64,000 nucleotides of DNA from Planctomycetota bacterium (GTDB lineage: Bacteria > Planctomycetota > UBA1135 > UBA2386). The stretch is from assembly GCA_046290465.1 (NCBI GenBank), contig JBKAGP010000001.1, positions 4,096,001-4,160,000 of the forward strand. Direction: 5' to 3'. The notes beneath the pieces were generated by a model. The model saw nothing but the letters and a program-made list of their open reading frames with translations. It ran no database searches and was not told the DNA's origin. The translations under genes were made by a program, and so were the position numbers. Positions 1-64,000 of the stretch are shown piece by piece; position 1 is the stretch's first letter, and every line of letters begins with the position of its first letter.

Positions 1-269
1 GGCAGCGGCGCGTTTCCGGAGCGCGGATTCCCCCCTTCGATCACTTCTACGAAGTCGGGGACCTGATCGCCGTCGGTGTCGGGGTTGGTGCTGTTGGTCA
101 GCACGACCCACTCGACGACGTCGGGCAGGAAATCACCATCCGTATCGATATCGGCGACGGTCTGGCCACTGCCACCCGTTGCCGCCACCGATTGGCCTGG
201 CTCCGACCATGCGACGAAGGCCGTCGCAAGTCCGCTAGCCACCAGAAGGAGGGAGAACTTTCGCTGCAT
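1..269 (-). CDS. Secreted protein with DxDxDG Ca-binding (thrombospondin type 3-like) repeats; 3' end outside the window
   Basis: Own translation from ATG 269: MQRKFSLLLVASGLATAFVAWSEPG...ADIDTDGDFLPDVVEWVVLTNSTNPDTDGDQVPDFVEV; signal-like N-terminus; open to the window edge. Confidence 0.7.
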   Translation of the reverse strand, partial: MQRKFSLLLVASGLATAFVAWSEPGQSVAATGGSGQTVADIDTDGDFLPDVVEWVVLTNSTNPDTDGDQVPDFVEVIEGGNPRSGNAPL

Positions 270-441
270 CAGGGACGCTGGGATGCCTGAACTAGCTGAG
301 AGGGGTCTCGGGGTTTCAAGCAGCCTGGGTAGTAGATTCAACCACCACGGGGGTCTTCAGGCAAGCCAGGGAACGCCGTGGATCGTGCGGAATCCCTACC
401 TAGACGGAGAAAGCTCGACCCTGCCCACGGGAGTCCCGTCG

Positions 442-470
442 TTGTCTTTCGGAGTGTGGCCCGATAAGAC
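442..470 (+). promoter_or_regulatory. Putative sigma70 promoter of the tRNA
   Basis: TTGTCT (442-447), 17 bp, TAAGAC (465-470), 11 bp before the tRNA. Confidence 0.45.
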
Positions 471-481
471 CGGTGTTTCGC

Positions 482-558
482 GCACCCGTAGCTCAGCTGG
501 ATAGAGCGACGGTCTCCGAAGCCGTAGGTCAGAGGTTCGACTCCTCTCGGGTGCGCCA
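482..558 (+). tRNA. tRNA-Arg(CCG)
   Basis: Acceptor stem GCACCCG/CGGGTGC, D-loop AGCTGGATA, anticodon arm ACGGT-CTCCGAA-GCCGT, T-loop TTCGACT, encoded CCA. Confidence 0.96.
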
Positions 559-596
559 GTTTCCGCGCTCCACCTCCGCCGGAGCAGGGCGCCGTT

Positions 597-629
597 TTTG
601 GTTCGGCGAAAGTATTTGGTTCGGCGAAA
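597..629. repeat. 15-bp perfect direct repeat TTTGGTTCGGCGAAA x2
   Basis: Copies at 597-611 and 615-629. Confidence 0.85.
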
Positions 630-642
630 CCGGGAGCCCGAC

Positions 643-2385
643 GTGCCGACGCTCGCATTCCACATCGACGTCACCCGCCCCGCCCAGCGCGAACTGCACG
701 TGCGCGCCACGTGGACGACCGACGCCGGCGGCGAGGTCGAGTTCTTCCTGCCGACCTGGACCCCGGGGAGCTACCTGCTGCGCGAGTACTCGCGCCACGT
801 GTCGCGGGTGCAGGCCTTCGAGCCCGGCACCGACCGCGAGCTCGCCTGCCGCAAGACCGCCAAGAACCGCTGGGTCGCCGCGACCGCCGGCGGCGGCGTC
901 GAGCTGCGCTACCGCGTCTACGCGCACGAGCTGACGGTTCGCACCGCGGACGTCGATGCGTCGCACGCCTACTGGAACCACACGTGCCTGTTGCTGTGGC
1001 CGCGCGAGCACCGCAACGTGCCGGCGGAGCTGGTCGTCGACTACCCGCCCAACTGGTCGCTGAGCTGCAGCCTGCCGTCCCACGTCGAGCCCGAACTGGA
1101 GCACAAGCGCTGCACGCTGCACGCGCGCGACCTCGACGACGCGCTCGACGCGCCGGTGCTGATCGGCACCACGCAGCGGGTCGAGTGGCAGGTCGACGGC
1201 GTGCCGCACGCGATCGAGCTCGACGGCCTCGGCTCGGTGTCGCCGCCGCCGACACTCGCGAGCGACCTCGAAGCGATCACGCGCACCGCCGCGGCGGTGT
1301 TCGGTGGGCAGCTGCCGTACGAGAGCTACCTGTTCCAGGCGTTGTTCGCCGGCGAAGGCTACGGCGGCCTCGAGCACCGCAACTCGTCGACGCTGCTGAT
1401 GCCGCGCACGTCGCTGACGACCGACAAGGGCTACCGCGACTTCCTTGGCCTCGCCGCGCACGAGCTGTTCCACGCGTGGAACGTCAAGCGAATGCGACCG
1501 GTCGAGTTCTGGGACTACGACTACGAGCAGGAGAACTACACCAGGCTGCTCTGGGTCATGGAGGGCTGGACCGCCTACTACGACGACCTGCTGGTGGTGC
1601 GCGCCGGCCTGATGAGCCACAAGGACTACCTCGCCACGATGGCGAAGAACCTGCAGGGCATGCGCTCGTCGCCGGGCCGCTTCGAGCTGAGTCTGGAGGA
1701 GTCGAGCTTCGACGCCTGGATCCGGCTGTATCGCCCCGACGAGAACACGCGCAACTCGTCGCAGAACTACTACGGCAACGGCGCCGTCGCGGCGCTGTGC
1801 CTCGACCTCGGCATCCGCCGCGCGACCTCGGGCGAGAAGAGCCTCGACGACGTGATGCAGCAGCTGTGGCGGGACTCGTACGAGAACGGTCGCGGCTACG
1901 AACTCGAGGACGTGCACCGCGCAATCACGCAGGTCGGCGGCGAGGCGCTGATCGAGCCGTTGCGCCAGCTGGTCACCGGCCCGCTCGACCCCGAACTGGA
2001 CGAGGTGCTGGTCGACGTCGGCGTCAAGGTCGAAGCCAACGATGCCGGCAAGCCGTACCTCGGTGTCGCGCTCAAGGGTGGGTCGACCAAGGTCGCTTCG
2101 GTCACGCGCGGCGGCCCGGCCTACGACGCGGGGGTCGCTCCGGACGACGAACTGCTCGCCATGCAGAACCTGCGCGTCACCAGTGGCAACTGGCAGGCGA
2201 TCCTGGCCGCGATCGCGCACGTCGACCAACCGTTCGAACTGCTGGTCGCGAGGCGTGGCGTCATCCGTTCGCTCGAGGTCACCCCCTCGGCGAGCCCCGG
2301 CACGATCAAGCTGGCCGCCAATCAGGACGCGACCGAGCCACAGGTCGCCGCACGCAACGCCTGGCTCGGCGCGGAAGCCGACTGA
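643..2385 (+). CDS. M61 family metallopeptidase (glycyl aminopeptidase-like) with C-terminal PDZ domain
   Basis: LPTWTPGSY N-terminus, GGLEH, HELFHAWN zinc motif, WVMEGWTAYY, PDZ-like tail; GTG 643 after GGGAG. Confidence 0.9.
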   Translation: MPTLAFHIDVTRPAQRELHVRATWTTDAGGEVEFFLPTWTPGSYLLREYSRHVSRVQAFEPGTDRELACRKTAKNRWVAATAGGGVELRYRVYAHELTVRTADVDASHAYWNHTCLLLWPREHRNVPAELVVDYPPNWSLSCSLPSHVEPELEHKRCTLHARDLDDALDAPVLIGTTQRVEWQVDGVPHAIELDGLGSVSPPPTLASDLEAITRTAAAVFGGQLPYESYLFQALFAGEGYGGLEHRNSSTLLMPRTSLTTDKGYRDFLGLAAHELFHAWNVKRMRPVEFWDYDYEQENYTRLLWVMEGWTAYYDDLLVVRAGLMSHKDYLATMAKNLQGMRSSPGRFELSLEESSFDAWIRLYRPDENTRNSSQNYYGNGAVAALCLDLGIRRATSGEKSLDDVMQQLWRDSYENGRGYELEDVHRAITQVGGEALIEPLRQLVTGPLDPELDEVLVDVGVKVEANDAGKPYLGVALKGGSTKVASVTRGGPAYDAGVAPDDELLAMQNLRVTSGNWQAILAAIAHVDQPFELLVARRGVIRSLEVTPSASPGTIKLAANQDATEPQVAARNAWLGAEAD

Positions 2386-2553
2386 TCTGCGCGGCCGCGG
2401 CGCTGGCTGCTGCTGGGGCCTCTGCTCGCCAATCCGCGCGAGCACCCTTGCCTGGCAGGTCTGCCGGCAGGTTCGCCGACGTCTTCGCGAGCACCTTCGA
2501 GGACCCTGGGAACCAGAGAGGACCCGTCGGGAAAGGCCGCTCGCAGCGGCGCG

Positions 2554-2808
2554 TCAGCCGAGCGAACTGTGCGTGCCGTCGCAGTAGGGGGCATTGCGGC
2601 TCTTGCCGCATGCACACCAGACCACCGTGCGCGGTTCGTCGAACACGACCTTGATCGGGGTCACGTCGGAATCGCGGTGTGTGCCGTCACACAGCGGGTA
2701 GGAGCTGCTCCGCTGGCATCGACACCAGGCGTGCTTGCCGGCGCCACACCGATCGACGAACGGGCCCTTGAGGACACGTCCGGGAGGTTGAGGACGGGAG
2801 TCGGTCAC
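2554..2808 (-). CDS. CDGSH iron-sulfur domain protein (two CDGSH motifs)
   Basis: WCRCQRSSSYPLCDGTH and WCACGKSRNAPYCDGTH. Confidence 0.9.
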   Translation of the reverse strand: MTDSRPQPPGRVLKGPFVDRCGAGKHAWCRCQRSSSYPLCDGTHRDSDVTPIKVVFDEPRTVVWCACGKSRNAPYCDGTHSSLG

Positions 2809-2831
2809 ACTCCCGTTCTACAACCTCCCGG
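2780..2831. repeat. About 22-bp inverted repeat centred on the CDGSH start codon
   Basis: CCGGGAGGTTG-AGGACGGGAGT (2780-2801), 7-nt loop, ACTCCCGTTCTACAACCTCCCGG (2809-2831). Confidence 0.85.
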
Positions 2832-3030
2832 CGGTCGAGTAGCAAGAGCTACCAAGCAATGGTTGCAGTCGGTTCCGCGGCTTCGGCGAGGAAGCCACGG
2901 AGTCAGAAGAAGGTGAGAGAAGCCCCCTCGACGCTGGCCCACCGAGGTAGGCCCACCGAGGCGGTCCGCCGCCGGCGGGCCGCCGACTCGTGGGGGAGTG
3001 GCATCGAGGATGAAAAGGGATGAGGGTCGG

Positions 3031-3657
3031 TCAGCGGAACTTGCGGATGACGCCGCGCACGACGCCGCGAAGCTGCACGCGGTTGGTGAACAGTGGCTCC
3101 ATCTCGCTGTTCGCCGGCTGCAGGCGGATCATGCCGTTGGACTCGCGGTAGAAGCGCTTCAGGGTCGCCTCCTCGTCCTCGAGGATCGCGACGACGATGT
3201 CGCCGTCGTTGGCGGTCTCGCGACGCTCGACCACGACCAGGTCGCCGTCGTCGATGTGGTCCTCGATCATCGACTTGCCCTTGACCCGCAGCAGGTAGAT
3301 GCGGTCCCCGGTCGGAACCAGGTCGGTCAGGCTCATGTCCTCGCGATCTTCGAGCACGTCGATCGGGCGGCCGGCCGCAATCGATCCGAGCAGCGGCAGG
3401 CTCGGGATCGGATCCTCGTGCTGGTCCATCTCCTCGGCATCCGGGTCGTAGAGGATCGCCACCGCGCGCGCCTTAGCGCGGTCGCGGTGGATGGCGCCCT
3501 TCTTGGTCAGCTGGTTGAGGTGCTCGTGGATCGTGATCTTGCTGACCCCGAGCGCCTGGGCGGCCTCGTCCAGCGTCGGGGCGATGCCGTTCTCCTTCCG
3601 GTAGTCGCGGAAGTAGCGCAGCACGCGGATCTGCTTCTCAGTGAGCATCAGGTTCAT
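3031..3657 (-). CDS. lexA: SOS repressor LexA
   Basis: wHTH (LTEKQ..APTLDE), IAAG cleavage site, GKSM catalytic Ser, ATLKRF catalytic Lys. Confidence 0.95.
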   Translation of the reverse strand: MNLMLTEKQIRVLRYFRDYRKENGIAPTLDEAAQALGVSKITIHEHLNQLTKKGAIHRDRAKARAVAILYDPDAEEMDQHEDPIPSLPLLGSIAAGRPIDVLEDREDMSLTDLVPTGDRIYLLRVKGKSMIEDHIDDGDLVVVERRETANDGDIVVAILEDEEATLKRFYRESNGMIRLQPANSEMEPLFTNRVQLRGVVRGVIRKFR

Positions 3658-3711
3658 TGCAGCTCTCCAGTCAGGAACGCGGGCGTCCGAGGACGGACGG
3701 CCTCCCGAACG

Positions 3712-4185
3712 TCACGCGAACATCGCGAGGGCCAGGAAGGTGATGATCATCATACAAGCACCGAACAACTCGAACGCATGCCGAATCCGGTTTCGCGCAA
3801 ACGAATCCCCGGCCTTGGCCTGCCTCGGCGGCTCGAGTTCTCGCACGACCCGCGGGCGGACCGGCTGCGGCCTGCCCGCCACCTTCGGCAGCGCCTCGTC
3901 GACCCACACCGTGGTCCGGCGGCCTCGGCGCACCTTGGTGCTAACCTCGCTCCAGGAAGCTGCTTGGCCTCGCTTCGCGGGCTCGACGACGGCCGCCCCC
4001 CAGCGCACGCGCTGGTTGGTCGCCGGACGGGTCGCCGGGCCCGTGCTGGTGCTCCGCGCCGCGCCACCCACCGCTCCCGCGGCTCGGCTGGCCGTCGTGC
4101 TGGCAGCGGTGCTGGCGGTCAGGCGCCGGCTGGCCTGGCGGGTCGAAGTGGTGAGGGGAAGCGTCTGCTGGCTGATCGTGACCAT
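3712..4185 (-). CDS. Small basic protein with a C-terminal TM helix, upstream of lexA
   Basis: ATG after CAGGA; Ala/Thr/Arg-rich body; hydrophobic end LFGACMMIITFLALAMFA. Confidence 0.6.
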   Translation of the reverse strand: MVTISQQTLPLTTSTRQASRRLTASTAASTTASRAAGAVGGAARSTSTGPATRPATNQRVRWGAAVVEPAKRGQAASWSEVSTKVRRGRRTTVWVDEALPKVAGRPQPVRPRVVRELEPPRQAKAGDSFARNRIRHAFELFGACMMIITFLALAMFA

Positions 4186-4210
4186 GTCTGGGTCCTGCCT
4201 GTAGGGTTTC

Positions 4211-4270
4211 GTTCGCGCTTTGTTTGGCTCGAAGTTAGCTCGATGTTCAGATCTGTCAACAACACCGTTC
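4211..4270 (-). promoter_or_regulatory. sigma70 promoter of the ORF-lexA unit with overlapping GAAC-N7-type direct repeats (candidate LexA operator)
   Basis: Minus strand TTGACA (4259-4254), 16 bp, TAACTT (4237-4232); plus-strand GTTC/GTTT/GTTA/GTTC/GTTC at 4211, 4222, 4234, 4245, 4267. Confidence 0.65.
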
Positions 4271-4394
4271 GGGTTTTTTTAGGTCCTCCGTTGAGCGGGG
4301 CTTCGGCGGCAATGGGGCGCAAGCCGAAATACCGACCGGGCGGAGCTGTTCTCTGCTCGTCATGCAGCGCCGTGCTGTTCGGAAGAACCTGCCG

Positions 4395-4943
4395 ATGGAA
4401 CGCCCCACGGACCACCTGAAGGACGACCACGTCGTGGCCGCCCGCGCGGTGCGTTGTCTGGCGGCGATCGCCCGGCAGGTGCGCCACGGGGACCCGTTCC
4501 CGGCGGACGACACGGCGACCGTGCTGCGCTTCCTGCGCGAGTGGGTCGTCGCCGTGCACATGCGCAAGGAGGACGAGGTCCTGGGTCCGGCGGTCGCGAT
4601 GCGTGGCGACGAACGGTCGGCGGAGATCGTCGGCGAGCTGTTCCGGCTGCACGAGGAGATCGCCGAACTGCTGCACTACCTGGTCCTGTTCTGGGAGCCG
4701 CTCGGCGAGCTGACGACCGAAGAACGGAGCGGCTTCGCCGAGACCGTCGACGCGCTGGTCGCACGCCTCGAGCGGCGCCAGGAGCTCGAGGAGAGCGGGC
4801 TGTTTCCGGCGTGCGATCGCTACGTGCCGGCCGACGACCAGCTGCACTGGATCGAGGAGTTCGCGCAGCTCGAGATCGAGCGCGGCACCCGCGCGGCGTG
4901 GGCGGACCAGATCCAGTCGCTCGCAACCCGCTGGCTGAGCTGA
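4395..4943 (+). CDS. Hemerythrin/HHE cation-binding domain protein
   Basis: LKDDH, HMRKEDEVLGP, HEE and EESGLFP motifs. Confidence 0.75.
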   Translation: MERPTDHLKDDHVVAARAVRCLAAIARQVRHGDPFPADDTATVLRFLREWVVAVHMRKEDEVLGPAVAMRGDERSAEIVGELFRLHEEIAELLHYLVLFWEPLGELTTEERSGFAETVDALVARLERRQELEESGLFPACDRYVPADDQLHWIEEFAQLEIERGTRAAWADQIQSLATRWLS

Positions 4944-5101
4944 GCCTGCGCGCACCCGCGCAGTTCGTGTCCGGCCGGAACTTGTCCCGCCGCCGAAGCC
5001 GCGCAGAATGGGGGTGCGAACCAACGCCGCGAAGGTCACGGGCCGGTCAGCCCGCGCGCGCGTCAGCGTGCCCCTGCGCGGCCAACAGAGAAGCCTCCCG
5101 C

Positions 5102-5761
5102 ATGATCCTCAAACTCGAGCGCCCCCTCGTCTTCCTCGACTTCGAAACCACCGGACTGGACGTCAAGCACGACCGGATCCTCGAACTGGCGTTCATCCGC
5201 CTGCTCCCCGACGGCACGCGCGAGGAGATGGTCCAGCGCATCAACCCGGGCATCGAGGTCAGCAAGACCGCGGCCAAGGTCACCGGCATCCACTCCAACG
5301 ACGCGATGGGCCTGTTCTGGGGGCCGCCGCTGAAGAAGGTCGGCGACAAGCTGCTCGAGTTCCTCGGCGACAGCGACATCGCCGGCTTCAACCAGATCAA
5401 CTACGACATGCCCCTGTGGCGCAACGAGTGCAAGCGCCACGACATTCCCTACGAGGAGGGCAGCCGCGCCCAGGTCGACGTGAAGGTCATCTTCAACGTC
5501 TGCGAGAAGACCTGGGACCGCTTCCTGATGGGGCCGCGCAACCTCTCGGCCGCCGTGCGCCACTACTGCGGCCGCGAGCTCGAGGGGGCGCACGCCGCCG
5601 AGCACGACACCCACGCGACCATCGACGTGCTGCTCGCCCAGCTCGAACGCCACCCCGAACTGCCGCGCGACGTGAAGGGCCTCAGCGACTTCTGCCTGCG
5701 CAACAGCGACGAGAACCGCGACGACGAGCCGAGCGAGATGACCGGCGGCGCGGGCCTGTGA
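5102..5761 (+). CDS. DEDDh 3'-5' exonuclease (DNA pol III epsilon-like)
   Basis: FLDFETTG (ExoI), GFNQINYD (ExoII), AHAAEHD (ExoIII). Confidence 0.9.
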   Translation: MILKLERPLVFLDFETTGLDVKHDRILELAFIRLLPDGTREEMVQRINPGIEVSKTAAKVTGIHSNDAMGLFWGPPLKKVGDKLLEFLGDSDIAGFNQINYDMPLWRNECKRHDIPYEEGSRAQVDVKVIFNVCEKTWDRFLMGPRNLSAAVRHYCGRELEGAHAAEHDTHATIDVLLAQLERHPELPRDVKGLSDFCLRNSDENRDDEPSEMTGGAGL

Positions 5762-6198
5762 GCTGGTCGACGCGTCTTCGCTACCGCTTCGGCGACATCG
5801 ACGACGCGGGCATCGCCTACTACCCCAAGCTGCTGCACTACTTCCACCAGGCCTTCGAGGACTGGTGGAGCGACGCGCTCGGGCACCCGTACCCCAAGCT
5901 GCTGCACGAAGACCAGCTCGGCTTTCCAGCCGTCAAGATCGAGGCCGAGTTCTTCGCGCCGATCGCGTATGGCGACGAGCCGGACGTGCACCTGGGCGTG
6001 CTGCACATGGGCACGTCGTCGGTGACGTTCGCGTTCTGGATGACGGTGGGGGACGAGCCGCGCCCGCGCTGCCGCGCGAAGATCACGACCGCCGCCGTGC
6101 ACATGGTCGAACGCACCAAGCTCGCGCTGCCGGAGAACTGGCGCGAGCGGTTCGCGTCGTTCGCGATGGACGAAGCGGACTACCCGAGCGGGCGGTAG
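5758..6198 (+). CDS. Acyl-CoA thioesterase (4HBT/YbgC hotdog fold)
   Basis: RFGDIDDAGIAYY motif; GTGA overlap with the upstream stop. Confidence 0.88.
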   Translation: MSWSTRLRYRFGDIDDAGIAYYPKLLHYFHQAFEDWWSDALGHPYPKLLHEDQLGFPAVKIEAEFFAPIAYGDEPDVHLGVLHMGTSSVTFAFWMTVGDEPRPRCRAKITTAAVHMVERTKLALPENWRERFASFAMDEADYPSGR

Positions 6199-6490
6199 GT
6201 GGTGCAGGGCGGGGGATTCCGAGGCAGCCTGGCGGGATCGGCGCCAAGCAGTCGCAAGCAAGCTCGACGTGTCATGCGAACGACTCCCGCTCGGAAGCCA
6301 GGCACGATGTCCTTCTCTTCATCGGTGTCCCGCCACATTTTGACTACGTGGGCTTGGCAGCCTGCAATCAGGTACGCCATTTTCTTCGCTGCCTGACTGC
6401 AGATGACGGCAGCCCTCGTGCACGATGGCGTGGATGCCGCGTGGGCGCGCAAGGCAGCCGTTGTTGGGATCTCTGTGCGCGCCGCCCATC

Positions 6491-7228
6491 ATGAAGCAAC
6501 CCACCAGCCGGACGAGCGTCGCCTTCGCACTCGCCCTCGTCGTGCTCGTCGCCAACCGGCTGCGCGGCGACATCCCGGGCTACCGCGACCTGCACATCTG
6601 GCTGCTCACGGAAGTGCACGTGCTCGCGGCCCAGGCCGTCGGGCCGCTGATCCTGGTCGTCGCGTCGCTGCTGCTGGCGCGCTTCGCGGCCGGCGCAGGC
6701 AACGCCACGCGCGCGCTCGGCCTGCGCGCGCCGGTCGGCAAGGGTCTGCTGCTCGGCTTCGTGATCGGCCTGCCGATGCTGCTGCAGGCGCCGTTCTCGT
6801 CGAACGGCTTTGCGTTCACGGTCGAGCAGCTGCACGCGATCGTCACGGCGCCGTTCAACGAAGAGGTGTTCTTCCGCGGCATGCTGGTGCTCGTGCCGGT
6901 CTACGTCGGTGGCCGGCGCTTCTGGCCGTTCGCGATCGGCGCGGGGCTCTTGTTCGGATCGGTGCACGTGCCGTGGGACGACCGCATCGGCATGCAGTAC
7001 TTCGCCACGTTCGCCGCGACGGCGGCCGGCGGCATCTGGTACGCGTGGCTGCTGCGCTGCTTCGACCGCAACCTGTGGTTGACGATCTCGCTGCACGCGA
7101 CGATGAACGCGGCGTGGGCGCTGTTCGACGTGTCCGACGACGCCGCCGGCGGGCTGTGGCCCAACGTCGGCCGCGGCCTGACGATCGCGCTCGGCACGGT
7201 GCTCGCCCTGCGCCGCTCCCGCAACTAG
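6491..7228 (+). CDS. CPBP (CAAX/Abi) family intramembrane glutamic endopeptidase
   Basis: NEEVFFRG, FGSVH, LHATMN; several TM segments. Confidence 0.85.
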   Translation: MKQPTSRTSVAFALALVVLVANRLRGDIPGYRDLHIWLLTEVHVLAAQAVGPLILVVASLLLARFAAGAGNATRALGLRAPVGKGLLLGFVIGLPMLLQAPFSSNGFAFTVEQLHAIVTAPFNEEVFFRGMLVLVPVYVGGRRFWPFAIGAGLLFGSVHVPWDDRIGMQYFATFAATAAGGIWYAWLLRCFDRNLWLTISLHATMNAAWALFDVSDDAAGGLWPNVGRGLTIALGTVLALRRSRN

Positions 7229-8448
7229 CGGATGACCGGTCGCGAACGACGCCGCTGCTGCTCGTAGACGAGCTGGTTCTGCTCGGCGAAGCGCTTGTCC
7301 GTCAGCGTGAACAAGAACGCCACCACCTCGTCGACCTGTGCGTCGGTCAGCTCCAGCTTCTGGATCTGCGGGTCCTGCCAGGTGTTCTTGTTGCCGCCGT
7401 CGTTGTAGTGCTCGACCACGTCCCACAGCGTCGCCATCGAACCGTCGTGCATGTACGGCGCGGTCAGCGCGACGTTGCGCAGCGGCGCGGTGCGGAACGC
7501 GCCGACCTGGTACTCGAGCTTGCTGATCAGCGCGCGCCCGAGCTCACCGTAGCTGCCGACGATCTCCGCCATGTCCGCCGACGACGGGTCGCGATCGCGC
7601 GCGCGCACCTTGGGAAACGCCTCGCGGCCGATCGCCTGGTGGTCGTGCCGGTCGAAGCCGACGCCGACGTTGTGGAAGTTGCCGTCCGACAGCAGCGGCT
7701 CGCGCAGGCTGATCGGATGGCACGACGTGCAGTGCTCGCGAAACACCTCCATGCCGGCCTTGGCCTGCTCGGAGATCGCATCGTCGTCGCCGGCGCGGAA
7801 CGCATCGAACGGAGCGTCCAGGAACACCAACGTGCGCTGGAACGCCGCCAGCGCGCGCGCGATGTCGTCGAACTGCGGCTCGCGCCCGTAGGCCAGTTCG
7901 AACAGCAGCACGTATTCCTCGACCTCGCGAACTCGCGTGACGACGGCAGCCTTGTCCGGCATGCCCATTTCGTGCGGGTTGAGGATCGGCGCGGCGGCCT
8001 GTTCTTCGAGCGTCTGCACGCGCCCGTCCCAGAACAGCCGCTTCTGCAGCGCCGCGTTCATCACCGACGGCGCGTTGCGCGGCACCACCTGGCCGCCAAC
8101 GCCGATCGACGTGCGCCGCGGCTCGGCGAAGCCGTGCTCGGGATCGTGGCAGCTCGCGCACGAGAGCGTGCGGTCCTTGGACAGTCGCTTGTCGAAGAAC
8201 AGCAGCTGGCCGAGACCGACCCGCGTGACGTCCGGCTCGTTGCCCTTCGGCGCCATCCCGAATGCGCCGCGGTAGTAGCTCCACTGCTCCTTGGCGATGC
8301 CGGGCGGGGTCGCCGTCCAGCCGGCCTCGGGCTCGAGCTGCGCCAGTGCGCGCAGCATCTGCGCGGTCTTGGTGCGGACGACGGATGGTTCGGTCTGCGC
8401 ACAGACGGTCGTCGTCAGCAGCACGGCGGCGCACCAGGAACGGATCAT
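7225..8448 (-). CDS. Di-heme cytochrome c peroxidase (bCcP/MauG superfamily)
   Basis: Signal peptide; CASCH and CTSCH; LFWDGR; LTAPYMHDG; start could be 8457. Confidence 0.9.
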   Translation of the reverse strand: MIRSWCAAVLLTTTVCAQTEPSVVRTKTAQMLRALAQLEPEAGWTATPPGIAKEQWSYYRGAFGMAPKGNEPDVTRVGLGQLLFFDKRLSKDRTLSCASCHDPEHGFAEPRRTSIGVGGQVVPRNAPSVMNAALQKRLFWDGRVQTLEEQAAAPILNPHEMGMPDKAAVVTRVREVEEYVLLFELAYGREPQFDDIARALAAFQRTLVFLDAPFDAFRAGDDDAISEQAKAGMEVFREHCTSCHPISLREPLLSDGNFHNVGVGFDRHDHQAIGREAFPKVRARDRDPSSADMAEIVGSYGELGRALISKLEYQVGAFRTAPLRNVALTAPYMHDGSMATLWDVVEHYNDGGNKNTWQDPQIQKLELTDAQVDEVVAFLFTLTDKRFAEQNQLVYEQQRRRSRPVIR

Positions 8449-8470
8449 GCCCGCCATGGTAGCGCCTGCC

Positions 8471-10150
8471 TCAGTGCTTGTGCGGCGCCAGCGCGATCCG
8501 GACCGGCACGCCGCGCTGGATCCTGACGACCTCGGTGGCCTCCACCTCGCCGTCGACGACGCGCATCGCCATCCCGTACCACCCGCCGCCGGGCACGCCA
8601 CGGATCGCCACGCGGCCGTGCTCACCGGAGAACGCCACCAGCGAGGCGTTGCCGGTCGCCGATGCCGCGACGATGTCGGCGTCGGTGTCGTTCATGCCGA
8701 AGATCGTGATCCACGCGCCCGGGCACGGCTGGTCGTCGCCATCGACGACCTCGATCTCGAACGCGTCGTGCTTGCCGGTCTGCAGCGCCACCTCGGTGGC
8801 CTTGCCATCGACCTCGTGGATCGCAAACCCGGCCGCACCCGAGTTCGCGACCAGCACCAGCTGGCCCGGTGGCAGCGACGCGAAGCAGAAGCGACCGCCG
8901 TGGTCGGCGTAGGTGACCCACAAGGGATCGCCGCGGTCCACGTAGGCCTGCTGCCGCGAGCGCGCCGTGATCCGCGCACCGGCCAGCGGCACGCCATTGG
9001 TGTCGACGATCGCGCCGCGCAGCGAGCGCGGGGCGACCGTGAGCCGGCCACCAGCCTTTGGCGGCAAGAACGGCACGTGCCGGCCGTCGATCTCGACGAA
9101 GCCGATGCAGTCCGGGCCGAGACCTTCTCCGCCCAGCGTCGCGACCCCGCGGTCGTCGGTGCGGGTCCAGTGTTGCAGCGGCGGATGGCCCCGATCTCCG
9201 TAGCGCCACAGCACGCGACGATCCGCCATCGGCCGACCGTCGTGCACCAAGGTGACCGAGAGCGCCGGCGCCGGCTGCAGTTCGAACGTCATCAGGCCGT
9301 CCACCGGGTCGCCATGCGCCAGACGGCGGCCCGACGCCGCCACGAGCAGCCGATCCCGCCGCGCCGCGACGACGAAGCGGCCCCGTTCGTCGGTGCGTGC
9401 TTCGCCGCCGAGCCGGAAGCTCTCGAACACGCGCGCTCCGACGATCGGCGCCCCTGCCGGGTCGCGCACGATGCCTTCGACGAGCGGTCGTTGCTTGGCC
9501 CGCAGCTCGAGCGTGCGGCAGCGCCGCAACGGCATCATCAGGCCACCGTCGAGCAGCAGCCACGAGCGATCCACCGCCACCGGGATCAGGTACGGCTCCC
9601 AGAACGGCTCCTGCAGGTAGGCACTCGGAAACGCGCAGCGCCAGCGCCCGTCGCCGTCCGTCGTCAGGCGGTGCCGCGTGATCGGCGAACCGCAGCCGCG
9701 GTGCCGCGCCCAGGTCTGCTCGAACGGCTCGAGCGCCAGTTCGAACCCTGCCAGCGGCGCTCCGGATTCGTCCTTCACGACGCCGCCGACCCACGGCGTC
9801 TCGATCAGCTCCAGTTCGCAGAACCCGCCGGCCATGACCGGAAACCGGCGCATGCTCATCGACGCACCATCTGCTGTCGCAGCGATCAGTTCGAACGGGC
9901 CCGCGACCGGCAGCTTGCCGCGGAAGCGACCGCGTCGGTCCGTCGTCAGGACCTCGGTGGCGACCCCGCCGTCGGCCAGCGTGTAGCCGCAGAGCCCCGG
10001 CAGTTCGGGATGCACCCGCCAGCGCACGGTGACGGCGACGTCGGCCCGCGGTGCACGATCGGCAGCGCGCACGATTCCTGCCAGTTCGAACTGCTGCGCA
10101 GCTGGCGCGGTCGCGACCAGCAGCGCCGCGATGAGGCCGCGGAGACGCAT
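8471..10150 (-). CDS. Secreted protein with carboxypeptidase-regulatory-like beta-sandwich repeats
   Basis: Signal peptide MRLRGLIAALLVATAPAAQQ; repeated GIVRD..G.P..GARV...TD..GRF motifs. Confidence 0.7.
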   Translation of the reverse strand: MRLRGLIAALLVATAPAAQQFELAGIVRAADRAPRADVAVTVRWRVHPELPGLCGYTLADGGVATEVLTTDRRGRFRGKLPVAGPFELIAATADGASMSMRRFPVMAGGFCELELIETPWVGGVVKDESGAPLAGFELALEPFEQTWARHRGCGSPITRHRLTTDGDGRWRCAFPSAYLQEPFWEPYLIPVAVDRSWLLLDGGLMMPLRRCRTLELRAKQRPLVEGIVRDPAGAPIVGARVFESFRLGGEARTDERGRFVVAARRDRLLVAASGRRLAHGDPVDGLMTFELQPAPALSVTLVHDGRPMADRRVLWRYGDRGHPPLQHWTRTDDRGVATLGGEGLGPDCIGFVEIDGRHVPFLPPKAGGRLTVAPRSLRGAIVDTNGVPLAGARITARSRQQAYVDRGDPLWVTYADHGGRFCFASLPPGQLVLVANSGAAGFAIHEVDGKATEVALQTGKHDAFEIEVVDGDDQPCPGAWITIFGMNDTDADIVAASATGNASLVAFSGEHGRVAIRGVPGGGWYGMAMRVVDGEVEATEVVRIQRGVPVRIALAPHKH

Positions 10151-10175
10151 CCCGACACGGTATGGTGGATCGCGC

Positions 10176-12173
10176 ATGCCCGCCACCAAGCCACTGCTCG
10201 CAGGGATCGGCTCGGCGCTGTTCGTGCTGACCCTGCTGGGCGTGTTGATCGTGCAGCAGGCACGGCGCGACGCCCGCGCCGCGATGGTCGAGCAGCTCGA
10301 CGCCGCGCGCGTGCGCCTCGAGGGCGCGCTCTACGAACGGCTCAACATGGTGCGCGGACTCGCCGCCTTCGTGCGGACCCACGAGACGTTCTCGGACGAG
10401 CAGTTCCAGCGGTTCGCGCTGGCGCTCGAAGGGGACCGCAAGGGCATCCTGAGCCTGCAGCTCGCGCCGGACGCCGTCGTCACCTACCTCACGCACGAGG
10501 ACCGCAACCAGAAGGCACGTGGTCACGACCTGCTCGCCGACCCGACGCGGCGTGCGCTGGTCGAGCGCGCCATCGACAACCGCGAGTATTTCCTCGCCGG
10601 CCCGTTGCAGCTCGTGCAGGGTGGCATCGCGCTGATCAGCCGCCTGCCGATCTTCCTGCCGGATGCCAGCGCCGCGACCGGCGACCGCTTCTGGGGGTTC
10701 TCGACGATCCTGCTCGAGGTCGGGCCGCTGCTCGCCGAGGCCGGCATCGACGAACAGCACACCTCGCTCGAGTTCGCGGTGCGCGGAACCGACGGACGCG
10801 GCCGCGACGGCGACGTGTTCTTCGGGGACGAGCAACTGTTCGTCGCGCCGCAGGCAGCGGTCGACGTCGCGATCCCCAACGGCAGATGGGTGCTGGCCGC
10901 GCGCCGACGCGATTCCGCGTTCGCCGCGTCGTTCGGTTCGCCGCTGCTCTGGCTCGGTGCCGTCGCGATGGCGCTGCTGCTCGGCGGCCTGGTGTTGGTG
11001 CAGCTACAGCGGCCGCTGCAGCTGCAGGCCGCCGCCGATCGCGCCGTGAAGGCGCTCGAGGAGAGCCAGGAGCAGCTGCGCCAGGCGCAGAAGATGGAGT
11101 CGATCGGGCACCTGACCGGCGGCGTCGCGCACGACTTCAACAACCTGCTGGCGATCATCGGCGGCGGCATCGAGCTGGCGCTGATGGATGCGACCGACGA
11201 CGAACAGCGCGACGCGCTCACGCAGGCGATGTCGGCGACCAAGCGCGGCGCGCGGTTGACCCAGTCGCTGATGGCGTTTGCGCGCAAACAGCGGCTCGCG
11301 CCGGTCGAGACCGACCTCAACGACCTGATCCGCAACAACCGATCGATGCTCACAGCCAGCATCGGCGAGGCGATCGAACTGCGCCTGCAGCTCGCCGCGC
11401 CGTTGCACCATGCGCTGGTGGACCCCAACCAGCTGCACACCGCGCTGCTCAACCTGGCGATCAACGCCCGCGATGCGATGCCCGACGGCGGCGTGCTGAC
11501 GATCGCGACGCGCGAGCTGCCCGAAGAGGACCGCGTCGAGGTGTCGGTCACCGACACCGGGGAAGGCATGAGCGACGACGTGCGCGAACGCGTGTTCGAG
11601 CCGTTCTTCACGACCAAGCCGGTCGGCAAGGGATCCGGCCTCGGCCTCAGCATGGTCTACGGCCTGATGCAGCAGTCCGGCGGCGACATCGTCGTCGACA
11701 GCGAGCCGGGCGTCGGCACGGTCGTACGCATGCGGCTGCCGAAGGCGCGCAGCTCGACGCCGAAGGAGCAGACGCCGTATCCCGAGACCTATGCCGACCT
11801 GCCGCAGGCGCGCGGCGAGACCGTGCTGCTGACCGAGGACGACGCCGGCGTTCGCCGGATCATGGTCCGCCAGCTGCAGCGGCTCGGCTACCACGTGCTT
11901 GAGGCCGAGGACGCAGCCAGCGCGCGCAAACGGCTCGACGACGGCCCGGTGGACGTGCTGTTGACCGACGTCGTGCTCGGCAACGGCCCCGACGGCTACG
12001 CGCTCGGCGCCGAGGTGCGCCGAGACCACCCATCGATGGCCGTGCTCTACGCGTCGGGCAACCACCGCTCCACCGGCAAGCCGTCACACGACGACGCGGT
12101 GCTGCTGCGCAAGCCGGTCGCGACGCCGGAGCTCGCCCGCGCGCTGCGCGCCGCCATCGACCAGCGCGGCTGA
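10176..12173 (+). CDS. Hybrid sensor histidine kinase (CHASE-type sensor, HisKA, HATPase, receiver)
   Basis: Two TMs; GGVAHDFNNLL; NLAINARDAM; DTGEGM; FFTTK..GSGLGL; C-terminal REC (EDD..TD..KP). Confidence 0.93.
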   Translation: MPATKPLLAGIGSALFVLTLLGVLIVQQARRDARAAMVEQLDAARVRLEGALYERLNMVRGLAAFVRTHETFSDEQFQRFALALEGDRKGILSLQLAPDAVVTYLTHEDRNQKARGHDLLADPTRRALVERAIDNREYFLAGPLQLVQGGIALISRLPIFLPDASAATGDRFWGFSTILLEVGPLLAEAGIDEQHTSLEFAVRGTDGRGRDGDVFFGDEQLFVAPQAAVDVAIPNGRWVLAARRRDSAFAASFGSPLLWLGAVAMALLLGGLVLVQLQRPLQLQAAADRAVKALEESQEQLRQAQKMESIGHLTGGVAHDFNNLLAIIGGGIELALMDATDDEQRDALTQAMSATKRGARLTQSLMAFARKQRLAPVETDLNDLIRNNRSMLTASIGEAIELRLQLAAPLHHALVDPNQLHTALLNLAINARDAMPDGGVLTIATRELPEEDRVEVSVTDTGEGMSDDVRERVFEPFFTTKPVGKGSGLGLSMVYGLMQQSGGDIVVDSEPGVGTVVRMRLPKARSSTPKEQTPYPETYADLPQARGETVLLTEDDAGVRRIMVRQLQRLGYHVLEAEDAASARKRLDDGPVDVLLTDVVLGNGPDGYALGAEVRRDHPSMAVLYASGNHRSTGKPSHDDAVLLRKPVATPELARALRAAIDQRG

Positions 12174-12208
12174 GTCGCCACGTCGGCGACGCGGCATGCG
12201 GCCGTCGC

Positions 12209-12970
12209 CTACAGCGTGAACTCGCGCGGGAAGAACCTGGTCGGCGACCGCGACTGCACGCCGAACACGTGCTCGACGTTGTCCGGTGCCAACGCCTGTT
12301 CGGGCGCGTCGTCGGCGAACAGCCGGCCGTCGTGCAGCAGCACCGCCCGGTCGCAGTGCGGGGCGAACAGGTTGAGGTCGTGGCTCGCGACCAGGATGCC
12401 GTGGCCGTCGTCGGCGAGCCGGCGCAGCAGCCGCACCAGCTGCAGCGCGTGCTCGAGGTCGAGGTTGTTGGTCGGTTCGTCGAGCAGCAGCAGCCTGGCC
12501 TCGGTGGCGAGCGCGCGCGCGACGGCGACGCGCCGCTGTTCGCCGCCGGACAACGTGGTGACCGCACGGTTGGCGAACGCACCGGCATCCAGCAGCACCA
12601 GCGCCCGCTCGATCGCGGCGTGGTCCTCGGGCCGCAGCGCCTCGCTGCGGCCGCGGTGGGGGTGCCGTCCCATCGTCACCAGCTCCCGGCCGGTGAAGTC
12701 GAACGGCACGTCGGTGTCCTGCGGCACGAACGCCAGCTCGCGCGCCCGCGCCCGCGGCTCCCAGGCCGCCAGCGGTTTGCCGCCGAGCTGCGCGCTGCCC
12801 GCGTCGGGCTGCAGGGCTCCGACCATGCAGCGCAGGATCGTGCTCTTGCCGGCGCCGTTGCGGCCGGCGAGCAGCACGAGTTCTCCCGGCGCGATCTCGA
12901 GCGAGACGCCGTGCAGGACCGTTCGCTGGCCGAGCTGCACCGACAGCATGTTGGCGACGACCGAGGTCAC
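12209..12970 (-). CDS. ABC transporter ATPase (cobalamin/heme/siderophore type)
   Basis: GRNGAGKST, LSGGEQRR, LLLDEPT, SHD. Confidence 0.92.
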   Translation of the reverse strand: MTSVVANMLSVQLGQRTVLHGVSLEIAPGELVLLAGRNGAGKSTILRCMVGALQPDAGSAQLGGKPLAAWEPRARARELAFVPQDTDVPFDFTGRELVTMGRHPHRGRSEALRPEDHAAIERALVLLDAGAFANRAVTTLSGGEQRRVAVARALATEARLLLLDEPTNNLDLEHALQLVRLLRRLADDGHGILVASHDLNLFAPHCDRAVLLHDGRLFADDAPEQALAPDNVEHVFGVQSRSPTRFFPREFTL

Positions 12971-13983
12971 AGCGCCACTCCCCGACGCTGCCGCGCCAGC
13001 AGGTACAAGAAGTACGGTGCGCCCGCGACCGCGGTGACGACGCCGAGCCGCAGGTTCCACTCGGCCGGCGCGACGCGGCAACCGAGGTCGCTGACGACCA
13101 TCAGCACCGCCCCGAGCAGCGCCGCCGTCGGCAGCAGCACGCGGTGCGCGGGGCCGACCAGCAGGCGTGCGAGGTGCGGCACGATCAAGCCGACGAACGC
13201 GATGCCGCCGCTGTTGGCCACCGTCGTCGCCGTCAGGCCGCAGGCGAACCAGACCAGCGTGCGGCGGGCGCGCTGGGCGTCGACGCCGAGGCTGTGGGCG
13301 CTGTCGTCGCGCAGCGTCAGCAGGTCGAGTTCGCGGGCGCGCGGCCAGACCATCAGTGCAAACAGCAGGAAGCCGCCAGCCGTGATCCAGGCGTGCTGCC
13401 ACGTGCGCGCGTCGAGCCCGCCCATCAGCCAGAACAGCACGCGCGAGCTGGCGGTGTAGTTGTCGAACGCGAACGTGACCACGAACGACGTCAGCGCGCC
13501 GAACAGCGTGTTGAGCGCGATGCCGGCGAGCAGCAGGTTGGCGACGGTGAAGCGGCCGTGTGAGCCGGCGAGCACGAACACCAGCGACGTCACGCCGACC
13601 GCGCCCGCCAGCGCGAACAGCGGCGTCATCACGACGCCGAGGTCGGCCCAGCCGAACACGATCGCCAGCGCGCCGCCGAACGCGGCCCCGGCGGCGGTGC
13701 CGATGATGTCGGGCGAAGCCAGCGGGTTGCGGAAGGTGGCCTGCATGACCGTGCCGGCGAGCGCGAGCGCGGCGCCGCCGAAGGTCGCGACCAGCACCCG
13801 CGGCGTGCGGATCGTGCCGAGCACGAAGCGGTCGGCGGCGTCCGGCGCGTCGGTCAGGCCGGTCCACGAGAGCAACCACGCAAACAAGGCGTCGAGGCCG
13901 GGGCGTTCGCGTGCGAGTCCCAGGTGCAGCAACGAGACCGCGACCAGCACGGCGACCAACAGCAGCGGCAGGCGGCGCTTCAC
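12967..13983 (-). CDS. FecCD/BtuC family ABC permease
   Basis: RTPRVL, QATFRNPLASPDIIG, GGIAFVGLIVPH. Confidence 0.92.
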   Translation of the reverse strand: MKRRLPLLLVAVLVAVSLLHLGLARERPGLDALFAWLLSWTGLTDAPDAADRFVLGTIRTPRVLVATFGGAALALAGTVMQATFRNPLASPDIIGTAAGAAFGGALAIVFGWADLGVVMTPLFALAGAVGVTSLVFVLAGSHGRFTVANLLLAGIALNTLFGALTSFVVTFAFDNYTASSRVLFWLMGGLDARTWQHAWITAGGFLLFALMVWPRARELDLLTLRDDSAHSLGVDAQRARRTLVWFACGLTATTVANSGGIAFVGLIVPHLARLLVGPAHRVLLPTAALLGAVLMVVSDLGCRVAPAEWNLRLGVVTAVAGAPYFLYLLARQRRGVAL

Positions 13984-14855
13984 GGGGCCTTCCACTCCCG
14001 CAGCTGCTTCTGCACGAACGCCGCGGCCTCGACCAGATGGTGCGACGTGGTGCTCAGCAGCGGCCCCGGCACGAACAGCAGCCGTTCGTTCTGCACGCAC
14101 GGCAGCAGGTCGAGACCCGGGAACTGCTGCATCCACTCCGGCACGCCCTGCCCCGGCTCCCCGGCGAGCACGATCGCATCGGGCCGCCACGCGAGCACCT
14201 CCTCGATGTCGAGCTTGCGGAACGCGCCGACGCCGTGCTCGGCGGCGACGTTGGTCGCGCCGGCCGCGCGCGCGACCGCGTCGAACAGCGAGGCCTCACC
14301 GTAGGTGTGCAGCGCCCCGTCGAGGCTCATCAGCCGCCACGCCGGCAGGTCGCGGCCGGCCGCCTCGACCTGCTGCAGCCGCTGCCGCATCGCGGTCGCG
14401 ACCGCACCGAGCTGCTCGTCGAGGTGGGTCACGCGACCCATCGTGCGCAGGTTCGCCTCGATGTCGTCGAAGCCGTGCGGGTCACGCGTGCGGACCACCG
14501 GCACGCCCGCCGCGGCCAGCAGCGCCAGCGTCTCGGCGCGCGTGTAGGCGTCGACCAGCACCAGGTCCGGGTCGACCGACAGCAGCTGCTCCGGCGTCGC
14601 GCCGACCAGCGGCACGCCGCGCGCGCGGTCCGCGACCAGCGAGTAGCCGGGGTCGGCCGCAAACGCGTGGGCCCCGGCCAGCCGTTCGTCGGGCAGCACG
14701 CCGAGCAGCGACTCCGCGGCCAGCACCGAGGCGGCTACGACGCGTCGGGGCGCGACCGCCGGACGCCACGAAGGCTCCTGCCACGGCTGTGCCTCGGTGC
14801 AGCCCACGAGCACGGTGAGGGCAACCGGGGCGAGCACGGACGTTCGGAGGGCCAC
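13980..14855 (-). CDS. BtuF-like substrate-binding lipoprotein
   Basis: Lipobox LVGC; PEQLLSVDPDLV; IEEVLAWRPD; coupled to the permease. Confidence 0.85.
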   Translation of the reverse strand: MALRTSVLAPVALTVLVGCTEAQPWQEPSWRPAVAPRRVVAASVLAAESLLGVLPDERLAGAHAFAADPGYSLVADRARGVPLVGATPEQLLSVDPDLVLVDAYTRAETLALLAAAGVPVVRTRDPHGFDDIEANLRTMGRVTHLDEQLGAVATAMRQRLQQVEAAGRDLPAWRLMSLDGALHTYGEASLFDAVARAAGATNVAAEHGVGAFRKLDIEEVLAWRPDAIVLAGEPGQGVPEWMQQFPGLDLLPCVQNERLLFVPGPLLSTTSHHLVEAAAFVQKQLREWKAP

Positions 14856-14923
14856 GCGGCCATCATGGCCCGCGGCGACGGCCCCGCAATCAAAACAGCG
14901 TCGCGCCGGCTTTGGAGCTCGAC

Positions 14924-16150
14924 TCAGCGACCGCCGTCGCCTTCGCCCTCGGGCAGCCCGAACGAAGCCGGCAGCTCTTCCTTGCCCTTGGTCTGCTCCG
15001 ACCACGGCGCGTTCTTGAGCGTGATCGGGCCGACTTCGCGCAGTTCGTCCGTGCGGCGGTGCTGCACCACCAGCGTGCAGGTGTCTCCGCCGAGTCGCGA
15101 GCTGACCAGCATCTGGAAGTGCGGACCGTTCAGGACGTCGACGCCGTCGACCTTCATGATGACGTCGCCCTTCTTGAGACCGGCTTCCGCGGCTGCGCCC
15201 TCCTTGGGCGTGCCGGCGATCTTGGCGCCGGGTCCGAGGTGCGACGTCGCCAGCTGCACCCCGAGCCAGGCGCGCTGCAGGATGTCGCCTTCCTTCATCC
15301 GTTCGATCAGCGGCTGGATGTCGGCGATCGTCGTCGCGAAGCCGATGCCCGAGTCGTACCACTCGACGCCGGCGTTGCGCCCCGACGGCGACAGCGGCAC
15401 GGCGATGCCGAGCACGCGACCGTGGATGTCGACGACCGCGCCGCCGTAGTTGGCCGGCGAGGTGTAGGCGTCGATCTGCAGCGCGCGTCCGAACAGGCGC
15501 TGCTTCGCACTGACGATGCCGAGGTGCACGGTCGGCTCCTCCTGCGCGAACGTGCGGCCGAGCGCGAAGGCCCATTGTCCGACCTTGACGTCCTTCGGGT
15601 GCACGAACGTCGGCACCGGCAGATCCTCGGCGTCGATCTTGACCAGCGCGATGCCGCGGCTGGTGTCCTCGCCGACGCGCTCCGCGTGGAACGTGCCGAC
15701 CTTTGGCACCGTGATCAGCACGGTCGTCGGATCGAGGTTGAGCGCGAAGCGCGAGATCATGATCCAGCCGTCGGAGGTCAGGATGATGCCCGACGTCTTG
15801 CCCTGCGCCTGCTTGAAGCCGCCGGCGACCAGCGGGAGCTTCTTCTTCTTCTTGTCCTTCTTGTCCTTCTTGTCGTCCTTCTTGTCACCGTCGTCGGGGT
15901 CCCCTTCCGGGTCCTCCTTCTTGGGCTTCGGCTTGGGACGCGGCTTCGGCGGCGCGGGGCCGTCCATCGGTCCGTCCTTGCCCATCAGCCGGCGCGTGCC
16001 GCCGAACGTCTCGACGGTGACCACGAACGGCCCCGCCTTCTTCAGCGCCGCCTGCAGCACCGGCTCGAGCTCGAGGAACTCGTCCAGGTTGCCCTGCTGC
16101 GCGCACAGCGGCAGCGACAGACCCAACAACACGATGGTCGAACGCAGCAT
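14924..16150 (-). CDS. HtrA/trypsin-like + PDZ protein, catalytic residues lost
   Basis: SGIILTSDGWIMISRFAL (no His); SPANYGG in place of NPGNSGG; PDZ; signal peptide. Confidence 0.85.
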   Translation of the reverse strand: MLRSTIVLLGLSLPLCAQQGNLDEFLELEPVLQAALKKAGPFVVTVETFGGTRRLMGKDGPMDGPAPPKPRPKPKPKKEDPEGDPDDGDKKDDKKDKKDKKKKKLPLVAGGFKQAQGKTSGIILTSDGWIMISRFALNLDPTTVLITVPKVGTFHAERVGEDTSRGIALVKIDAEDLPVPTFVHPKDVKVGQWAFALGRTFAQEEPTVHLGIVSAKQRLFGRALQIDAYTSPANYGGAVVDIHGRVLGIAVPLSPSGRNAGVEWYDSGIGFATTIADIQPLIERMKEGDILQRAWLGVQLATSHLGPGAKIAGTPKEGAAAEAGLKKGDVIMKVDGVDVLNGPHFQMLVSSRLGGDTCTLVVQHRRTDELREVGPITLKNAPWSEQTKGKEELPASFGLPEGEGDGGR

Positions 16151-17223
16151 CACTTCTTCGGCTCCTCGGCGAGCGTCATGTCGCCGGTCATCACGCGGGT
16201 GCCGCGCTTCCACATCACCTTGACCGTGTCGCCCGGCTTGTACTTCTCGAGCACGCGACGGAACTCGTTGCAGCTGCGCACCGAGAAGTCGTCGACGCGC
16301 ACGATCATGTCGTCGATACGCAGGCCGAGCTCGCGACCCGGGGACTTGCGCTTGACGCGCTCGACGTAGGCCGGTGGCGACTTGCGGCCGGCGGACTCGA
16401 ACAGCGTGATGCCGGTCCACACCGGCACGACCTCCGCCTCGACCTCGTCGCGCTCCTTGCCGTGCACCATCTGTTCGAGGTAGGGCAGCAGGTCGCGCGA
16501 CGGGATCGCTGCCGACAGCATGGTGTTGGTCTCCTTGCTGTCGAGCAGGCGCATGTTGAGCCCGATCCAGCGACCGTCGAGCGTGAACAGCCCGCCGCCG
16601 TAGTGGCCGGGGTTGTTGCAGGCATCGGTCAGGATGATGTCGCCGTCGTACCTGACGTCAGCCATGCGGTAGCGCAGCGCCGTGTTGGCGGTGCCGACCA
16701 CGACGCCGAACGTCGCGCTGACCTTCTCGGAGAACTCCGCGAGTCGGAAGCAGTTGCCGAGGCTGACGACGAACTGGCCGTTGCGGAACCGCGCCTGCTC
16801 CTCGCTCGGCGGCCACAGCGGCTGCAGCTTGCCGTCGACCTCCTCCGGGTCGATCTTGAGGATCCGTACGCCGAGCTTCTCGTCGGCGGCGAACAGCGTG
16901 GCCTCGTGCACCGAACCGTCGTAGAGCACGACCCGGGTGCGATCCTTCTGCAGCAGGATCTGGTCCAGCGTCAGGATGTGGCCGCGCTCGCTGATAACGA
17001 TGCCGGTCGCGTAGGCCTTGATCGTCGCCAGACCCGACGCGCCGTGGATCTTGACGATGCTCGGCAGCAGCTTGTCGATGGTCTTCTCGACCTGCGTCTT
17101 CGGCTTGCGCTCCGCGAACGAGTAGGCCTTGCCGAAGTCGTTCTTCGCCGCCTTGGGATCCTGCTGCGCTGAGATGGTGGCGGCGAGCGAGGCCGCGAGC
17201 ACGAACGTCAGGGTGCGCATCAT
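16150..17223 (-). CDS. HtrA/trypsin-like + PDZ protein, catalytic residues lost
   Basis: TGIVISERGHILTLDQIL (no catalytic His); NNPGHYGG; PDZ; signal peptide. Confidence 0.85.
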   Translation of the reverse strand: MMRTLTFVLAASLAATISAQQDPKAAKNDFGKAYSFAERKPKTQVEKTIDKLLPSIVKIHGASGLATIKAYATGIVISERGHILTLDQILLQKDRTRVVLYDGSVHEATLFAADEKLGVRILKIDPEEVDGKLQPLWPPSEEQARFRNGQFVVSLGNCFRLAEFSEKVSATFGVVVGTANTALRYRMADVRYDGDIILTDACNNPGHYGGGLFTLDGRWIGLNMRLLDSKETNTMLSAAIPSRDLLPYLEQMVHGKERDEVEAEVVPVWTGITLFESAGRKSPPAYVERVKRKSPGRELGLRIDDMIVRVDDFSVRSCNEFRRVLEKYKPGDTVKVMWKRGTRVMTGDMTLAEEPKK

Positions 17224-19043
17224 TCGTTCCCCCTCTCGAACCACGAGGCCTCGGGCGCACCCGAGGCGCGCTTGCCCGCCGACCAGCCGGTCTCGAGTTC
17301 GCCGTCGGCGACCACGCGCAGCTTGTGGCCGAGCACGTAGTGCGCGACGCGCTTGCGACGCAGCGGGTCGCGGAACACGAACCCCGCCGGCGTGCCGTCC
17401 AGCAGGAACCACGCCTCGCACTCGCCGTCGCCCGGCAGTTCGAAGCGATAGCCTGCCTTGCCGTGCACGTGCACGCCACCGAGCAGCAGCGCGTCCTCCA
17501 GCCGTTCGGCCACGGCGGCGCGCGGCCATAGCAGCGGGTTGCCGACCAGTTCGCGGCGCAGCCGTTCGCGTTCGCCGACGGTCAGGTCACGGGTCTCGCC
17601 GTCGACCCGCGCAAAGCCGCTGTCGGGGCCGGTGCGCACGTAGACGTCGTCGCCGATCTCGAGGCGCAGCTGGTCGCCGAAGGCGACGGCGCGGATCCTG
17701 GTGCCGTCGGGACCGCGCCGCGTCCACTGCACCGCGACCTCCTCGCCGCCACCGTCGCTGCCATCCTCGCTGCCATCCTCGCTGGACGGCCAGCGCGCGA
17801 CGATCTGGTCCTTCGCGATGCGACGATCGATGCGGCTACCGAGGCGCGCGTCGTCGCCGGTGCCGTCGCGGCTCGAACCGGTGTCGAGCATGGTCAACTT
17901 GACGGTGACCTCGCGCTCGTCGCCGAACCCGCCGGACTCGAGCGCCGGGCGGTGGCGCAGCGTCACCCAGGCCCCGGCCGGCAGCACGCCGACCATCGTC
18001 GCCAGCTGGTTGGCCGAACGCACCTCGATGCCGTTGAACTGCGTGATCTCGTCGCCGAGACCGATGCCGGCGGCCGCCGTCACCGAGTCCTTGAACATCT
18101 GCTGCACGAACACACCACGCCGGTGCTCCTTGCCCTCGCGCGAGGTCATGAACCAGGCGCTCATGTCGAGGGTGCCGTGCTCGGCGTGACGACCAGAGAC
18201 CAGGTCCCCGAGGAAGTTGTTGATCTGGTTCGACGCGATCGCAAAGCCGACCCCGACGTTGACGCGGCCGCGGTCGCCGATCGAGATGCGGCCGTTGATG
18301 CCGATGACCTGGCCCTGCTCGTTGAACAGCGGCCCGCCGGAGTTGCCCGGGTTGACCGGCGCGTCGACCTGGATGCAGTCCGGGTAGACGAGCATGCGGT
18401 TGCCCTGGCCTTCCTGGTAGCGGTGCGTGCCCGAGACGATCCCGAACGTCACCGTCGGCGTGAAGTCCGTCGCCAGCAAGAACGGGTTGCCCATCGCGAA
18501 CACGGTCTCGCCGACCAGCACCGCGTCGCTGTCGCCGAGTTCGCAGTAGGGCCAGGTCTGGCCCTCCTCCTTGGGCAGCAGGCGGACGACGGCGAGGTCG
18601 CTGCCGGGATCGATGCCCAGCACCACGCCTTCGTAGAGGCGGCCGTCGGGCAGCCCGATCTTCTTGTTCTTGTAGTGCGCCTTGCCGCTCGGCTGGTGCT
18701 CGCGCTGCCAGCGCTCCTTCCACTTCGCGACGAACTCCGCCTCCTCGTCACTGCCGCCGGGCGTCTTGCTGCGCCACTCCTCGAGCACCTCTGCCGGCGG
18801 CTCCGGCGGCTCGGGCAGCTTGTAGTCCTTGTCCGGCTGGCCGACGACGTGGTAGTTGGTCAGCAGGAAGCCGGCGGGGTCGATGATCACGCCGCTGCCG
18901 CCGCCGGGCGAGTCCATCGACATGACCGAGCAGACGGCCTGGGCGCAGCGGTCGATCACGGCGACGCGGCGAGCCTCGCTCGCGACCACGGCGTCGATCG
19001 GGTCCTGCATCGCGCAGGATGCGAGTACGGCGAGCAACATCAT
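17220..19043 (-). CDS. HtrA/DegP-like serine protease + PDZ + C-terminal extension; possible lipoprotein
   Basis: Intact triad TNYHVV, SDLAVV, NPGNSGG; LASC near the N-terminus. Confidence 0.9.
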   Translation of the reverse strand: MMLLAVLASCAMQDPIDAVVASEARRVAVIDRCAQAVCSVMSMDSPGGGSGVIIDPAGFLLTNYHVVGQPDKDYKLPEPPEPPAEVLEEWRSKTPGGSDEEAEFVAKWKERWQREHQPSGKAHYKNKKIGLPDGRLYEGVVLGIDPGSDLAVVRLLPKEEGQTWPYCELGDSDAVLVGETVFAMGNPFLLATDFTPTVTFGIVSGTHRYQEGQGNRMLVYPDCIQVDAPVNPGNSGGPLFNEQGQVIGINGRISIGDRGRVNVGVGFAIASNQINNFLGDLVSGRHAEHGTLDMSAWFMTSREGKEHRRGVFVQQMFKDSVTAAAGIGLGDEITQFNGIEVRSANQLATMVGVLPAGAWVTLRHRPALESGGFGDEREVTVKLTMLDTGSSRDGTGDDARLGSRIDRRIAKDQIVARWPSSEDGSEDGSDGGGEEVAVQWTRRGPDGTRIRAVAFGDQLRLEIGDDVYVRTGPDSGFARVDGETRDLTVGERERLRRELVGNPLLWPRAAVAERLEDALLLGGVHVHGKAGYRFELPGDGECEAWFLLDGTPAGFVFRDPLRRKRVAHYVLGHKLRVVADGELETGWSAGKRASGAPEASWFERGNE

Positions 19044-19095
19044 GTCTTTGGTCGGGGCAGCGGGGGGCCCCTGTGGGTAGGTCTACTTCTGCAAG

Positions 19096-20313
19096 CTACC
19101 TCTGCACGACGCGGGCGTTCGCGAACGCGCAGAAGTCGCCGAGGTCGTAGTTCTTGCCGAAGTCGACCTCGATGGTGAGGGTCTTGGCCTTGTCGAGCGC
19201 GACGCGCAGCGCTTCGGGCTTCTGTTCGCGAAGCATCGGCTCGGACTCGAACACCTGCTTGCCGTCGACGTGCACGCGGAAGATCGCGTGCGCCGCCGGC
19301 CCGCCGCGGTCGTCGATGCCGATCATCGCCTCGAACACGTCGAAGCGGCCGTCGAGCGCGTAGGTCAGCCGCGTGTGCGGCACCAGGCCGATCCCACGTT
19401 CGAACTTCTGGCCGGCGAGCTCGAAGCCGGGGCCGGCGACCGAGCGGTTGTTGTGCCAGGGCCAGGTACGGTCGAAGGCCGGCGTCTGCTCGACCTTCGG
19501 CTGCAGGTCGGCGAGCCAGACGAGCTTGTCGCTCGACACCTCGAGCTTGTGCAGGCGGCTGATCGGCACGTCGAGCACGCAGCCTTCGTCCAGGCGACAG
19601 CGCACGCGGTCGGTCATGCTCAGCAGCTTGCCCTCGATGCGCTCGCCGGTCGTCAAGGCGACGACCGTGCGCGGGCGCGGCTGGCGGTTCGGTGCAAAGC
19701 CGGTGTTGGTCCCGAAGACGATCCCGGCGAGGCCGTCGAGCTCGAACTCGTACTCGTCCCCGCGCAGCAGGAAGTCGATCGCCTTCTCGCGCATCGCCGT
19801 CACCGTCACCTGCGAGCGCTGGGCCTGCCCGTCGCGCACGACGTAGATCAGGTCCTCGTTGGCGGGCGGCTCGGCCAGGTCCTGGTTGAACAGGGTCGGC
19901 TGCGGGCGCATCAGGCCGCCGTGACGCACCGCGCGCACGGTGCTGATCGGCAGCTCGAGCTTGGCGGCGCACGGCAGCTGGACGATCACCATCGACGGCT
20001 TGCCGTCGCCACCGGCGCGGCCGCTCAGCCGCTTGGCCGGCAGTTCGGTGCCGGAGCGCAGCCAGACGCGGTGTTCGACGCGAACGTTGCGGGCGCTGGC
20101 GCCCTCCCGTTCGAACGTCACCAGCTCGGCGACGTCGATGACGGTCTCGCCATCGTCACCGCGAACGGTCACCTTGCCGTCCTCGGCGACCGTGACCGCG
20201 CCGGTCAGCGCACGACCGTCGATCGTGCGGACCGTGCCGGTTGCCTGTGCGGGCGCCGCTGCGCAGAGCAGCGCGCCGCACGCGGCGAGAAGTACCGTCG
20301 GAAAGGCGTTCAC
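19096..20313 (-). CDS. Secreted NPCBM/NEW2 domain protein
   Basis: Signal peptide; C-terminal FERGIG...LTYAL...FEAMIGIDD...VDFG...FANAR. Confidence 0.82.
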   Translation of the reverse strand: MNAFPTVLLAACGALLCAAAPAQATGTVRTIDGRALTGAVTVAEDGKVTVRGDDGETVIDVAELVTFEREGASARNVRVEHRVWLRSGTELPAKRLSGRAGGDGKPSMVIVQLPCAAKLELPISTVRAVRHGGLMRPQPTLFNQDLAEPPANEDLIYVVRDGQAQRSQVTVTAMREKAIDFLLRGDEYEFELDGLAGIVFGTNTGFAPNRQPRPRTVVALTTGERIEGKLLSMTDRVRCRLDEGCVLDVPISRLHKLEVSSDKLVWLADLQPKVEQTPAFDRTWPWHNNRSVAGPGFELAGQKFERGIGLVPHTRLTYALDGRFDVFEAMIGIDDRGGPAAHAIFRVHVDGKQVFESEPMLREQKPEALRVALDKAKTLTIEVDFGKNYDLGDFCAFANARVVQR

Positions 20314-21362
20314 TTGCGGTCGGCCTTACCGAGCTTCTTGTAGTACTCCTCGAGCATCTTCTGGTACTGCGGCGGCATCGTGTTCTGCACGTCCGCCATG
20401 ATCTTCTTGCGCTCGCTGTCGCGCATGTCGCCCCAGCGGTCGGCCAGCGACGGGCGCTTCTTCAGATCGCCGACGTTGCCTTCGCCGCCCGGCAGCGCGC
20501 TGTTGGCGGCCGGGTTGCTCGACGGACCGTTGCCCGAAGGCGCGCCCGAGGACTGGTTCTCCATCTCTTCGAACATCTCGATGAGCTCCTCGAGCTCCTC
20601 GATGTAGGTCTCCTGGTCGAGCTGCAGGGGCTTGTCGGTCTTGTTCTTGCCGAGGTCGCGCTCGGTCTTCTTCATGCCGTCCGCGAGCATGTGCAGGCGG
20701 CTCTCGCGCTGGCGCTCGAGCTCGAGCAGACGCTGGTGGGCGGCCGAACGCAGGCGTTCGCTGGCGTTGGGGAACCAGGCCAGGAAGGCGCGGAAGCGCG
20801 GGATCGCGGCGTCGATCATCGGGATCTCCGCCAGCGACTGCGCATAGAAGTAGGCCGCCTCGCCGTCGAGCGGCGTGCAGTTGAGGTTGTGCGTCAGGTA
20901 CTCGTTGAGCACCTCGATCGCGCGCTCCGGGTCGTTGCTGTCGAGGAACAGCCGCGCCAGGTGGTAGCGCACGTGCGCCTGCAGGACCGGCGACTTGGTG
21001 TTCACCAGCACCTGCGTGAGCAGCAACGCGGCCTTCGGGTCGCGGTCGTAGGCCGCGGTGACTGCTTCGTCGAGCTTCGGGAACACCTTGCGCATCAGGT
21101 CGTCGGCGGCGCGCGCGGCGCCGATCTCCTCGACCTCCTCCGCGAACGTCTTGACCTGCAGCTCGGTACCGCCCAGCTCGCGCGCGGCCTTCTCGAACCG
21201 GGCCTGATCGAAGGGCAGGAACGGGTTCTGCACCTGGATCGGCGGGACCGCCGGGAGGTGGGCCTCCGGACGGATGCCCTCGCCTGGCAGCTCGATCTGG
21301 GCGCGCACGCCGGCGGCGAGCGCACCCAGCGCGAGCAGCGCGAGGATGGACGGTGACTTCAT
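20310..21362 (-). CDS. Secreted TPR-like helical protein with Gly/Ser-rich linker and conserved-looking C-tail
   Basis: Signal peptide; YHLARLF and YFYAQSL TPR-like segments; tail WGDMRDSERKK...PPQYQKMLEEYYKKL. Confidence 0.7.
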   Translation of the reverse strand: MKSPSILALLALGALAAGVRAQIELPGEGIRPEAHLPAVPPIQVQNPFLPFDQARFEKAARELGGTELQVKTFAEEVEEIGAARAADDLMRKVFPKLDEAVTAAYDRDPKAALLLTQVLVNTKSPVLQAHVRYHLARLFLDSNDPERAIEVLNEYLTHNLNCTPLDGEAAYFYAQSLAEIPMIDAAIPRFRAFLAWFPNASERLRSAAHQRLLELERQRESRLHMLADGMKKTERDLGKNKTDKPLQLDQETYIEELEELIEMFEEMENQSSGAPSGNGPSSNPAANSALPGGEGNVGDLKKRPSLADRWGDMRDSERKKIMADVQNTMPPQYQKMLEEYYKKLGKADRK

Positions 21363-23392
21363 CAGTTGTCTCCTTCGTCTTCCTTGCCGAGCTTCTCGGC
21401 GAGGCGGCGCATGAGTTCCTTCACGCGACCCTGCTTCTTGGACACCTTGTCATAGTCCTCCTGCGTGGGCTTCTCGTCGCCCTTCAGCGCGTCGAGATCC
21501 TTGGTCTTCTTGTTCACGCGTTCTTGGAGGAACTTCAACATCTTGAGCTCTGCCGACACGGGCACGAGCGGCGGTTGCTTACCGCTTCAAGTACCCGTTC
21601 AACCCCCGCCTTCCTTCATCTCGATGGTGCGGCGCAGGGCGTTGATCAGCATCTCGAGGAGGTCCTCGATGTCCTTCTGGGCGCGGTTCATCCGCGGACC
21701 CGTTTCGTGCTTGCGCAGGCCGGCGGCGACATCGTGCAGCTCGTCGCGGAGCTGCTCGACCATCGGCGGGAACACCGCGGTCGTGCCGTCCTCGTCGAGC
21801 AGCTTCAGCGCGTCGATCGTCTCGAGCTCGAGTTCGGCCTCGGCTCCGGCGAGCGACTCGATCTTGCTGGCGAGCGCGGTCGGCAGCTGACCGTCGGCGG
21901 TCAGGATGTTCTGGCGCGAGCCATCGACCGTCTTGGTCATGATGGTCAGCTCACGCTGGCGCGCGAGCATCGCCGTGAAGCGCTCCTCGAGCGCGCGCAG
22001 GACCTCGTCCTGTAGCTGCTGACGCAGCTGCGCGAGGGCCTCTTCGAGCGCCTTCTTGGCGGCCTCGAGGTCTTCCTTGGCGTCCTGCTGCTTCTGCTTG
22101 GCCGGCTTGTACTCCTTGAGTTGACCGGCAGCGGCGCGCTGCTTCGGGACGGCCTGCTGGACCTTGTTCTTGCCCGGCGTCGGCTCGCCCTCGCCGCCTT
22201 CCTCACCCTGCTCCGCCTTCTCCATGTCCTTGGCGAGGGTGTCGGTGGCGTTCTTGGTCTTCTCCTGGTTCTTGGCCATCTGCTCGAACGGCAGCTTGAG
22301 CAGCTCGCGCTTGGCCTCCTCGGCCATCTCGTCGAGCTCCTTCATCGTCTGCTTGAGCGCCTCGATGGCCTGGTCCTGGTCCTTGAGCGACGGCTCGGGC
22401 TTCTTGTCGCCGAGCTGCTCCTGGGCCTTGCCCATCGACTTGGCGGCCTTGCTGGCGCTGCCGCTCGACTTGCCGGACGAAGGCGAACCCTCACTCGGCT
22501 TGGACTCGGACGGCTCGCTCGGCTTGGACTCCGACGGCTTCGACTCCGACGGCTTCGACTCCGAAGGCTTCGCCTCACCGGGCTTGGCTTCCCCGGGCTT
22601 GGCCTCACCGGGCTTCGCCTCGGCAGCCTTCGCCGCCTTGGCCGCCTCGGCGGCGGCCTTCTTGGCCTCGGCGGCCAACGCATCCGCCTTCAGCTCGGCG
22701 TCCTTCTTGTCGAGGTCGCGCAGGTCCTTGGACAACTCGTCGGTCGCGTCCTTGAGCTCACCCTCCTTCTTCTCGAGCGGCTCGGTCGCACCGGCGGCCG
22801 CATCGAGCGGGAGTTGGTTGGTCTCGTCGCGCAGGGCCTGCTGCTGGTTGAGCAGGTCCTCGGCGCGCTGACGCTGGGCCTCGATGTTCTTCAGGTGCTT
22901 CTCGAGGGCCTCGGCGCGCGCCGAGTCCTCCTTCTCCTGCTGCTGCTCCTTGGCCAGCTCGTCGACCCGGTTCTTGAAGCCCTCGAGCTGCTCGATGCGC
23001 TCGAGCAGCTTGCGCAGGTCCCCGTTGCGATTCTGCAGCAGTTCGAGCAGCGAGCGGAGGTCCTCACGAAGCTTGCCCATCAGCACCAGCGACTCGTCCC
23101 AACGCTCCTGCTTGAGCAGGGTGCCGGCCTTGTCGAGGCGCGAGTGGAGCTTCTTCTCCTGTACGAAGCGAAGGCCTGCGCCGAGCAGCTTGCTCTCCTC
23201 CGGCTCGTCCTTCTGCAGGACGACCATCAGCTTCTGCATGCGGTCGGTCAGGTCCTTGAACTTGCCCTCGGCAAGCTCCTGCTTGCTCTGGGCTGCGGCC
23301 GGCGGGTCCTGCTGCGCCTGCAGCGTCGACGCCATCGGCGTCATCGCTAGCAGCAGCAAGGCCGCCAACACGGCGATACCTCGTGAAATCAT
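21362..23392 (-). CDS. Exported coiled-coil (DUF4175-like) protein with two in-frame UGA codons; candidate UxxxU selenoprotein of about 676 aa
   Basis: Track ORFs 21599..23398 and 21362..21565 share a frame: GGC GGG GGT TGA ACG GGT ACT TGA AGC GGT AAG CAA CCG CCG CTC GTG CCC GTG TCG GCA GAG CTC AAG ATG; UGAs at 21601-21599 and 21589-21587. Confidence 0.72.
21547..21598 (-). promoter_or_regulatory. Putative bacterial SECIS-like hairpins 3' of the two UGA codons
   Basis: Hairpin 1: ACGGGUAC/GUGCCCGU plus GCGGU-AAGCA-ACCGC. Hairpin 2: GCUC(G)UGCC-CGUGUC-GGCAGAGC. Confidence 0.5.
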
Positions 23393-23478
23393 GGGCACCT
23401 CAAAGGGTTGGCCCCGCTGGTGGGGCGTACGGGGCTTGGATGGGGTCTCGGACGAATGTCTCTTCGGCGTGGCTCCGA

Positions 23479-25725
23479 CTACTTCTTCTTCTTCTTGAAG
23501 AGGTTGTCCTCGCGATCCTTGATCCGGCGTTTGACGTCCTGGATCGCGTCACTCTCCAGGTTAATCACATTCCTGAGTTCTTCGAGTAGGGCAGCCAGGG
23601 TCTCGGCCTGCTCCATCGCCTTGATGATCTCGGCGAGACGGCGGCTGATATCCCGATAACCCTCTACGGCTTCCTTCCTTACGGCTTCATCACTGGAGCG
23701 GACGAAGTCGTTGACCAACCTTGCGGTGGCAGGGAAAGCCTCCTTGGCCAGCTGCTCGAGCGGCGCCGTGATCACGGCCTCGATCTGCCGGACCTTGTTC
23801 TCCTCGATCAGGCGGTTGTTCTCGAGCTCCCACAGGATGCGCTGGTAGGCCTCGCCGACGAAGCGCACGCGGCGGCCCAGCGCCTGCTGGCGGCGGGCGA
23901 ACACGCGGAACTTCGCGGTCGCCTCCTTCTGCCGGTCGCCGGCTTCCTTGGGATTGACGGTCTCGGACAGCTCGATCGTCGACGAGGCCTCCTGGTCCGC
24001 GATCTGCTGCAGCTCGTTGCGCTGCTCGACCTGTCGGCGGCGCAGCTCCTCGATCAGCTGGTCGCGCGGCACGATGCGGAACGTCATCGTCTCGCCGTAG
24101 CCCTCGTGCGGATCGCCGGGCCCGAAGTTGTCCTTCGCCGAGTAGCGCACCGAGAACAGCATGCCCGGCCGGATCGGGTTCTCCGGCGAGTTCTGGTCGC
24201 GCACCTTGTTCCAGGTGAGCAGGTCGACGCTGGCCTCCGCCTCGTAGCGCAGCGCGCTGCGCTCGAGCTGCACGTCGTAGATCGCCTTGGCGTCGGTCCA
24301 CGGCATCTCCGGCAGCGGCGTGCTGTTCTCGCCGCGACCCGGCGCCTGGTCCTCCTGGTAGCGCATCGACGCCATCACCTCGCGCAGACCGAAGTCGTCG
24401 CGCACGCGCAGCGCACCGGGGATGCGCGCCTCGTAGGTGATCGACGAGCCGATGCCGCGCAGACGGAAGTCGACGGTCGGCGACTTGTCCTCGCCGACGC
24501 GCAGCAGCAGCTTGGGCGGCGTACCGGCGCCGAGGCTGTCGTGGTCGATGACGTCGACGATCATCAGGCCCGACTCCTTGGGACGGAACTCGCCGGCGAA
24601 CGTCTGCTGGTCGTCGGCGACGGTCAGCGGGACCTTCTTGTCGTTGCCGAACAGCAGGAACGCCTGCTGCAGCGGCTTGCGGCTCTTGCCCGACACGCTC
24701 AGCATCGCGCCCGACGGCAGCCGCAGCTCGCCCTCGGTCGGCGGCACGTCGAACGGCTCGCGCTCCATGTATTCGGGCAGCGTGACGCGGATGGCGAGGT
24801 CGCCGACGGTCGGCCGCTCGACGATGCGCACCTTCAGCGTCGCCGGCAGCGAGTCGCCGCCCTGCACGCTGAGGTCGAGGTCGCTGACGACCGAGTCGAT
24901 GGTCCAGGTGAACTCGTCGTCGCCGGTCAGGCTCATCGGCTCGGTGCCGACGTCGCCGCCGACGAACTCGTAGTCGACGAACAGCTGGTCCGGCACCGGA
25001 CCGTCGACCTGCACGCGCACGGTCAGCGCGTCCCCCTGCGGCAGCCGCACCTCGCCCTCGCCGTCGACGAACGTCAAGGTCGTGTAGCGCGGCCAGTCGG
25101 TGTTGCTGAGGAACACGTTGCGCGCCGCCCAGATGCCGAGCGACTGGTGGTCGATGCCGGCCCAGGTGCCGAAGAACGCCAGCATCGCGAAGATGCCGAG
25201 GGCGAACTTGCGCACGCGCGCGGCGTCGATCGCCTGCGCGAACGGCACCGCCTGCAGGCGGTCCCGCAGGTTCTGCACGACCGCGGACTTCATCTCGCGC
25301 GACTCGATCGAGCGCGACTCGCGGGCGAGGTCCTGGTCGAACTGCAGCGAACTGATCAGCTGCTGGTCGAGCTGCGGGCACCTTCGTTCGATCGCCAGGG
25401 CGATCTCCTCGTCGCTCAGCTGCACGCGGATCGGTTGCAGCAGACGCCTCAGCACGATGCGCACGACGACGACCGCGAAGCTGCCCAGCAGCACCGCGCG
25501 GAACGCCCACTCGAGCCGCAGGAAGCGGTCGGTCAACAGCGTCGGCAGCGCGTACGCGATCAGCAGCAGCGCGATGACGCCGATGGTCTCGATGTAGAGG
25601 CCCTTGCGGACGCGGCTCTTCTGCTGCTGCAGACGTTCGCGCGCGGCCTGCAGCTCTTGCCCCAGCGTCGGCTGGCTCGGCTGCGGCGCAGGCGCCGGCT
25701 GCTCGGGGATGGTCGAGGTGCTCAT
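23479..25725 (-). CDS. DUF4175-like membrane protein (N-terminal TMs, Ig-like middle, coiled-coil C-terminus)
   Basis: Three TMs; ALAIERRCPQLDQQLISSLQF; WPRYTTL; RDDFGL; ATGA coupling. Confidence 0.75.
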   Translation of the reverse strand: MSTSTIPEQPAPAPQPSQPTLGQELQAARERLQQQKSRVRKGLYIETIGVIALLLIAYALPTLLTDRFLRLEWAFRAVLLGSFAVVVVRIVLRRLLQPIRVQLSDEEIALAIERRCPQLDQQLISSLQFDQDLARESRSIESREMKSAVVQNLRDRLQAVPFAQAIDAARVRKFALGIFAMLAFFGTWAGIDHQSLGIWAARNVFLSNTDWPRYTTLTFVDGEGEVRLPQGDALTVRVQVDGPVPDQLFVDYEFVGGDVGTEPMSLTGDDEFTWTIDSVVSDLDLSVQGGDSLPATLKVRIVERPTVGDLAIRVTLPEYMEREPFDVPPTEGELRLPSGAMLSVSGKSRKPLQQAFLLFGNDKKVPLTVADDQQTFAGEFRPKESGLMIVDVIDHDSLGAGTPPKLLLRVGEDKSPTVDFRLRGIGSSITYEARIPGALRVRDDFGLREVMASMRYQEDQAPGRGENSTPLPEMPWTDAKAIYDVQLERSALRYEAEASVDLLTWNKVRDQNSPENPIRPGMLFSVRYSAKDNFGPGDPHEGYGETMTFRIVPRDQLIEELRRRQVEQRNELQQIADQEASSTIELSETVNPKEAGDRQKEATAKFRVFARRQQALGRRVRFVGEAYQRILWELENNRLIEENKVRQIEAVITAPLEQLAKEAFPATARLVNDFVRSSDEAVRKEAVEGYRDISRRLAEIIKAMEQAETLAALLEELRNVINLESDAIQDVKRRIKDREDNLFKKKKK

Positions 25726-28226
25726 AGCAGGTTGAAGCGCTTGCGCAGGATCCACTCGATCGACAGCAGCACGAGCACGAGCGTGATCGTCGGCCAGCCG
25801 TCCCAGATGGCGTGCGGGGTGCGGAAGGTGTCGGTCGCCGAACGCGACGGGATGTCGTCGAGCGCCTTGAGCAGCTCGGCGGGGGTGTCGAACAGCACGC
25901 CGCCGTTGGCGCCGGCGATCGCGGCGAGTTCGCTGCGTTCCATCGGCCCTTGCGACTCGATCTGCGCGGCGACCACCTGGAACGAGATCTCGACGGCCTT
26001 GCCGATCTTCTCGACCGGCCGCACGCGGTAGGTGCCGAGCTGGGTCGGCCGGTAGCGCAGCGAGTAGCTGCCGGGCAGCGCCTCGATCGGCACCAGCTCG
26101 ATGTTCTCGGCGGCCTCGCCCTCACGTTCGACCGAGACGACGAACGACTCGGCGATCAGCGGCTGCAGCACCTCGTCCTTGACCTCCGCGACCAGCTCGA
26201 TGGCGTCGCCGAGGTCGATCTTGTCGTCGCTGCCGAGCAGGCGCAGGCGGCTGTTGCCGGCCTGCAGTCGCCCCTCGAACAGGTAGCGGATGCCGTTGAC
26301 CCAGAACCGGTTGTAGGCGTCCTCGTAGAGCGCTCGCCAGCGGTAGGTCTCGTCGGTGCCGAGGAACAGCACGCGGCCGGCACCGAGCTTCTGGATCGCG
26401 ATGACCGGCATGTCCTTGCCGCCGACGCGGAACTCGGGGCTCGGGTGGCCGGCGAGCGACGTCGCGATCGGCTTGAGGCCCGACACCGGGAACCAGAAGT
26501 GGAAGCCCGGGATGCGCTCCCAGAGCAGGTTGCTGGTGTCCTTGTCGTCGTGCAGGCGCATCACCTTGGAGCCGATGCCGTCCATGCCGTCGGGCGTGAC
26601 GCGGTAGCGCCACGGCCGCGGGAACGCCTTGCCGAGGCCGAGCATCTTGCGCTCGGCGAACTCGACGTTGGGCATGATCGGCAGCAGGTCCGCGATCGGC
26701 TGCGTGTTGGCCGTCGGCCGCAGCGCGTCGAGCGTGTGCTGCTCGCCAGCGACCCACCAGAAGCCGCAGCCGCCCTCGACGATGTGCTTGCTGAGGTTGT
26801 CGCAGAAGCGGCGCGTGAGCTTCTCCGGATCCGGATCGATCATCACGACGACGTCGTACGGATCGAACTCGGCGCGCTCCTCGGGCAGGCGCGTGATGCG
26901 CACCTCCTCGTTGCCCTCCTGCGGGAACTTCTCGTCGGCGCTCTGCAGCCAGCAGGAGACGTCGATGGTCTTGTCGCGAATCAGCAGGTTGCGCAGGATC
27001 TGGAACTCGTGGCTCGAGCTGCCGGCGAGCAGCAGCATGCGCAGCCGTTCGCCGAGCACCTCGAGCGCGGCGGTCTTGGTGTGGCGCTCGGCGACCATCG
27101 GCTCGCCGTCCGGCGGCACGATCTCGGTGCGGTAGACGAACCGACCGGGCGCCTCGCTGGTGAGGTCCTTCCAGTTGATCGTCGCTTCCTGGCTCTGGCC
27201 GATCTGCACCTGCTGCGTGCGCACGACGGTCTCGGCGCCCTGCTCGTCGGCGCGGATCAGCCGCGCGGTGACCGCGACGCCGTCGTAGCCCTGCGAGGTG
27301 ACGGTCGCCTTCATCTCGTAGGGGTCGCGCTGGAACACCTTCGACGGCGCTTCCATGCGGGCCAGCGTGACCGTCTGGGTCTCGGACGGGTCGCCGACGC
27401 CGAGCACGAACGTGTGCGGGATCTTGCGCTGCTCGAGCAGGCGCGCGATCTCGGCGCCCTGCGGACCGGCCGTGCGGCGGCCGTCGGTGACGAACACGAC
27501 GGCGGCGATCTCGGCCGGGCGGCTCTTGTCGAGCGCGGTGCGCAGCGCGCCGCCGAGGTTGCTGGAGCGGCCGTCGGCGACCAGCTTGTCGAGATCGAGC
27601 ACCGGCACGGGCTCCTTCTCGTCCGGGTCCTTCGGCAGCGGTTCGCCGTCGGGGCCGAGCTTGGGCGGCGGCGGCGGCACGACCGGCAGCTCGCCGATGG
27701 TGCCGTCGAAGCCGTAGAGCTGCACGCGGTTCTTGGCGGCGAGCTTCTGCACCAGCGCCTGCTCGTCCTTGGCCAGCAGCGCCTTGACGAGGTCGAGGCG
27801 GGTGACCGTCGCCGGATCGTCGGCGCCGGCTTCGGTCCAGCCGACCTTGGCGCGCTGCACCTCGTCGCGGCGCCACGCATCGATGTGCGTCATCGACTGC
27901 GACGTGTCGACCAGCAGGATCGTGTGGCCTTCGCGGACCTCGCGCTTGACCGAGACCAGGTTGGGCTCGAGCAGCAGCAGGATCACGGCGAGCACCGCGA
28001 GCGTGCGCAGCGAACCGAGCACCAGCCGCTGCCAGACCTTCAGGTTCTTGCCGTCACGTCGGTAGAGGAAGCCGATCAGGATCACGGCGACCGCCATGCC
28101 CATCAGCACGAGCATGCCGAGGCCACCGGTCGGGAAGTTGGCGAACTCGAACTGCAGCTCGGAGCCGGGTTCGACCTCGATCCCGCGCCACTGCGCCAGC
28201 CATCGCAAGAAATCGTCCATCGTCAA
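25722..28226 (-). CDS. Membrane-anchored VWA domain protein with a glutamine-amidotransferase-like (DUF1355-type) region
   Basis: MIDAS DTSQSM and VTDG; GAGRVLFLGTDETYRWR; C-terminal TM ..EWILRKRFNLL. Confidence 0.82.
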   Translation of the reverse strand: MTMDDFLRWLAQWRGIEVEPGSELQFEFANFPTGGLGMLVLMGMAVAVILIGFLYRRDGKNLKVWQRLVLGSLRTLAVLAVILLLLEPNLVSVKREVREGHTILLVDTSQSMTHIDAWRRDEVQRAKVGWTEAGADDPATVTRLDLVKALLAKDEQALVQKLAAKNRVQLYGFDGTIGELPVVPPPPPKLGPDGEPLPKDPDEKEPVPVLDLDKLVADGRSSNLGGALRTALDKSRPAEIAAVVFVTDGRRTAGPQGAEIARLLEQRKIPHTFVLGVGDPSETQTVTLARMEAPSKVFQRDPYEMKATVTSQGYDGVAVTARLIRADEQGAETVVRTQQVQIGQSQEATINWKDLTSEAPGRFVYRTEIVPPDGEPMVAERHTKTAALEVLGERLRMLLLAGSSSHEFQILRNLLIRDKTIDVSCWLQSADEKFPQEGNEEVRITRLPEERAEFDPYDVVVMIDPDPEKLTRRFCDNLSKHIVEGGCGFWWVAGEQHTLDALRPTANTQPIADLLPIMPNVEFAERKMLGLGKAFPRPWRYRVTPDGMDGIGSKVMRLHDDKDTSNLLWERIPGFHFWFPVSGLKPIATSLAGHPSPEFRVGGKDMPVIAIQKLGAGRVLFLGTDETYRWRALYEDAYNRFWVNGIRYLFEGRLQAGNSRLRLLGSDDKIDLGDAIELVAEVKDEVLQPLIAESFVVSVEREGEAAENIELVPIEALPGSYSLRYRPTQLGTYRVRPVEKIGKAVEISFQVVAAQIESQGPMERSELAAIAGANGGVLFDTPAELLKALDDIPSRSATDTFRTPHAIWDGWPTITLVLVLLSIEWILRKRFNLL

Positions 28227-28233
28227 TCACCGC

Positions 28234-30561
28234 CTAGCGACGGCCGAACCTCCATGCGAGCAGCGACTCGATCAGCAGCCCCGCGAGCAGCAGCGCCGCC
28301 AGCAGCGGCCACGCCTCGCCCTCGGCGGCGGCCGCGCCGACGCCGGAGTCGTCCCGCACGAACGTGACCAGGTCGTGCACGTTGCTCGGGTACATCTTCT
28401 TGAAGCTCGCCTCGTCGAACGAGACCAGCCGGCCTTCGTCGATCGGGCCGTTGCGCGCGATCATGCGCTTCTCGGCGACGCCGTCGTGGCGCTGCAGGTC
28501 GATCTCGTAGGCGCCGCAGTGCGACAGTTCACGCAGGTCGACCAGCACCTCGAGCATCGGGTTGTCGGCCGGCTTCTGGTCGCCGTTCTGGTCGCCCCCA
28601 TTCTGGTCACCACCGTTGCCGGCTGCGTTGCCGGTGTTGGCATTGCCGGTGTTGGCATTGCCGGCGTTGGCATTGCCATCGCCTTCGCCCGCACCCGCGG
28701 CCGCCTCCGGCTTCGGCGCGACCGCGGTGAACGTGCGCTCGTCCTCGCCGGTCATCGCGCGCAGCGTGACGTCGGGACGGTAGAGGCCGGGATCGATGAG
28801 CTGACGCCAGACCCCGTCGGTGCCGAGGTTGTTGCGGCTGGGGTCGTCGCGCCGCGCCGCAAAGTGGTGCAGCTGGTGGGTCACGACCAGGAACAGGTCG
28901 GTGCTCGGCAGGTTGCACCAGAAGCGGTCGGCGGTGATCGCGAACAGCGCGACCTCGCCGCCCTTGCCGCCGAACGAACGCGTCGTCAGCATCGGCGGAC
29001 CGTCGGCGTTGCGGACCCGCGCGACGATGGCGGCCTCGTGGCCTTCGGGCTCTTCGAGCGTCAGCCAGCGCTTGACCTGCACCCAGTTGCCCAGCACCAG
29101 CTGGAACAGCTCGGCCACGCCGTCGCACATCGGATGCTCCGTCGACGCCAGGAAGGCCGGCTCGGGACGATCGGGATCGCCGTCGATCTCGCCGATCGGC
29201 AGCGGCAGCGGGCCCTGACCGTCGCGCCACAGCAGTTCGTTGTAGCGCGGCGCGTCGACCAGCGAGCCGACCGTGATCGCCAGGCCCCCGCCCGACATCA
29301 CGAACGCCTCGAGCCGCTCTGCGGCTTCCTTGGTCGGCGCCTGCACGTTGCAGAGCCAGACCATGTCGAACGCGCCGAGGTTGACCTCGTCGAAGCCCGA
29401 CTCGGTCACCACCTGCGCCTCGATGCCGGACTCCGGCACGTCCAGGGTGGCCTGCAGGAAGAACGTCTCGCCATCGTCCTCGTCGGGCTGGCCGTCGACC
29501 AGCAGCACGCGGCTCTTCTCGCGGACCTGCAGCGCCAGCGTGCGCCGGTCGTCGAACGGGAACGTGCCACCGGGCTCGAGCGTCGCCTCGACGCGGTGCG
29601 CGCCGGCGGCGTGGAACGTGTAGTCGAACGGCACCGTGACGCGTTCGCCGGGGGCGAGCTGCGGCACGTCCTGGTTGACGCTGGTCTGGCCGTCGACCTC
29701 GATCGCGACCGTCGTCGGCGCCGTCGGGTCGAGCCCGAAGTTCTTGATGTCGATGCCGAGCGTGACCGGCACCGCGGCGATCGCCAGCCGGTCCTGCAGC
29801 TTGATCTCGACGACCGCGAGGTTGTCGTGCTGCCCGCCGACGTGCAGCACGGTGACGTGCTCGCTGTCCTTGTCGAGCGAGCCGAGCCCCTTCATCAGCG
29901 CCGGCCGCGGCTTGTCGTCGGTCGTCGACCAGTCCCACGAACGGCGGTCGCCGATGACGTAGTACTCGGTGCGCGCGGCGTCCTTGACCTCCTTGCTGCG
30001 CTCGACGGCCTTCTGCATCGCCTGGCCGAGGTCGGCCGAGAGGTCGCTGACGACCATCTCCTTGAGCGCGGTGCCGGCGGTGCGGCCGAAGTTGCTGCCG
30101 ATGCGCTGGGGGGTCAGCGCCCATTTGTCCGGCGCGCTGGTGCGCACGATCGAGAACAGATCGCCGCCGCGACGCTGCGCCAGGTCGTCGGCCAGCTGCC
30201 GCGCCTTGTCCTGCGCCTTCTCGAACAGGTTCGAGCTGCCGCTGCGCTGCGTCATCGACGCGCTGTCGTCGAGGATCACCACGTGGTGGGTGCGCGAGCC
30301 GAGCAGCGCGCCGCCGCCGAGCTGCGGGCGGCTGACCAGCGACACCAGCAGCAGCACCGCCAGCACGCGCAGCAGCAGCACCAGCCACTGCTCCATGCGC
30401 AGGCGCTTGCGGTTGCGCTTCATCGCCTTGAGCAGGAACTCCATCGCCGCCCACGGCACCTTCTTGAACCGGCGCCGGTTCAGGATGTGGATGATGATCG
30501 GCACGGCCGCCAACGGCAGCGCCCACAACAGCAGCGGATTGAGGAAGGCCAATCCGATCAT
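28234..30561 (-). CDS. BatA (aerotolerance N-terminal) + VWA domain protein
   Basis: FLNPLLLWALPLAAVPIIIHILNRRR..VPWAAMEFL; MIDAS DDSASM; C-terminal TM. Confidence 0.88.
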   Translation of the reverse strand: MIGLAFLNPLLLWALPLAAVPIIIHILNRRRFKKVPWAAMEFLLKAMKRNRKRLRMEQWLVLLLRVLAVLLLVSLVSRPQLGGGALLGSRTHHVVILDDSASMTQRSGSSNLFEKAQDKARQLADDLAQRRGGDLFSIVRTSAPDKWALTPQRIGSNFGRTAGTALKEMVVSDLSADLGQAMQKAVERSKEVKDAARTEYYVIGDRRSWDWSTTDDKPRPALMKGLGSLDKDSEHVTVLHVGGQHDNLAVVEIKLQDRLAIAAVPVTLGIDIKNFGLDPTAPTTVAIEVDGQTSVNQDVPQLAPGERVTVPFDYTFHAAGAHRVEATLEPGGTFPFDDRRTLALQVREKSRVLLVDGQPDEDDGETFFLQATLDVPESGIEAQVVTESGFDEVNLGAFDMVWLCNVQAPTKEAAERLEAFVMSGGGLAITVGSLVDAPRYNELLWRDGQGPLPLPIGEIDGDPDRPEPAFLASTEHPMCDGVAELFQLVLGNWVQVKRWLTLEEPEGHEAAIVARVRNADGPPMLTTRSFGGKGGEVALFAITADRFWCNLPSTDLFLVVTHQLHHFAARRDDPSRNNLGTDGVWRQLIDPGLYRPDVTLRAMTGEDERTFTAVAPKPEAAAGAGEGDGNANAGNANTGNANTGNAAGNGGDQNGGDQNGDQKPADNPMLEVLVDLRELSHCGAYEIDLQRHDGVAEKRMIARNGPIDEGRLVSFDEASFKKMYPSNVHDLVTFVRDDSGVGAAAAEGEAWPLLAALLLAGLLIESLLAWRFGRR

Positions 30562-30597
30562 CGCTTCGGTCCTGACATCTGAGGGGTCTGTTCTCGA

Positions 30598-31638
30598 TCA
30601 GCGCTGGTAGATGGGGACCAGCGCGTGGGGGAGTTGCAGGATGGTGGTGGCGACCGCGGTGCCGTAGACCGCACCGACGTTGTCGCCGCGCCAGCTACCG
30701 TCCTTGCGTTGTTGCGCGAGCAGGTACTTGCATACCTGCCGGTAGTACGTGTCCCAGTCCTCGCCGCCGCGCTGGTAGAGCGCCTGCGACCAGTAGAGGT
30801 GCGTGTAGTAGTGGTGGCCGGTCGTGTCGACCGAGACCTTCAGGTGCTTCTTGCAGAACTGCACCGCCTTGTCGACGAACGGCTGGTCGTCGTAGACGCC
30901 GGCGTTGTAGAGCACCGCCACGCCCGCCGCGGTGATCGCCGGCTGGCTGTTGGAGCCGCGCATCGCGAGCTTGTAGCAGATGCCGCCGTCGGCGTTCTGG
31001 CAGCGCTTGATGTAGTCGACCGCCTTGTCGATCGTCTTCTTGTCGCACAGGATCCCGGCCATCTTGCAGGCGCGCAGGGCCTGCACCTGCGTGACGGTGA
31101 CGCTGCCTTCGTCGTCGTTGGAGTCGGGCGTGTAGATCCAGCCGCCGGCCGACGACTGCGCCGCGGCGATCAGGTCCTCGGCCTTGTCGAGCGCGCGCTT
31201 CAGCCGCCGCTGGGTGCGCAGGTCCTGCTCCATGCCGTAGACCGACGCCAGGAACAGCGTGGCGAAGCCGTGGCCGTACATGCCGTGGTGCTCCTGGCGG
31301 CCGAGCGACAGGTAGCCGGTCTGCGGGTCGGACTTCTTCAGCAGGTAGCCGACCGCGCCACGAACCTCGCGCCAATGACGGCCGCGGGTCGGCGTCGAGC
31401 CGCTCGCGAGGAACGCCATCCCGGCGAGCCCGGTGATCGCGACCGGGTAGGTGCCGTAGCCGCCGGCGTTGCGCCAGCTGCCGTCGTTGGCCTGGTTGTT
31501 CGCCAGCCATGCGAGCCCCCGGTCGATCGCAGCCTGCACGTCGGCAGGCACCGCGCCCGACGAACGCACAGGCTCCTGCGCCAGCAGACACAACGGCAGC
31601 AGCAGCGCAGCGCCGATCGATCGGAACGGGTGGGGCAC
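30598..31638 (-). CDS. Secreted prenyltransferase/squalene-oxidase repeat protein (paralog 2)
   Basis: GLAWLANNQANDGSW, QSSAGGWIY, CQNADGG, QRKDGSW QW-like repeats; MYGHGFATLFLA; ends LPHALVPIYQR. Confidence 0.85.
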   Translation of the reverse strand: MPHPFRSIGAALLLPLCLLAQEPVRSSGAVPADVQAAIDRGLAWLANNQANDGSWRNAGGYGTYPVAITGLAGMAFLASGSTPTRGRHWREVRGAVGYLLKKSDPQTGYLSLGRQEHHGMYGHGFATLFLASVYGMEQDLRTQRRLKRALDKAEDLIAAAQSSAGGWIYTPDSNDDEGSVTVTQVQALRACKMAGILCDKKTIDKAVDYIKRCQNADGGICYKLAMRGSNSQPAITAAGVAVLYNAGVYDDQPFVDKAVQFCKKHLKVSVDTTGHHYYTHLYWSQALYQRGGEDWDTYYRQVCKYLLAQQRKDGSWRGDNVGAVYGTAVATTILQLPHALVPIYQR

Positions 31639-31645
31639 GTCGGGA

Positions 31646-32686
31646 TCAGCGCTGGTAGATGGGGGCGTAGGCGTAGGGCAGCTGCAGGATCGTCAGCGCG
31701 ATCGCGGTGCCGTAGACGGTGCCGACGCCGTCACCCTGCCAGCTGCCGTCCTTGCGTTGCTGCTTGAGCAGGTACTTGCACGCCTGCTTGTAGTACTCGT
31801 CCCAGTCCTCGCCGCCGCGCTGGTAGAGCGCCTGCGCCCAGTAGAGGTGCGCGTAGTAGTGGTGGCCGGTGCTGTTGACCGACACCTTGATGTGCTTCTT
31901 GCAGTACTGCACCGCCTTGTCGACGAACGGCTGGTCGTCGTAGACGCCGGCGTTGTAGAGCACCGCCACACCAGCCGCCGTGATCGCCGGCCGACCGTCG
32001 CCGCCCGAACGCAGGCTGTAGCGGATGCTGCCGTCGCCGTTCTGGCAGCGCTTGATGTAGTCGACCGCCTTGTCGATCGTCTTCTTGTTGCAGACGATGC
32101 CGGCCATGCGGCAGGCGCGCAGCGCCTGGATCTGCGTGACCGTGACGCTGCCCTCGTCGCTGTTGGAGTCGGGCGTATAGATCCAGCCGCCGGCCGACGA
32201 CTGCGCCGACGCGATCAGGGCAACCGCCTTGTCGAGCACGCGCTTGAGGCGCTGCTGCTCGCGCAGGCCTTCTTCCATGCCGTAGACGCTGGCGAGGTAC
32301 AGCGTGGCGAAGCCGTGGCCATACATGCTGCGGCCCTCTTCGGCCGGCACCGAGACGACGCCGGTGCCCGGGTCGGCGTGCTTGAGCAGGAACTTGGTGC
32401 TCTGCCGCACCTCGCGCCAGTAGCGACCGCGCGTCGGCGTCGAACCGCTGGCGATGAACGCCATGCCGGCGAGGCCGGTCATCGCGGCCGGGTAGCTGCC
32501 GTAGCCGCCAGAGTTGCGCCAGCTGCCGTCGTTGGCCTGGTTGTTGGACAGCCACTTGAGGCCGCGCTCGATCGACGCGTGCACCTCGGCGGTGACGCCG
32601 GGCGGGTAGCTGTTCTCCTGGGCGGGGATCGCCAGCGCCACCAACGTGGCGGCCAGCGTCGTTCGAACCATCGTGCTTGCCATCAT
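31646..32686 (-). CDS. Secreted prenyltransferase/squalene-oxidase repeat protein (paralog 1)
   Basis: Same motifs as the neighbouring paralog; ATGA coupling to the upstream gene. Confidence 0.85.
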   Translation of the reverse strand: MMASTMVRTTLAATLVALAIPAQENSYPPGVTAEVHASIERGLKWLSNNQANDGSWRNSGGYGSYPAAMTGLAGMAFIASGSTPTRGRYWREVRQSTKFLLKHADPGTGVVSVPAEEGRSMYGHGFATLYLASVYGMEEGLREQQRLKRVLDKAVALIASAQSSAGGWIYTPDSNSDEGSVTVTQIQALRACRMAGIVCNKKTIDKAVDYIKRCQNGDGSIRYSLRSGGDGRPAITAAGVAVLYNAGVYDDQPFVDKAVQYCKKHIKVSVNSTGHHYYAHLYWAQALYQRGGEDWDEYYKQACKYLLKQQRKDGSWQGDGVGTVYGTAIALTILQLPYAYAPIYQR

Positions 32687-35424
32687 CCCCGTCCTTCCAT
32701 GTAGTCGTACAGACGTTGCTGTTCGGATTCGTGGGCGCGCAGGTCGCCTGCCGCCTTGCAGATCTCGATGCGCGCGAGGTGCCAGTCGAGCCGCAGCTCG
32801 CGGTCCTTGAGCAGGTCGCGCACCTCGTCCATCGTAGCCATCGCCGCCGCCGCGTTGCCCTCGGAGGCCGATTCCGCAGCGCGCTGACGAACCAGCGACA
32901 ACAGCTGGCGGCCGGCCTTGGCGCGCCGGCGCGGGTCCTCGCTCTCGGCGACGGTCTGGCCGAGCACGCGCTCGGCGGCGAGACCATCGCCGCTCTTGGT
33001 CAGGTAGGAGGCCTTGCGCAGCGGGTCTTCGGTGACCTCGGCCAGGCCGCGCAGCGCACCCTCGGTGCTGAACACCTCGACGCCGGACGGGTAGCCGACG
33101 GCCAGCCACGGCCCTCGGACCACGACGTTGCACGAACCCTGCAGCGGCTCGCGGCTCTCGTCGAACGCCGGCAGCGCCAGGCGCCGCATCGGCTGTTCGT
33201 TGTCCGCGTCGAACAGCAACAGCTCGCGCATGTTGGGCACCACGACGGTCGAACCGACGACCGCACCGCGGCCGCGACCCGAGTACTTCGGCCCCGACCA
33301 CGACGGCAGCTTCTGCATCCAGCGCACCAGGCCGCCTTCGAGCGAGACGCAGACGAGGTGCGAACCCGACGTGACGAACAGCTTGCCGGCGGCGGCGCCT
33401 ACCACCTGCGTCAGGCGGCCGTAGGGCGCGTGGTGGGTGTTGGAATCGAGCATCCAGACCGGCTCGCCGGTCGCCGCGTCGATCGCCATCAGCACCTCAC
33501 CGTCGCACGGCGCGAGCACCAGCAGGCCGTCGTGCACGATCAGGTCCGACGGCTCGAAGCTCGTCAGCGCCAGCTGCGTGAACTGCTGCCGGTAGCCGAA
33601 GCGGTTGTTGCGGCTGGTGGTGGTCTTCTTCTTCTTGACCGTCTTGTGGATCGGGTCGATGCGCTCGTAGCGGCGCACCCACTTCAGGTCCCCCGCGAAC
33701 GCATCGACGGCCGCCAGGCAGCCGGCGTTGGTCGCGACGTAGGCGATGCCGCCCAGCACCTTCACCTGCGTGCCCGGCGCCTTGTAGAACGGCGAGCCGC
33801 CGGCGTGCAGCGGCGTGTGCCACAGCGGCCGGCCGCTGCTGCGGTCGAGGCATTCGAGCGTGTAGGCGTTGCGACGCAGCGACGGCAGCAGCAGCCGCTC
33901 GCCGAACACGGTCGGCGCCGCCAGGAACGTCACGCTGCGCAGGCCGTCCTCGCCGTCGAGCCAGTCCTTGGACGACCACGATCGCTCCCACGTCTGCTTG
34001 TCGTAGGCGATCAGCTGCGAGGCCTTGAGCGCCTCGTCGCTGGTCGTCGTGTTGGTCTCGTGGCCGATCACGATGTAGCGACGGGACTCGTCCTCGACCG
34101 GGCGCAGCAGCGCGTTGTCGATCGCCGCGATCCGCACCCGCGGGTGGTTCTCTCGCGCGGTCGGCGGCTCCTCGGCGCCGTCCCCTTCCTGCAGCAGCAG
34201 ACCCGACGCGGCGTCGGTCATGCGCAGCCGGTAGTGCTCGAGGAACAGCGCGCGCGGCTCGACGTAGTCGCCGCGGCGCTCGTTGGCGAACTCCACCCAC
34301 GTCGCCGGCCCGTAGCGGTTGGCGAACGGCATCTGCGTCGAGCGCGTGCCGCCGTCGATGAAGATGCCGCCGCGGTTGCGGTTGCTCGCCTTCGGGTCCT
34401 TGTAGGGCTCCGGGTTCTTGAAGCGGAACTGCCACAGCGGGACCAGGTCGTCGACCTCGCCGTCGAGCCAGGTCACGTCCTGGTCGAGGCCCGGCAGCGG
34501 CGCGATCGCGACGGTGTCGCGAGCGAACAGTTCGCTGGTCGGCAGGTCCTTGATCGACTCGAGCCGACCGAGGATCCGCAGCGACTTCTCCTCGTGCTCC
34601 TCGGCCAGTTCCTGCACCGCGACCTGCGCGGTGTCGGCCTCGCCGGCGAGGCGCAGGCACAGCACGATCTTGAACTCGCACCAGACGTCCTTGATGCCGA
34701 GCCTGGCGCGGTTCTGCGCCGGGTAGGTCTCGAGCAGGTCACGCAGCACCTGCACGGCGCCGCGGTAGCGGCCCTGGTGCATCAGCCGGTCGGCGAGCAG
34801 CATCATCGCGCGGCCGGCCGGAAGCGTGATGAAGTAGCGATTCGCAACCTTCTCGAGCGCGGTCGTCGAACCGTCCTCGAGGGCCTGCTGCAGCATCTCC
34901 TCCGCGGCGAACTCGTGCGCCGTGCGGTACAGCTCGATGCCGACGTCGGGCATCTCGGCCAGCAGTTCGTGGCAGAGGCGGCGGACCGGGCGGTAGATGC
35001 GGCCGTCGTGGCTGAACACCGAATTGCGGGCGCTCAGCTCGGACGGGGACGGGCCCTTCTTGTCCTGCTTCGGCTCGGGCTTCGGCTCTCCGGCCTCGGC
35101 CGGCTTGCCGTCCCCCTCGGTGGTCTCGGGGCGGATCGCGACGACCTCGACCGTCTTGCCCTCGATCACGTCCTGCAGCAGCTCGATCGCGCCGGTGTAG
35201 TCCTCGCGCTCGAGCAGCGAGCGCGCTCGACGCAAGTAGTTGTCGAGATTGGGGTTCTCGAACATCTCGACGAGCGTCCCGGGGTCGTCCCCGGGTTGGG
35301 CGACGGTCGCCGGCCCGAGCACCCCGATCTGCGCGGCGACGCGGACCTGTTGGGCGGGCAAGGCGGCGGCACATAGCGCGGCGCACGCGAGCATGCGCGT
35401 CACGGATGACGTGGGCAGCGACAC
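32683..35424 (-). CDS. Secreted TPR + PQQ/BamB-like beta-propeller protein
   Basis: Signal peptide; propeller blades CLDRSSGRPLW, AVDAFAGDLKW, AIDAATGEPVW; GTG after AAGGA (alternative ATG 35394). Confidence 0.78.
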   Translation of the reverse strand: MSLPTSSVTRMLACAALCAAALPAQQVRVAAQIGVLGPATVAQPGDDPGTLVEMFENPNLDNYLRRARSLLEREDYTGAIELLQDVIEGKTVEVVAIRPETTEGDGKPAEAGEPKPEPKQDKKGPSPSELSARNSVFSHDGRIYRPVRRLCHELLAEMPDVGIELYRTAHEFAAEEMLQQALEDGSTTALEKVANRYFITLPAGRAMMLLADRLMHQGRYRGAVQVLRDLLETYPAQNRARLGIKDVWCEFKIVLCLRLAGEADTAQVAVQELAEEHEEKSLRILGRLESIKDLPTSELFARDTVAIAPLPGLDQDVTWLDGEVDDLVPLWQFRFKNPEPYKDPKASNRNRGGIFIDGGTRSTQMPFANRYGPATWVEFANERRGDYVEPRALFLEHYRLRMTDAASGLLLQEGDGAEEPPTARENHPRVRIAAIDNALLRPVEDESRRYIVIGHETNTTTSDEALKASQLIAYDKQTWERSWSSKDWLDGEDGLRSVTFLAAPTVFGERLLLPSLRRNAYTLECLDRSSGRPLWHTPLHAGGSPFYKAPGTQVKVLGGIAYVATNAGCLAAVDAFAGDLKWVRRYERIDPIHKTVKKKKTTTSRNNRFGYRQQFTQLALTSFEPSDLIVHDGLLVLAPCDGEVLMAIDAATGEPVWMLDSNTHHAPYGRLTQVVGAAAGKLFVTSGSHLVCVSLEGGLVRWMQKLPSWSGPKYSGRGRGAVVGSTVVVPNMRELLLFDADNEQPMRRLALPAFDESREPLQGSCNVVVRGPWLAVGYPSGVEVFSTEGALRGLAEVTEDPLRKASYLTKSGDGLAAERVLGQTVAESEDPRRRAKAGRQLLSLVRQRAAESASEGNAAAAMATMDEVRDLLKDRELRLDWHLARIEICKAAGDLRAHESEQQRLYDYMEGRG

Positions 35425-35591
35425 TGGCTTCGTTCCTTGAGGGGTGCAGATCCGATCGGGGTCCGGGGGACGGGTCCGAACGGCGGCAGCGCGAGGAGGG
35501 TTCCCTCGGACTCTACGTCCTGTGGCAATCGACGGCGAGGCCCCCCAACCACTTCCCACCGCCATAACTCCGTTTGCCGGGAATCCGTCCT

Positions 35592-35638
35592 TTCTTCCTT
35601 ACGTCGAGCTGACGTTCTTCCTTACGTCGAGCTGACGT
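35592..35638. repeat. 23-bp perfect tandem duplication with an internal near-palindrome
   Basis: TTCTTCCTTACGTCGAGCTGACG at 35592-35614 and 35615-35637. Confidence 0.9.
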
Positions 35639-35686
35639 CGTTCGCCGAACGAACCCCACGAGCCGGCCGCCGTTGCCTACACTCCG

Positions 35687-37981
35687 ATGCGCATGACCCC
35701 TCTGCCCATTTCGCGTTCCCTCACGTTCGCCGTGCTCGCGGCCGTCAGCCTGCCGGCTCAGGACTGGACCGACGAGCAGCTCGTCGCCGAGGCAAAAGGC
35801 TTCCAGTCGCCGTCGCTGACCGCGCAGCTCGAGCAGGTCGGCAGGCTGCTCGCCGCCAAGGACCAGGCGTTCACCGCGGTCGCCGCGCGGCTGCACGGCG
35901 ACTACCGCGAATACCGGCTGAAGATCGACCGCCTGCTCGACGAACTGTGCGACCCCAATTGGAAGGTCCGCGAGAACGCCGAGCGCACGCTGGTCGAGAT
36001 CGGCGGCCGCGCGATCGGCGTGATCGAGAAGCGCCGTGACGACTACGAGGTCCTGGAGCAGAACATCCGCTGCGCGCGCATCCTCGACGCGCTCGCGGCC
36101 AAGGGCACCGAGCAGGAGGACCGCGAACGGCGACTGCTGCAGGGCCTGGTGCGACTGGCCGTCTACCTCGAACAGGACCCGCGGCTGCTGCGTTCGCTGC
36201 GCAGCGCGCTCGGCCACACCGACGCGTCGATCGCCGGCGGCGCGATCCGCGCGCTCGGCAAGCACGGCGGCGACGACGAGGCCAAGGCCGTCGCGCCGAT
36301 GCTGACCTACAAGGCGGGCCTGCACCGCCCGATCGCGCTCAGCGCGCTGGCGCGCATGAAGTCCGACGTCGCGCTCGGCTTCTGTCGGACCCTGCTGCTC
36401 GGCGGCGGCAAACAAGGTCCGCTCGAAGGTGTCGACCTCAACCGCACCGAGATGATGCGCATGCTGCGCGCGCTGCGGGCGCGCGACGACGACGGCGCCA
36501 AGAAGCTCGTCGAGGACCTGAAGCAGCACCCCGACCCGGTGATCGCCAGCGGCGCGAAGGTCGCGATGCCCGCCGACGCCGCGGCGGCGCCGGTGACGCT
36601 GACGCTGCCCGACCGCGCGCAGGTGACCGGCTCGCTCGGCGACATGATCGGCGACTCGTTCCTGATCCACGACGCGTTCGTCGGGCTGAAGACCGCGGAG
36701 CTGTCGTTCAGCGACTGCGCCACGTTCGACTTCGCCGATCACGCGGTCGCGAAGTCGCAGAGCGCGATGGTGTTCCTCAACCAGGGCAGCCGCATCGCCG
36801 GCGAGGTGCTGTCGGTCGACCCCGAGGCCATCAAGATCCGTTCGGAGCTGTTCGGCGAGCTGTCGCTGGCGCGCGGCGACGTGCAGGGCATGGCGTTCGA
36901 TCCCGGCCTCGATCGCCTGGTCGGTGCGTCGGTCGACCACGACCGCGTCCGGCTGCGCTCGGGCGAGATCCTCGACGGCAAGATCGTGCGGCTCGACGCC
37001 GGCCGCGTCGTCGTCGAGCCCAAGGCCGGCGCCGCCAAGGAGCTGAAGGTCGCCGACATCGCCGGCGTGCTGTTCACGCGGCCGCGCATCACCGAGCCCG
37101 ATCCGACCAGCTACGCGCGCCTGGACCTGACCAGCGGCGAACGCCTGATCGGCTTCATCGCCGAGATGTCGGACAGCAACGTCGCGACCACCGTGCCGCT
37201 GTGCGGCGCCGCGGCGATGCCGTGGACCAAGGTCCGCCACGTCGAACTCGGCGTCGGCGGCGGCGCGATGTGGGGCTTCACGCTGATCGCCGACTACAGC
37301 GACAACCGCATCGTCGAGGTCGACGACCAGGGCCGCACGGTGTTCGTGCTCGACGAGATCTTCGGCGCGTGGGACGCCGAGTGCCTCGACAACGACAACC
37401 TGCTGATCACCGAGTTCTCGGTCAGCCGCGTGCAGGAGGTCAATCGCAAGGGCGAGACCGTGTGGCAGTTCGAGGACCTCAAGAACCCCTACGACGCCGA
37501 CCGCCTGCCCAACGGCAACACGCTGATCGCCGACACGTTCGCGAGCCGCGTCATCGAGATCGACAAGGCCGGCAAGATCGTCTGGTCGTACTCGACCGAC
37601 ATCCGCCCGTTCGACGTCGACCGACTCGCCAACGGCAACACGCTGATCGCCGACGTGCTGAAGGACCGCGTGCTCGAGGTCAGCCCCGAGGGCGAGGTCG
37701 TATGGGAGGGCAAGGGCCTGCCCAACGCGCACGACGCCGACCGCTTGCCCAACGGCAACACGCTGGTCACGCTGCGCAACAAGGGCGCGGTGATGGAGAT
37801 CGACCGCGACGGCAAGATCGTCTTCGAGCTGTCCAACCTCAGCTCGCCGTCGGACGCCGACCGCCTGCCCAACGGCAACACGATCGTCGCCGAGAACACG
37901 CGCGTGCGCGAGTTCGACCGCCACGGCAACGAGATCTGGCGCAAGGAGATGACCTGGGCGGTCGAGGTCAACCGCTACTGA
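35687..37981 (+). CDS. Secreted HEAT-repeat + beta-propeller protein
   Basis: Signal peptide; DPNWKVRENAERTL HEAT-like segment; four DADRLPNGNTL-type repeats plus one degenerate copy. Confidence 0.75.
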   Translation: MRMTPLPISRSLTFAVLAAVSLPAQDWTDEQLVAEAKGFQSPSLTAQLEQVGRLLAAKDQAFTAVAARLHGDYREYRLKIDRLLDELCDPNWKVRENAERTLVEIGGRAIGVIEKRRDDYEVLEQNIRCARILDALAAKGTEQEDRERRLLQGLVRLAVYLEQDPRLLRSLRSALGHTDASIAGGAIRALGKHGGDDEAKAVAPMLTYKAGLHRPIALSALARMKSDVALGFCRTLLLGGGKQGPLEGVDLNRTEMMRMLRALRARDDDGAKKLVEDLKQHPDPVIASGAKVAMPADAAAAPVTLTLPDRAQVTGSLGDMIGDSFLIHDAFVGLKTAELSFSDCATFDFADHAVAKSQSAMVFLNQGSRIAGEVLSVDPEAIKIRSELFGELSLARGDVQGMAFDPGLDRLVGASVDHDRVRLRSGEILDGKIVRLDAGRVVVEPKAGAAKELKVADIAGVLFTRPRITEPDPTSYARLDLTSGERLIGFIAEMSDSNVATTVPLCGAAAMPWTKVRHVELGVGGGAMWGFTLIADYSDNRIVEVDDQGRTVFVLDEIFGAWDAECLDNDNLLITEFSVSRVQEVNRKGETVWQFEDLKNPYDADRLPNGNTLIADTFASRVIEIDKAGKIVWSYSTDIRPFDVDRLANGNTLIADVLKDRVLEVSPEGEVVWEGKGLPNAHDADRLPNGNTLVTLRNKGAVMEIDRDGKIVFELSNLSSPSDADRLPNGNTIVAENTRVREFDRHGNEIWRKEMTWAVEVNRY

Positions 37982-39771
37982 TAGCCGCGGAACACGCGCA
38001 TCAGCTGCGGCGGCGGCCCGCGCTGCAGCACGATGCGACCGAGGCGCAGCATGCGATCGGGGTCCTTGTCCGCCGCGGCCGCGCAATACTCGTAGACCGC
38101 GTGCTGGGTGGTCGACACCGACGGCATCGCGGTGATCGCCAGGGACAGCCACGGATGGGCGGCGGCGGGCCCTTCGCGCAGCAGCACCTGCTCGCCGCGC
38201 TGCCAGGCGGCCGGCACCAGGGCCCGTTCGACGCTCGGCCAGTCACGCAGACCCGGCTGCAGTTCGTCGGCGCGATCCAGCTGCGCCTCGATGCGGGCCA
38301 TCGCGTCGCTCCAGCGCGGCGGCACGTCTTCGAGCTGCGCCAGGGACGCACGCGCGCCGACGAAGTCACCGGTGTGGAACTGCACGACGACCTTCTCGCG
38401 CGGCCAGTCGACCGACCAGAACCAGACGCCGACGCCGACCGCGAACAGCAGCACGACCGCCACGGCGCGACGCAGGCGAACGGTCTGGCGGTCGAAGCGC
38501 TGCCGGAAGCCAGGTTCGATCTCGTAGCGACGCATCGTCTCGAGCCGCAGCTGCTCGTCGGGGTGCAGGCTCATCAGGCGACCCCGCAGTGAGTTGTTGG
38601 CCGGCAGCGTCGAGCGCGACACGGTCAACAGCGCGCGGCTGCACGGCTCGGCCCCCAGCACCTGCACCGAGGAGATGTCGGCCTCGTGTTCGAAGCGACG
38701 CGCGAGCGTTCGCAGCGCCAGCCAGACGAGCAGCGCACCGCCCAACATCACGACGGACAGCAGCACGACGTCGCCCTGCTCGGGGTCGAGCAACCGCAGC
38801 GGCGACATCAGCATCACCGGCACGACGAAGCCGAGCAGCGTCAGCAAACCCGGGTGGCCCATGCGCGCGTGGCCGACCTCGTGCGCGAGCACGCCGGCGA
38901 GCGAGCGCGGATCGAGCGTCTTGAGCAGGCCGTCGGTGAAGCACAGCAGGCGGCCGACCGGCAGCGGACCGACCATCATCGCGTTGACCGCGCGCATGCC
39001 CGTGGGCAGCACGAACAGGCGTCGCGGCGAGAACCCGAGCCGCAGGGCGGTCTCCCGCAGCACGCTGCCGAACGGCTCGGGGATGCCGTTCTGCACGCCG
39101 AAGGCGATGCGGAACCAGAATGGCAGCAGCGCGGCCGCGACCAGCAGGTAGCCCATCGCCGCCAGCGAGGTGCCGGCCGCCGTCGCCAGCACGACCACGT
39201 AACCCCAGCGCCACAGTTCGAGCAGGTCCATGCCGACGCCATAGAGCAGCGCCGGCATCACGGCGAGCAACGGCCAGCCGAAGCGCAACCGCACCGACGG
39301 CCAGATCTCGCTCCAGCTCGGCAGGAACATCGGCGAGACCGGTCGCGACGCGCGCGCATCGAAGCCCGACTCGACCAGCGCCTCGGCCATCGTCGCCATG
39401 ACGATGCGCGGCAGTTCGGCGACGTAGAGCGGCAGCAGCGTGAGCACGACGCGCAGGATGTGGCTGTCTGGCGCGAGGCGGTCGATCCAGTCGCCGTAGA
39501 GGCCGAGTTCGAACAGCGCGTGCAGCACCAGCGGCGTCGCCAGGCTGGACAGGCGCAGCAGCGCGCGCGGCGGCACCGCCGAGCGCCTGCCGGTCACCAG
39601 CGACTGCAGCGCCGTCGCGCGCGCAAGGACGGCGAGCAGCCACGGCGTCACCAGCAGCGCGGCGGTCCAGACCAGATCGTCGACGCGGCCCTCGCCGGGC
39701 AGCGCGCCGCCGAGTTCGCGGTGGGCCACCACCACGAACAGACCGACCAGGAACGAGAACGGCAGCGACAA
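37975..39771 (-). CDS. M48 (HtpX/Ste24-like) membrane metalloprotease
   Basis: Multiple TMs; NAM; LAHEVGH; RRFEHEAD; SLHP. Confidence 0.82.
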   Translation of the reverse strand: MSLPFSFLVGLFVVVAHRELGGALPGEGRVDDLVWTAALLVTPWLLAVLARATALQSLVTGRRSAVPPRALLRLSSLATPLVLHALFELGLYGDWIDRLAPDSHILRVVLTLLPLYVAELPRIVMATMAEALVESGFDARASRPVSPMFLPSWSEIWPSVRLRFGWPLLAVMPALLYGVGMDLLELWRWGYVVVLATAAGTSLAAMGYLLVAAALLPFWFRIAFGVQNGIPEPFGSVLRETALRLGFSPRRLFVLPTGMRAVNAMMVGPLPVGRLLCFTDGLLKTLDPRSLAGVLAHEVGHARMGHPGLLTLLGFVVPVMLMSPLRLLDPEQGDVVLLSVVMLGGALLVWLALRTLARRFEHEADISSVQVLGAEPCSRALLTVSRSTLPANNSLRGRLMSLHPDEQLRLETMRRYEIEPGFRQRFDRQTVRLRRAVAVVLLFAVGVGVWFWSVDWPREKVVVQFHTGDFVGARASLAQLEDVPPRWSDAMARIEAQLDRADELQPGLRDWPSVERALVPAAWQRGEQVLLREGPAAAHPWLSLAITAMPSVSTTQHAVYEYCAAAADKDPDRMLRLGRIVLQRGPPPQLMRVFRGYQ

Positions 39772-39786
39772 GCGATCAGGCTCCGG

Positions 39787-40857
39787 TCAGCGGCCGTTGT
39801 CGTCCTTCTCGGGTTCGCCCTGCTTCTGCTCGCCCTTCTTGCGCTCGCCCTTCTTCTGCTCGCCCTCGTCGGCGGGCTCGTCGCCGAACGCGAGACGGAG
39901 CAGCCCGGCAAACCGTTGGTCGGCTCGCAGCAGCGCGATCTCCGGGTCCTTCTCGAACAGCGAACGTTCCAGCCGCAGCGAACGGTCCAGGTCGGGCGAT
40001 GCGTGCATGCGAGCGCAGCGCTCGAGCGCCTTCATGCCGAGCTCCTTCTGGCCGGCGAGCGCGTGCACGCAGGCGGCGCTGTACCACGCCACCGGCCGCA
40101 GCTGGTAGTCGGCGCCGCGCGCCAGGGCCTGCGCGGCGCGGTGCGCCCCGGCCGCGCGCGGGTAGTCGCGCAGCAGGTTGTAGTAGTCGGCCAGCTGCAG
40201 CGTCGCGTTGACGCGGTCCTCGCCGTCGCCTTCGGTCGTGGCCCGCTGCAGGTCTCGAACGAACGCCTCGGCCGGCTTCTTCTTGCCCCACTGCCACAGC
40301 ATCGCGGCCAGCGCCTGGCGCAGGTCGGTCGGCTCGCGCTCGTCCTCGACCATCGCCAGCACCGCCGCGACGCGCTCCGCGTCCGGCAGCGTGCGTTGCA
40401 GGTCACGGATCGCCGGCACCAGCCGCACGCGGAACGTGAACGGATACCACTCCGGCGTGTCGAGCAGCAGCTCGAACAAGAACGGATCGACCCACGGCTG
40501 CAGCGCCTGCAGTCCGTCGTACTGGCCGACGAACACCATCCCGCTCTTGTAGGTGCGGCGCAGGTGTTCGAGCGTGACCTGCACCAGCAGGCTGCGCAGC
40601 CCCTTGCTGCGCGGTGCGTCCGGCTTCGCGGCGAGCCTCGGCTGCAGCGCGCCGAGCACGGCCAGCCCGTTCTCGGCGTCACAGACCGCTTCGACGGTCT
40701 GCCTCATCAGCTCGTCGGACGTGTGCTCCGACGCCAGCCACTTCTCGATGGCCACCGACGGATCACCCTTCTCCTGCGCGGCGAGCGGTGCAAGCACGGC
40801 CAGACAGACCACCGTGCCCAACCGGCCCCTACGCGCGGCTTCCGCAATGCGCAACAT
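39787..40857 (-). CDS. Secreted helical/TPR protein
   Basis: Signal-like N-terminus; C-terminal WYSAACVHALAG...EKDPEIALLRADQRF. Confidence 0.65.
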   Translation of the reverse strand: MLRIAEAARRGRLGTVVCLAVLAPLAAQEKGDPSVAIEKWLASEHTSDELMRQTVEAVCDAENGLAVLGALQPRLAAKPDAPRSKGLRSLLVQVTLEHLRRTYKSGMVFVGQYDGLQALQPWVDPFLFELLLDTPEWYPFTFRVRLVPAIRDLQRTLPDAERVAAVLAMVEDEREPTDLRQALAAMLWQWGKKKPAEAFVRDLQRATTEGDGEDRVNATLQLADYYNLLRDYPRAAGAHRAAQALARGADYQLRPVAWYSAACVHALAGQKELGMKALERCARMHASPDLDRSLRLERSLFEKDPEIALLRADQRFAGLLRLAFGDEPADEGEQKKGERKKGEQKQGEPEKDDNGR

Positions 40858-40900
40858 GTGCCCCGCTTGTAGCCCCCCCAGCCCCCCGACAACACCCCCC

Positions 40901-41128
40901 AAGGTTGCCGTACGGTACGCGGTTCATCCTCCAACTTTCGGCGGGCACCCCGAGCGCTCCACGTTCGCGACCATCCGAACGTACCGTTCGGGCCGGGGCA
41001 GGTAGGCCGCGGGCGGTCGCGAACGTTGGAGGACGAACCGCGTACCGTACGGCAACCTTCGCGAGGTCGGGTTGGCGGCCGGCGGTCGTGAGAGTTGGAG
41101 GATGAACCGCGTACCGTACGGCTACTTT
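40901..41128. repeat. 35-bp repeat in three copies (one inverted, two direct); REP/MITE-like
   Basis: AAGGTTGCCGTACGGTACGCGGTTCATCCTCCAAC at 40901-40935; reverse-complement copies at 41025-41059 (1 mismatch) and 41094-41128 (2 mismatches). Confidence 0.88.
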
Positions 41129-41703
41129 TGGAGCCAGGGGGTTGGGGTGTCGGTGGTGGCGGGGACGTGGGTGAAGTGGAGGTCGAGGTCGGTGCCGGCG
41201 AAGTCGGCGCGCAGGGAGGTGGCGAACGCGTCGATCGCGGCCAGGGAGGCGCGGCAGGTCGCGGAGAGGTGGTGCGCGGATTCGGGCAGCGACGCGAACG
41301 CCAGGCGACCGCTGCGGCGGCGGCGCAGCGAGGGCAGCAGGGCGCGCGCGACGGTCGTGTTGGCGTGCAGGTTGGCGTCGAGCAGTTCGCCGAGGTCGCC
41401 GGCGGGCTCGCGGCCGGCGACGCGGTCGCGCAGCAGGATCGAGGCGGCGACCAGATCGGTGATCGGCCCGAGCGCGTCGTTGGCGCCCTTGACGAAGCCG
41501 GCGGCGGCCTCGGCGTCGCCCGGCATCACGACCCCGACCAGCAGATCGGCCGACGGCAGCTGCTCACGCAGCCGGTCGACCTGCCAGGGGCGCGAGACGG
41601 TCGCGGCGACCCTGCCGCCGGTGTCGAGCACGGCGCGCGCGATCGCGACGCCCAGCGGTTCGGTCGCGCCCGTCAGCAGCACGACCCGCGAAGCATCCGG
41701 CAT
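41122..41703 (-). CDS. Degenerate SDR/Rossmann-fold protein
   Basis: VVLLTGATEPLGVAIA; DANL; no YxxxK. Confidence 0.6.
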   Translation of the reverse strand: MPDASRVVLLTGATEPLGVAIARAVLDTGGRVAATVSRPWQVDRLREQLPSADLLVGVVMPGDAEAAAGFVKGANDALGPITDLVAASILLRDRVAGREPAGDLGELLDANLHANTTVARALLPSLRRRRSGRLAFASLPESAHHLSATCRASLAAIDAFATSLRADFAGTDLDLHFTHVPATTDTPTPWLQK

Positions 41704-42272
41704 CAGAACGAGACCTTGACCGCCTTGCGCTCTTCCTGCGACTCGACCTCAAAGAACTCACCCTGCTTGAAGTTGAACATGCCCGCGATGATGTTCGCCG
41801 GGAACTGCTCGATGCCGTTGTTCATCTTCATCACGGCGTCGTTGTAGGCCTGGCGCGCGAAGCCGATCCGGTTCTCGGTCGAGGTCAGCTCCTCCTGCAG
41901 GCTCAACATGTTCTGGTTGGCCTTCAGGTCCGGGTAGCCCTCGGCGACGGCGAACAGGCGACCCAGCGACTGGGTCAGCGCGCCGTCGGCCTTCATCAGT
42001 TCGCCGATGTTGCCCGCATTGCGGAAGTCGACCGCCTGCTGACGCGCCTTGATGACGTTCTCGAGGGTCTCCTTCTCGTGCTTCATGTAGCCCTTGACCG
42101 TCTCGACCAGGTTCGGGATCAGGTCGTAGCGACGCTTGAGCTGCACGTCGATCTGGCTCCACGAGTTCTTGGCCTCGTTGCGCCGGCTGACGAGCCCGTT
42201 GTAGACGCCCATGGCCCACATGCCGAGGATGAGGACGAGCGCGAGAGGGATGATCCAGACCAGGTGTTCCAA
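41703..42272 (-). CDS. lemA: LemA family protein
   Basis: N-terminal TM; YNGLV..WSQIDVQLKRRYDLIPNLVETVKGY; YPDLKAN; TTG after GAGG. Confidence 0.95.
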   Translation of the reverse strand: MEHLVWIIPLALVLILGMWAMGVYNGLVSRRNEAKNSWSQIDVQLKRRYDLIPNLVETVKGYMKHEKETLENVIKARQQAVDFRNAGNIGELMKADGALTQSLGRLFAVAEGYPDLKANQNMLSLQEELTSTENRIGFARQAYNDAVMKMNNGIEQFPANIIAGMFNFKQGEFFEVESQEERKAVKVSF

Positions 42273-42297
42273 GGCAGAACCTCGATAGTTGGGTTGT

Positions 42298-43110
42298 TCA
42301 GGCGTGCCCCGCCGCATTCGGCAGGTCGATCTCGCCCGAGAAGACGGTACGGGCCGGACCCTCGATCGCAAGGGAAGGTCCTTCTCCGATGACGGCCAGC
42401 GTGCCGCCGAGGAGCTGCACCTGCGCGACCGGTCCGTGGATATTCCCGGCGCGCCGCGTGGCCAGGGCCACGACCGCCGCACCCGTTCCACAGGCGAACG
42501 TCTCGCCGCTGCCGCGCTCGAACGTGCGTTGACGGACCCGGTTGCCGCCGAGAACCTGCACGAACTCGACGTTGACGCCGCCGGCGAAGTCCGGGTGTTG
42601 CTGCATCGCCGCGCCGACGACGTGCACCGGCGCCGCGTCGACGTCGGGCACGAACGTCACCGCGTGCGGGTTGCCCGCGTCCCCCGGCACGAACGTCCAG
42701 GTGTCACCGGCGACCTCGACCGACCGCGGCTCGCCGACGGTGACCGCCCCCATGTCGGTCCGGACCAGGCCACCGTCGAGCAGCTCCACCGCGCGCGGCC
42801 CCGCGTCCGTCCGGACCTCGAACGCCCCGCCCGGCGCGTGACCGCAGGCCTCGGCGAACCGCGCCAGGCAGCGCAGGCCGTTGCCGCACATCGCCCCGCG
42901 CGAACCGTCGGCGTTCCACATCAGCATGCGCAGCGCGCCGTCGTCGTCGCGCGCCAGCACGATCAGCCCATCGGCCCCGATGCCGAAGTGCCGGTCCGAC
43001 CAACGCGCCGCCAGCTCGCCGGCGCGTTCGATCGGAAACGCGTGCGCGACGCCATCGACGTAGACGTAGTCGTTGCCGCAGCCCTCCATCTTGGTGAACG
43101 GCAGCTTCAT
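42298..43110 (-). CDS. dapF: Diaminopimelate epimerase
   Basis: FTKMEGCGNDY, GIGADG, MCGNG, GNPH, ERGSGETFACGTG. Confidence 0.95.
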   Translation of the reverse strand: MKLPFTKMEGCGNDYVYVDGVAHAFPIERAGELAARWSDRHFGIGADGLIVLARDDDGALRMLMWNADGSRGAMCGNGLRCLARFAEACGHAPGGAFEVRTDAGPRAVELLDGGLVRTDMGAVTVGEPRSVEVAGDTWTFVPGDAGNPHAVTFVPDVDAAPVHVVGAAMQQHPDFAGGVNVEFVQVLGGNRVRQRTFERGSGETFACGTGAAVVALATRRAGNIHGPVAQVQLLGGTLAVIGEGPSLAIEGPARTVFSGEIDLPNAAGHA

Positions 43111-44489
43111 CGCAGCTCGTGACGTTCGAACTTGCTCGGCACGTGCACCTCGCCGAAGCCGGCGTTGCGCAGCCGGGTCGCGTAGGCCTCGGCCGGATCG
43201 TCCTCGCCATGCACCACGAATACCTGCTTGCAGCGCTCCTGCAGCGGCCGCGTCGCCGCCATCAGGTCGCGCCAGTCCGCGTGCGCCGAGAAGCCGTGCA
43301 TCGAACGCACCTTGCACTTCACGTCGTAGTGTTCGCCGAAGATCCGCACCGGCGACTGGCCGTCGAGCAGCCGCCGGCCGAGCGTGCCGTGCGCCTGGTA
43401 GCCGACGATCAGCAGACAGTCCTGCTTGCGGCCGATGGTGTGCTTGAGGTGGTGCAGGATGCGGCCCGACTCGACCATGCCCGACGCGCTGATGATGACG
43501 CCTTCCTTCACCTGGTTGAGCGACTTGCTCTGCTCGACGCTGTCGACGTAGGTCACGCCCTCGAAAAACAGCGGGTTGTGCCCTTCCTTCATCAGCTGGC
43601 AGGTCTCCGCGTCGTAGAGATCGGGGTGCTTGCCCATGATCCGCGTCGCGCGGCGGCTCATCGGTGAGTCGACGTAGATCGGCAGCTTCTGCAGCAGGCC
43701 GTCGCGCATCAGCTGGCCGAGGAACAGCACCACCGACTGCGTGCGGCCGACCGAGAACGCCGGGATCAACACGCGACCGCCGTCGTGCTGTTCTTCGGTG
43801 ATGATGCGGCCGAGCTCCGCCATCATGTCGGGTCGCATCTCGTGGATGCGGTCGCCGTAGGTCGACTCGGTGATCAGCGCGTCGCACTCCGGCAGCGGCT
43901 CGGGGTCGCGCAGGATCGGCAGGTTCTTGCGGCCGTGGTCGCCGGTGAACACGACGCGCCGCTGCTGGTGGCCGCTGTCGATGTCCATCACGACGATCGC
44001 CGCGCCGAGGATGTGGCCGGCATCGAGGAACTCGACCCGCATCTCCGGGATCACCTCGAACTGCTGGTGGTATGGCCTGGGCTGAACCAGCCGCAGCGTC
44101 TTCTCGACGTCCTGCTGATCGTAGAGCGGCTCGACGTCGTGGCCGCGCTTGCGTAGGTGCCGCGCGTCCTGCGCCTGGATGTGCGCCGAGTCGAGCAGCA
44201 TCATCTCGAGCATGTCGGCGGTCGCCTCGGTGCAGAAGATCGGCCCGCCGTAGCCGTCCTTGACCAGGCGCGGCAGCGCACCGCAGTGGTCTATGTGCGC
44301 GTGCGACAGCACCAGCGCGTCGACCTCGCCGCCGCCGATCGGCAGGTTGCGGTTGGCCTTGTCGGCAACCTTGCGCGGCCCCTGCACGAGGCCACAGTCG
44401 AGCAGCACCTTCTTGCCGTTGACCTCGACCAGGTGCTTGGACCCGGTCACGTGGCGCGCGGCGCCGAGGAACTGCAGCGCGATGCCCAT
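43107..44489 (-). CDS. MBL-fold/beta-CASP metallo-hydrolase (RNA-processing type)
   Basis: SHAHIDHCG, AGHILG, ESTYG, PAFSVGR, SASGM, FSAHAD. Confidence 0.92.
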   Translation of the reverse strand: MGIALQFLGAARHVTGSKHLVEVNGKKVLLDCGLVQGPRKVADKANRNLPIGGGEVDALVLSHAHIDHCGALPRLVKDGYGGPIFCTEATADMLEMMLLDSAHIQAQDARHLRKRGHDVEPLYDQQDVEKTLRLVQPRPYHQQFEVIPEMRVEFLDAGHILGAAIVVMDIDSGHQQRRVVFTGDHGRKNLPILRDPEPLPECDALITESTYGDRIHEMRPDMMAELGRIITEEQHDGGRVLIPAFSVGRTQSVVLFLGQLMRDGLLQKLPIYVDSPMSRRATRIMGKHPDLYDAETCQLMKEGHNPLFFEGVTYVDSVEQSKSLNQVKEGVIISASGMVESGRILHHLKHTIGRKQDCLLIVGYQAHGTLGRRLLDGQSPVRIFGEHYDVKCKVRSMHGFSAHADWRDLMAATRPLQERCKQVFVVHGEDDPAEAYATRLRNAGFGEVHVPSKFERHELR

Positions 44490-44491
44490 CG

Positions 44492-44800
44492 CTACGTGCG
44501 CACCGTGACGGTGCGGGACGTCATGGTCAGCGGCAGCAGCAGCGGCTGCAGCAGCATGTCGAAGAACCCGTACTCGGTCTCGACCGTGTAGCTGGTCAGG
44601 CCGTCGGCCATGCGCTGTGCGCTGACGTCGTTGGTCGCGATCAACCCGAACAGCATGTAGTACTGGCGTGCGTGCTGGACCTCGGTGCCGGTCGCGCCGA
44701 GGCCGACGGAGTGTCGGTGATGGACGCAACCGGTGGCGAACAACAGCATCAGACAGGCGGCGGCGCAGAGACGCGCCCGCATCGGCATGGGCTTGAGCAC
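44492..44800 (-). CDS. Small Bor/Iss-like lipoprotein
   Basis: Lipobox FATGC; QYYMLFGL; short beta-rich body; exact start uncertain. Confidence 0.6.
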   Translation of the reverse strand: MLKPMPMRARLCAAACLMLLFATGCVHHRHSVGLGATGTEVQHARQYYMLFGLIATNDVSAQRMADGLTSYTVETEYGFFDMLLQPLLLPLTMTSRTVTVRT

Positions 44801-44810
44801 GCCCCGACTT

Positions 44811-45836
44811 TTACCCCGAAGGCTGCTCGTCTTCCTCGATCAACAGGCCCAGACGACGCTGTTCTTCGGCGAGGCGCTGCCGTTCGGCCTCGCGCGCCTC
44901 GGCGGCGCGACGATCCGCCTCGGCGCGCTGCGCCAACCTCCTGCCGGCCCGTTCTTCCGACTGCAGCCGCCGGATCAGCGCCAGCACCAGCACCGGCAGC
45001 ACGAAGATCATCAGCAGGCTGAACCAGTTGGTGAAGATCGAACGCCACGCCGCGCCCGAGCCGTGCACCACATACCTGCGCCAGGCCTCGTCGAGCTGCA
45101 GCGTCGACCGCCCGGTCTGCGCGACCAGCGCCCGCGCGAACGAGGTGGTCTCGTCGGTGTAGCGCGCGACGCGCATCAGCGCGGGCAGGCCGTATTCGCG
45201 CGTCAGCCACGCGACGTAGGAGTAGCTGTGGCCGTATGCCGTGCGCAGCTGCACGGTCGTCGTCGGGAAGTGGTCCGCCAGCGTGTCGATCGCACGCAGG
45301 CTGCCGCCGGTCACCCGCCAGACCAGGTCCTCCTCGCTCGCACCGAGGTAGGTGTCGCCAGCCAGCATCTGCGCGAGGCCCTCGTGGAACCAGCGCGGCA
45401 CGTGGCGGCCGTTTTCGCCGCAGTACTGGTCGAGCAGCTCGTGCACGAGTTCGTGGCGCACGACGCCGACCATCGACGTGTTGGTGCGCGCGATCGCGTC
45501 GAGCACCAGGTGGATCTGGTGGCGACCCAGCACCGCGAAGCCCGGCGCGTCCTCGTGCACGCCGGCGACCAGCGCCGCCGGCATCGAACTTCGGCTCTGG
45601 TGCACGTGCACGAAGAACCGCTGCACCTCGCGGTCGTCGAACGTCGGCAGCAGCGAAGCCAGCTCGGAGGCGACGTGGTCGCGCACCCGCTGCACCGTGG
45701 CTTCGTCGACATCCCCGGTGCCGGCGACGACTTGCGCGACATCGACCCGAGCCCGCTGCGGCTGCTGCGGTCCCCCGCACCCGGTCCACAACAGGGCGAG
45801 AATCAGCAGCAGCAGCGAGAACCGGGGCAGGAACAC
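44811..45836 (-). CDS. Peptidase MA-clan metalloprotease-like lipoprotein with a C-terminal TM
   Basis: LWTGC lipobox; RHELVH; PRWFHEGLA. Confidence 0.78.
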   Translation of the reverse strand: MFLPRFSLLLLILALLWTGCGGPQQPQRARVDVAQVVAGTGDVDEATVQRVRDHVASELASLLPTFDDREVQRFFVHVHQSRSSMPAALVAGVHEDAPGFAVLGRHQIHLVLDAIARTNTSMVGVVRHELVHELLDQYCGENGRHVPRWFHEGLAQMLAGDTYLGASEEDLVWRVTGGSLRAIDTLADHFPTTTVQLRTAYGHSYSYVAWLTREYGLPALMRVARYTDETTSFARALVAQTGRSTLQLDEAWRRYVVHGSGAAWRSIFTNWFSLLMIFVLPVLVLALIRRLQSEERAGRRLAQRAEADRRAAEAREAERQRLAEEQRRLGLLIEEDEQPSG

Positions 45837-45902
45837 GACGGTCGCGCGTCATAGTCTGTCGCGGACCATCCGCAAAGACCTCACCTACCGTTGGAGAACC
45901 CC

Positions 45903-46268
45903 GTGAAAGCGTCCCTGATGCTCCTCTCGCTGCCGGTCGCAGCCGCCCTCGCGTTCGCTCCGTCGCATTCGACGCCCCAGGATCCGCAGGAGCCGAAGCC
46001 CGAGAACATCTCGGTGATCCCGATCTCGACGCTGCAGTACGTCGACATGCAGGGCAAGCTCACGGCGGTGCCGGCGACCAACGTCGTCGAGATCCGCATG
46101 TTCGACGACCAGTCGGAGAGCGTGCGCCTGGAGCTGCTCTACGAGAACGGCGACTACTCGCTGATCGACGCGCAGGCGATGCACATCCTGCGCAAGAACG
46201 GCGCGACCCGTGACGTGCGGCTGGTCCGCACGCAGCGCTCGACGATGCGGTTCCCGCGGCTGCCGTAG
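45903..46268 (+). CDS. Small secreted hypothetical protein
   Basis: Signal peptide; strong GC3 codon bias; GTG after GGAG. Confidence 0.7.
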   Translation: MKASLMLLSLPVAAALAFAPSHSTPQDPQEPKPENISVIPISTLQYVDMQGKLTAVPATNVVEIRMFDDQSESVRLELLYENGDYSLIDAQAMHILRKNGATRDVRLVRTQRSTMRFPRLP

Positions 46269-46389
46269 GCGGGATCGCGAGCTGAGACCGATGGCACCGA
46301 CGTGATGGCGCCATCGCCCCGGGGCCTTCACCGATCTCGGCCGTGGTGCCGAAAAACCGAAGGCAGGGATCGAGTCGGCATGCACCCGC

Positions 46390-48039
46390 ATGAACCGACC
46401 GCACCACATCCACAGCCTTCCGAGCACCCACGCGGAATGCGGCGCACTCGCCGTTGCCGCGGAGGACGTGCTGCCGGAGTACGCGCTGTTGCGCCTGCTG
46501 CACGAGTGGCACGTGCGTGGTGAAGACGTCGATCCGGACATCGAGTTCGCGCTGCAGCTGTCGTCGGCGATCGCCGCGAGGCAGTCGCTGGAACCGCCGT
46601 CCGCCGCCGAGCCAACCCCAGAGGACGCAACCGACATGACCGACGAAGTGGACACGAGTCCCGTCGACGAGCCCGAGGTCCGAGCCGACACGATCGACGC
46701 CGACGCGGCCGTGGATCTACCGGACATCGAACTGGACGGAGGGGAACTGGACGGGGGGGAACTGGACGGGGGGGAACTCGACGGGGGGCCCACGGAGACG
46801 AGCCGCGGCGGGCCGGATCTGGGGGTCGAGGAACTGGCCGAACTGCTGGCGGACACGGCGCTGCAGGAGGACGCGGCGGGCGAGTCGGGCGAGACGTTCG
46901 GCGAGGCGGTGACGTTCTCGGATGGCGAGACCGAGTCGGTGGTCGCGGAGGCGTTGGCGGATCCGCCAGAACCGACGGACGAGGTAGCCGAGCACGGCCG
47001 AGCCCAAGACGCCGACGACCAGGACCCGGCATCCGCCGAAACGCCGGCAGAGGCACCGCAGGAAGCCGAAGCGAACGCCGCGGCAGCACTCGCGGACGAA
47101 CCGCAGCAGGATGCCGTGGCGGTCGCCGATCGCGACGAGCCGACCACGACGGACGCATCGCCGACGACCAACGCCGGGGCTGCCGAGCTCGACCCGGAGC
47201 CGGCGCCGCTCGTCGGGGACGACGCAGCCGCGCCCGACGCCGAACCGACGAGCGCCACCGCGGCGGCCGCGGATCCGGTCGAGGTCGCCGACGACGACCC
47301 GGCACCCGTTCTGGAACCCGTCATCGAGGAACTCGGTGCCGAACCGACGTTCGAGCAGGACGCCGCCGAACCGATGGTCGATGCGGAGCCGCAGACGGAG
47401 ATTCCGGCGGCGGGCACGGCCACGACCGAGCCCATTGCGACCGGACCCGGCGCGACCCGGCCCGGCCTGACCCAGCCCGGCCTGACCGACAGCGTCGAGC
47501 ACGTAGACGCAGCGCAGGCTGCGCAGGGCGAGGAGTTCGCGCTGACCAACGGCCAGCTCGATCGCGTGCAGGACTTCCTCGGCGAGCTGAAGGGCGCGCT
47601 GATCGAGATGGCGCAGCGCCCGCAGCCGGCGCCCGCGCCGCAGTCCGACAGCGACATCAAGCCGCTGGTCGAAGCGCTGCAGCAGGGCTTCGACCGTTCG
47701 GCCGAGCAGGCGTCGCAGACCACGGTCGCGCTCGCGTCGCTGACCGAGCACGTCACGCAACTCGGCCAGCACGTCGAGGGCGGCGTCAGCAAGACCCTCG
47801 ACAAGGCGTTCGAACGTGCAGCTGCCCAGCCGGCGACGGCGTTGCCGGCGGCGCCGTCGTTCGTCGATTCGCGCAGCAACCGCCAGACCGTCGTGCTCGG
47901 CGCGGTCGCGATGGTCATCCTCGGCTGGTCGATCCTGTTCTGGATCAAGACCGGTTCGCCGCGGCTCGCGCTCGGCACGTTGGTCGGCGCCAACGCCGTC
48001 GCGTGCTGCATGCTGCTGGCGCGGCGCTGCAGCTCGTAG
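46390..48039 (+). CDS. Acidic, largely disordered protein with coiled-coil and two C-terminal TM helices
   Basis: D/E/A/P-rich; ELDGG x4; hydrophobic C-terminal hairpin. Confidence 0.65.
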   Translation: MNRPHHIHSLPSTHAECGALAVAAEDVLPEYALLRLLHEWHVRGEDVDPDIEFALQLSSAIAARQSLEPPSAAEPTPEDATDMTDEVDTSPVDEPEVRADTIDADAAVDLPDIELDGGELDGGELDGGELDGGPTETSRGGPDLGVEELAELLADTALQEDAAGESGETFGEAVTFSDGETESVVAEALADPPEPTDEVAEHGRAQDADDQDPASAETPAEAPQEAEANAAAALADEPQQDAVAVADRDEPTTTDASPTTNAGAAELDPEPAPLVGDDAAAPDAEPTSATAAAADPVEVADDDPAPVLEPVIEELGAEPTFEQDAAEPMVDAEPQTEIPAAGTATTEPIATGPGATRPGLTQPGLTDSVEHVDAAQAAQGEEFALTNGQLDRVQDFLGELKGALIEMAQRPQPAPAPQSDSDIKPLVEALQQGFDRSAEQASQTTVALASLTEHVTQLGQHVEGGVSKTLDKAFERAAAQPATALPAAPSFVDSRSNRQTVVLGAVAMVILGWSILFWIKTGSPRLALGTLVGANAVACCMLLARRCSS

Positions 48040-48075
48040 CCGCCCGTTGCGAGGCCCGAACCGGGGGCCTGACGG

Positions 48076-50463
48076 CTACTCGCCGGGACTCGGCGTCAGC
48101 AGGTTGACGAGCATGCGCACCGCTCCGGGATGCAGCTTCTTGAGTTGCCGCCAGAGCGCCAGCGCGCAGTAGACGTATTCGCCGTCGCCGGTGCGCGCAT
48201 AGAGCAGCGCGCCGCGTTCGGTCGGCTGGCCCGGATCGCCGAGCTCGAGCACTTCCTGGTAGTCGCCGGCGTAGACCTCCGGCAGGTAGAGCGCGCGCTC
48301 CTGCGCCCAACCGTCCCAGTCGCTCGGCCGGATCACGTTGGGGTGACGCAACAGGACGTGGTCGGGCAGCAGCACGCGGACCGGCGCGTCGGCACGCGTG
48401 ACGCGACTCTTGCCGACCTCGAACGGCTCGAACGGCGCGCCCTTGAACTGCTCGCCGCTCGGATGGAACTCGACGTCCTTCTGGTAGAAGAGCACCAGCC
48501 GGTGGCCCTCGGTGCGCGCGAAGTCGAGCAGCCGGCCGAAGCCGTAGCGCGCCTCCGGTCGGCCGCGCAGCGCGCGGATGTCGACGACGATCGTGTCGAA
48601 CACCGACAGGTCGGCCGCGGCGATGTCGGCGTCGACCAGCTCGGCCCACTCGATGCCGAGACCGCCGACCCCGAGCACGTTGGGCAGCGTGTTGTCGCGG
48701 CTGCGCAGCACGCCGACCCGCAGCCGTTCGGGCACCTGCACGTCGACCTTGTGCACCGGCAGGTCGACCTTGGTGTCGCCGAGGCGGATGCGCAGCAGGT
48801 CGACGCCGGTGCGGCGTTCGCTCGGCGCCTCGACCACGAACCCGATCAGGTCGCTGCGCTGGTCGCGCAGCACCACGTCGTGCCGGTCGTCGTCGATCGC
48901 GTAGCCGGCCGGCGCGCGCACCTCGAGCTGGCCCTCGACCGGGAACTGCGAGTTGCGCTGCACGCCGACGCTGAACTGCACCGACTTGCGCGCCGACGGC
49001 AGCAGCAGCACGCGCGGCACGACCGACAGCTGCACCGGTGCCAGCTGCTGGACCGGCACGGTGACCTCGACCGGGATCTCGAGGTCGCCGAGCGCCACGA
49101 AGAACCGGATGCGCACCGGCGGCACGAAGCGGTCGGCGTGGAACCGGGCCGTCATCGGGTCCTCGGCGCTGCGCGCGCTCAGCGGGATGCGCACGCGCGC
49201 CACCGCGACCGCGCTGCTCGCCGGCTGCTCGGACTCACCGAGCCGGGTCAGCTCGACGCCGACACCGTCGAGGCCCTCGGCGCGGATCTCGGGCGCGGCG
49301 CCGCGGCCGGTCAGGATGCGGACCGGGCACGAGAACTCCTCGCCCTCGATCGCGACCGTGCCGGGTGGCACCTCGACCTCGATCTGCACGCGCGCCAGCG
49401 TCAGCGCCAGCCGTTCGAGCGCCTCGATGCGCCGCTGCAGGCGGCTGACGACGTCGAGGCCGAGGCCTTCGCGGCGGCGCAGTTCGCGCAGTTCGCGCAG
49501 CACGTGGATCACCTCGTCGACCGGCGGGTCGGCCGAGTGCAGCAGGCGTGGCAGGCGCTCGCTGAAGAAGCGCTCGAGTTCGACGGCCCGCTGGGGGTCG
49601 CCGGGCCAGCGATCGGGATCGAGGACCGACGGCAGGCCCAGCGGCCGCGCGCCGTCGACGGAGACACGCTCAGGCTGCTGCGGCTCGAACCGCAGCACCG
49701 CGCCGAAGACGTCGTCGAGGTGTTGCGGCGGGCCGGGACTGACGTGGGCGCCGCGCAGGATATCGTAGGCGATGCGGCGCAGCGCCTTGCCGCGGTCGCG
49801 GTCGAGGTGGTCGGCGTCGACCAGCAGCGCGTCGGGGCTCACCGTGCTGCCGGCCCCCATCAAGAACACCGGGATCCGGTGCGGTTCGCCGGGCGCGTCG
49901 AACGACGGATCCGCCGCGAGGCGAACCGCCTCCGGCAGCAGTTCGACCAGCGCCAGGTCGTGGCCGTGGCCTTCCTCGGAATGGTGCGTCGTCAACACCG
50001 CGTCGGGCCGGATCGTGCGCAACAGCCGCACGAAGTTGCGCAGCGTCTCGTCGCGACCCCACTCCGCGAACGTCTCGTCGGCCGAGCGGCGGTAGCCGCC
50101 GTCCGGGCAATTGAGGTACCACGCCTCGGCACCGGCGAGCGCACAGCCTGCTTCGGTCTCGAGCGTGCGGATCCGTTCGAACGCGTCGCCGGTCTCGGGA
50201 CCGAGCGTGTTCTGGCCGCCACCACCGCGGGTCGCGAGCAGCGCGGCGACGCGCAGGCCGAACTTCGAGCGCAGCCAGACCGCAGGCAGGATGTAGCGGT
50301 CGTCGGGGTGCGACGCCGCGACCAGCACGAGCGAATCCGCGGCGGCGTCGCGCGCGGCCTGGCGCATCGCGAGCATGCCTGCCGGCGTGCGGCCGCAGGT
50401 GTCCTGCCAGCGTTGGGCCGTCGCCAGCGACGCCAGGCAGAGCCATGCGAACAGCCAGCGCAT
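48076..50463 (-). CDS. PIG-L/LmbE family deacetylase-like protein with Ig-like and GATase-like C-terminal regions
   Basis: ASHPDD; TRGGGGQN..GPE; RTIRPD; GHGHD; WDGWAQERALY. Confidence 0.82.
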   Translation of the reverse strand: MRWLFAWLCLASLATAQRWQDTCGRTPAGMLAMRQAARDAAADSLVLVAASHPDDRYILPAVWLRSKFGLRVAALLATRGGGGQNTLGPETGDAFERIRTLETEAGCALAGAEAWYLNCPDGGYRRSADETFAEWGRDETLRNFVRLLRTIRPDAVLTTHHSEEGHGHDLALVELLPEAVRLAADPSFDAPGEPHRIPVFLMGAGSTVSPDALLVDADHLDRDRGKALRRIAYDILRGAHVSPGPPQHLDDVFGAVLRFEPQQPERVSVDGARPLGLPSVLDPDRWPGDPQRAVELERFFSERLPRLLHSADPPVDEVIHVLRELRELRRREGLGLDVVSRLQRRIEALERLALTLARVQIEVEVPPGTVAIEGEEFSCPVRILTGRGAAPEIRAEGLDGVGVELTRLGESEQPASSAVAVARVRIPLSARSAEDPMTARFHADRFVPPVRIRFFVALGDLEIPVEVTVPVQQLAPVQLSVVPRVLLLPSARKSVQFSVGVQRNSQFPVEGQLEVRAPAGYAIDDDRHDVVLRDQRSDLIGFVVEAPSERRTGVDLLRIRLGDTKVDLPVHKVDVQVPERLRVGVLRSRDNTLPNVLGVGGLGIEWAELVDADIAAADLSVFDTIVVDIRALRGRPEARYGFGRLLDFARTEGHRLVLFYQKDVEFHPSGEQFKGAPFEPFEVGKSRVTRADAPVRVLLPDHVLLRHPNVIRPSDWDGWAQERALYLPEVYAGDYQEVLELGDPGQPTERGALLYARTGDGEYVYCALALWRQLKKLHPGAVRMLVNLLTPSPGE

Positions 50464-50470
50464 CGCGCGG

Positions 50471-51211
50471 TCAGACTCCGAGTGAGAGGCGGTTGGCGAG
50501 GACCTCGGGGAGCCCGGCGTCGCGGATCTTCTTCTGCACGTTGTCGATGTCGTAGTGCACGCGACGGATGCTGGCGATCTCGAGGTCGGTGTCGACGAGG
50601 CCATAGGCCGCGCGCGGATCCTCGTCACGCGGCTGGCCGACACTGCCGACGTTCATCAACACACGCTCGAAGCCGCGGTAGCTGATCTCGGCTTCGGAGT
50701 GTGGCACGACGTGGATGTCCCGCGGGTTCTCGTCGCGTCGCAGGTAGATCGCCGGCACGTGCGAGTGGCCGACGAAGCACAGGCGCGTCTTCTGGTGCTC
50801 GAGCGACTCGAGCGCTTCGACGACGCTGATCACGTAGCCGAACTGTTCGGGCATGTGCAGCGTGCCGTGCACGACCGTGAACTCCTCCTTCTCGACGACG
50901 AGCTCGAGCGCGTTGAGGAACTCGTAGTCCGAGGGTCGCAGCTGCGGCGCCGTCCAGTGGATCGCGGCTCGGGCGAAGTTGTTGAAGTACGACGTGTCGA
51001 GTCGTCCAAGCACCGCAGCGTCGTGGTTGCCCAGGCAGGTCACGCAGCCCAGTTCGCGCACCAGGTCGATGCAGGCCGACGGCTCGGGCCCGTAGCCGAC
51101 GATGTCGCCGACCTGCACCCACACGTCGACGTTCTCCCGCTTGAGGGCCTCGACGACCGCGTTCAGCGCATCCAGATTCCCGTGGATGTCGCCAAGAATA
51201 CCTATCTTCAT
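50471..51211 (-). CDS. Calcineurin-like metallophosphoesterase
   Basis: DIHGN, GDIVGYG, GNHD, VGHSH, NVGSVGQPRD. Confidence 0.93.
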   Translation of the reverse strand: MKIGILGDIHGNLDALNAVVEALKRENVDVWVQVGDIVGYGPEPSACIDLVRELGCVTCLGNHDAAVLGRLDTSYFNNFARAAIHWTAPQLRPSDYEFLNALELVVEKEEFTVVHGTLHMPEQFGYVISVVEALESLEHQKTRLCFVGHSHVPAIYLRRDENPRDIHVVPHSEAEISYRGFERVLMNVGSVGQPRDEDPRAAYGLVDTDLEIASIRRVHYDIDNVQKKIRDAGLPEVLANRLSLGV

Positions 51212-51214
51212 TAT

Positions 51215-51799
51215 TTACAGATACTTAGGTTGATCCTCACGACGGCTGACCCAACTCGCGGCAGCGAGCAGGGAGAGGCCAGCCGCCCCCCAGGCGAGCG
51301 CCGTGGCTTCCGAACGGAACGCAGTAGCCAGCATGCTACCCGTCAACAGCGACACAAGCACCACCGAGACCGAAAGCAGACGGCGGGGGAACGAGTCTCC
51401 GAAGCCAACCGCAAGGCAGATCGCCAGCGGGGAATAGGCCGCGAAGAAGTGTGTGGCGTCGAGCAGCCGGCGGCCGATCCCGACCGACCAGGCACCCTGG
51501 TCGAGCAACCAGCAGGAGACCATCAACAGGATCGAGAGGCCGGCGAGCATCGCGAGATTGGTGGCCGCGCCTGCGCGCCGAGGCAGGCGGCGCTCGGCAA
51601 GCAGCAGCACGGCGAGCACCAACAACCCACCCGCCCACACGGCATCATCCAGGATGTGGATGCCAAAGCGCCGCAGCATGCGCGGCTCCTGGGCGCGTGC
51701 CGCCGCCAGCCATCCGAGCATCAGCAGCCACGGGGCCCAGCCAGCCGAACGGATGCGAGCGATCGCGAGGAGCCGGATGATGCGAAGCTGGCACTGCAT
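51215..51799 (-). CDS. Hypothetical membrane protein
   Basis: Several hydrophobic segments; ends 3 bp before the phosphoesterase start. Confidence 0.5.
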   Translation of the reverse strand: MQCQLRIIRLLAIARIRSAGWAPWLLMLGWLAAARAQEPRMLRRFGIHILDDAVWAGGLLVLAVLLLAERRLPRRAGAATNLAMLAGLSILLMVSCWLLDQGAWSVGIGRRLLDATHFFAAYSPLAICLAVGFGDSFPRRLLSVSVVLVSLLTGSMLATAFRSEATALAWGAAGLSLLAAASWVSRREDQPKYL

Positions 51800-51920
51800 G
51801 CGGTCAAGAACCGGTTATCCTGCGCCGCAAGCTGCAGGACAAGGCCTGGATTCAGAATGGCCGACGCAGCACAATCCGCATCGCAGCTGGGGGTCACCCA
51901 CCTGCTAGGTTAGGGAACTC

Positions 51921-52637
51921 GTGCGCTCGATCGTCTTGGCGAACCAGAAGGGCGGAGTCGGCAAGACGACGACCGCCATCCACCTGGCACACGGCTTCGC
52001 GTTGGCGGGTCGGAAGGTGCTGCTGATGGATCTGGACCCGCAGGGCAATGCCACGGTCGCGGTCCAGGGAATGCGGACCGATTCCGAGCAGAAGGCGCCA
52101 CAGGAGTGGATGACCCCCGTCGCCGAACGCTTCTGGCTGGTGCCCTCCGCCGGCGGGGAAGCCGTCGCTTCTGGCGAAGCCACCCTGGACACCGAACGGC
52201 TGAAGGCCGTGGTCGGCGAGCTGGAAGGCGAGATCGACGTCCTGGTCGTCGACTGCCCTCCGCGCATGGACGAGTGGGGCTGGGCGGGCGTGCAGCTGTG
52301 CGAAGAGGTCATCGTGCCCGTGCAGGCCGAGTTCTTCTCGATGCACGGCCTCTCACAGATGATGGCCTCGCTCGAGGAGGCTGCCAGGCGCTACCCGGGC
52401 AAGGGCAAGCTCAGAGGGGTGCTCCCGACCATGGTCGACACCAAGGAGGAGATCGCCACCGAAGTCCTCGAGGACCTGCGGTCCAATCTGGGCGAGCTGC
52501 TGCTCGACTCCGTCATCTTCCGTGACTCGAGCCTCGTCGAGGCCGCGAGCCACGGGCAATCCGTCTTCGTACACAGTCCCTGGTCCAAAGGAGCTCTTTG
52601 CTACACCGAGCTCGTGCAGGAGATCATGAATGGTTGA
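51921..52637 (+). CDS. parA: ParA/Soj ATPase
   Basis: NQKGGVGKTT, DLDPQGNA, VDCPP, VPVQAEF; overlaps parB. Confidence 0.9.
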   Translation: MRSIVLANQKGGVGKTTTAIHLAHGFALAGRKVLLMDLDPQGNATVAVQGMRTDSEQKAPQEWMTPVAERFWLVPSAGGEAVASGEATLDTERLKAVVGELEGEIDVLVVDCPPRMDEWGWAGVQLCEEVIVPVQAEFFSMHGLSQMMASLEEAARRYPGKGKLRGVLPTMVDTKEEIATEVLEDLRSNLGELLLDSVIFRDSSLVEAASHGQSVFVHSPWSKGALCYTELVQEIMNG

Positions 52638-53592
52638 TCGTCGTCTAGGCAGAGGTCTCGACTTCTTCTTGTCCGGCTCGCGCAAGCCCGCGGCCGATTC
52701 CGAGGCCCCCAAGACCGAGGAGCGCACCCCCGCCCCCAAGCCCGCACCGGCGGAAGCCCCGGCAGTCGCCCCGGAGGATGCCGTCCAGAAGGTCCCGGTC
52801 GGCTCGATCGAGCCCAACCCTTACCAGCCGCGCAAGGAGATGGACGAGGCCGAGCTGAAGACGCTCTCCGAGTCGATCCGTGAGAGCGGCATCCTGCAGC
52901 CGATCCTCACGCGCAAGGTGGGGGATCGCTACCAGATCGTCGCCGGCGAACGCCGATGGCGCGCCGCCCAGCTTGCTGGTCTGAAGGAAGTGCCCGTGCT
53001 CTGCCGTGAGTTGTCGGACAACGACAGCGCGGTCTTCGCCCTGGTGGAGAACCTCCAGCGGGAGGATCTGAACGCCATCGAGAAGGCGCAGGGCATCAAG
53101 CTGCTGATGGACCAGATGAAGTCCACCCAGGCGCAGGTCGCCAAGCAGGTCGGTTTCGAGCGTTCTACGGTCGCCAATTTCCTCCGCCTGCTGGACCTGC
53201 CCCAGGGTGTGCAGGCACATGTTTCACGTGGAACACTCACGATGGGCCATGCTCGGTGCCTGCTCGCGCTGCCCGACCACGAGACGATGGAGATCACGGC
53301 GGAAGCGGCGATCAAGCAGAGCCTGTCCGTGCGCGCGCTGGAATCGCTGGTCAAGGACATGCTCGAGGGCTCGACCGGCAAGAAGCCGGACAACGACGAA
53401 CCCGCGTCACCGAAGGCAAAGAAGACCCGCCCGGTCTGGCTCAACGAACTCGAGGAGGGCCTCGTCGAAGCCCTCAGCACGACGGTCACGATCAAGTACA
53501 GCCGCAAGCGCAGCCAGATCGTGATCGAGTGTGCGAACGACAGCGAGCTCGACCGCGTCTCTTCGCGCATCAAGAACTCGAGCCCGCAGTAG
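52630..53592 (+). CDS. parB: ParB/Spo0J partition protein
   Basis: RLGRGL; NPYQPR; GILQPI; AGERRWRAA; ENLQREDLNAIE; HTH. Confidence 0.95.
   Translation: MVDRRLGRGLDFFLSGSRKPAADSEAPKTEERTPAPKPAPAEAPAVAPEDAVQKVPVGSIEPNPYQPRKEMDEAELKTLSESIRESGILQPILTRKVGDRYQIVAGERRWRAAQLAGLKEVPVLCRELSDNDSAVFALVENLQREDLNAIEKAQGIKLLMDQMKSTQAQVAKQVGFERSTVANFLRLLDLPQGVQAHVSRGTLTMGHARCLLALPDHETMEITAEAAIKQSLSVRALESLVKDMLEGSTGKKPDNDEPASPKAKKTRPVWLNELEEGLVEALSTTVTIKYSRKRSQIVIECANDSELDRVSSRIKNSSPQ
53220..53235. promoter_or_regulatory. parS centromere site inside parB
   Basis: TGTTTCACGTGGAACA, 15/16 match to canonical TGTTTCACGTGAAACA. Confidence 0.88.
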
Positions 53593-53792
53593 CTCGCTGT
53601 GGGGGCTGCCAGGGGGGCAGCTCGACCCGGAGCCTCTCCGGCAGCCGAGTCTTTGGCGGCCGGGCCCGGGGCGGATCAAAGGGGCCGGGGGCGGCCAGGT
53701 CAGCCAAGGTCAGCCTGGGCGGCCAGGGCGGCGCGATCGATCGCAGCAACGCCCGGCCAGCGGCAGGTTCAGCGACCTGCCCAGCGGGAGGA

Positions 53793-54929
53793 TCAGAGGA
53801 CCTCGACCGCGGTGATGCGGATGTTCTCGGTCGGGCGACCGACCCCGCGATCCTCTTCTTCGGCCGACATGCCGGCCTCGCAGATCTCGCGCAGCGCCTC
53901 CATGCCCTCGACCACGAAGCCGAACACGACGCGGTTGCCATCCAGGTTGGCCTGGTCGTCGAGGTGGACCCAGATCCGGTCCGCGCACGACTTGCCGTCC
54001 GCCTCGGGGCGGGCCGCGATCGCGCCATCGAAGTGGCTGAGTCCCGTGTTCTCCCACTCGAGCTGGTGCTCGCTCGGCTCGGTGGTCGTCCACTTGGTGC
54101 GGTCATCCTCCTTCGTCGAAGCGAAGCCGAAGTGCATCGCGTACGGGCGCTCGAAGTTCTCGGTGCCGCGCTGGATCTCGTCGACCGCCAGCCCGGTCCA
54201 GAAGGCGCCGCCTTCCAGCTTGGCCAGCTCGAGGAACTTCTTGGTGTGCTCCAGGCCGGCCTTGAGGGCGAACGTCGCCGAGCCGTAGTCCCCGAACGTG
54301 AACTTGACCCGCGGCCAGTCGGCCGGGATCTCCGGCTTCTTGAAGCGGGCCGGCAGCTCGAAGCCCTTGGCATGCTCGATCTGGCTGCGCATCAGCGAGA
54401 TGACGCTGCCTTCGGTCGCCGCCTCGAACTTCGGGCCATCCGGCTCGACCCCTTCTTCCGGCTCCTTCTGGTCGCGGCTCTGCACGGGAGCCTTCGACTT
54501 GATGACTAGCGGGTGCTTCGGATACTTGCTCTCGATCTCGGCGAGCGACGACTCGGCCTTGGCCCAGTCCTTGTCCAGCATCGCCTTGCGCGCGATCGCC
54601 AGCAGGTAATAGGGGCGCTGGCCTTCGTCCGCGTTGGCCAGCCCGGACTCGAGCGTCGACATCTCGATGTCCTCGAGCGCCGTCGTCACCGGCTCGTAGG
54701 CCTTGGCGAAATCGATGTAATTGTCGTCCATGCCCATACTTGCAGCAAAGGCGGACCACTTTTCGTCGATCGCCTGCTGGTCGAGCGTCTTCCAGGCATA
54801 ATTGCCGACCAAGGCCAGCAGGATGGCGCCAATGATCACCATCACGAGCGACTTGTAGCGCTCCCAGAGGACTTCGAACGGGCTGGGGGCCTGGGTACCT
54901 TCCAGGGTCGAGGGAGGAGTGGCGGACAT
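53793..54929 (-). CDS. Membrane-anchored protein with YfgM/TPR-like N-terminus and divergent cyclophilin-type PPIase domain
   Basis: N-terminal TM; LDGNRVVFGFVVEGME; RPTENIRITAVEVL. Confidence 0.72.
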   Translation of the reverse strand: MSATPPSTLEGTQAPSPFEVLWERYKSLVMVIIGAILLALVGNYAWKTLDQQAIDEKWSAFAASMGMDDNYIDFAKAYEPVTTALEDIEMSTLESGLANADEGQRPYYLLAIARKAMLDKDWAKAESSLAEIESKYPKHPLVIKSKAPVQSRDQKEPEEGVEPDGPKFEAATEGSVISLMRSQIEHAKGFELPARFKKPEIPADWPRVKFTFGDYGSATFALKAGLEHTKKFLELAKLEGGAFWTGLAVDEIQRGTENFERPYAMHFGFASTKEDDRTKWTTTEPSEHQLEWENTGLSHFDGAIAARPEADGKSCADRIWVHLDDQANLDGNRVVFGFVVEGMEALREICEAGMSAEEEDRGVGRPTENIRITAVEVL

Positions 54930-54991
54930 GATTCGATTCGGAAACTGAGTATCGGTCGCTGCCCGACGCCTGCTGCATCAGGCCCGGGCGA

Positions 54992-55411
54992 TCACAGGCG
55001 GGTGTAGTCGGTCGTGTAGTCGACGGTCATCTGCGTGACGCCGTCCTTGCGCTGAAACAGGTACTCGGCGGAGTAGATGCCGCGCTCGAACTGGAGCCGC
55101 TTGCTGGTCTCGTCGACGTCGTCGGCGCCGATCAGGCTCCAGCTGTGCCGGCCCATGTTGGCCTGCACGTACGAAACGGCCGCCGCGAGATCGTCACTGC
55201 CCGAGTAGATGTAGTGACCGTGGCGCCACGACGCGATCTCCTTCGAGAAGCTCTCGTGGCGTCGATCCTTGAGGCGGAAACCCGACGGAACGACGTAGTC
55301 CTGGAACTGCCGCGAATCGACCGCTGGGGCCTCATTCGGGCCCGTCTGGCACGATTGCGAAAGCACGCCACACAGCGCGAGCATGGCGATCAGACTCGTC
55401 TTGTTGGTCAT
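54992..55411 (-). CDS. Hypothetical lipoprotein
   Basis: Signal peptide with SQSC; ATG after GAGGGA; GC3 bias. Confidence 0.65.
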   Translation of the reverse strand: MTNKTSLIAMLALCGVLSQSCQTGPNEAPAVDSRQFQDYVVPSGFRLKDRRHESFSKEIASWRHGHYIYSGSDDLAAAVSYVQANMGRHSWSLIGADDVDETSKRLQFERGIYSAEYLFQRKDGVTQMTVDYTTDYTRL

Positions 55412-55647
55412 CGGGAATCCCTCGGTTGTCGGTCTGGACGAACCGCGAAACGCGGCTCGCCACGGTTTGGAGGGCCGAACAGTCTATCGACGCCCGCGGA
55501 GGCAGGCAACGGCGGCGAACGCCCGGTTCGCCGCGGATCGGCCCACCGCGCACGATACCGCCGACGGCGAGGGTTTCGCGACCCAACGCGTCGACATACA
55601 CTCCCAACGCCCGTCGGAGCGTGGTCTCCGGCGTGCAGGAGTCCTGC

Positions 55648-56265
55648 ATGCAAGCCTCCGAGACAGTCCGACGAGCAGACCTGCTGGAGCGAGCCACCCT
55701 GGTGCTCAACCGCTCCTGGCGGCCCGTGCACGTGACCACGGTGCGCCGCGCCCTGTGCATGGTGTTTCGCGACGCTGCGCGGATCGTCTGCCCCGAGACC
55801 CTGGCCGTCTACGAGTTCGTGGACTGGATCGACCAACCGATCCCGGCGCAGGCCCCGACCATCCGTTCGCCGAGCGTGCGCATCCTCGCCCCCGAGGTGA
55901 TCCTGCTGTCCCGCTACAACCGGGTGCCGTGCCACGAGGCGCCGTTCACGCGGCGCAACCTGTTCTTGCGCGACGACTACACCTGCCAGTACTGCGGCAA
56001 GCGATCGGGCAGCAACCTGCTCAGCGTCGACCACGTGCACCCGCGCTCGCGGGGCGGGTCGACGACCTGGGAGAACTGCGTGCTCGCCTGTGTCGGCTGC
56101 AACGCGCGCAAGGCCGACCAGACCCCGAAGGAGGCCGGCCTGCGCCTGCTGCGCAAGCCCGAACGCCCGCGTTGGACTCCGTACCTCAATCTGCGGCCGA
56201 GCCAGCGTATGGACTCGTGGGCGAAGTTCACGCCCGAGTCCCGCCGCCGCAACCGCAACAACTGA
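55648..56265 (+). CDS. Stand-alone HNH endonuclease (McrA-like)
   Basis: LVLN; RRNLFLRDDYTCQYCG; VDHVHPRSRGG..WENCVLACVGCNARK. Confidence 0.9.
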   Translation: MQASETVRRADLLERATLVLNRSWRPVHVTTVRRALCMVFRDAARIVCPETLAVYEFVDWIDQPIPAQAPTIRSPSVRILAPEVILLSRYNRVPCHEAPFTRRNLFLRDDYTCQYCGKRSGSNLLSVDHVHPRSRGGSTTWENCVLACVGCNARKADQTPKEAGLRLLRKPERPRWTPYLNLRPSQRMDSWAKFTPESRRRNRNN

Positions 56266-56316
56266 GGCCCGCCCGGAGCCGTTCTTCGCGCGCCGGGGCC
56301 TCCCATCGATCCCACC

Positions 56317-57678
56317 ATGAAACTGTCGACCAGCATCCCCGTCCTCCTCGCCCTCCTCGCAGCGCCCGCCGTGGCGCAGAGCCCCACCAAGCTCAAGAAG
56401 GAGCTCAAGAAGATGGAGCGGGAGGCGAAGAAGGACGTCGAGAAGCTCTTCGCGGCGGGCAAGTGGGCCCGCGAGAAGGAACTCGCCAAGGACGCCAAGC
56501 GCATCTTCCAGAAGGTCCTCAAGCTCGACAAGGAGCACGAGGGCGCCAACCTCGCACTCGGCAACGAGAAGGTCGACGGCGTCTGGATGCCCGAGAAGCA
56601 GGCGAAGAAGCTACGCGAGAAGGCGCTCGAGGCCGAGTACGGCGCCAAGGGCTACAAGAAGATCGAAGGCATCTGGGTCGAGCCGGAGAAGGTCGACGAC
56701 GCGCGCAAGGGCATCTTCTGGCACGAGGGCGAGAAGGTGACCATCGAGCAGAAGACCGCCTACCAGAACGGCATGGTGCGCCATCCGCGCACCGGCCGGT
56801 TCATCAAGCAGGAAGACCTCAAGAAGGCCGAGGACGGCTACTTCCCGGTCGGCGACGGCAAGTGGGGCGACCTGGCTGAGGCCGACACCTTCCACGGCGA
56901 GCTCGGGCGGCCGTGGATCATCCGCTCCAACTACGCCACGCTGATCAGCACGCTGCCCCTCGAGAAGCTCGAGGAGTTGAAGCGGTTCGCGGACCAGGGG
57001 CAGGAGACCGTGATGCCGCTGTTCCGCGGTCGCGAACTGCCGCCGGCCCTGCGCCCGGTGATCCTGATCGCCAAGACCAAGGCCGAGTACGTGCAGTACG
57101 GCACCAGCTTCGGCGACGGCACCGACGTCGTCGGCGCGTTCCTGATGCGCGACGACGCCGAGTTCCGCATCGGCGGCCAGGGCGTCGTGCGCCCGGCGAT
57201 CTGCAACAACGACAAGGACTGGGGCACGCGCTACCTGCGCCACGCCGCGGCGATCGCCTACGTCAACGCGGTGGCCTCGGAGGCCGGCGCCGACCTGCCG
57301 CTGTGGTTCGTGCACGGCTGCGGCACGCTGACGTCGCGCTTCGAGAACGACCGCGACGCCGGTTGGTTCGGCAAGCAACACGTCGCCAAGGGCGGCGTCG
57401 GCCCGATCAAGTCGTGGTTCAGCAACTTCGACCTCAGCGCCGACCTCGAGACCAAGGACATCGACTTCAACCTGTTCCAGGCCGGCCTGATGCTGGCCTA
57501 CGGGATGCGCGGCGGCGACCAGGAGGCGACCGACGCGCTGATGAACGTCACCAACGCTTTGTCCGGCAAAGGCAAGGGCAGCGCGGGCAAGGCGCTGACG
57601 GCGTTCGAGAAGCTGCTCGACAGCAAGAAGGACAAGATCGTCGCCTACCTCAACACCCTGATCGCGAAGGCGCCGTAG
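56317..57678 (+). CDS. Secreted Lys-rich hypothetical protein; C-half weakly peptidase-MA/DUF1570-like without HExxH
   Basis: Signal peptide; strong codon bias; RHAAA..LPLWFVHG. Confidence 0.7.
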   Translation: MKLSTSIPVLLALLAAPAVAQSPTKLKKELKKMEREAKKDVEKLFAAGKWAREKELAKDAKRIFQKVLKLDKEHEGANLALGNEKVDGVWMPEKQAKKLREKALEAEYGAKGYKKIEGIWVEPEKVDDARKGIFWHEGEKVTIEQKTAYQNGMVRHPRTGRFIKQEDLKKAEDGYFPVGDGKWGDLAEADTFHGELGRPWIIRSNYATLISTLPLEKLEELKRFADQGQETVMPLFRGRELPPALRPVILIAKTKAEYVQYGTSFGDGTDVVGAFLMRDDAEFRIGGQGVVRPAICNNDKDWGTRYLRHAAAIAYVNAVASEAGADLPLWFVHGCGTLTSRFENDRDAGWFGKQHVAKGGVGPIKSWFSNFDLSADLETKDIDFNLFQAGLMLAYGMRGGDQEATDALMNVTNALSGKGKGSAGKALTAFEKLLDSKKDKIVAYLNTLIAKAP

Positions 57679-57841
57679 CCGATCGACCGCCTCCGGGGGA
57701 GGGTGCCTCCCCCGTGCACCGTGACCGCGCCCGACCGGATTTGGCGGTCGCGACAGGAATCGGACAATGGTCGTCCACTAGGTGCGCCAGCACCGGCGGT
57801 CTGCGCCGCCTTCCTGCCAACCAAATAGCAGAATCCAACCC

Positions 57842-59716
57842 ATGAAGCTGTTCTCCCTGCGTTCTCTGACCGCGCTTGCCGTGCTGGCCGCCCCGATGGC
57901 CGCCCAAGGCATGCTGCCGTATCTGCCCAAGAAGACGATGATGGCCATCTCGGCTCCGGACCTCTCGGTCTCGATGGCCGAGTTCCGCAAGATGCCGCTG
58001 GCCAAGATGTGGGCCGAAGACGAGGTCCAGACCTTCTTCGCCGACGTCCTCGAGATGGCGAAGGAGCAGATGGACGAGGGCCTCGCCCGCGCCAAGGAGA
58101 TGCACGCGCAGGGCGCCCTGCCGATCGACCCGGAGCAGCTGATGAAGCTGCGCCTCAACGGCGGCACCTTCGCGATCACCGACATGGAGATGGCGATGGG
58201 CGACTTCGGCCCGATGCCGAAGTTCGGCGTGCTGATCCACCTCGACTTCGGTGAGTCGGCCGCGACCTGGAACCAGCTGATCCAGATGGGCCTCGGCATG
58301 CTGAAGCAGCAGGCCGGTGACGACGCGACGATGACCGAGTGGAACATCGGCGACGTCAAGGCGATGACGATGGCGCCGAACGGCGGCCCCGAAGGCCTCG
58401 AGATGTCGCTGAACGTCGCGATGGTCCCGAACGGCATCGTGATCGGCACGCTGACCGACGACGTCAAGAGCGTCGTCACCAACTGGGTCAACAAGACCCC
58501 GGTCCTGAGCCAGACGTCGGGCTTCGCCGCCGCGACCAAGCGCCTGGACACCGCCGGCGCCGAAGCACAGATGTTCATGTCGCCGGACCCGATGGTCGAC
58601 TTCGGCATGAACGTGCTGAAGATGGCGATCGAGAACGAGCGCGACCTCGAGATGGTCGACTACGACGGCGTCGAGCGCGCGCTGCAGGCGATGGGCATGC
58701 GCAACCTCGGCTCGGTGGCCATGTCGACCAGCTACGTCGACGGCAAGTGCGTCACCAAGTCCTACCACGCCAGCGCCGAAGGCGCGCAGACTGCGGCCGC
58801 CGGCACCAAGGTCGACACCAAGTTCCTCAAGTGGGTCCCGAAGGACGCGGTCTCGTTCAGCGCCGGCGCGATGAACGTCTCGTCGATCTACGACACGCTG
58901 CTCAAGGGCCTGCAGGCCTACGACCCGAACTTCGCCCAGCAGATGCTCGGCCAGCTGGCCGAGATCGAGAAGCAGCTCGGCTTCTCGATCCGCCAGGACC
59001 TGTTCGGCTCGCTCGGTGACCACTACATCACCTGGTCGATGCCGATGGGCACGATCTCGTCGGCGCCGGAGATGGCGTTCCTGATGAAGGTCAACAACCA
59101 GGAGAAGCTGGTCGGCGCGCTGAAGAACATCGCCGCGCTGACGCAGGGCAACGTCGAGATCGAAGAAGGCACCAAGCGTGGTCTGAAGAGCTACCAGGTG
59201 CAGATCAACTTCGACCCGATGGACGGCATGGGCATGAACCCGTTCGACATGTTCCAGCCGACGTTCGCGTTCAAGGACGGCTACATGGTCGTCGGCTTCT
59301 CGGCGAGCGACGTCAAGCGCGTCTTCAAGCGCATGGACCGCGAGGACAACCCGAAGGGTGACATCCGCTCCAACAAGGAGTTCATGGCGATCGCCGGCCA
59401 GATCCCGGAAGGCGTCGACAGCCTGACATTCACCGACTGGAAGGCCAACTTCGAGAGCATGTATCAGCTGCTGACCGGCGTGCTCGCGTTCGTGCCGATG
59501 CCGGAGGACGTCCCGATCGACATGTCGCTGCTGCCCGACTCGGAGACGCTGACGCAGCACCTCTACGCGTCGCTCAGCTACACCAAGTCGACGGCCGGCG
59601 GCACCGAGACGGTCGACGTCAGCCCGTTCGGTCCGGAGACCTGGCTCGCCATCGGTGCGCTGGTCGGTGGCGCCGCCGGTGCCGCCGCGGTGATGGAAGG
59701 GCGCGGCGGCTTCTAG
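57842..59716 (+). CDS. Secreted Met-rich hypothetical protein (DUF3352-like)
   Basis: Signal peptide; LPYLPKKT and LKWVPKDA internal repeat; strong codon bias. Confidence 0.7.
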   Translation: MKLFSLRSLTALAVLAAPMAAQGMLPYLPKKTMMAISAPDLSVSMAEFRKMPLAKMWAEDEVQTFFADVLEMAKEQMDEGLARAKEMHAQGALPIDPEQLMKLRLNGGTFAITDMEMAMGDFGPMPKFGVLIHLDFGESAATWNQLIQMGLGMLKQQAGDDATMTEWNIGDVKAMTMAPNGGPEGLEMSLNVAMVPNGIVIGTLTDDVKSVVTNWVNKTPVLSQTSGFAAATKRLDTAGAEAQMFMSPDPMVDFGMNVLKMAIENERDLEMVDYDGVERALQAMGMRNLGSVAMSTSYVDGKCVTKSYHASAEGAQTAAAGTKVDTKFLKWVPKDAVSFSAGAMNVSSIYDTLLKGLQAYDPNFAQQMLGQLAEIEKQLGFSIRQDLFGSLGDHYITWSMPMGTISSAPEMAFLMKVNNQEKLVGALKNIAALTQGNVEIEEGTKRGLKSYQVQINFDPMDGMGMNPFDMFQPTFAFKDGYMVVGFSASDVKRVFKRMDREDNPKGDIRSNKEFMAIAGQIPEGVDSLTFTDWKANFESMYQLLTGVLAFVPMPEDVPIDMSLLPDSETLTQHLYASLSYTKSTAGGTETVDVSPFGPETWLAIGALVGGAAGAAAVMEGRGGF

Positions 59717-59780
59717 GCCACGCCGCACTGGACCACCCCGGACAGACACTCCGGACAACACTCCGGACAGCCAAGCCCGA

Positions 59781-59804
59781 CAGCCGACCCTTCGCGGTCG
59801 GCTG
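59781..59804. terminator. Hairpin between convergent genes, probable terminator
   Basis: CAGCCGACC-CTTCGC-GGTCGGCTG followed by GTTCGGTTTT. Confidence 0.55.
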
Positions 59805-59861
59805 GTTCGGTTTTGGGGGGCCGATCCACCCCGGAGCGTGCATCGACGCGCGCTCCGGCGC

Positions 59862-61001
59862 CTAGAGCGCCGCTTCGAGGTAGTCGCCGCCGACCTGGTC
59901 GGCGAGCAGCAGACCCTCGCCGACCAGACGGAGACGCGCGCCGTCGTATTCGACCAGCTGCGCGGCCTGCTGCCGCTCGAAGATCGCCGCGAACCGCGCG
60001 CGCACGTCGAGGCCGATCCTCGCCTCCACGTCGGCGACGTCGACGCCATCCGTTCGCCGCACGCCGAGCCACAGCGCCTCGGCCGCGCGCTGCAGCGGTC
60101 GCAGCGTCTCGGCGCTCGCCGCGCACGTGACGCCAGCCAGCGCCGCGTCCGCCCAGGCCTCGAGCGGCTTGAGGTTGCTGACGCGCACGCCGCCGCGGTG
60201 GCTGCTCGCCCCCGGACCGACCCCGACGTAGTCCCCCTGCAGCCAGTAGTGGTCGTTGTGCCGACACGGCCCGCCGCGCCCCGCGAAGTTGCTGACCTCG
60301 TAGGCGACGAACCCCGCTTCCCGCAGCCGCACGCGCGTGTGCTCGAACATCGCGCGGTCGAGTTCTTGTTCGTTGGGTCCGATGCGTCCCTGCTGGCGGT
60401 CCCGCTCGAAGCGCGTGCCCGGTTCGAACGTCAGGTTGTAGCAGGACACATGATCGGTCCCGAGTCGCAGCGCGTGCTCGAGGTCGCTCTGCCACTCGTC
60501 GAACGTCTCGCCCGGGATCCCGAACATCAGGTCGATGCTGACGTTCTCGAAGCCGGCCTCGCGCGCCGCCGCGAACGCCCGCTCGACCCCCTCGGCGTCG
60601 TGCGCGCGGTCGAGCTTCTGCAGGTGGTGCGCGTGGAACGTCTGCGCGCCGATGCTCAACCGCCGCACGCCGCCATCCCACGCGGCGCGCGCCTTGTCGA
60701 CCGTGAAGCTCTCGGGGTTGGCCTCCATCGAGACCTCGGCGCACGCGGCGAGGTCGACGCGCTCGTTGACGATCGCGAACAGCCGCTGCAGCCGTTCGAC
60801 CGACAGCAGGCTCGGCGTGCCGCCGCCGAAGAACACCGACACCGGCTGCGCACCGACCGGCCAGCGGCGCGCAAGCTCCGCGGCCAGCGCGTCGAGGAAG
60901 CGGTCGTGCGCCTGCTCGTCCTCGACGACGTACGAGTTGAAGTCGCAGTAGCCGCACTTCACCACGCAGAACGGCACGTGCACGTAGAGCGACGAAGACA
61001 T
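59862..61001 (-). CDS. hemW: Radical SAM heme chaperone HemW (HemN-like)
   Basis: LYVHVPFCVVKCGYCDF; GGGTPS; EANP; YEVSNF; HNDHYW. Confidence 0.9.
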   Translation of the reverse strand: MSSSLYVHVPFCVVKCGYCDFNSYVVEDEQAHDRFLDALAAELARRWPVGAQPVSVFFGGGTPSLLSVERLQRLFAIVNERVDLAACAEVSMEANPESFTVDKARAAWDGGVRRLSIGAQTFHAHHLQKLDRAHDAEGVERAFAAAREAGFENVSIDLMFGIPGETFDEWQSDLEHALRLGTDHVSCYNLTFEPGTRFERDRQQGRIGPNEQELDRAMFEHTRVRLREAGFVAYEVSNFAGRGGPCRHNDHYWLQGDYVGVGPGASSHRGGVRVSNLKPLEAWADAALAGVTCAASAETLRPLQRAAEALWLGVRRTDGVDVADVEARIGLDVRARFAAIFERQQAAQLVEYDGARLRLVGEGLLLADQVGGDYLEAAL

Positions 61002-61032
61002 CGCCGCCAGCCTACGCGACGCGGCGCGCGGA

Positions 61033-61887
61033 TCAGCGGGCGGTCTTCTTGCGGGTGCGCGGCTGCGGCCGCTCCTCGCCGAACTCGCGCGACATGATCT
61101 CGCCCAGCTTCTCGAGCGCCTGCTGCTCCATCTGGCGGACGCGTTCCCGCGTCAGGCCGAAGCGCTTGCCGATCGCCTTCAGCGTCATCGGCTCGTTGTT
61201 GCCGAGGCCGAACCGCAGCCGCAGGATTCGCGCCTCGCGCGTGTCCAGCTTCTCGAGCAGCTCGTGCATGCGGCCGATCTCCATCGCCGCGAGGATCTCC
61301 TCCTCCGGCGACCGGCCGCGCGTGTCCTCGATCACGTCCGCGAACGCCGCGCCGCCGTCGTCGTTCATCGAGTGCACCGGCTGCGAGTTCGACTGCACGG
61401 TATCGCGCACGACGTCCCAGTTGTTCTCCGGCAGCTCGAGCTCCTCGGCGATCTCGCCGGTGGTCGCCTGGCGACCGAGTCGGTAGCTCAGCTCCATCGC
61501 CGTCGCCTTCCAGCGCGAGACGATCTCCGACATGTAGCTCGGCACGCGCACGGTCTTGACCGTGTTGACCAGCGAGCGGCGGATGCCCTGCTTGATCCAC
61601 CAGGTCGCGTAGGTCGAGAAGCGGCAGCCGGCCTTGTGGTCGAACTTCTCGACCGCCTTCATCAGGCCGATGTTGCCCTCCTCGATCAGGTCCATGAAGG
61701 ACAGGCCGCGGTTGACGTAGTTCTTGGCGATCGAGACGACCAGGCGCAGGTTGGCGCGGATCATGTGCTCGCGCGCAGCCAGGTCGCCGCGCTGCACGCG
61801 CTTCGACAGGTCGATTTCTTCTTGGGCCGTCAGCAACGGAACTTCGTTGATGTCGGCCAGGTAGGTGTCGAGACCGTGGTCCCGCAT
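61033..61887 (-). CDS. RNA polymerase sigma70 factor (RpoD/RpoS-like, no region 1.1)
   Basis: [53 protein letters not shown] after GAGGA. Confidence 0.93.
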
Positions 61888-61982
61888 GGCAGTCCTCCTC
61901 GTGGTGGTGACCTTGGAGGTATCGGAAGGACCGCAGCGATCCTGCGCCGCTGCGACCGACACCGTCGCAATGCGGGACGCGC

Positions 61983-63041
61983 TCAGCGCGCGATCACGAG
62001 CCGTAGCCGTTCGCCGTCCGCGTCGACGTCGGTCGAGGTCGCGATCGCCCCACCGTGCTCCGGATGCGACACCCGGACCACGAACGGATCGCCCGCCGGC
62101 ACCCGCACCAGCCGTTCGCCGTTCGCCCCGGTCCTGGCGACGAACATCGACGAGGCGCGGTCGGCCGCGAGCTGCCGCCAATCGGTCACGGCCAGCGTGT
62201 CGGCCGAGCACGCGAGACCGGGCGGCAGCGCGAGCACTTCGACCTCGGCCGAGGTGACGGGCGTTCCCTCGACGTCCACCACCGCGACCGCGAGTTCGCG
62301 CCAAGGTCGCAGCTCGCAACGGACCACCTGCGGACGGGTCGCGTCGAGCCGGACCAGCTGCAGCGGCGACGGCGCGTAGCGGTCGTCGTCGGCGACGACA
62401 CGCAGCAGGGCGGGGTCCTCGATCGCCACGCGCGCCTCGGCCAGCGCGCCCGGATGGGGACCGTGGATCTGCACCGGATCGGCGCGCAACGACGGATCGG
62501 CTGCACCGACGAGCTGCACGGTGAAGCCCTCGATCGGCTCGCGCGAGGCGGCGTCGACCACCTGCACCGCGACCAACCCGGCGACCGACAACGTCACCCG
62601 ATGGCCCGCGGTGCCCCATGCGGCGCGGGTCCGCGCCGGCGACCGCCCTGCCGCGGTGACCAGCAACCGGGCCTCCGCGATGCGGCGATCCCGCTGTTCG
62701 AGCACGAATCCTCCGTCGGCGTCCGTGCGCGTGCGGCCGCCGTCCGCGCAGCGCACCACCGCGCCGCGCACCGGCTGGCCGCGCTCGTCCTCGACGAACC
62801 CGCGCACGAACTGGGGCGGCGCGATCGGCTCCTCCCGTTCGTTCCCCGGCGACCGCGATCCGACCTCGGCGTCGCCTTCGTCCGCTTGCGCGACATCAAG
62901 TGGCGCAACCTGAACCGGGTTCGGTATGCGGCACTTGTCGGCGGGGTCGGGGAGCTGGGTCGTTGCCGATCGGGACAGCAGCCAGATGGCCGCGACGATC
63001 GCGGCCGCGACTCCGAGCAGCGCGAGCAGGCTGCGCGGCAC
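61983..63041 (-). CDS. Membrane-anchored carboxypeptidase-regulatory-like domain protein
   Basis: N-terminal [20 protein letters not shown]...TDADGGF repeats. Confidence 0.65.
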
Positions 63042-63046
63042 GCCGA

Positions 63047-63262
63047 CTAGAACAGCGTGTAGATGAACGGCGCCACGCCGGTCGCGCCGAGCACGAGCAG
63101 CACGCCGAGCAGGCCGAACACGACCAGGATCGGCGTCAGCCACCACATCTTGTTCTCGGCCATGAACATCACGAACTCGCTGACCAGGCCGCGCTCCTCC
63201 TCCTGAGCCGCCTGCAGGAAGTCGTCGTTCTTGTGGTTCTCTTCGTTCGCGTGCTCGGTCAT
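63047..63262 (-). CDS. DUF5989-like small membrane protein
   Basis: ENKMWWLTPILVV...APFIYTLF; TATACT and GAGG upstream. Confidence 0.85.
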   Translation of the reverse strand: MTEHANEENHKNDDFLQAAQEEERGLVSEFVMFMAENKMWWLTPILVVFGLLGVLLVLGATGVAPFIYTLF

Positions 63263-63684
63263 GTCAGCAGGTCCTCAGGTGTCGCGGGCTGAGCAGTATA
63301 GCCGTCGGATCCGACGCCACGGGATGAGAAGCCCGCATCGGGACCTCGCCGGCAGCGGTCCGTCGGGCCGAGAGCGCCAGGCCGCGATGCGACGGACGAT
63401 CCATGGGCGAGCAACCTCGCGCCCGATCCCGTCGCGTGGTTTCGTCCATGCGCAATCTCCGTCGATTGCTGGCCACCCGCGCATCAGGGAGACCACCTGG
63501 ATTTCCTGTGTAGGGGTTGCCGGGCTCGGTAGACAGTACGAGCAAAAGGCGTAATGCCTTGGCGGACACCCCCTTGCGGATAAAACATCCGGTGTAGGAT
63601 GATGAAACAGGCCTGTGCGTCCCGCCTAGTGCCGACGCAGAGTCATTATCCCTGCAGTTACTCCTCCTCTTAATTAGAGAATCC

Positions 63685-64000
63685 ATGCGCAATCCTAGTC
63701 TGTTTGCGATGGCCGCCCTGGCCATCAGTGCGACGGCGTTCGCCCAGTCGCCGCTCACCACCACGTTCGCGGCCGGGAACGGCCAGAACGGCAACATGTT
63801 CGACATCGTTGCCCTCAACCCGTCGGGCGTGACGATCGACTACTTCGACGTGCACGTCGGCACCGGCACCTTCGACTTCGAGGTCTACAAGCTGACCACG
63901 CCGGGTCCGTACCTGCCGTCGGTCAGCACGGCTGCCGACTGGACCCTAGTCGGCTCGGTCACGGGCGTCGAAGGTCAGGGCAACGGCAACCCGACCCAGC
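63685..64000 (+). CDS. Secreted protein, 3' end outside the window
   Basis: Own translation: MRNPSLFAMAALAISATAFAQSPLTTTFAAGNGQNGNMFDIVALNP...; open to the window edge. Confidence 0.75.
   Translation, partial: MRNPSLFAMAALAISATAFAQSPLTTTFAAGNGQNGNMFDIVALNPSGVTIDYFDVHVGTGTFDFEVYKLTTPGPYLPSVSTAADWTLVGSVTGVEGQGNGNPTQ

Follow-up and report, generated by a model that had tools for sequence, protein, structure and literature searches.

A Planctomycetota gene for an exported all-helical protein, interrupted by two apparent stop codons that very probably encode selenocysteine

Do two neighbouring open reading frames on the minus strand of a Planctomycetota genome encode two proteins, or are they parts of one gene in which two UGA codons are read as selenocysteine (Sec)? 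In the window, the whole stretch of 64,000 nucleotides analysed here, ORF calling with translation table 11 yields a 599-aa ORF (21599..23398) and a 67-aa ORF with a GTG start (21362..21565), and public gene callers likewise split or truncate the gene. The longer ORF opens with a GTG that lies two codons before the ATG at 23392, and this ATG has GAGG 7 nt before it; AAGGAG precedes the ATG of the next gene, and nothing resembling a Shine-Dalgarno (SD) sequence precedes the GTG of the small ORF (all judged by eye). The preliminary description had reported this last point, as well as two in-frame UGAs four codons apart with no frameshift, and the reading frame bears it out. From ATG 23392 the frame runs through TGA 21601-21599 (UGA1) and TGA 21589-21587 (UGA2) and stays open, without frameshift, to TGA 21364-21362. 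The codons around the UGAs are GAA GGC GGG GGT TGA ACG GGT ACT TGA AGC GGT AAG CAA CCG CCG CTC GTG. The overlap of the terminator with the next ATG (TGATG) also stood, the first TGA sharing sequence with the start codon of the downstream TPR gene (ATG, 21362-21360); what had been taken for a single stop is a tandem TGA TGA (21359..21364).

With both internal UGAs read as Sec, the full CDS (21362..23392, minus strand) has 676 codons plus stop, and its 676-aa read-through product reads ...KEGGG-U-TGT-U-SGKQPPLVPVSAELK... It begins with a probable Sec-type signal peptide (23315..23392; MISRGIAVLAALLLLAMTPMASTLQA followed by cleavage before QQ, the site judged by eye) and ends with 74 residues after UGA2 (21365..21586). 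In DNA of 69% G+C, as in the window, a frame that stays open for 75 codons beyond a stop is unremarkable alone; its conservation in relatives places it above chance. We conclude that the two apparent stops very probably split one gene for an exported all-helical protein with two Sec residues. We hold with high confidence that the product is a selenoprotein, and we consider it highly likely that both UGAs of this one gene are decoded as Sec.

The orthologue set comprises 90 sequences from one Planctomycetota family and its sister family. Sec forms account for 53 of them, 14 with two in-frame TGAs in the loop and 39 with one; a further 27 have a Cys-only loop (CxC, CxxC, CxxxC or C), and 10 have neither Cys nor Sec there. 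A vicinal C-U dyad (G-C-U-x-G) occurs in 8 of the 90. UGA1 (Sec598; 21599..21601) has a TGA at the same loop position in 47 aligned orthologue sequences, and UGA2 (Sec602; 21587..21589) persists in 11 of 13 orthologues from the same genus and in 10 of 29 metagenome loci. The spacing between Sec residues differs between lineages (UxxxU, UxxxxU, UxxxxxU), and the spacing, number and position of Sec and Cys vary widely. At the positions of the proposed double-Sec UxxxU motif relatives have Sec or Cys, but the motif itself is not fixed. Since ten orthologues carry neither residue, the chalcogen is not essential to the core role of the family.

Recoding machinery and candidate SECIS hairpins

The components of Sec decoding, whose presence the preliminary description had left to be checked, are all in the genome: SelA, the SelB winged-helix domain, tRNA-Sec (72.8 bits; ARAGORN call tRNA-SeC(tca)) and SelD, which itself has an in-frame TGA in GUAAK and thus contains Sec. 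This system would decode both internal UGAs. A search of the genome's SelD gene for the SECIS pattern of this lineage gave no clear fold after its UGA, and the genome has no Sec-type FdhA. Among ordinary stops TGA also ranks first, terminating 11 of the 15 window ORFs checked, including those of LemA and DapF, so UGA is not globally reassigned, as had been argued from the outset.

SECIS-like hairpins have their bases 12-17 nt after each UGA, as expected of a bacterial selenoprotein. Hairpin 1, the candidate SECIS for UGA1 (21571..21585, minus strand), has the stem GCGGU/ACCGC, whose base follows UGA1 by 13 nt, and the loop AAGCA, which follows it by 18 nt; the hairpin overlies Gly/Ser/Lys/Pro codons. 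Its pairing holds in 87.9% of cells across 47 sequences, compared with 37-69% when the partners are slid, and neither the observed pairing nor the covariation score was reached in any of 500 shuffles. The covariation lies at synonymous third positions: pair 18-30 is UA in 24 cases and CG in 12, and the covarying sets are GGU..CCA and GGC..CCG (AGU/AGC in this genus). RNAalifold recovers the core of the hairpin. Its window has a mean energy of -13.9 kcal/mol in 31 single-Sec forms versus -8.3 kcal/mol in 28 forms without Sec; two Cys-only forms fold more stably there (-20 kcal/mol). The count of pairs with a change on both sides was 2, a value reached by 263 of 500 shuffles, and the complementarity is partly forced because Gly is encoded by GGN and Pro by CCN. 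In double-Sec forms the loop of hairpin 1 (AAGCA and the like) is not of the GGUC type found in single-Sec forms, which makes SelB binding at this hairpin uncertain there. Minimum-free-energy folds further give an extended hairpin 1 (21558..21598), with UGA2 in an internal loop and an outer stem in which ACGGGUAC (21598-21591) pairs with GUGCCCGU (21565-21558).

Hairpin 2, the candidate SECIS for UGA2 (21547..21569, minus strand; GCUC-G-UGCC, loop CGUGUC, GGCA-GAGC), has its base 17 nt after UGA2 and overlies the codons for L-V-P-V-S-A-E-L. It is present in all 16 sequences with Sec 2-5 residues before Pro-Pro, and its energy is at or below -11.8 kcal/mol in each of these distal-Sec forms, which span 5 genera. 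Where the second Sec is absent, synonymous changes disrupt it in most forms, including forms with an identical peptide. Of 40 distinct rows that encode PLVPVSAEL, a threshold of -11 kcal/mol or lower was reached by all 10 distal-Sec rows, which use only two RNA versions, by 5 of 22 proximal-Sec-only rows and by none of the 8 Sec-free rows. This pattern is partly one of inheritance, because the five proximal-only sequences that keep the hairpin are close kin of double-Sec forms; 10 of 28 Sec-free forms, too, have a hairpin-2-like fold at or below -10.2 kcal/mol. Immediately downstream of the UGAs synonymous variation falls: among 11 congeners, conserved degenerate codons vary at 4 of 15 sites in codons +1 to +19, versus 74 of 92 elsewhere (Fisher p = 7e-5, among sequences that are kin). 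Another candidate SECIS for UGA2, a third hairpin further downstream (GAGCUCAAGAUGUUGAAGUUC) with its loop about 44 nt beyond UGA2, was rejected, being broken by AAG>CGA in 5 of 11 double-Sec congeners. Rfam gave only chance-level matches, with E of 2 or more, for 21300-21700.

Whether each UGA has its own SECIS is less clear than that Sec is read. A single element, be it hairpin 2 or the extended form of hairpin 1, could serve both codons: the loop of hairpin 2 contains GU and that of double-Sec hairpin 1 does not, the distance from UGA1 to the hairpin 2 loop is nearly constant at about 37-38 nt (counted manually) in three independent double-Sec lineages, and multi-Sec bacterial proteins are listed in a recent review (PMC13188914). 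We consider this variant unlikely, given how the hairpins are distributed. Within the double-Sec genus, synonymous changes on the two sides of the hairpin 1 stem compensate for each other and preserve it (GCGGU/ACCGC, GUGGC/GCCAC, GCGGG/CCCGC). Proximal-Sec-only forms have hairpin 1 and mostly lack hairpin 2. Conversely, hairpin 2 is the only hairpin available to the distal-only single-Sec forms L053 and L068, with the qualification that hairpin 1 is weak in L053 (-3.6 kcal/mol) but not in L068 (-10.9 kcal/mol). One SECIS hairpin per UGA is thus the arrangement that we think probable, UGA1 most likely being served by hairpin 1 and UGA2 by hairpin 2. In RNA free of ribosomes, hairpin 2 shares sequence with the 3' arm of extended hairpin 1, and the two structures compete; a ribosome on UGA1 would already have opened the extended form, presumably leaving two small hairpins side by side.

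Readings of the two UGAs without selenocysteine

In general, a hairpin downstream of a leaky UGA can favour its read-through. The two hairpins might then stimulate insertion of Trp, Cys or Arg by near-cognate tRNAs, and the presence of selenium in the protein is itself deduced from sequence. We find this explanation very unlikely. The homologues carry Cys at the UGA sites and never show Trp, Arg or Gly as a systematic replacement; in Cys-only forms the Cys lies in or near the UGA1 loop position, and CxxxC forms (GGQCKGQCNGK) align with UxxxU. The 12-17 nt spacing of the hairpins fits bacterial SECIS elements, and SelA was found in 60 of 61 relatives. Owing to this near ubiquity, a comparison of Sec use with presence of the machinery offers no contrast.

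Alternatively, the UGAs could be real stops that end a 597-residue protein, with the downstream 67-codon frame a separate small gene or untranslated. Table-11 calling produces exactly this split, public records are truncated at this point, and TGA is the usual stop of the genome; among the matches listed, 58 of 120 database proteins end exactly at the first TGA (...KEGG[G/C/H]) and 59 of 120 are full length with Cys in the loop. The relatives nevertheless make real stops most improbable. In all 90 orthologues the frame is continuous through the loop into PPLVPxSAELK, and the number and position of TGAs differ between orthologues while the frame never does. The Cys-only homologues are single ORFs. 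The C-terminal 75 residues, always continuous, are among the most conserved parts of the family, with invariant columns at P607, L609, P611, S613, A614, E615, L616, K617, Q623, N627 and T630 through to K667. The GTG of the small ORF is the Val codon of PPLVPV and has no SD-like sequence, and none of the relatives among the orthologues read has the C-terminal piece in another frame as a gene of its own. The expectations set out in the preliminary description, namely conserved TGA or Cys at the loop positions, a continuous C-terminus and no separately encoded C-terminal piece, are therefore what the relatives display.

The TGAs are not base-call errors, a concern that had also been raised. Both were seen in three independent DNA data sets, and over both sites the contigs of three runs, drawn from three studies, do not differ. 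The RNA evidence consists of a single contig from a relative's library, which likewise spans both sites and retains the TGAs; its source is an oligo-dT metatranscriptome in which DNA may be present. A decaying pseudogene or assembly errors, for which the two stops themselves are the only argument, are scarcely credible given the recurrence of the same codons in congeneric assemblies, metagenome loci and the contigs of three runs, the lack of frameshifts, and the strong constraint on protein and synonymous sites around the stops.

Protein, operon and possible role of the loop

Under the favoured reading, in which Sec is inserted at both UGAs, the gene would encode an exported all-helical 676-residue protein of a Bat-like envelope operon. 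The predicted structure has a helix at residues 3-15 followed by disorder to residue 30, and a loop at 597-609 with pLDDT below 50 between the helices 566-594 and 610-635; the sequence after UGA2 forms two helices (610-635 and 644-672). The two Sec residues, four residues apart, would thus lie within this disordered, Gly-rich loop, which separates the last helices. Homology gave no usable name for the window's protein. Pfam had no usable match, with DUF4175 absent at E up to 1, NCBIfam returned 0 families at E up to 0.01, and neither a PDB sequence profile search nor Foldseek against the PDB (best match vinculin, E 0.038) identified it. For a Cys-form homologue, ESM Atlas returned only unnamed Planctomycetota clusters, one of them with DUF4175 on 13% of members.

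The gene lies in a minus-strand cluster. Downstream, an exported 350-aa TPR protein (20310..21362) is translationally coupled to the selenoprotein gene and is syntenic in 28 of the 30 loci checked, the other two being cut by contig ends. Three upstream ORFs (23479..30561) encode a 758-aa protein with N-terminal hydrophobic helices (23479-25755) and an 834-aa protein (25722-28226), neither with an assigned family, and a BatA_N/TIGR02226, VWA and CARDB membrane protein (28234-30561; PF07584 1.3e-18, TIGR02226 2.9e-20, weak VWA_2). None of the genome's 10 AAA_3 (MoxR) matches, 8 of them over Pfam's cut-off, falls in the window, and the nearest over-cut-off match is about 30 kb from the selenoprotein gene. 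A scan of 21 ORFs, the one scan that covered DUF58, found no MoxR or DUF58 domain.

We infer that the loop is probably a reactive periplasmic chalcogen site with a redox or metal-binding role. It could act as a reversible diselenide or selenenylsulfide redox switch, as a scavenger, or as a soft-metal ligand, and cross-linking is a further possibility; a redox role, as opposed to a metal or structural one, falls just short of an even chance. Failed Sec insertion would leave a 597-residue product without the most conserved C-terminal helices. Two recoding events in succession may be inefficient.

These elements can be joined in a broader proposal, which is tentative and which we judge more doubtful than not. 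The Gly-rich/Pro-Pro loop and the LVPxSAEL segment would form a built-in SECIS pair, since their codons (GGN...CCN, GUGCC...GGC) are self-complementary. Sec could thereby have appeared, moved and doubled repeatedly, with at least 11 switches between Sec and no Sec and three independent double-Sec origins of different spacing. The diselenide-capable loop would be the selenium-dependent redox arm of a Bat-like periplasmic complex, and selenium supply would choose between the truncated 597-residue product and the full-length protein.

Comparison with known systems

The textbook bacterial selenoprotein is E. coli fdhF, in which SelB binds a SECIS hairpin just 3' of the UGA. The gene described here resembles SelB/SECIS selenoproteins in its in-frame UGA, Cys in homologues, hairpins 12-17 nt downstream within the CDS, and selA, selB, selD and tRNA-Sec. 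It differs in having a second UGA 12 nt from the first and a pair of adjacent hairpins, and in encoding an all-helical exported protein, neither enzyme-like nor of thioredoxin fold, with Sec in a disordered loop. It may therefore serve as a natural system for studying the decoding of two UGAs 12 nt apart and the origin of SECIS elements from coding sequence.

Mammalian thioredoxin reductase has a flexible Gly-Cys-Sec-Gly redox tail, and selenoprotein L forms a UxxU diselenide. The present family resembles them in placing a Cys/Sec or Sec/Sec pair on a flexible, Gly-rich segment. It has no homology to them, its segment is an internal loop within a helical protein of the periplasm, and its redox role is putative. 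Among bacteria, the catalogued multi-Sec families include a Prx-like UxxU, the metal-binding NF041115 UxxU, an FmdB-family UxxU, TsoB (NF045694, UxxxxU) and MbdU (Table 1, PMC13188914). They share two Sec residues a few positions apart in a presumed redox or metal site, but have no sequence relation to this protein, as its lack of NCBIfam matches indicates. Consistent with the early view that this was not a known selenoprotein family, the 2026 table of 119 families and subfamilies in PMC13188914 contains no helical envelope protein and no UxxxU motif, and the family is not described in the literature searched, which included passages of PMC4807772. The family is missing from current selenoprotein catalogues. 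The gene would thus add to the prokaryotic selenoproteome a family missed by homology-based catalogues and NCBI models, and an unusual one: instead of a thioredoxin-fold enzyme it would be a helical scaffold that is exported.

DUF4175 (PF13779), for which we know of no function, is likewise a long, low-complexity helical envelope protein. The C-terminal part of its profile is matched by 4 of 46 Cys-form homologues (E about 1e-4, 17-21 bits), with all scores below the Pfam gathering cut-off of 27.3 bits and no match for the window's protein. Bat (aerotolerance) or MoxR-associated VWA membrane operons are exemplified by Bacteroides BatA-E, and to our knowledge no Bat protein is a selenoprotein. 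The present cluster differs from such operons in lacking MoxR in the window and in adding NPCBM and HtrA-like genes. It shares with them a gene for a BatA N-terminal double-transmembrane and VWA protein, two genes away in the same minus-strand cluster, and a TPR protein gene that follows the selenoprotein gene, a likeness that would connect the Bat-like envelope modules of Planctomycetota, themselves poorly understood, with selenium.

Reading frame and selenocysteine machinery

The minus strand from 23392 to 21362 forms one open frame but for two TGAs, at 21601-21599 (UGA1, predicted Sec598) and 21589-21587 (UGA2, predicted Sec602), which bears out the double in-frame UGA without frameshift of the preliminary description. 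The predicted read-through product is 676 residues long and ends ...LINALRRTIEMKEGGG-U-TGT-U-SGKQPPLVPVSAELKMLKFLQERVNKKTK...GDN, and ORF calling with table 11 cuts the same frame into ORFs of 599 and 67 aa. The final stop overlaps the next gene's ATG as described, with the addition that it is a tandem TGA TGA, the first of which carries the overlap. By eye, and again as described, no Shine-Dalgarno-like sequence precedes the GTG of the 67-aa ORF, which is the Val codon of PPLVPV; such sequences are present before ATG 23392 and before the next gene's ATG. The code is not reassigned, as had also been argued, because TGA is the commonest ordinary stop in the window, closing 11 of the 15 ORFs checked. 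In a window of 69% G+C, an open frame beyond a stop carries little weight alone, and the case for a putative selenoprotein depends on comparison with relatives.

Base-call errors had been named as a concern, and contigs of three runs, each from a different study, match the window exactly across both TGAs. A relative's contig from an RNA library (29 differences), itself no proof of transcription, covers both sites and keeps the TGAs. The Sec machinery on which the proposal depends is present: the genome encodes SelA, SelD, a SelB winged-helix domain within a 679-codon frame and a tRNA-Sec (72.8 bits; called by ARAGORN as tRNA-SeC, anticodon tca). SelD itself has an in-frame TGA (...SSAGUAAK...), after which a clear SECIS fold was sought and none could be defined; selD adjoins selA outside the window (loci L009 and L011; genome and contig G000:C1, 1309619-1311717). 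SelA is found in 60 of 61 relatives, so Sec use is apparently order-wide and no contrast between Sec use and machinery is possible.

Orthologues and the placement of Sec

With the last 207 residues as query and stops read through, orthologues turned up in 46 of 61 related genomes; within the same family, 87 of 91 genomes had one at E 1e-20 or better. The 64 relatives from genome collections are all uncultured Planctomycetota bins. The Gly-rich loop, where both UGAs of the window's gene lie, was read in 90 sequences: all 87 family orthologues and, within the same order, three of a sister family. Two in-frame TGAs occur in 14, one TGA in 39, only Cys in 27 and neither in 10, distributed as UxxC (16), UxxxU (11), CxC (9), CxxU (9), CU (8), C (7), CxxC (6), U (6), CxxxC (3), CCxC (2), UxxxxU (2), UxxxxxU (1) and none (10). 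In all 90 the frame runs on into PPLVPxSAELK and two more helices. Most homologues thus have the Cys or conserved TGA, and all the continuous C-terminus, that the preliminary description had looked for. When the window's protein is aligned with 45 full-length Cys forms, many of the invariant columns fall beyond residue 602. Within the window's genus, UTGTU stands in 11 of 13 orthologues and UTGC or UTSC in the other two; among 29 metagenome loci, 27 show one or more TGAs at the loop and 10 show two. The best 120 protein database hits, named hypothetical or given spurious coiled-coil labels, include 59 full-length Cys forms and 58 that terminate exactly at ...KEGG[G/C/H], the TGA position.

A tree built from the C-terminal regions of the 90 sequences, loop columns excluded, by a quick search that left many forks weakly supported, requires at least 11 switches between Sec and no Sec and at least five for the double-Sec state. 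Double-Sec forms make up three groups, each in its own well-supported genus and each with its own spacing (UTGTU, UTGSGU or USTGGTU), which argues for independent origins.

Candidate SECIS hairpins

The RNA directly after UGA1 folds as a hairpin (hairpin 1) with the apical part GCGGU-AAGCA-ACCGC at 21585-21571 (minus strand), its stem base 13 nt and its loop 18 nt from UGA1. Across 47 aligned Sec forms, the six-pair stem and two outer pairs are 87.9% paired, against 37-69% for slid partners; none of 500 shuffles reached the pairing or covariation score, and RNAalifold recovers the same core. At pair 18-30, 24 distinct sequences carry U-A and 12 carry C-G. Both partners are third codon positions, one in a Gly or Ser codon and the other in a Pro codon, and the covariation is therefore not explicable by the protein. 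Against this, the count of double-change pairs is 2, matched in 263 of 500 shuffles, and GGN and CCN codons also force G-G/C-C pairing. Energies could be scored for 77 of the 90 sequences, and mean window energy was -13.9 kcal/mol in 31 forms with only the proximal (UGA1-type) Sec, whose loops are GGUCA or GGUCC. It was -9.6 for the 14 forms with two Sec and -8.3 for the 28 that have none. The Cys-only L028 and L076 of one genus (g7) are outliers at -20 kcal/mol, with a single-Cys GGECQGGGGQPP and the strongest hairpin 1 of all without a UGA; they may have changed from Sec to Cys recently, or carry a pre-adapted SECIS.

UGA2 lies only 6 nt from the hairpin 1 loop, too near for hairpin 1 to serve it, and in the USTGGTU group UGA2 falls inside that loop. 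Folding from UGA2 onward gives a second hairpin, GCUC-G-UGCC / CGUGUC / GGCA-GAGC (21569-21547, minus strand), whose base is 17 nt after UGA2. Hairpin 2 or an equivalent, at -11.8 kcal/mol or lower, is present in all 16 sequences with a distal Sec (2-5 residues before Pro-Pro), which span five genera and include the orthologue loci L053 and L068, where the distal Sec is the sole one. Mean energies are -5.5 kcal/mol in proximal-Sec-only and -8.2 in Sec-free forms. The cleanest control is a set of 40 distinct rows coding the identical peptide PLVPVSAEL: -11 kcal/mol or lower is reached by 10 of 10 distal-Sec rows, in only two RNA versions, by five of 22 proximal-only rows, all kin of double-Sec forms with identical RNA, and by none of eight Sec-free rows. 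The remaining 25 rows are 25 different synonymous versions. In the window's genus, variation at conserved degenerate codons is low after UGA1: 4 of 15 vary at +1 to +19, compared with 74 of 92 elsewhere (Fisher p = 7e-5; 11 sequences, all kin). In the free RNA, the minimum-energy fold lengthens hairpin 1 by an outer stem (21598-21591/21565-21558) overlapping hairpin 2. Once a ribosome reached UGA1, the 5' arm of this stem would be covered and the two small hairpins would stand side by side.

Protein, neighbourhood and relation to known selenoproteins

AlphaFold2 (46 sequences) gives an all-helical model with mean pLDDT 78.7, disordered at the N-terminal 30 residues, the Lys/Pro/Ser/Glu repeats 263-306 and the Sec loop 597-609. 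Judged by eye, the N-terminus resembles a Sec-type signal peptide. Residues of about 259-306 (22475-22618, minus strand; pLDDT below 50) carry tandem short repeats, AKPGE three times and then SESKP four to five times, and give the impression of a flexible linker joining two helical halves. Sequence and fold searches returned no match that names the protein, and DUF4175 was touched by 4 of 46 homologues, below its cut-off.

Upstream on the minus strand lie genes for a membrane protein with BatA_N/TIGR02226, VWA and CARDB domains and for two large uncharacterised proteins, one with N-terminal hydrophobic helices. The latter, of 758 aa (23479-25755, minus strand) and with no family match, has these helices near residues 55-100 and a helical C-terminus ending KKKKK; our impression, and only that, is that it and the putative selenoprotein resemble the two halves of a divided DUF4175-type protein, which has an N-terminal membrane anchor and a long helical tail. 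Two further minus-strand genes close to the upstream side of the BatA-like gene may belong to the same envelope cluster: one for a squalene-hopene-cyclase/prenyltransferase-like alpha-toroid protein (30598-31638) and one for a 960-aa TPR and PQQ-like beta-propeller protein (32683-35565). Directly downstream is a translationally coupled gene for an exported TPR protein; 28 of 30 loci keep it in synteny, and contig ends cut the remaining two. An NPCBM-domain gene (19096-20313) and two HtrA-like trypsin/PDZ genes (16150-19043) come last in this minus-strand cluster. The window holds no MoxR-type ATPase, since none of the genome's 10 AAA_3 matches (8 over Pfam's cut-off) falls there.

The section 7 table of a 2026 review (PMC13188914) counts 119 prokaryotic selenoprotein families and subfamilies. 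It places Prx-like, NF041115 and FmdB under UxxU and TsoB under UxxxxU, and in that table we found no UxxxU entry and no helical envelope protein. NCBIfam or Pfam models exist for nearly all of its families, and the window's protein matched none of them. Literature searches, which took in passages of PMC4807772, returned no paper on this family. We therefore file the protein as a putative new family of bacterial selenoproteins. Two features stand out: candidate SECIS hairpins arranged in tandem to serve a pair of UGAs 12 nt apart, and an unusually fluid placement of Sec and Cys.

Beyond the directly observed Sec/Cys pattern, frame conservation, machinery and constrained hairpins, we infer that UGA1 and UGA2 are both decoded as Sec, one hairpin serving each. 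If Sec insertion failed, the product would stop at 597 residues and lack the conserved C-terminal helices; whether the full-length form is made could thus depend on selenium supply. The loop may further act as a reactive chalcogen site; the scaffold works without chalcogen, as 10 of 90 orthologues have neither Cys nor Sec. Since this Gly-rich, disordered loop carries zero to three Cys or Sec, spaced from vicinal to five apart, a flexible redox arm or soft-metal ligand fits better than a rigid catalytic CxxC. Thioredoxin reductase has a Gly-Cys-Sec-Gly tail, to which the vicinal C-U forms of this family may be likened.
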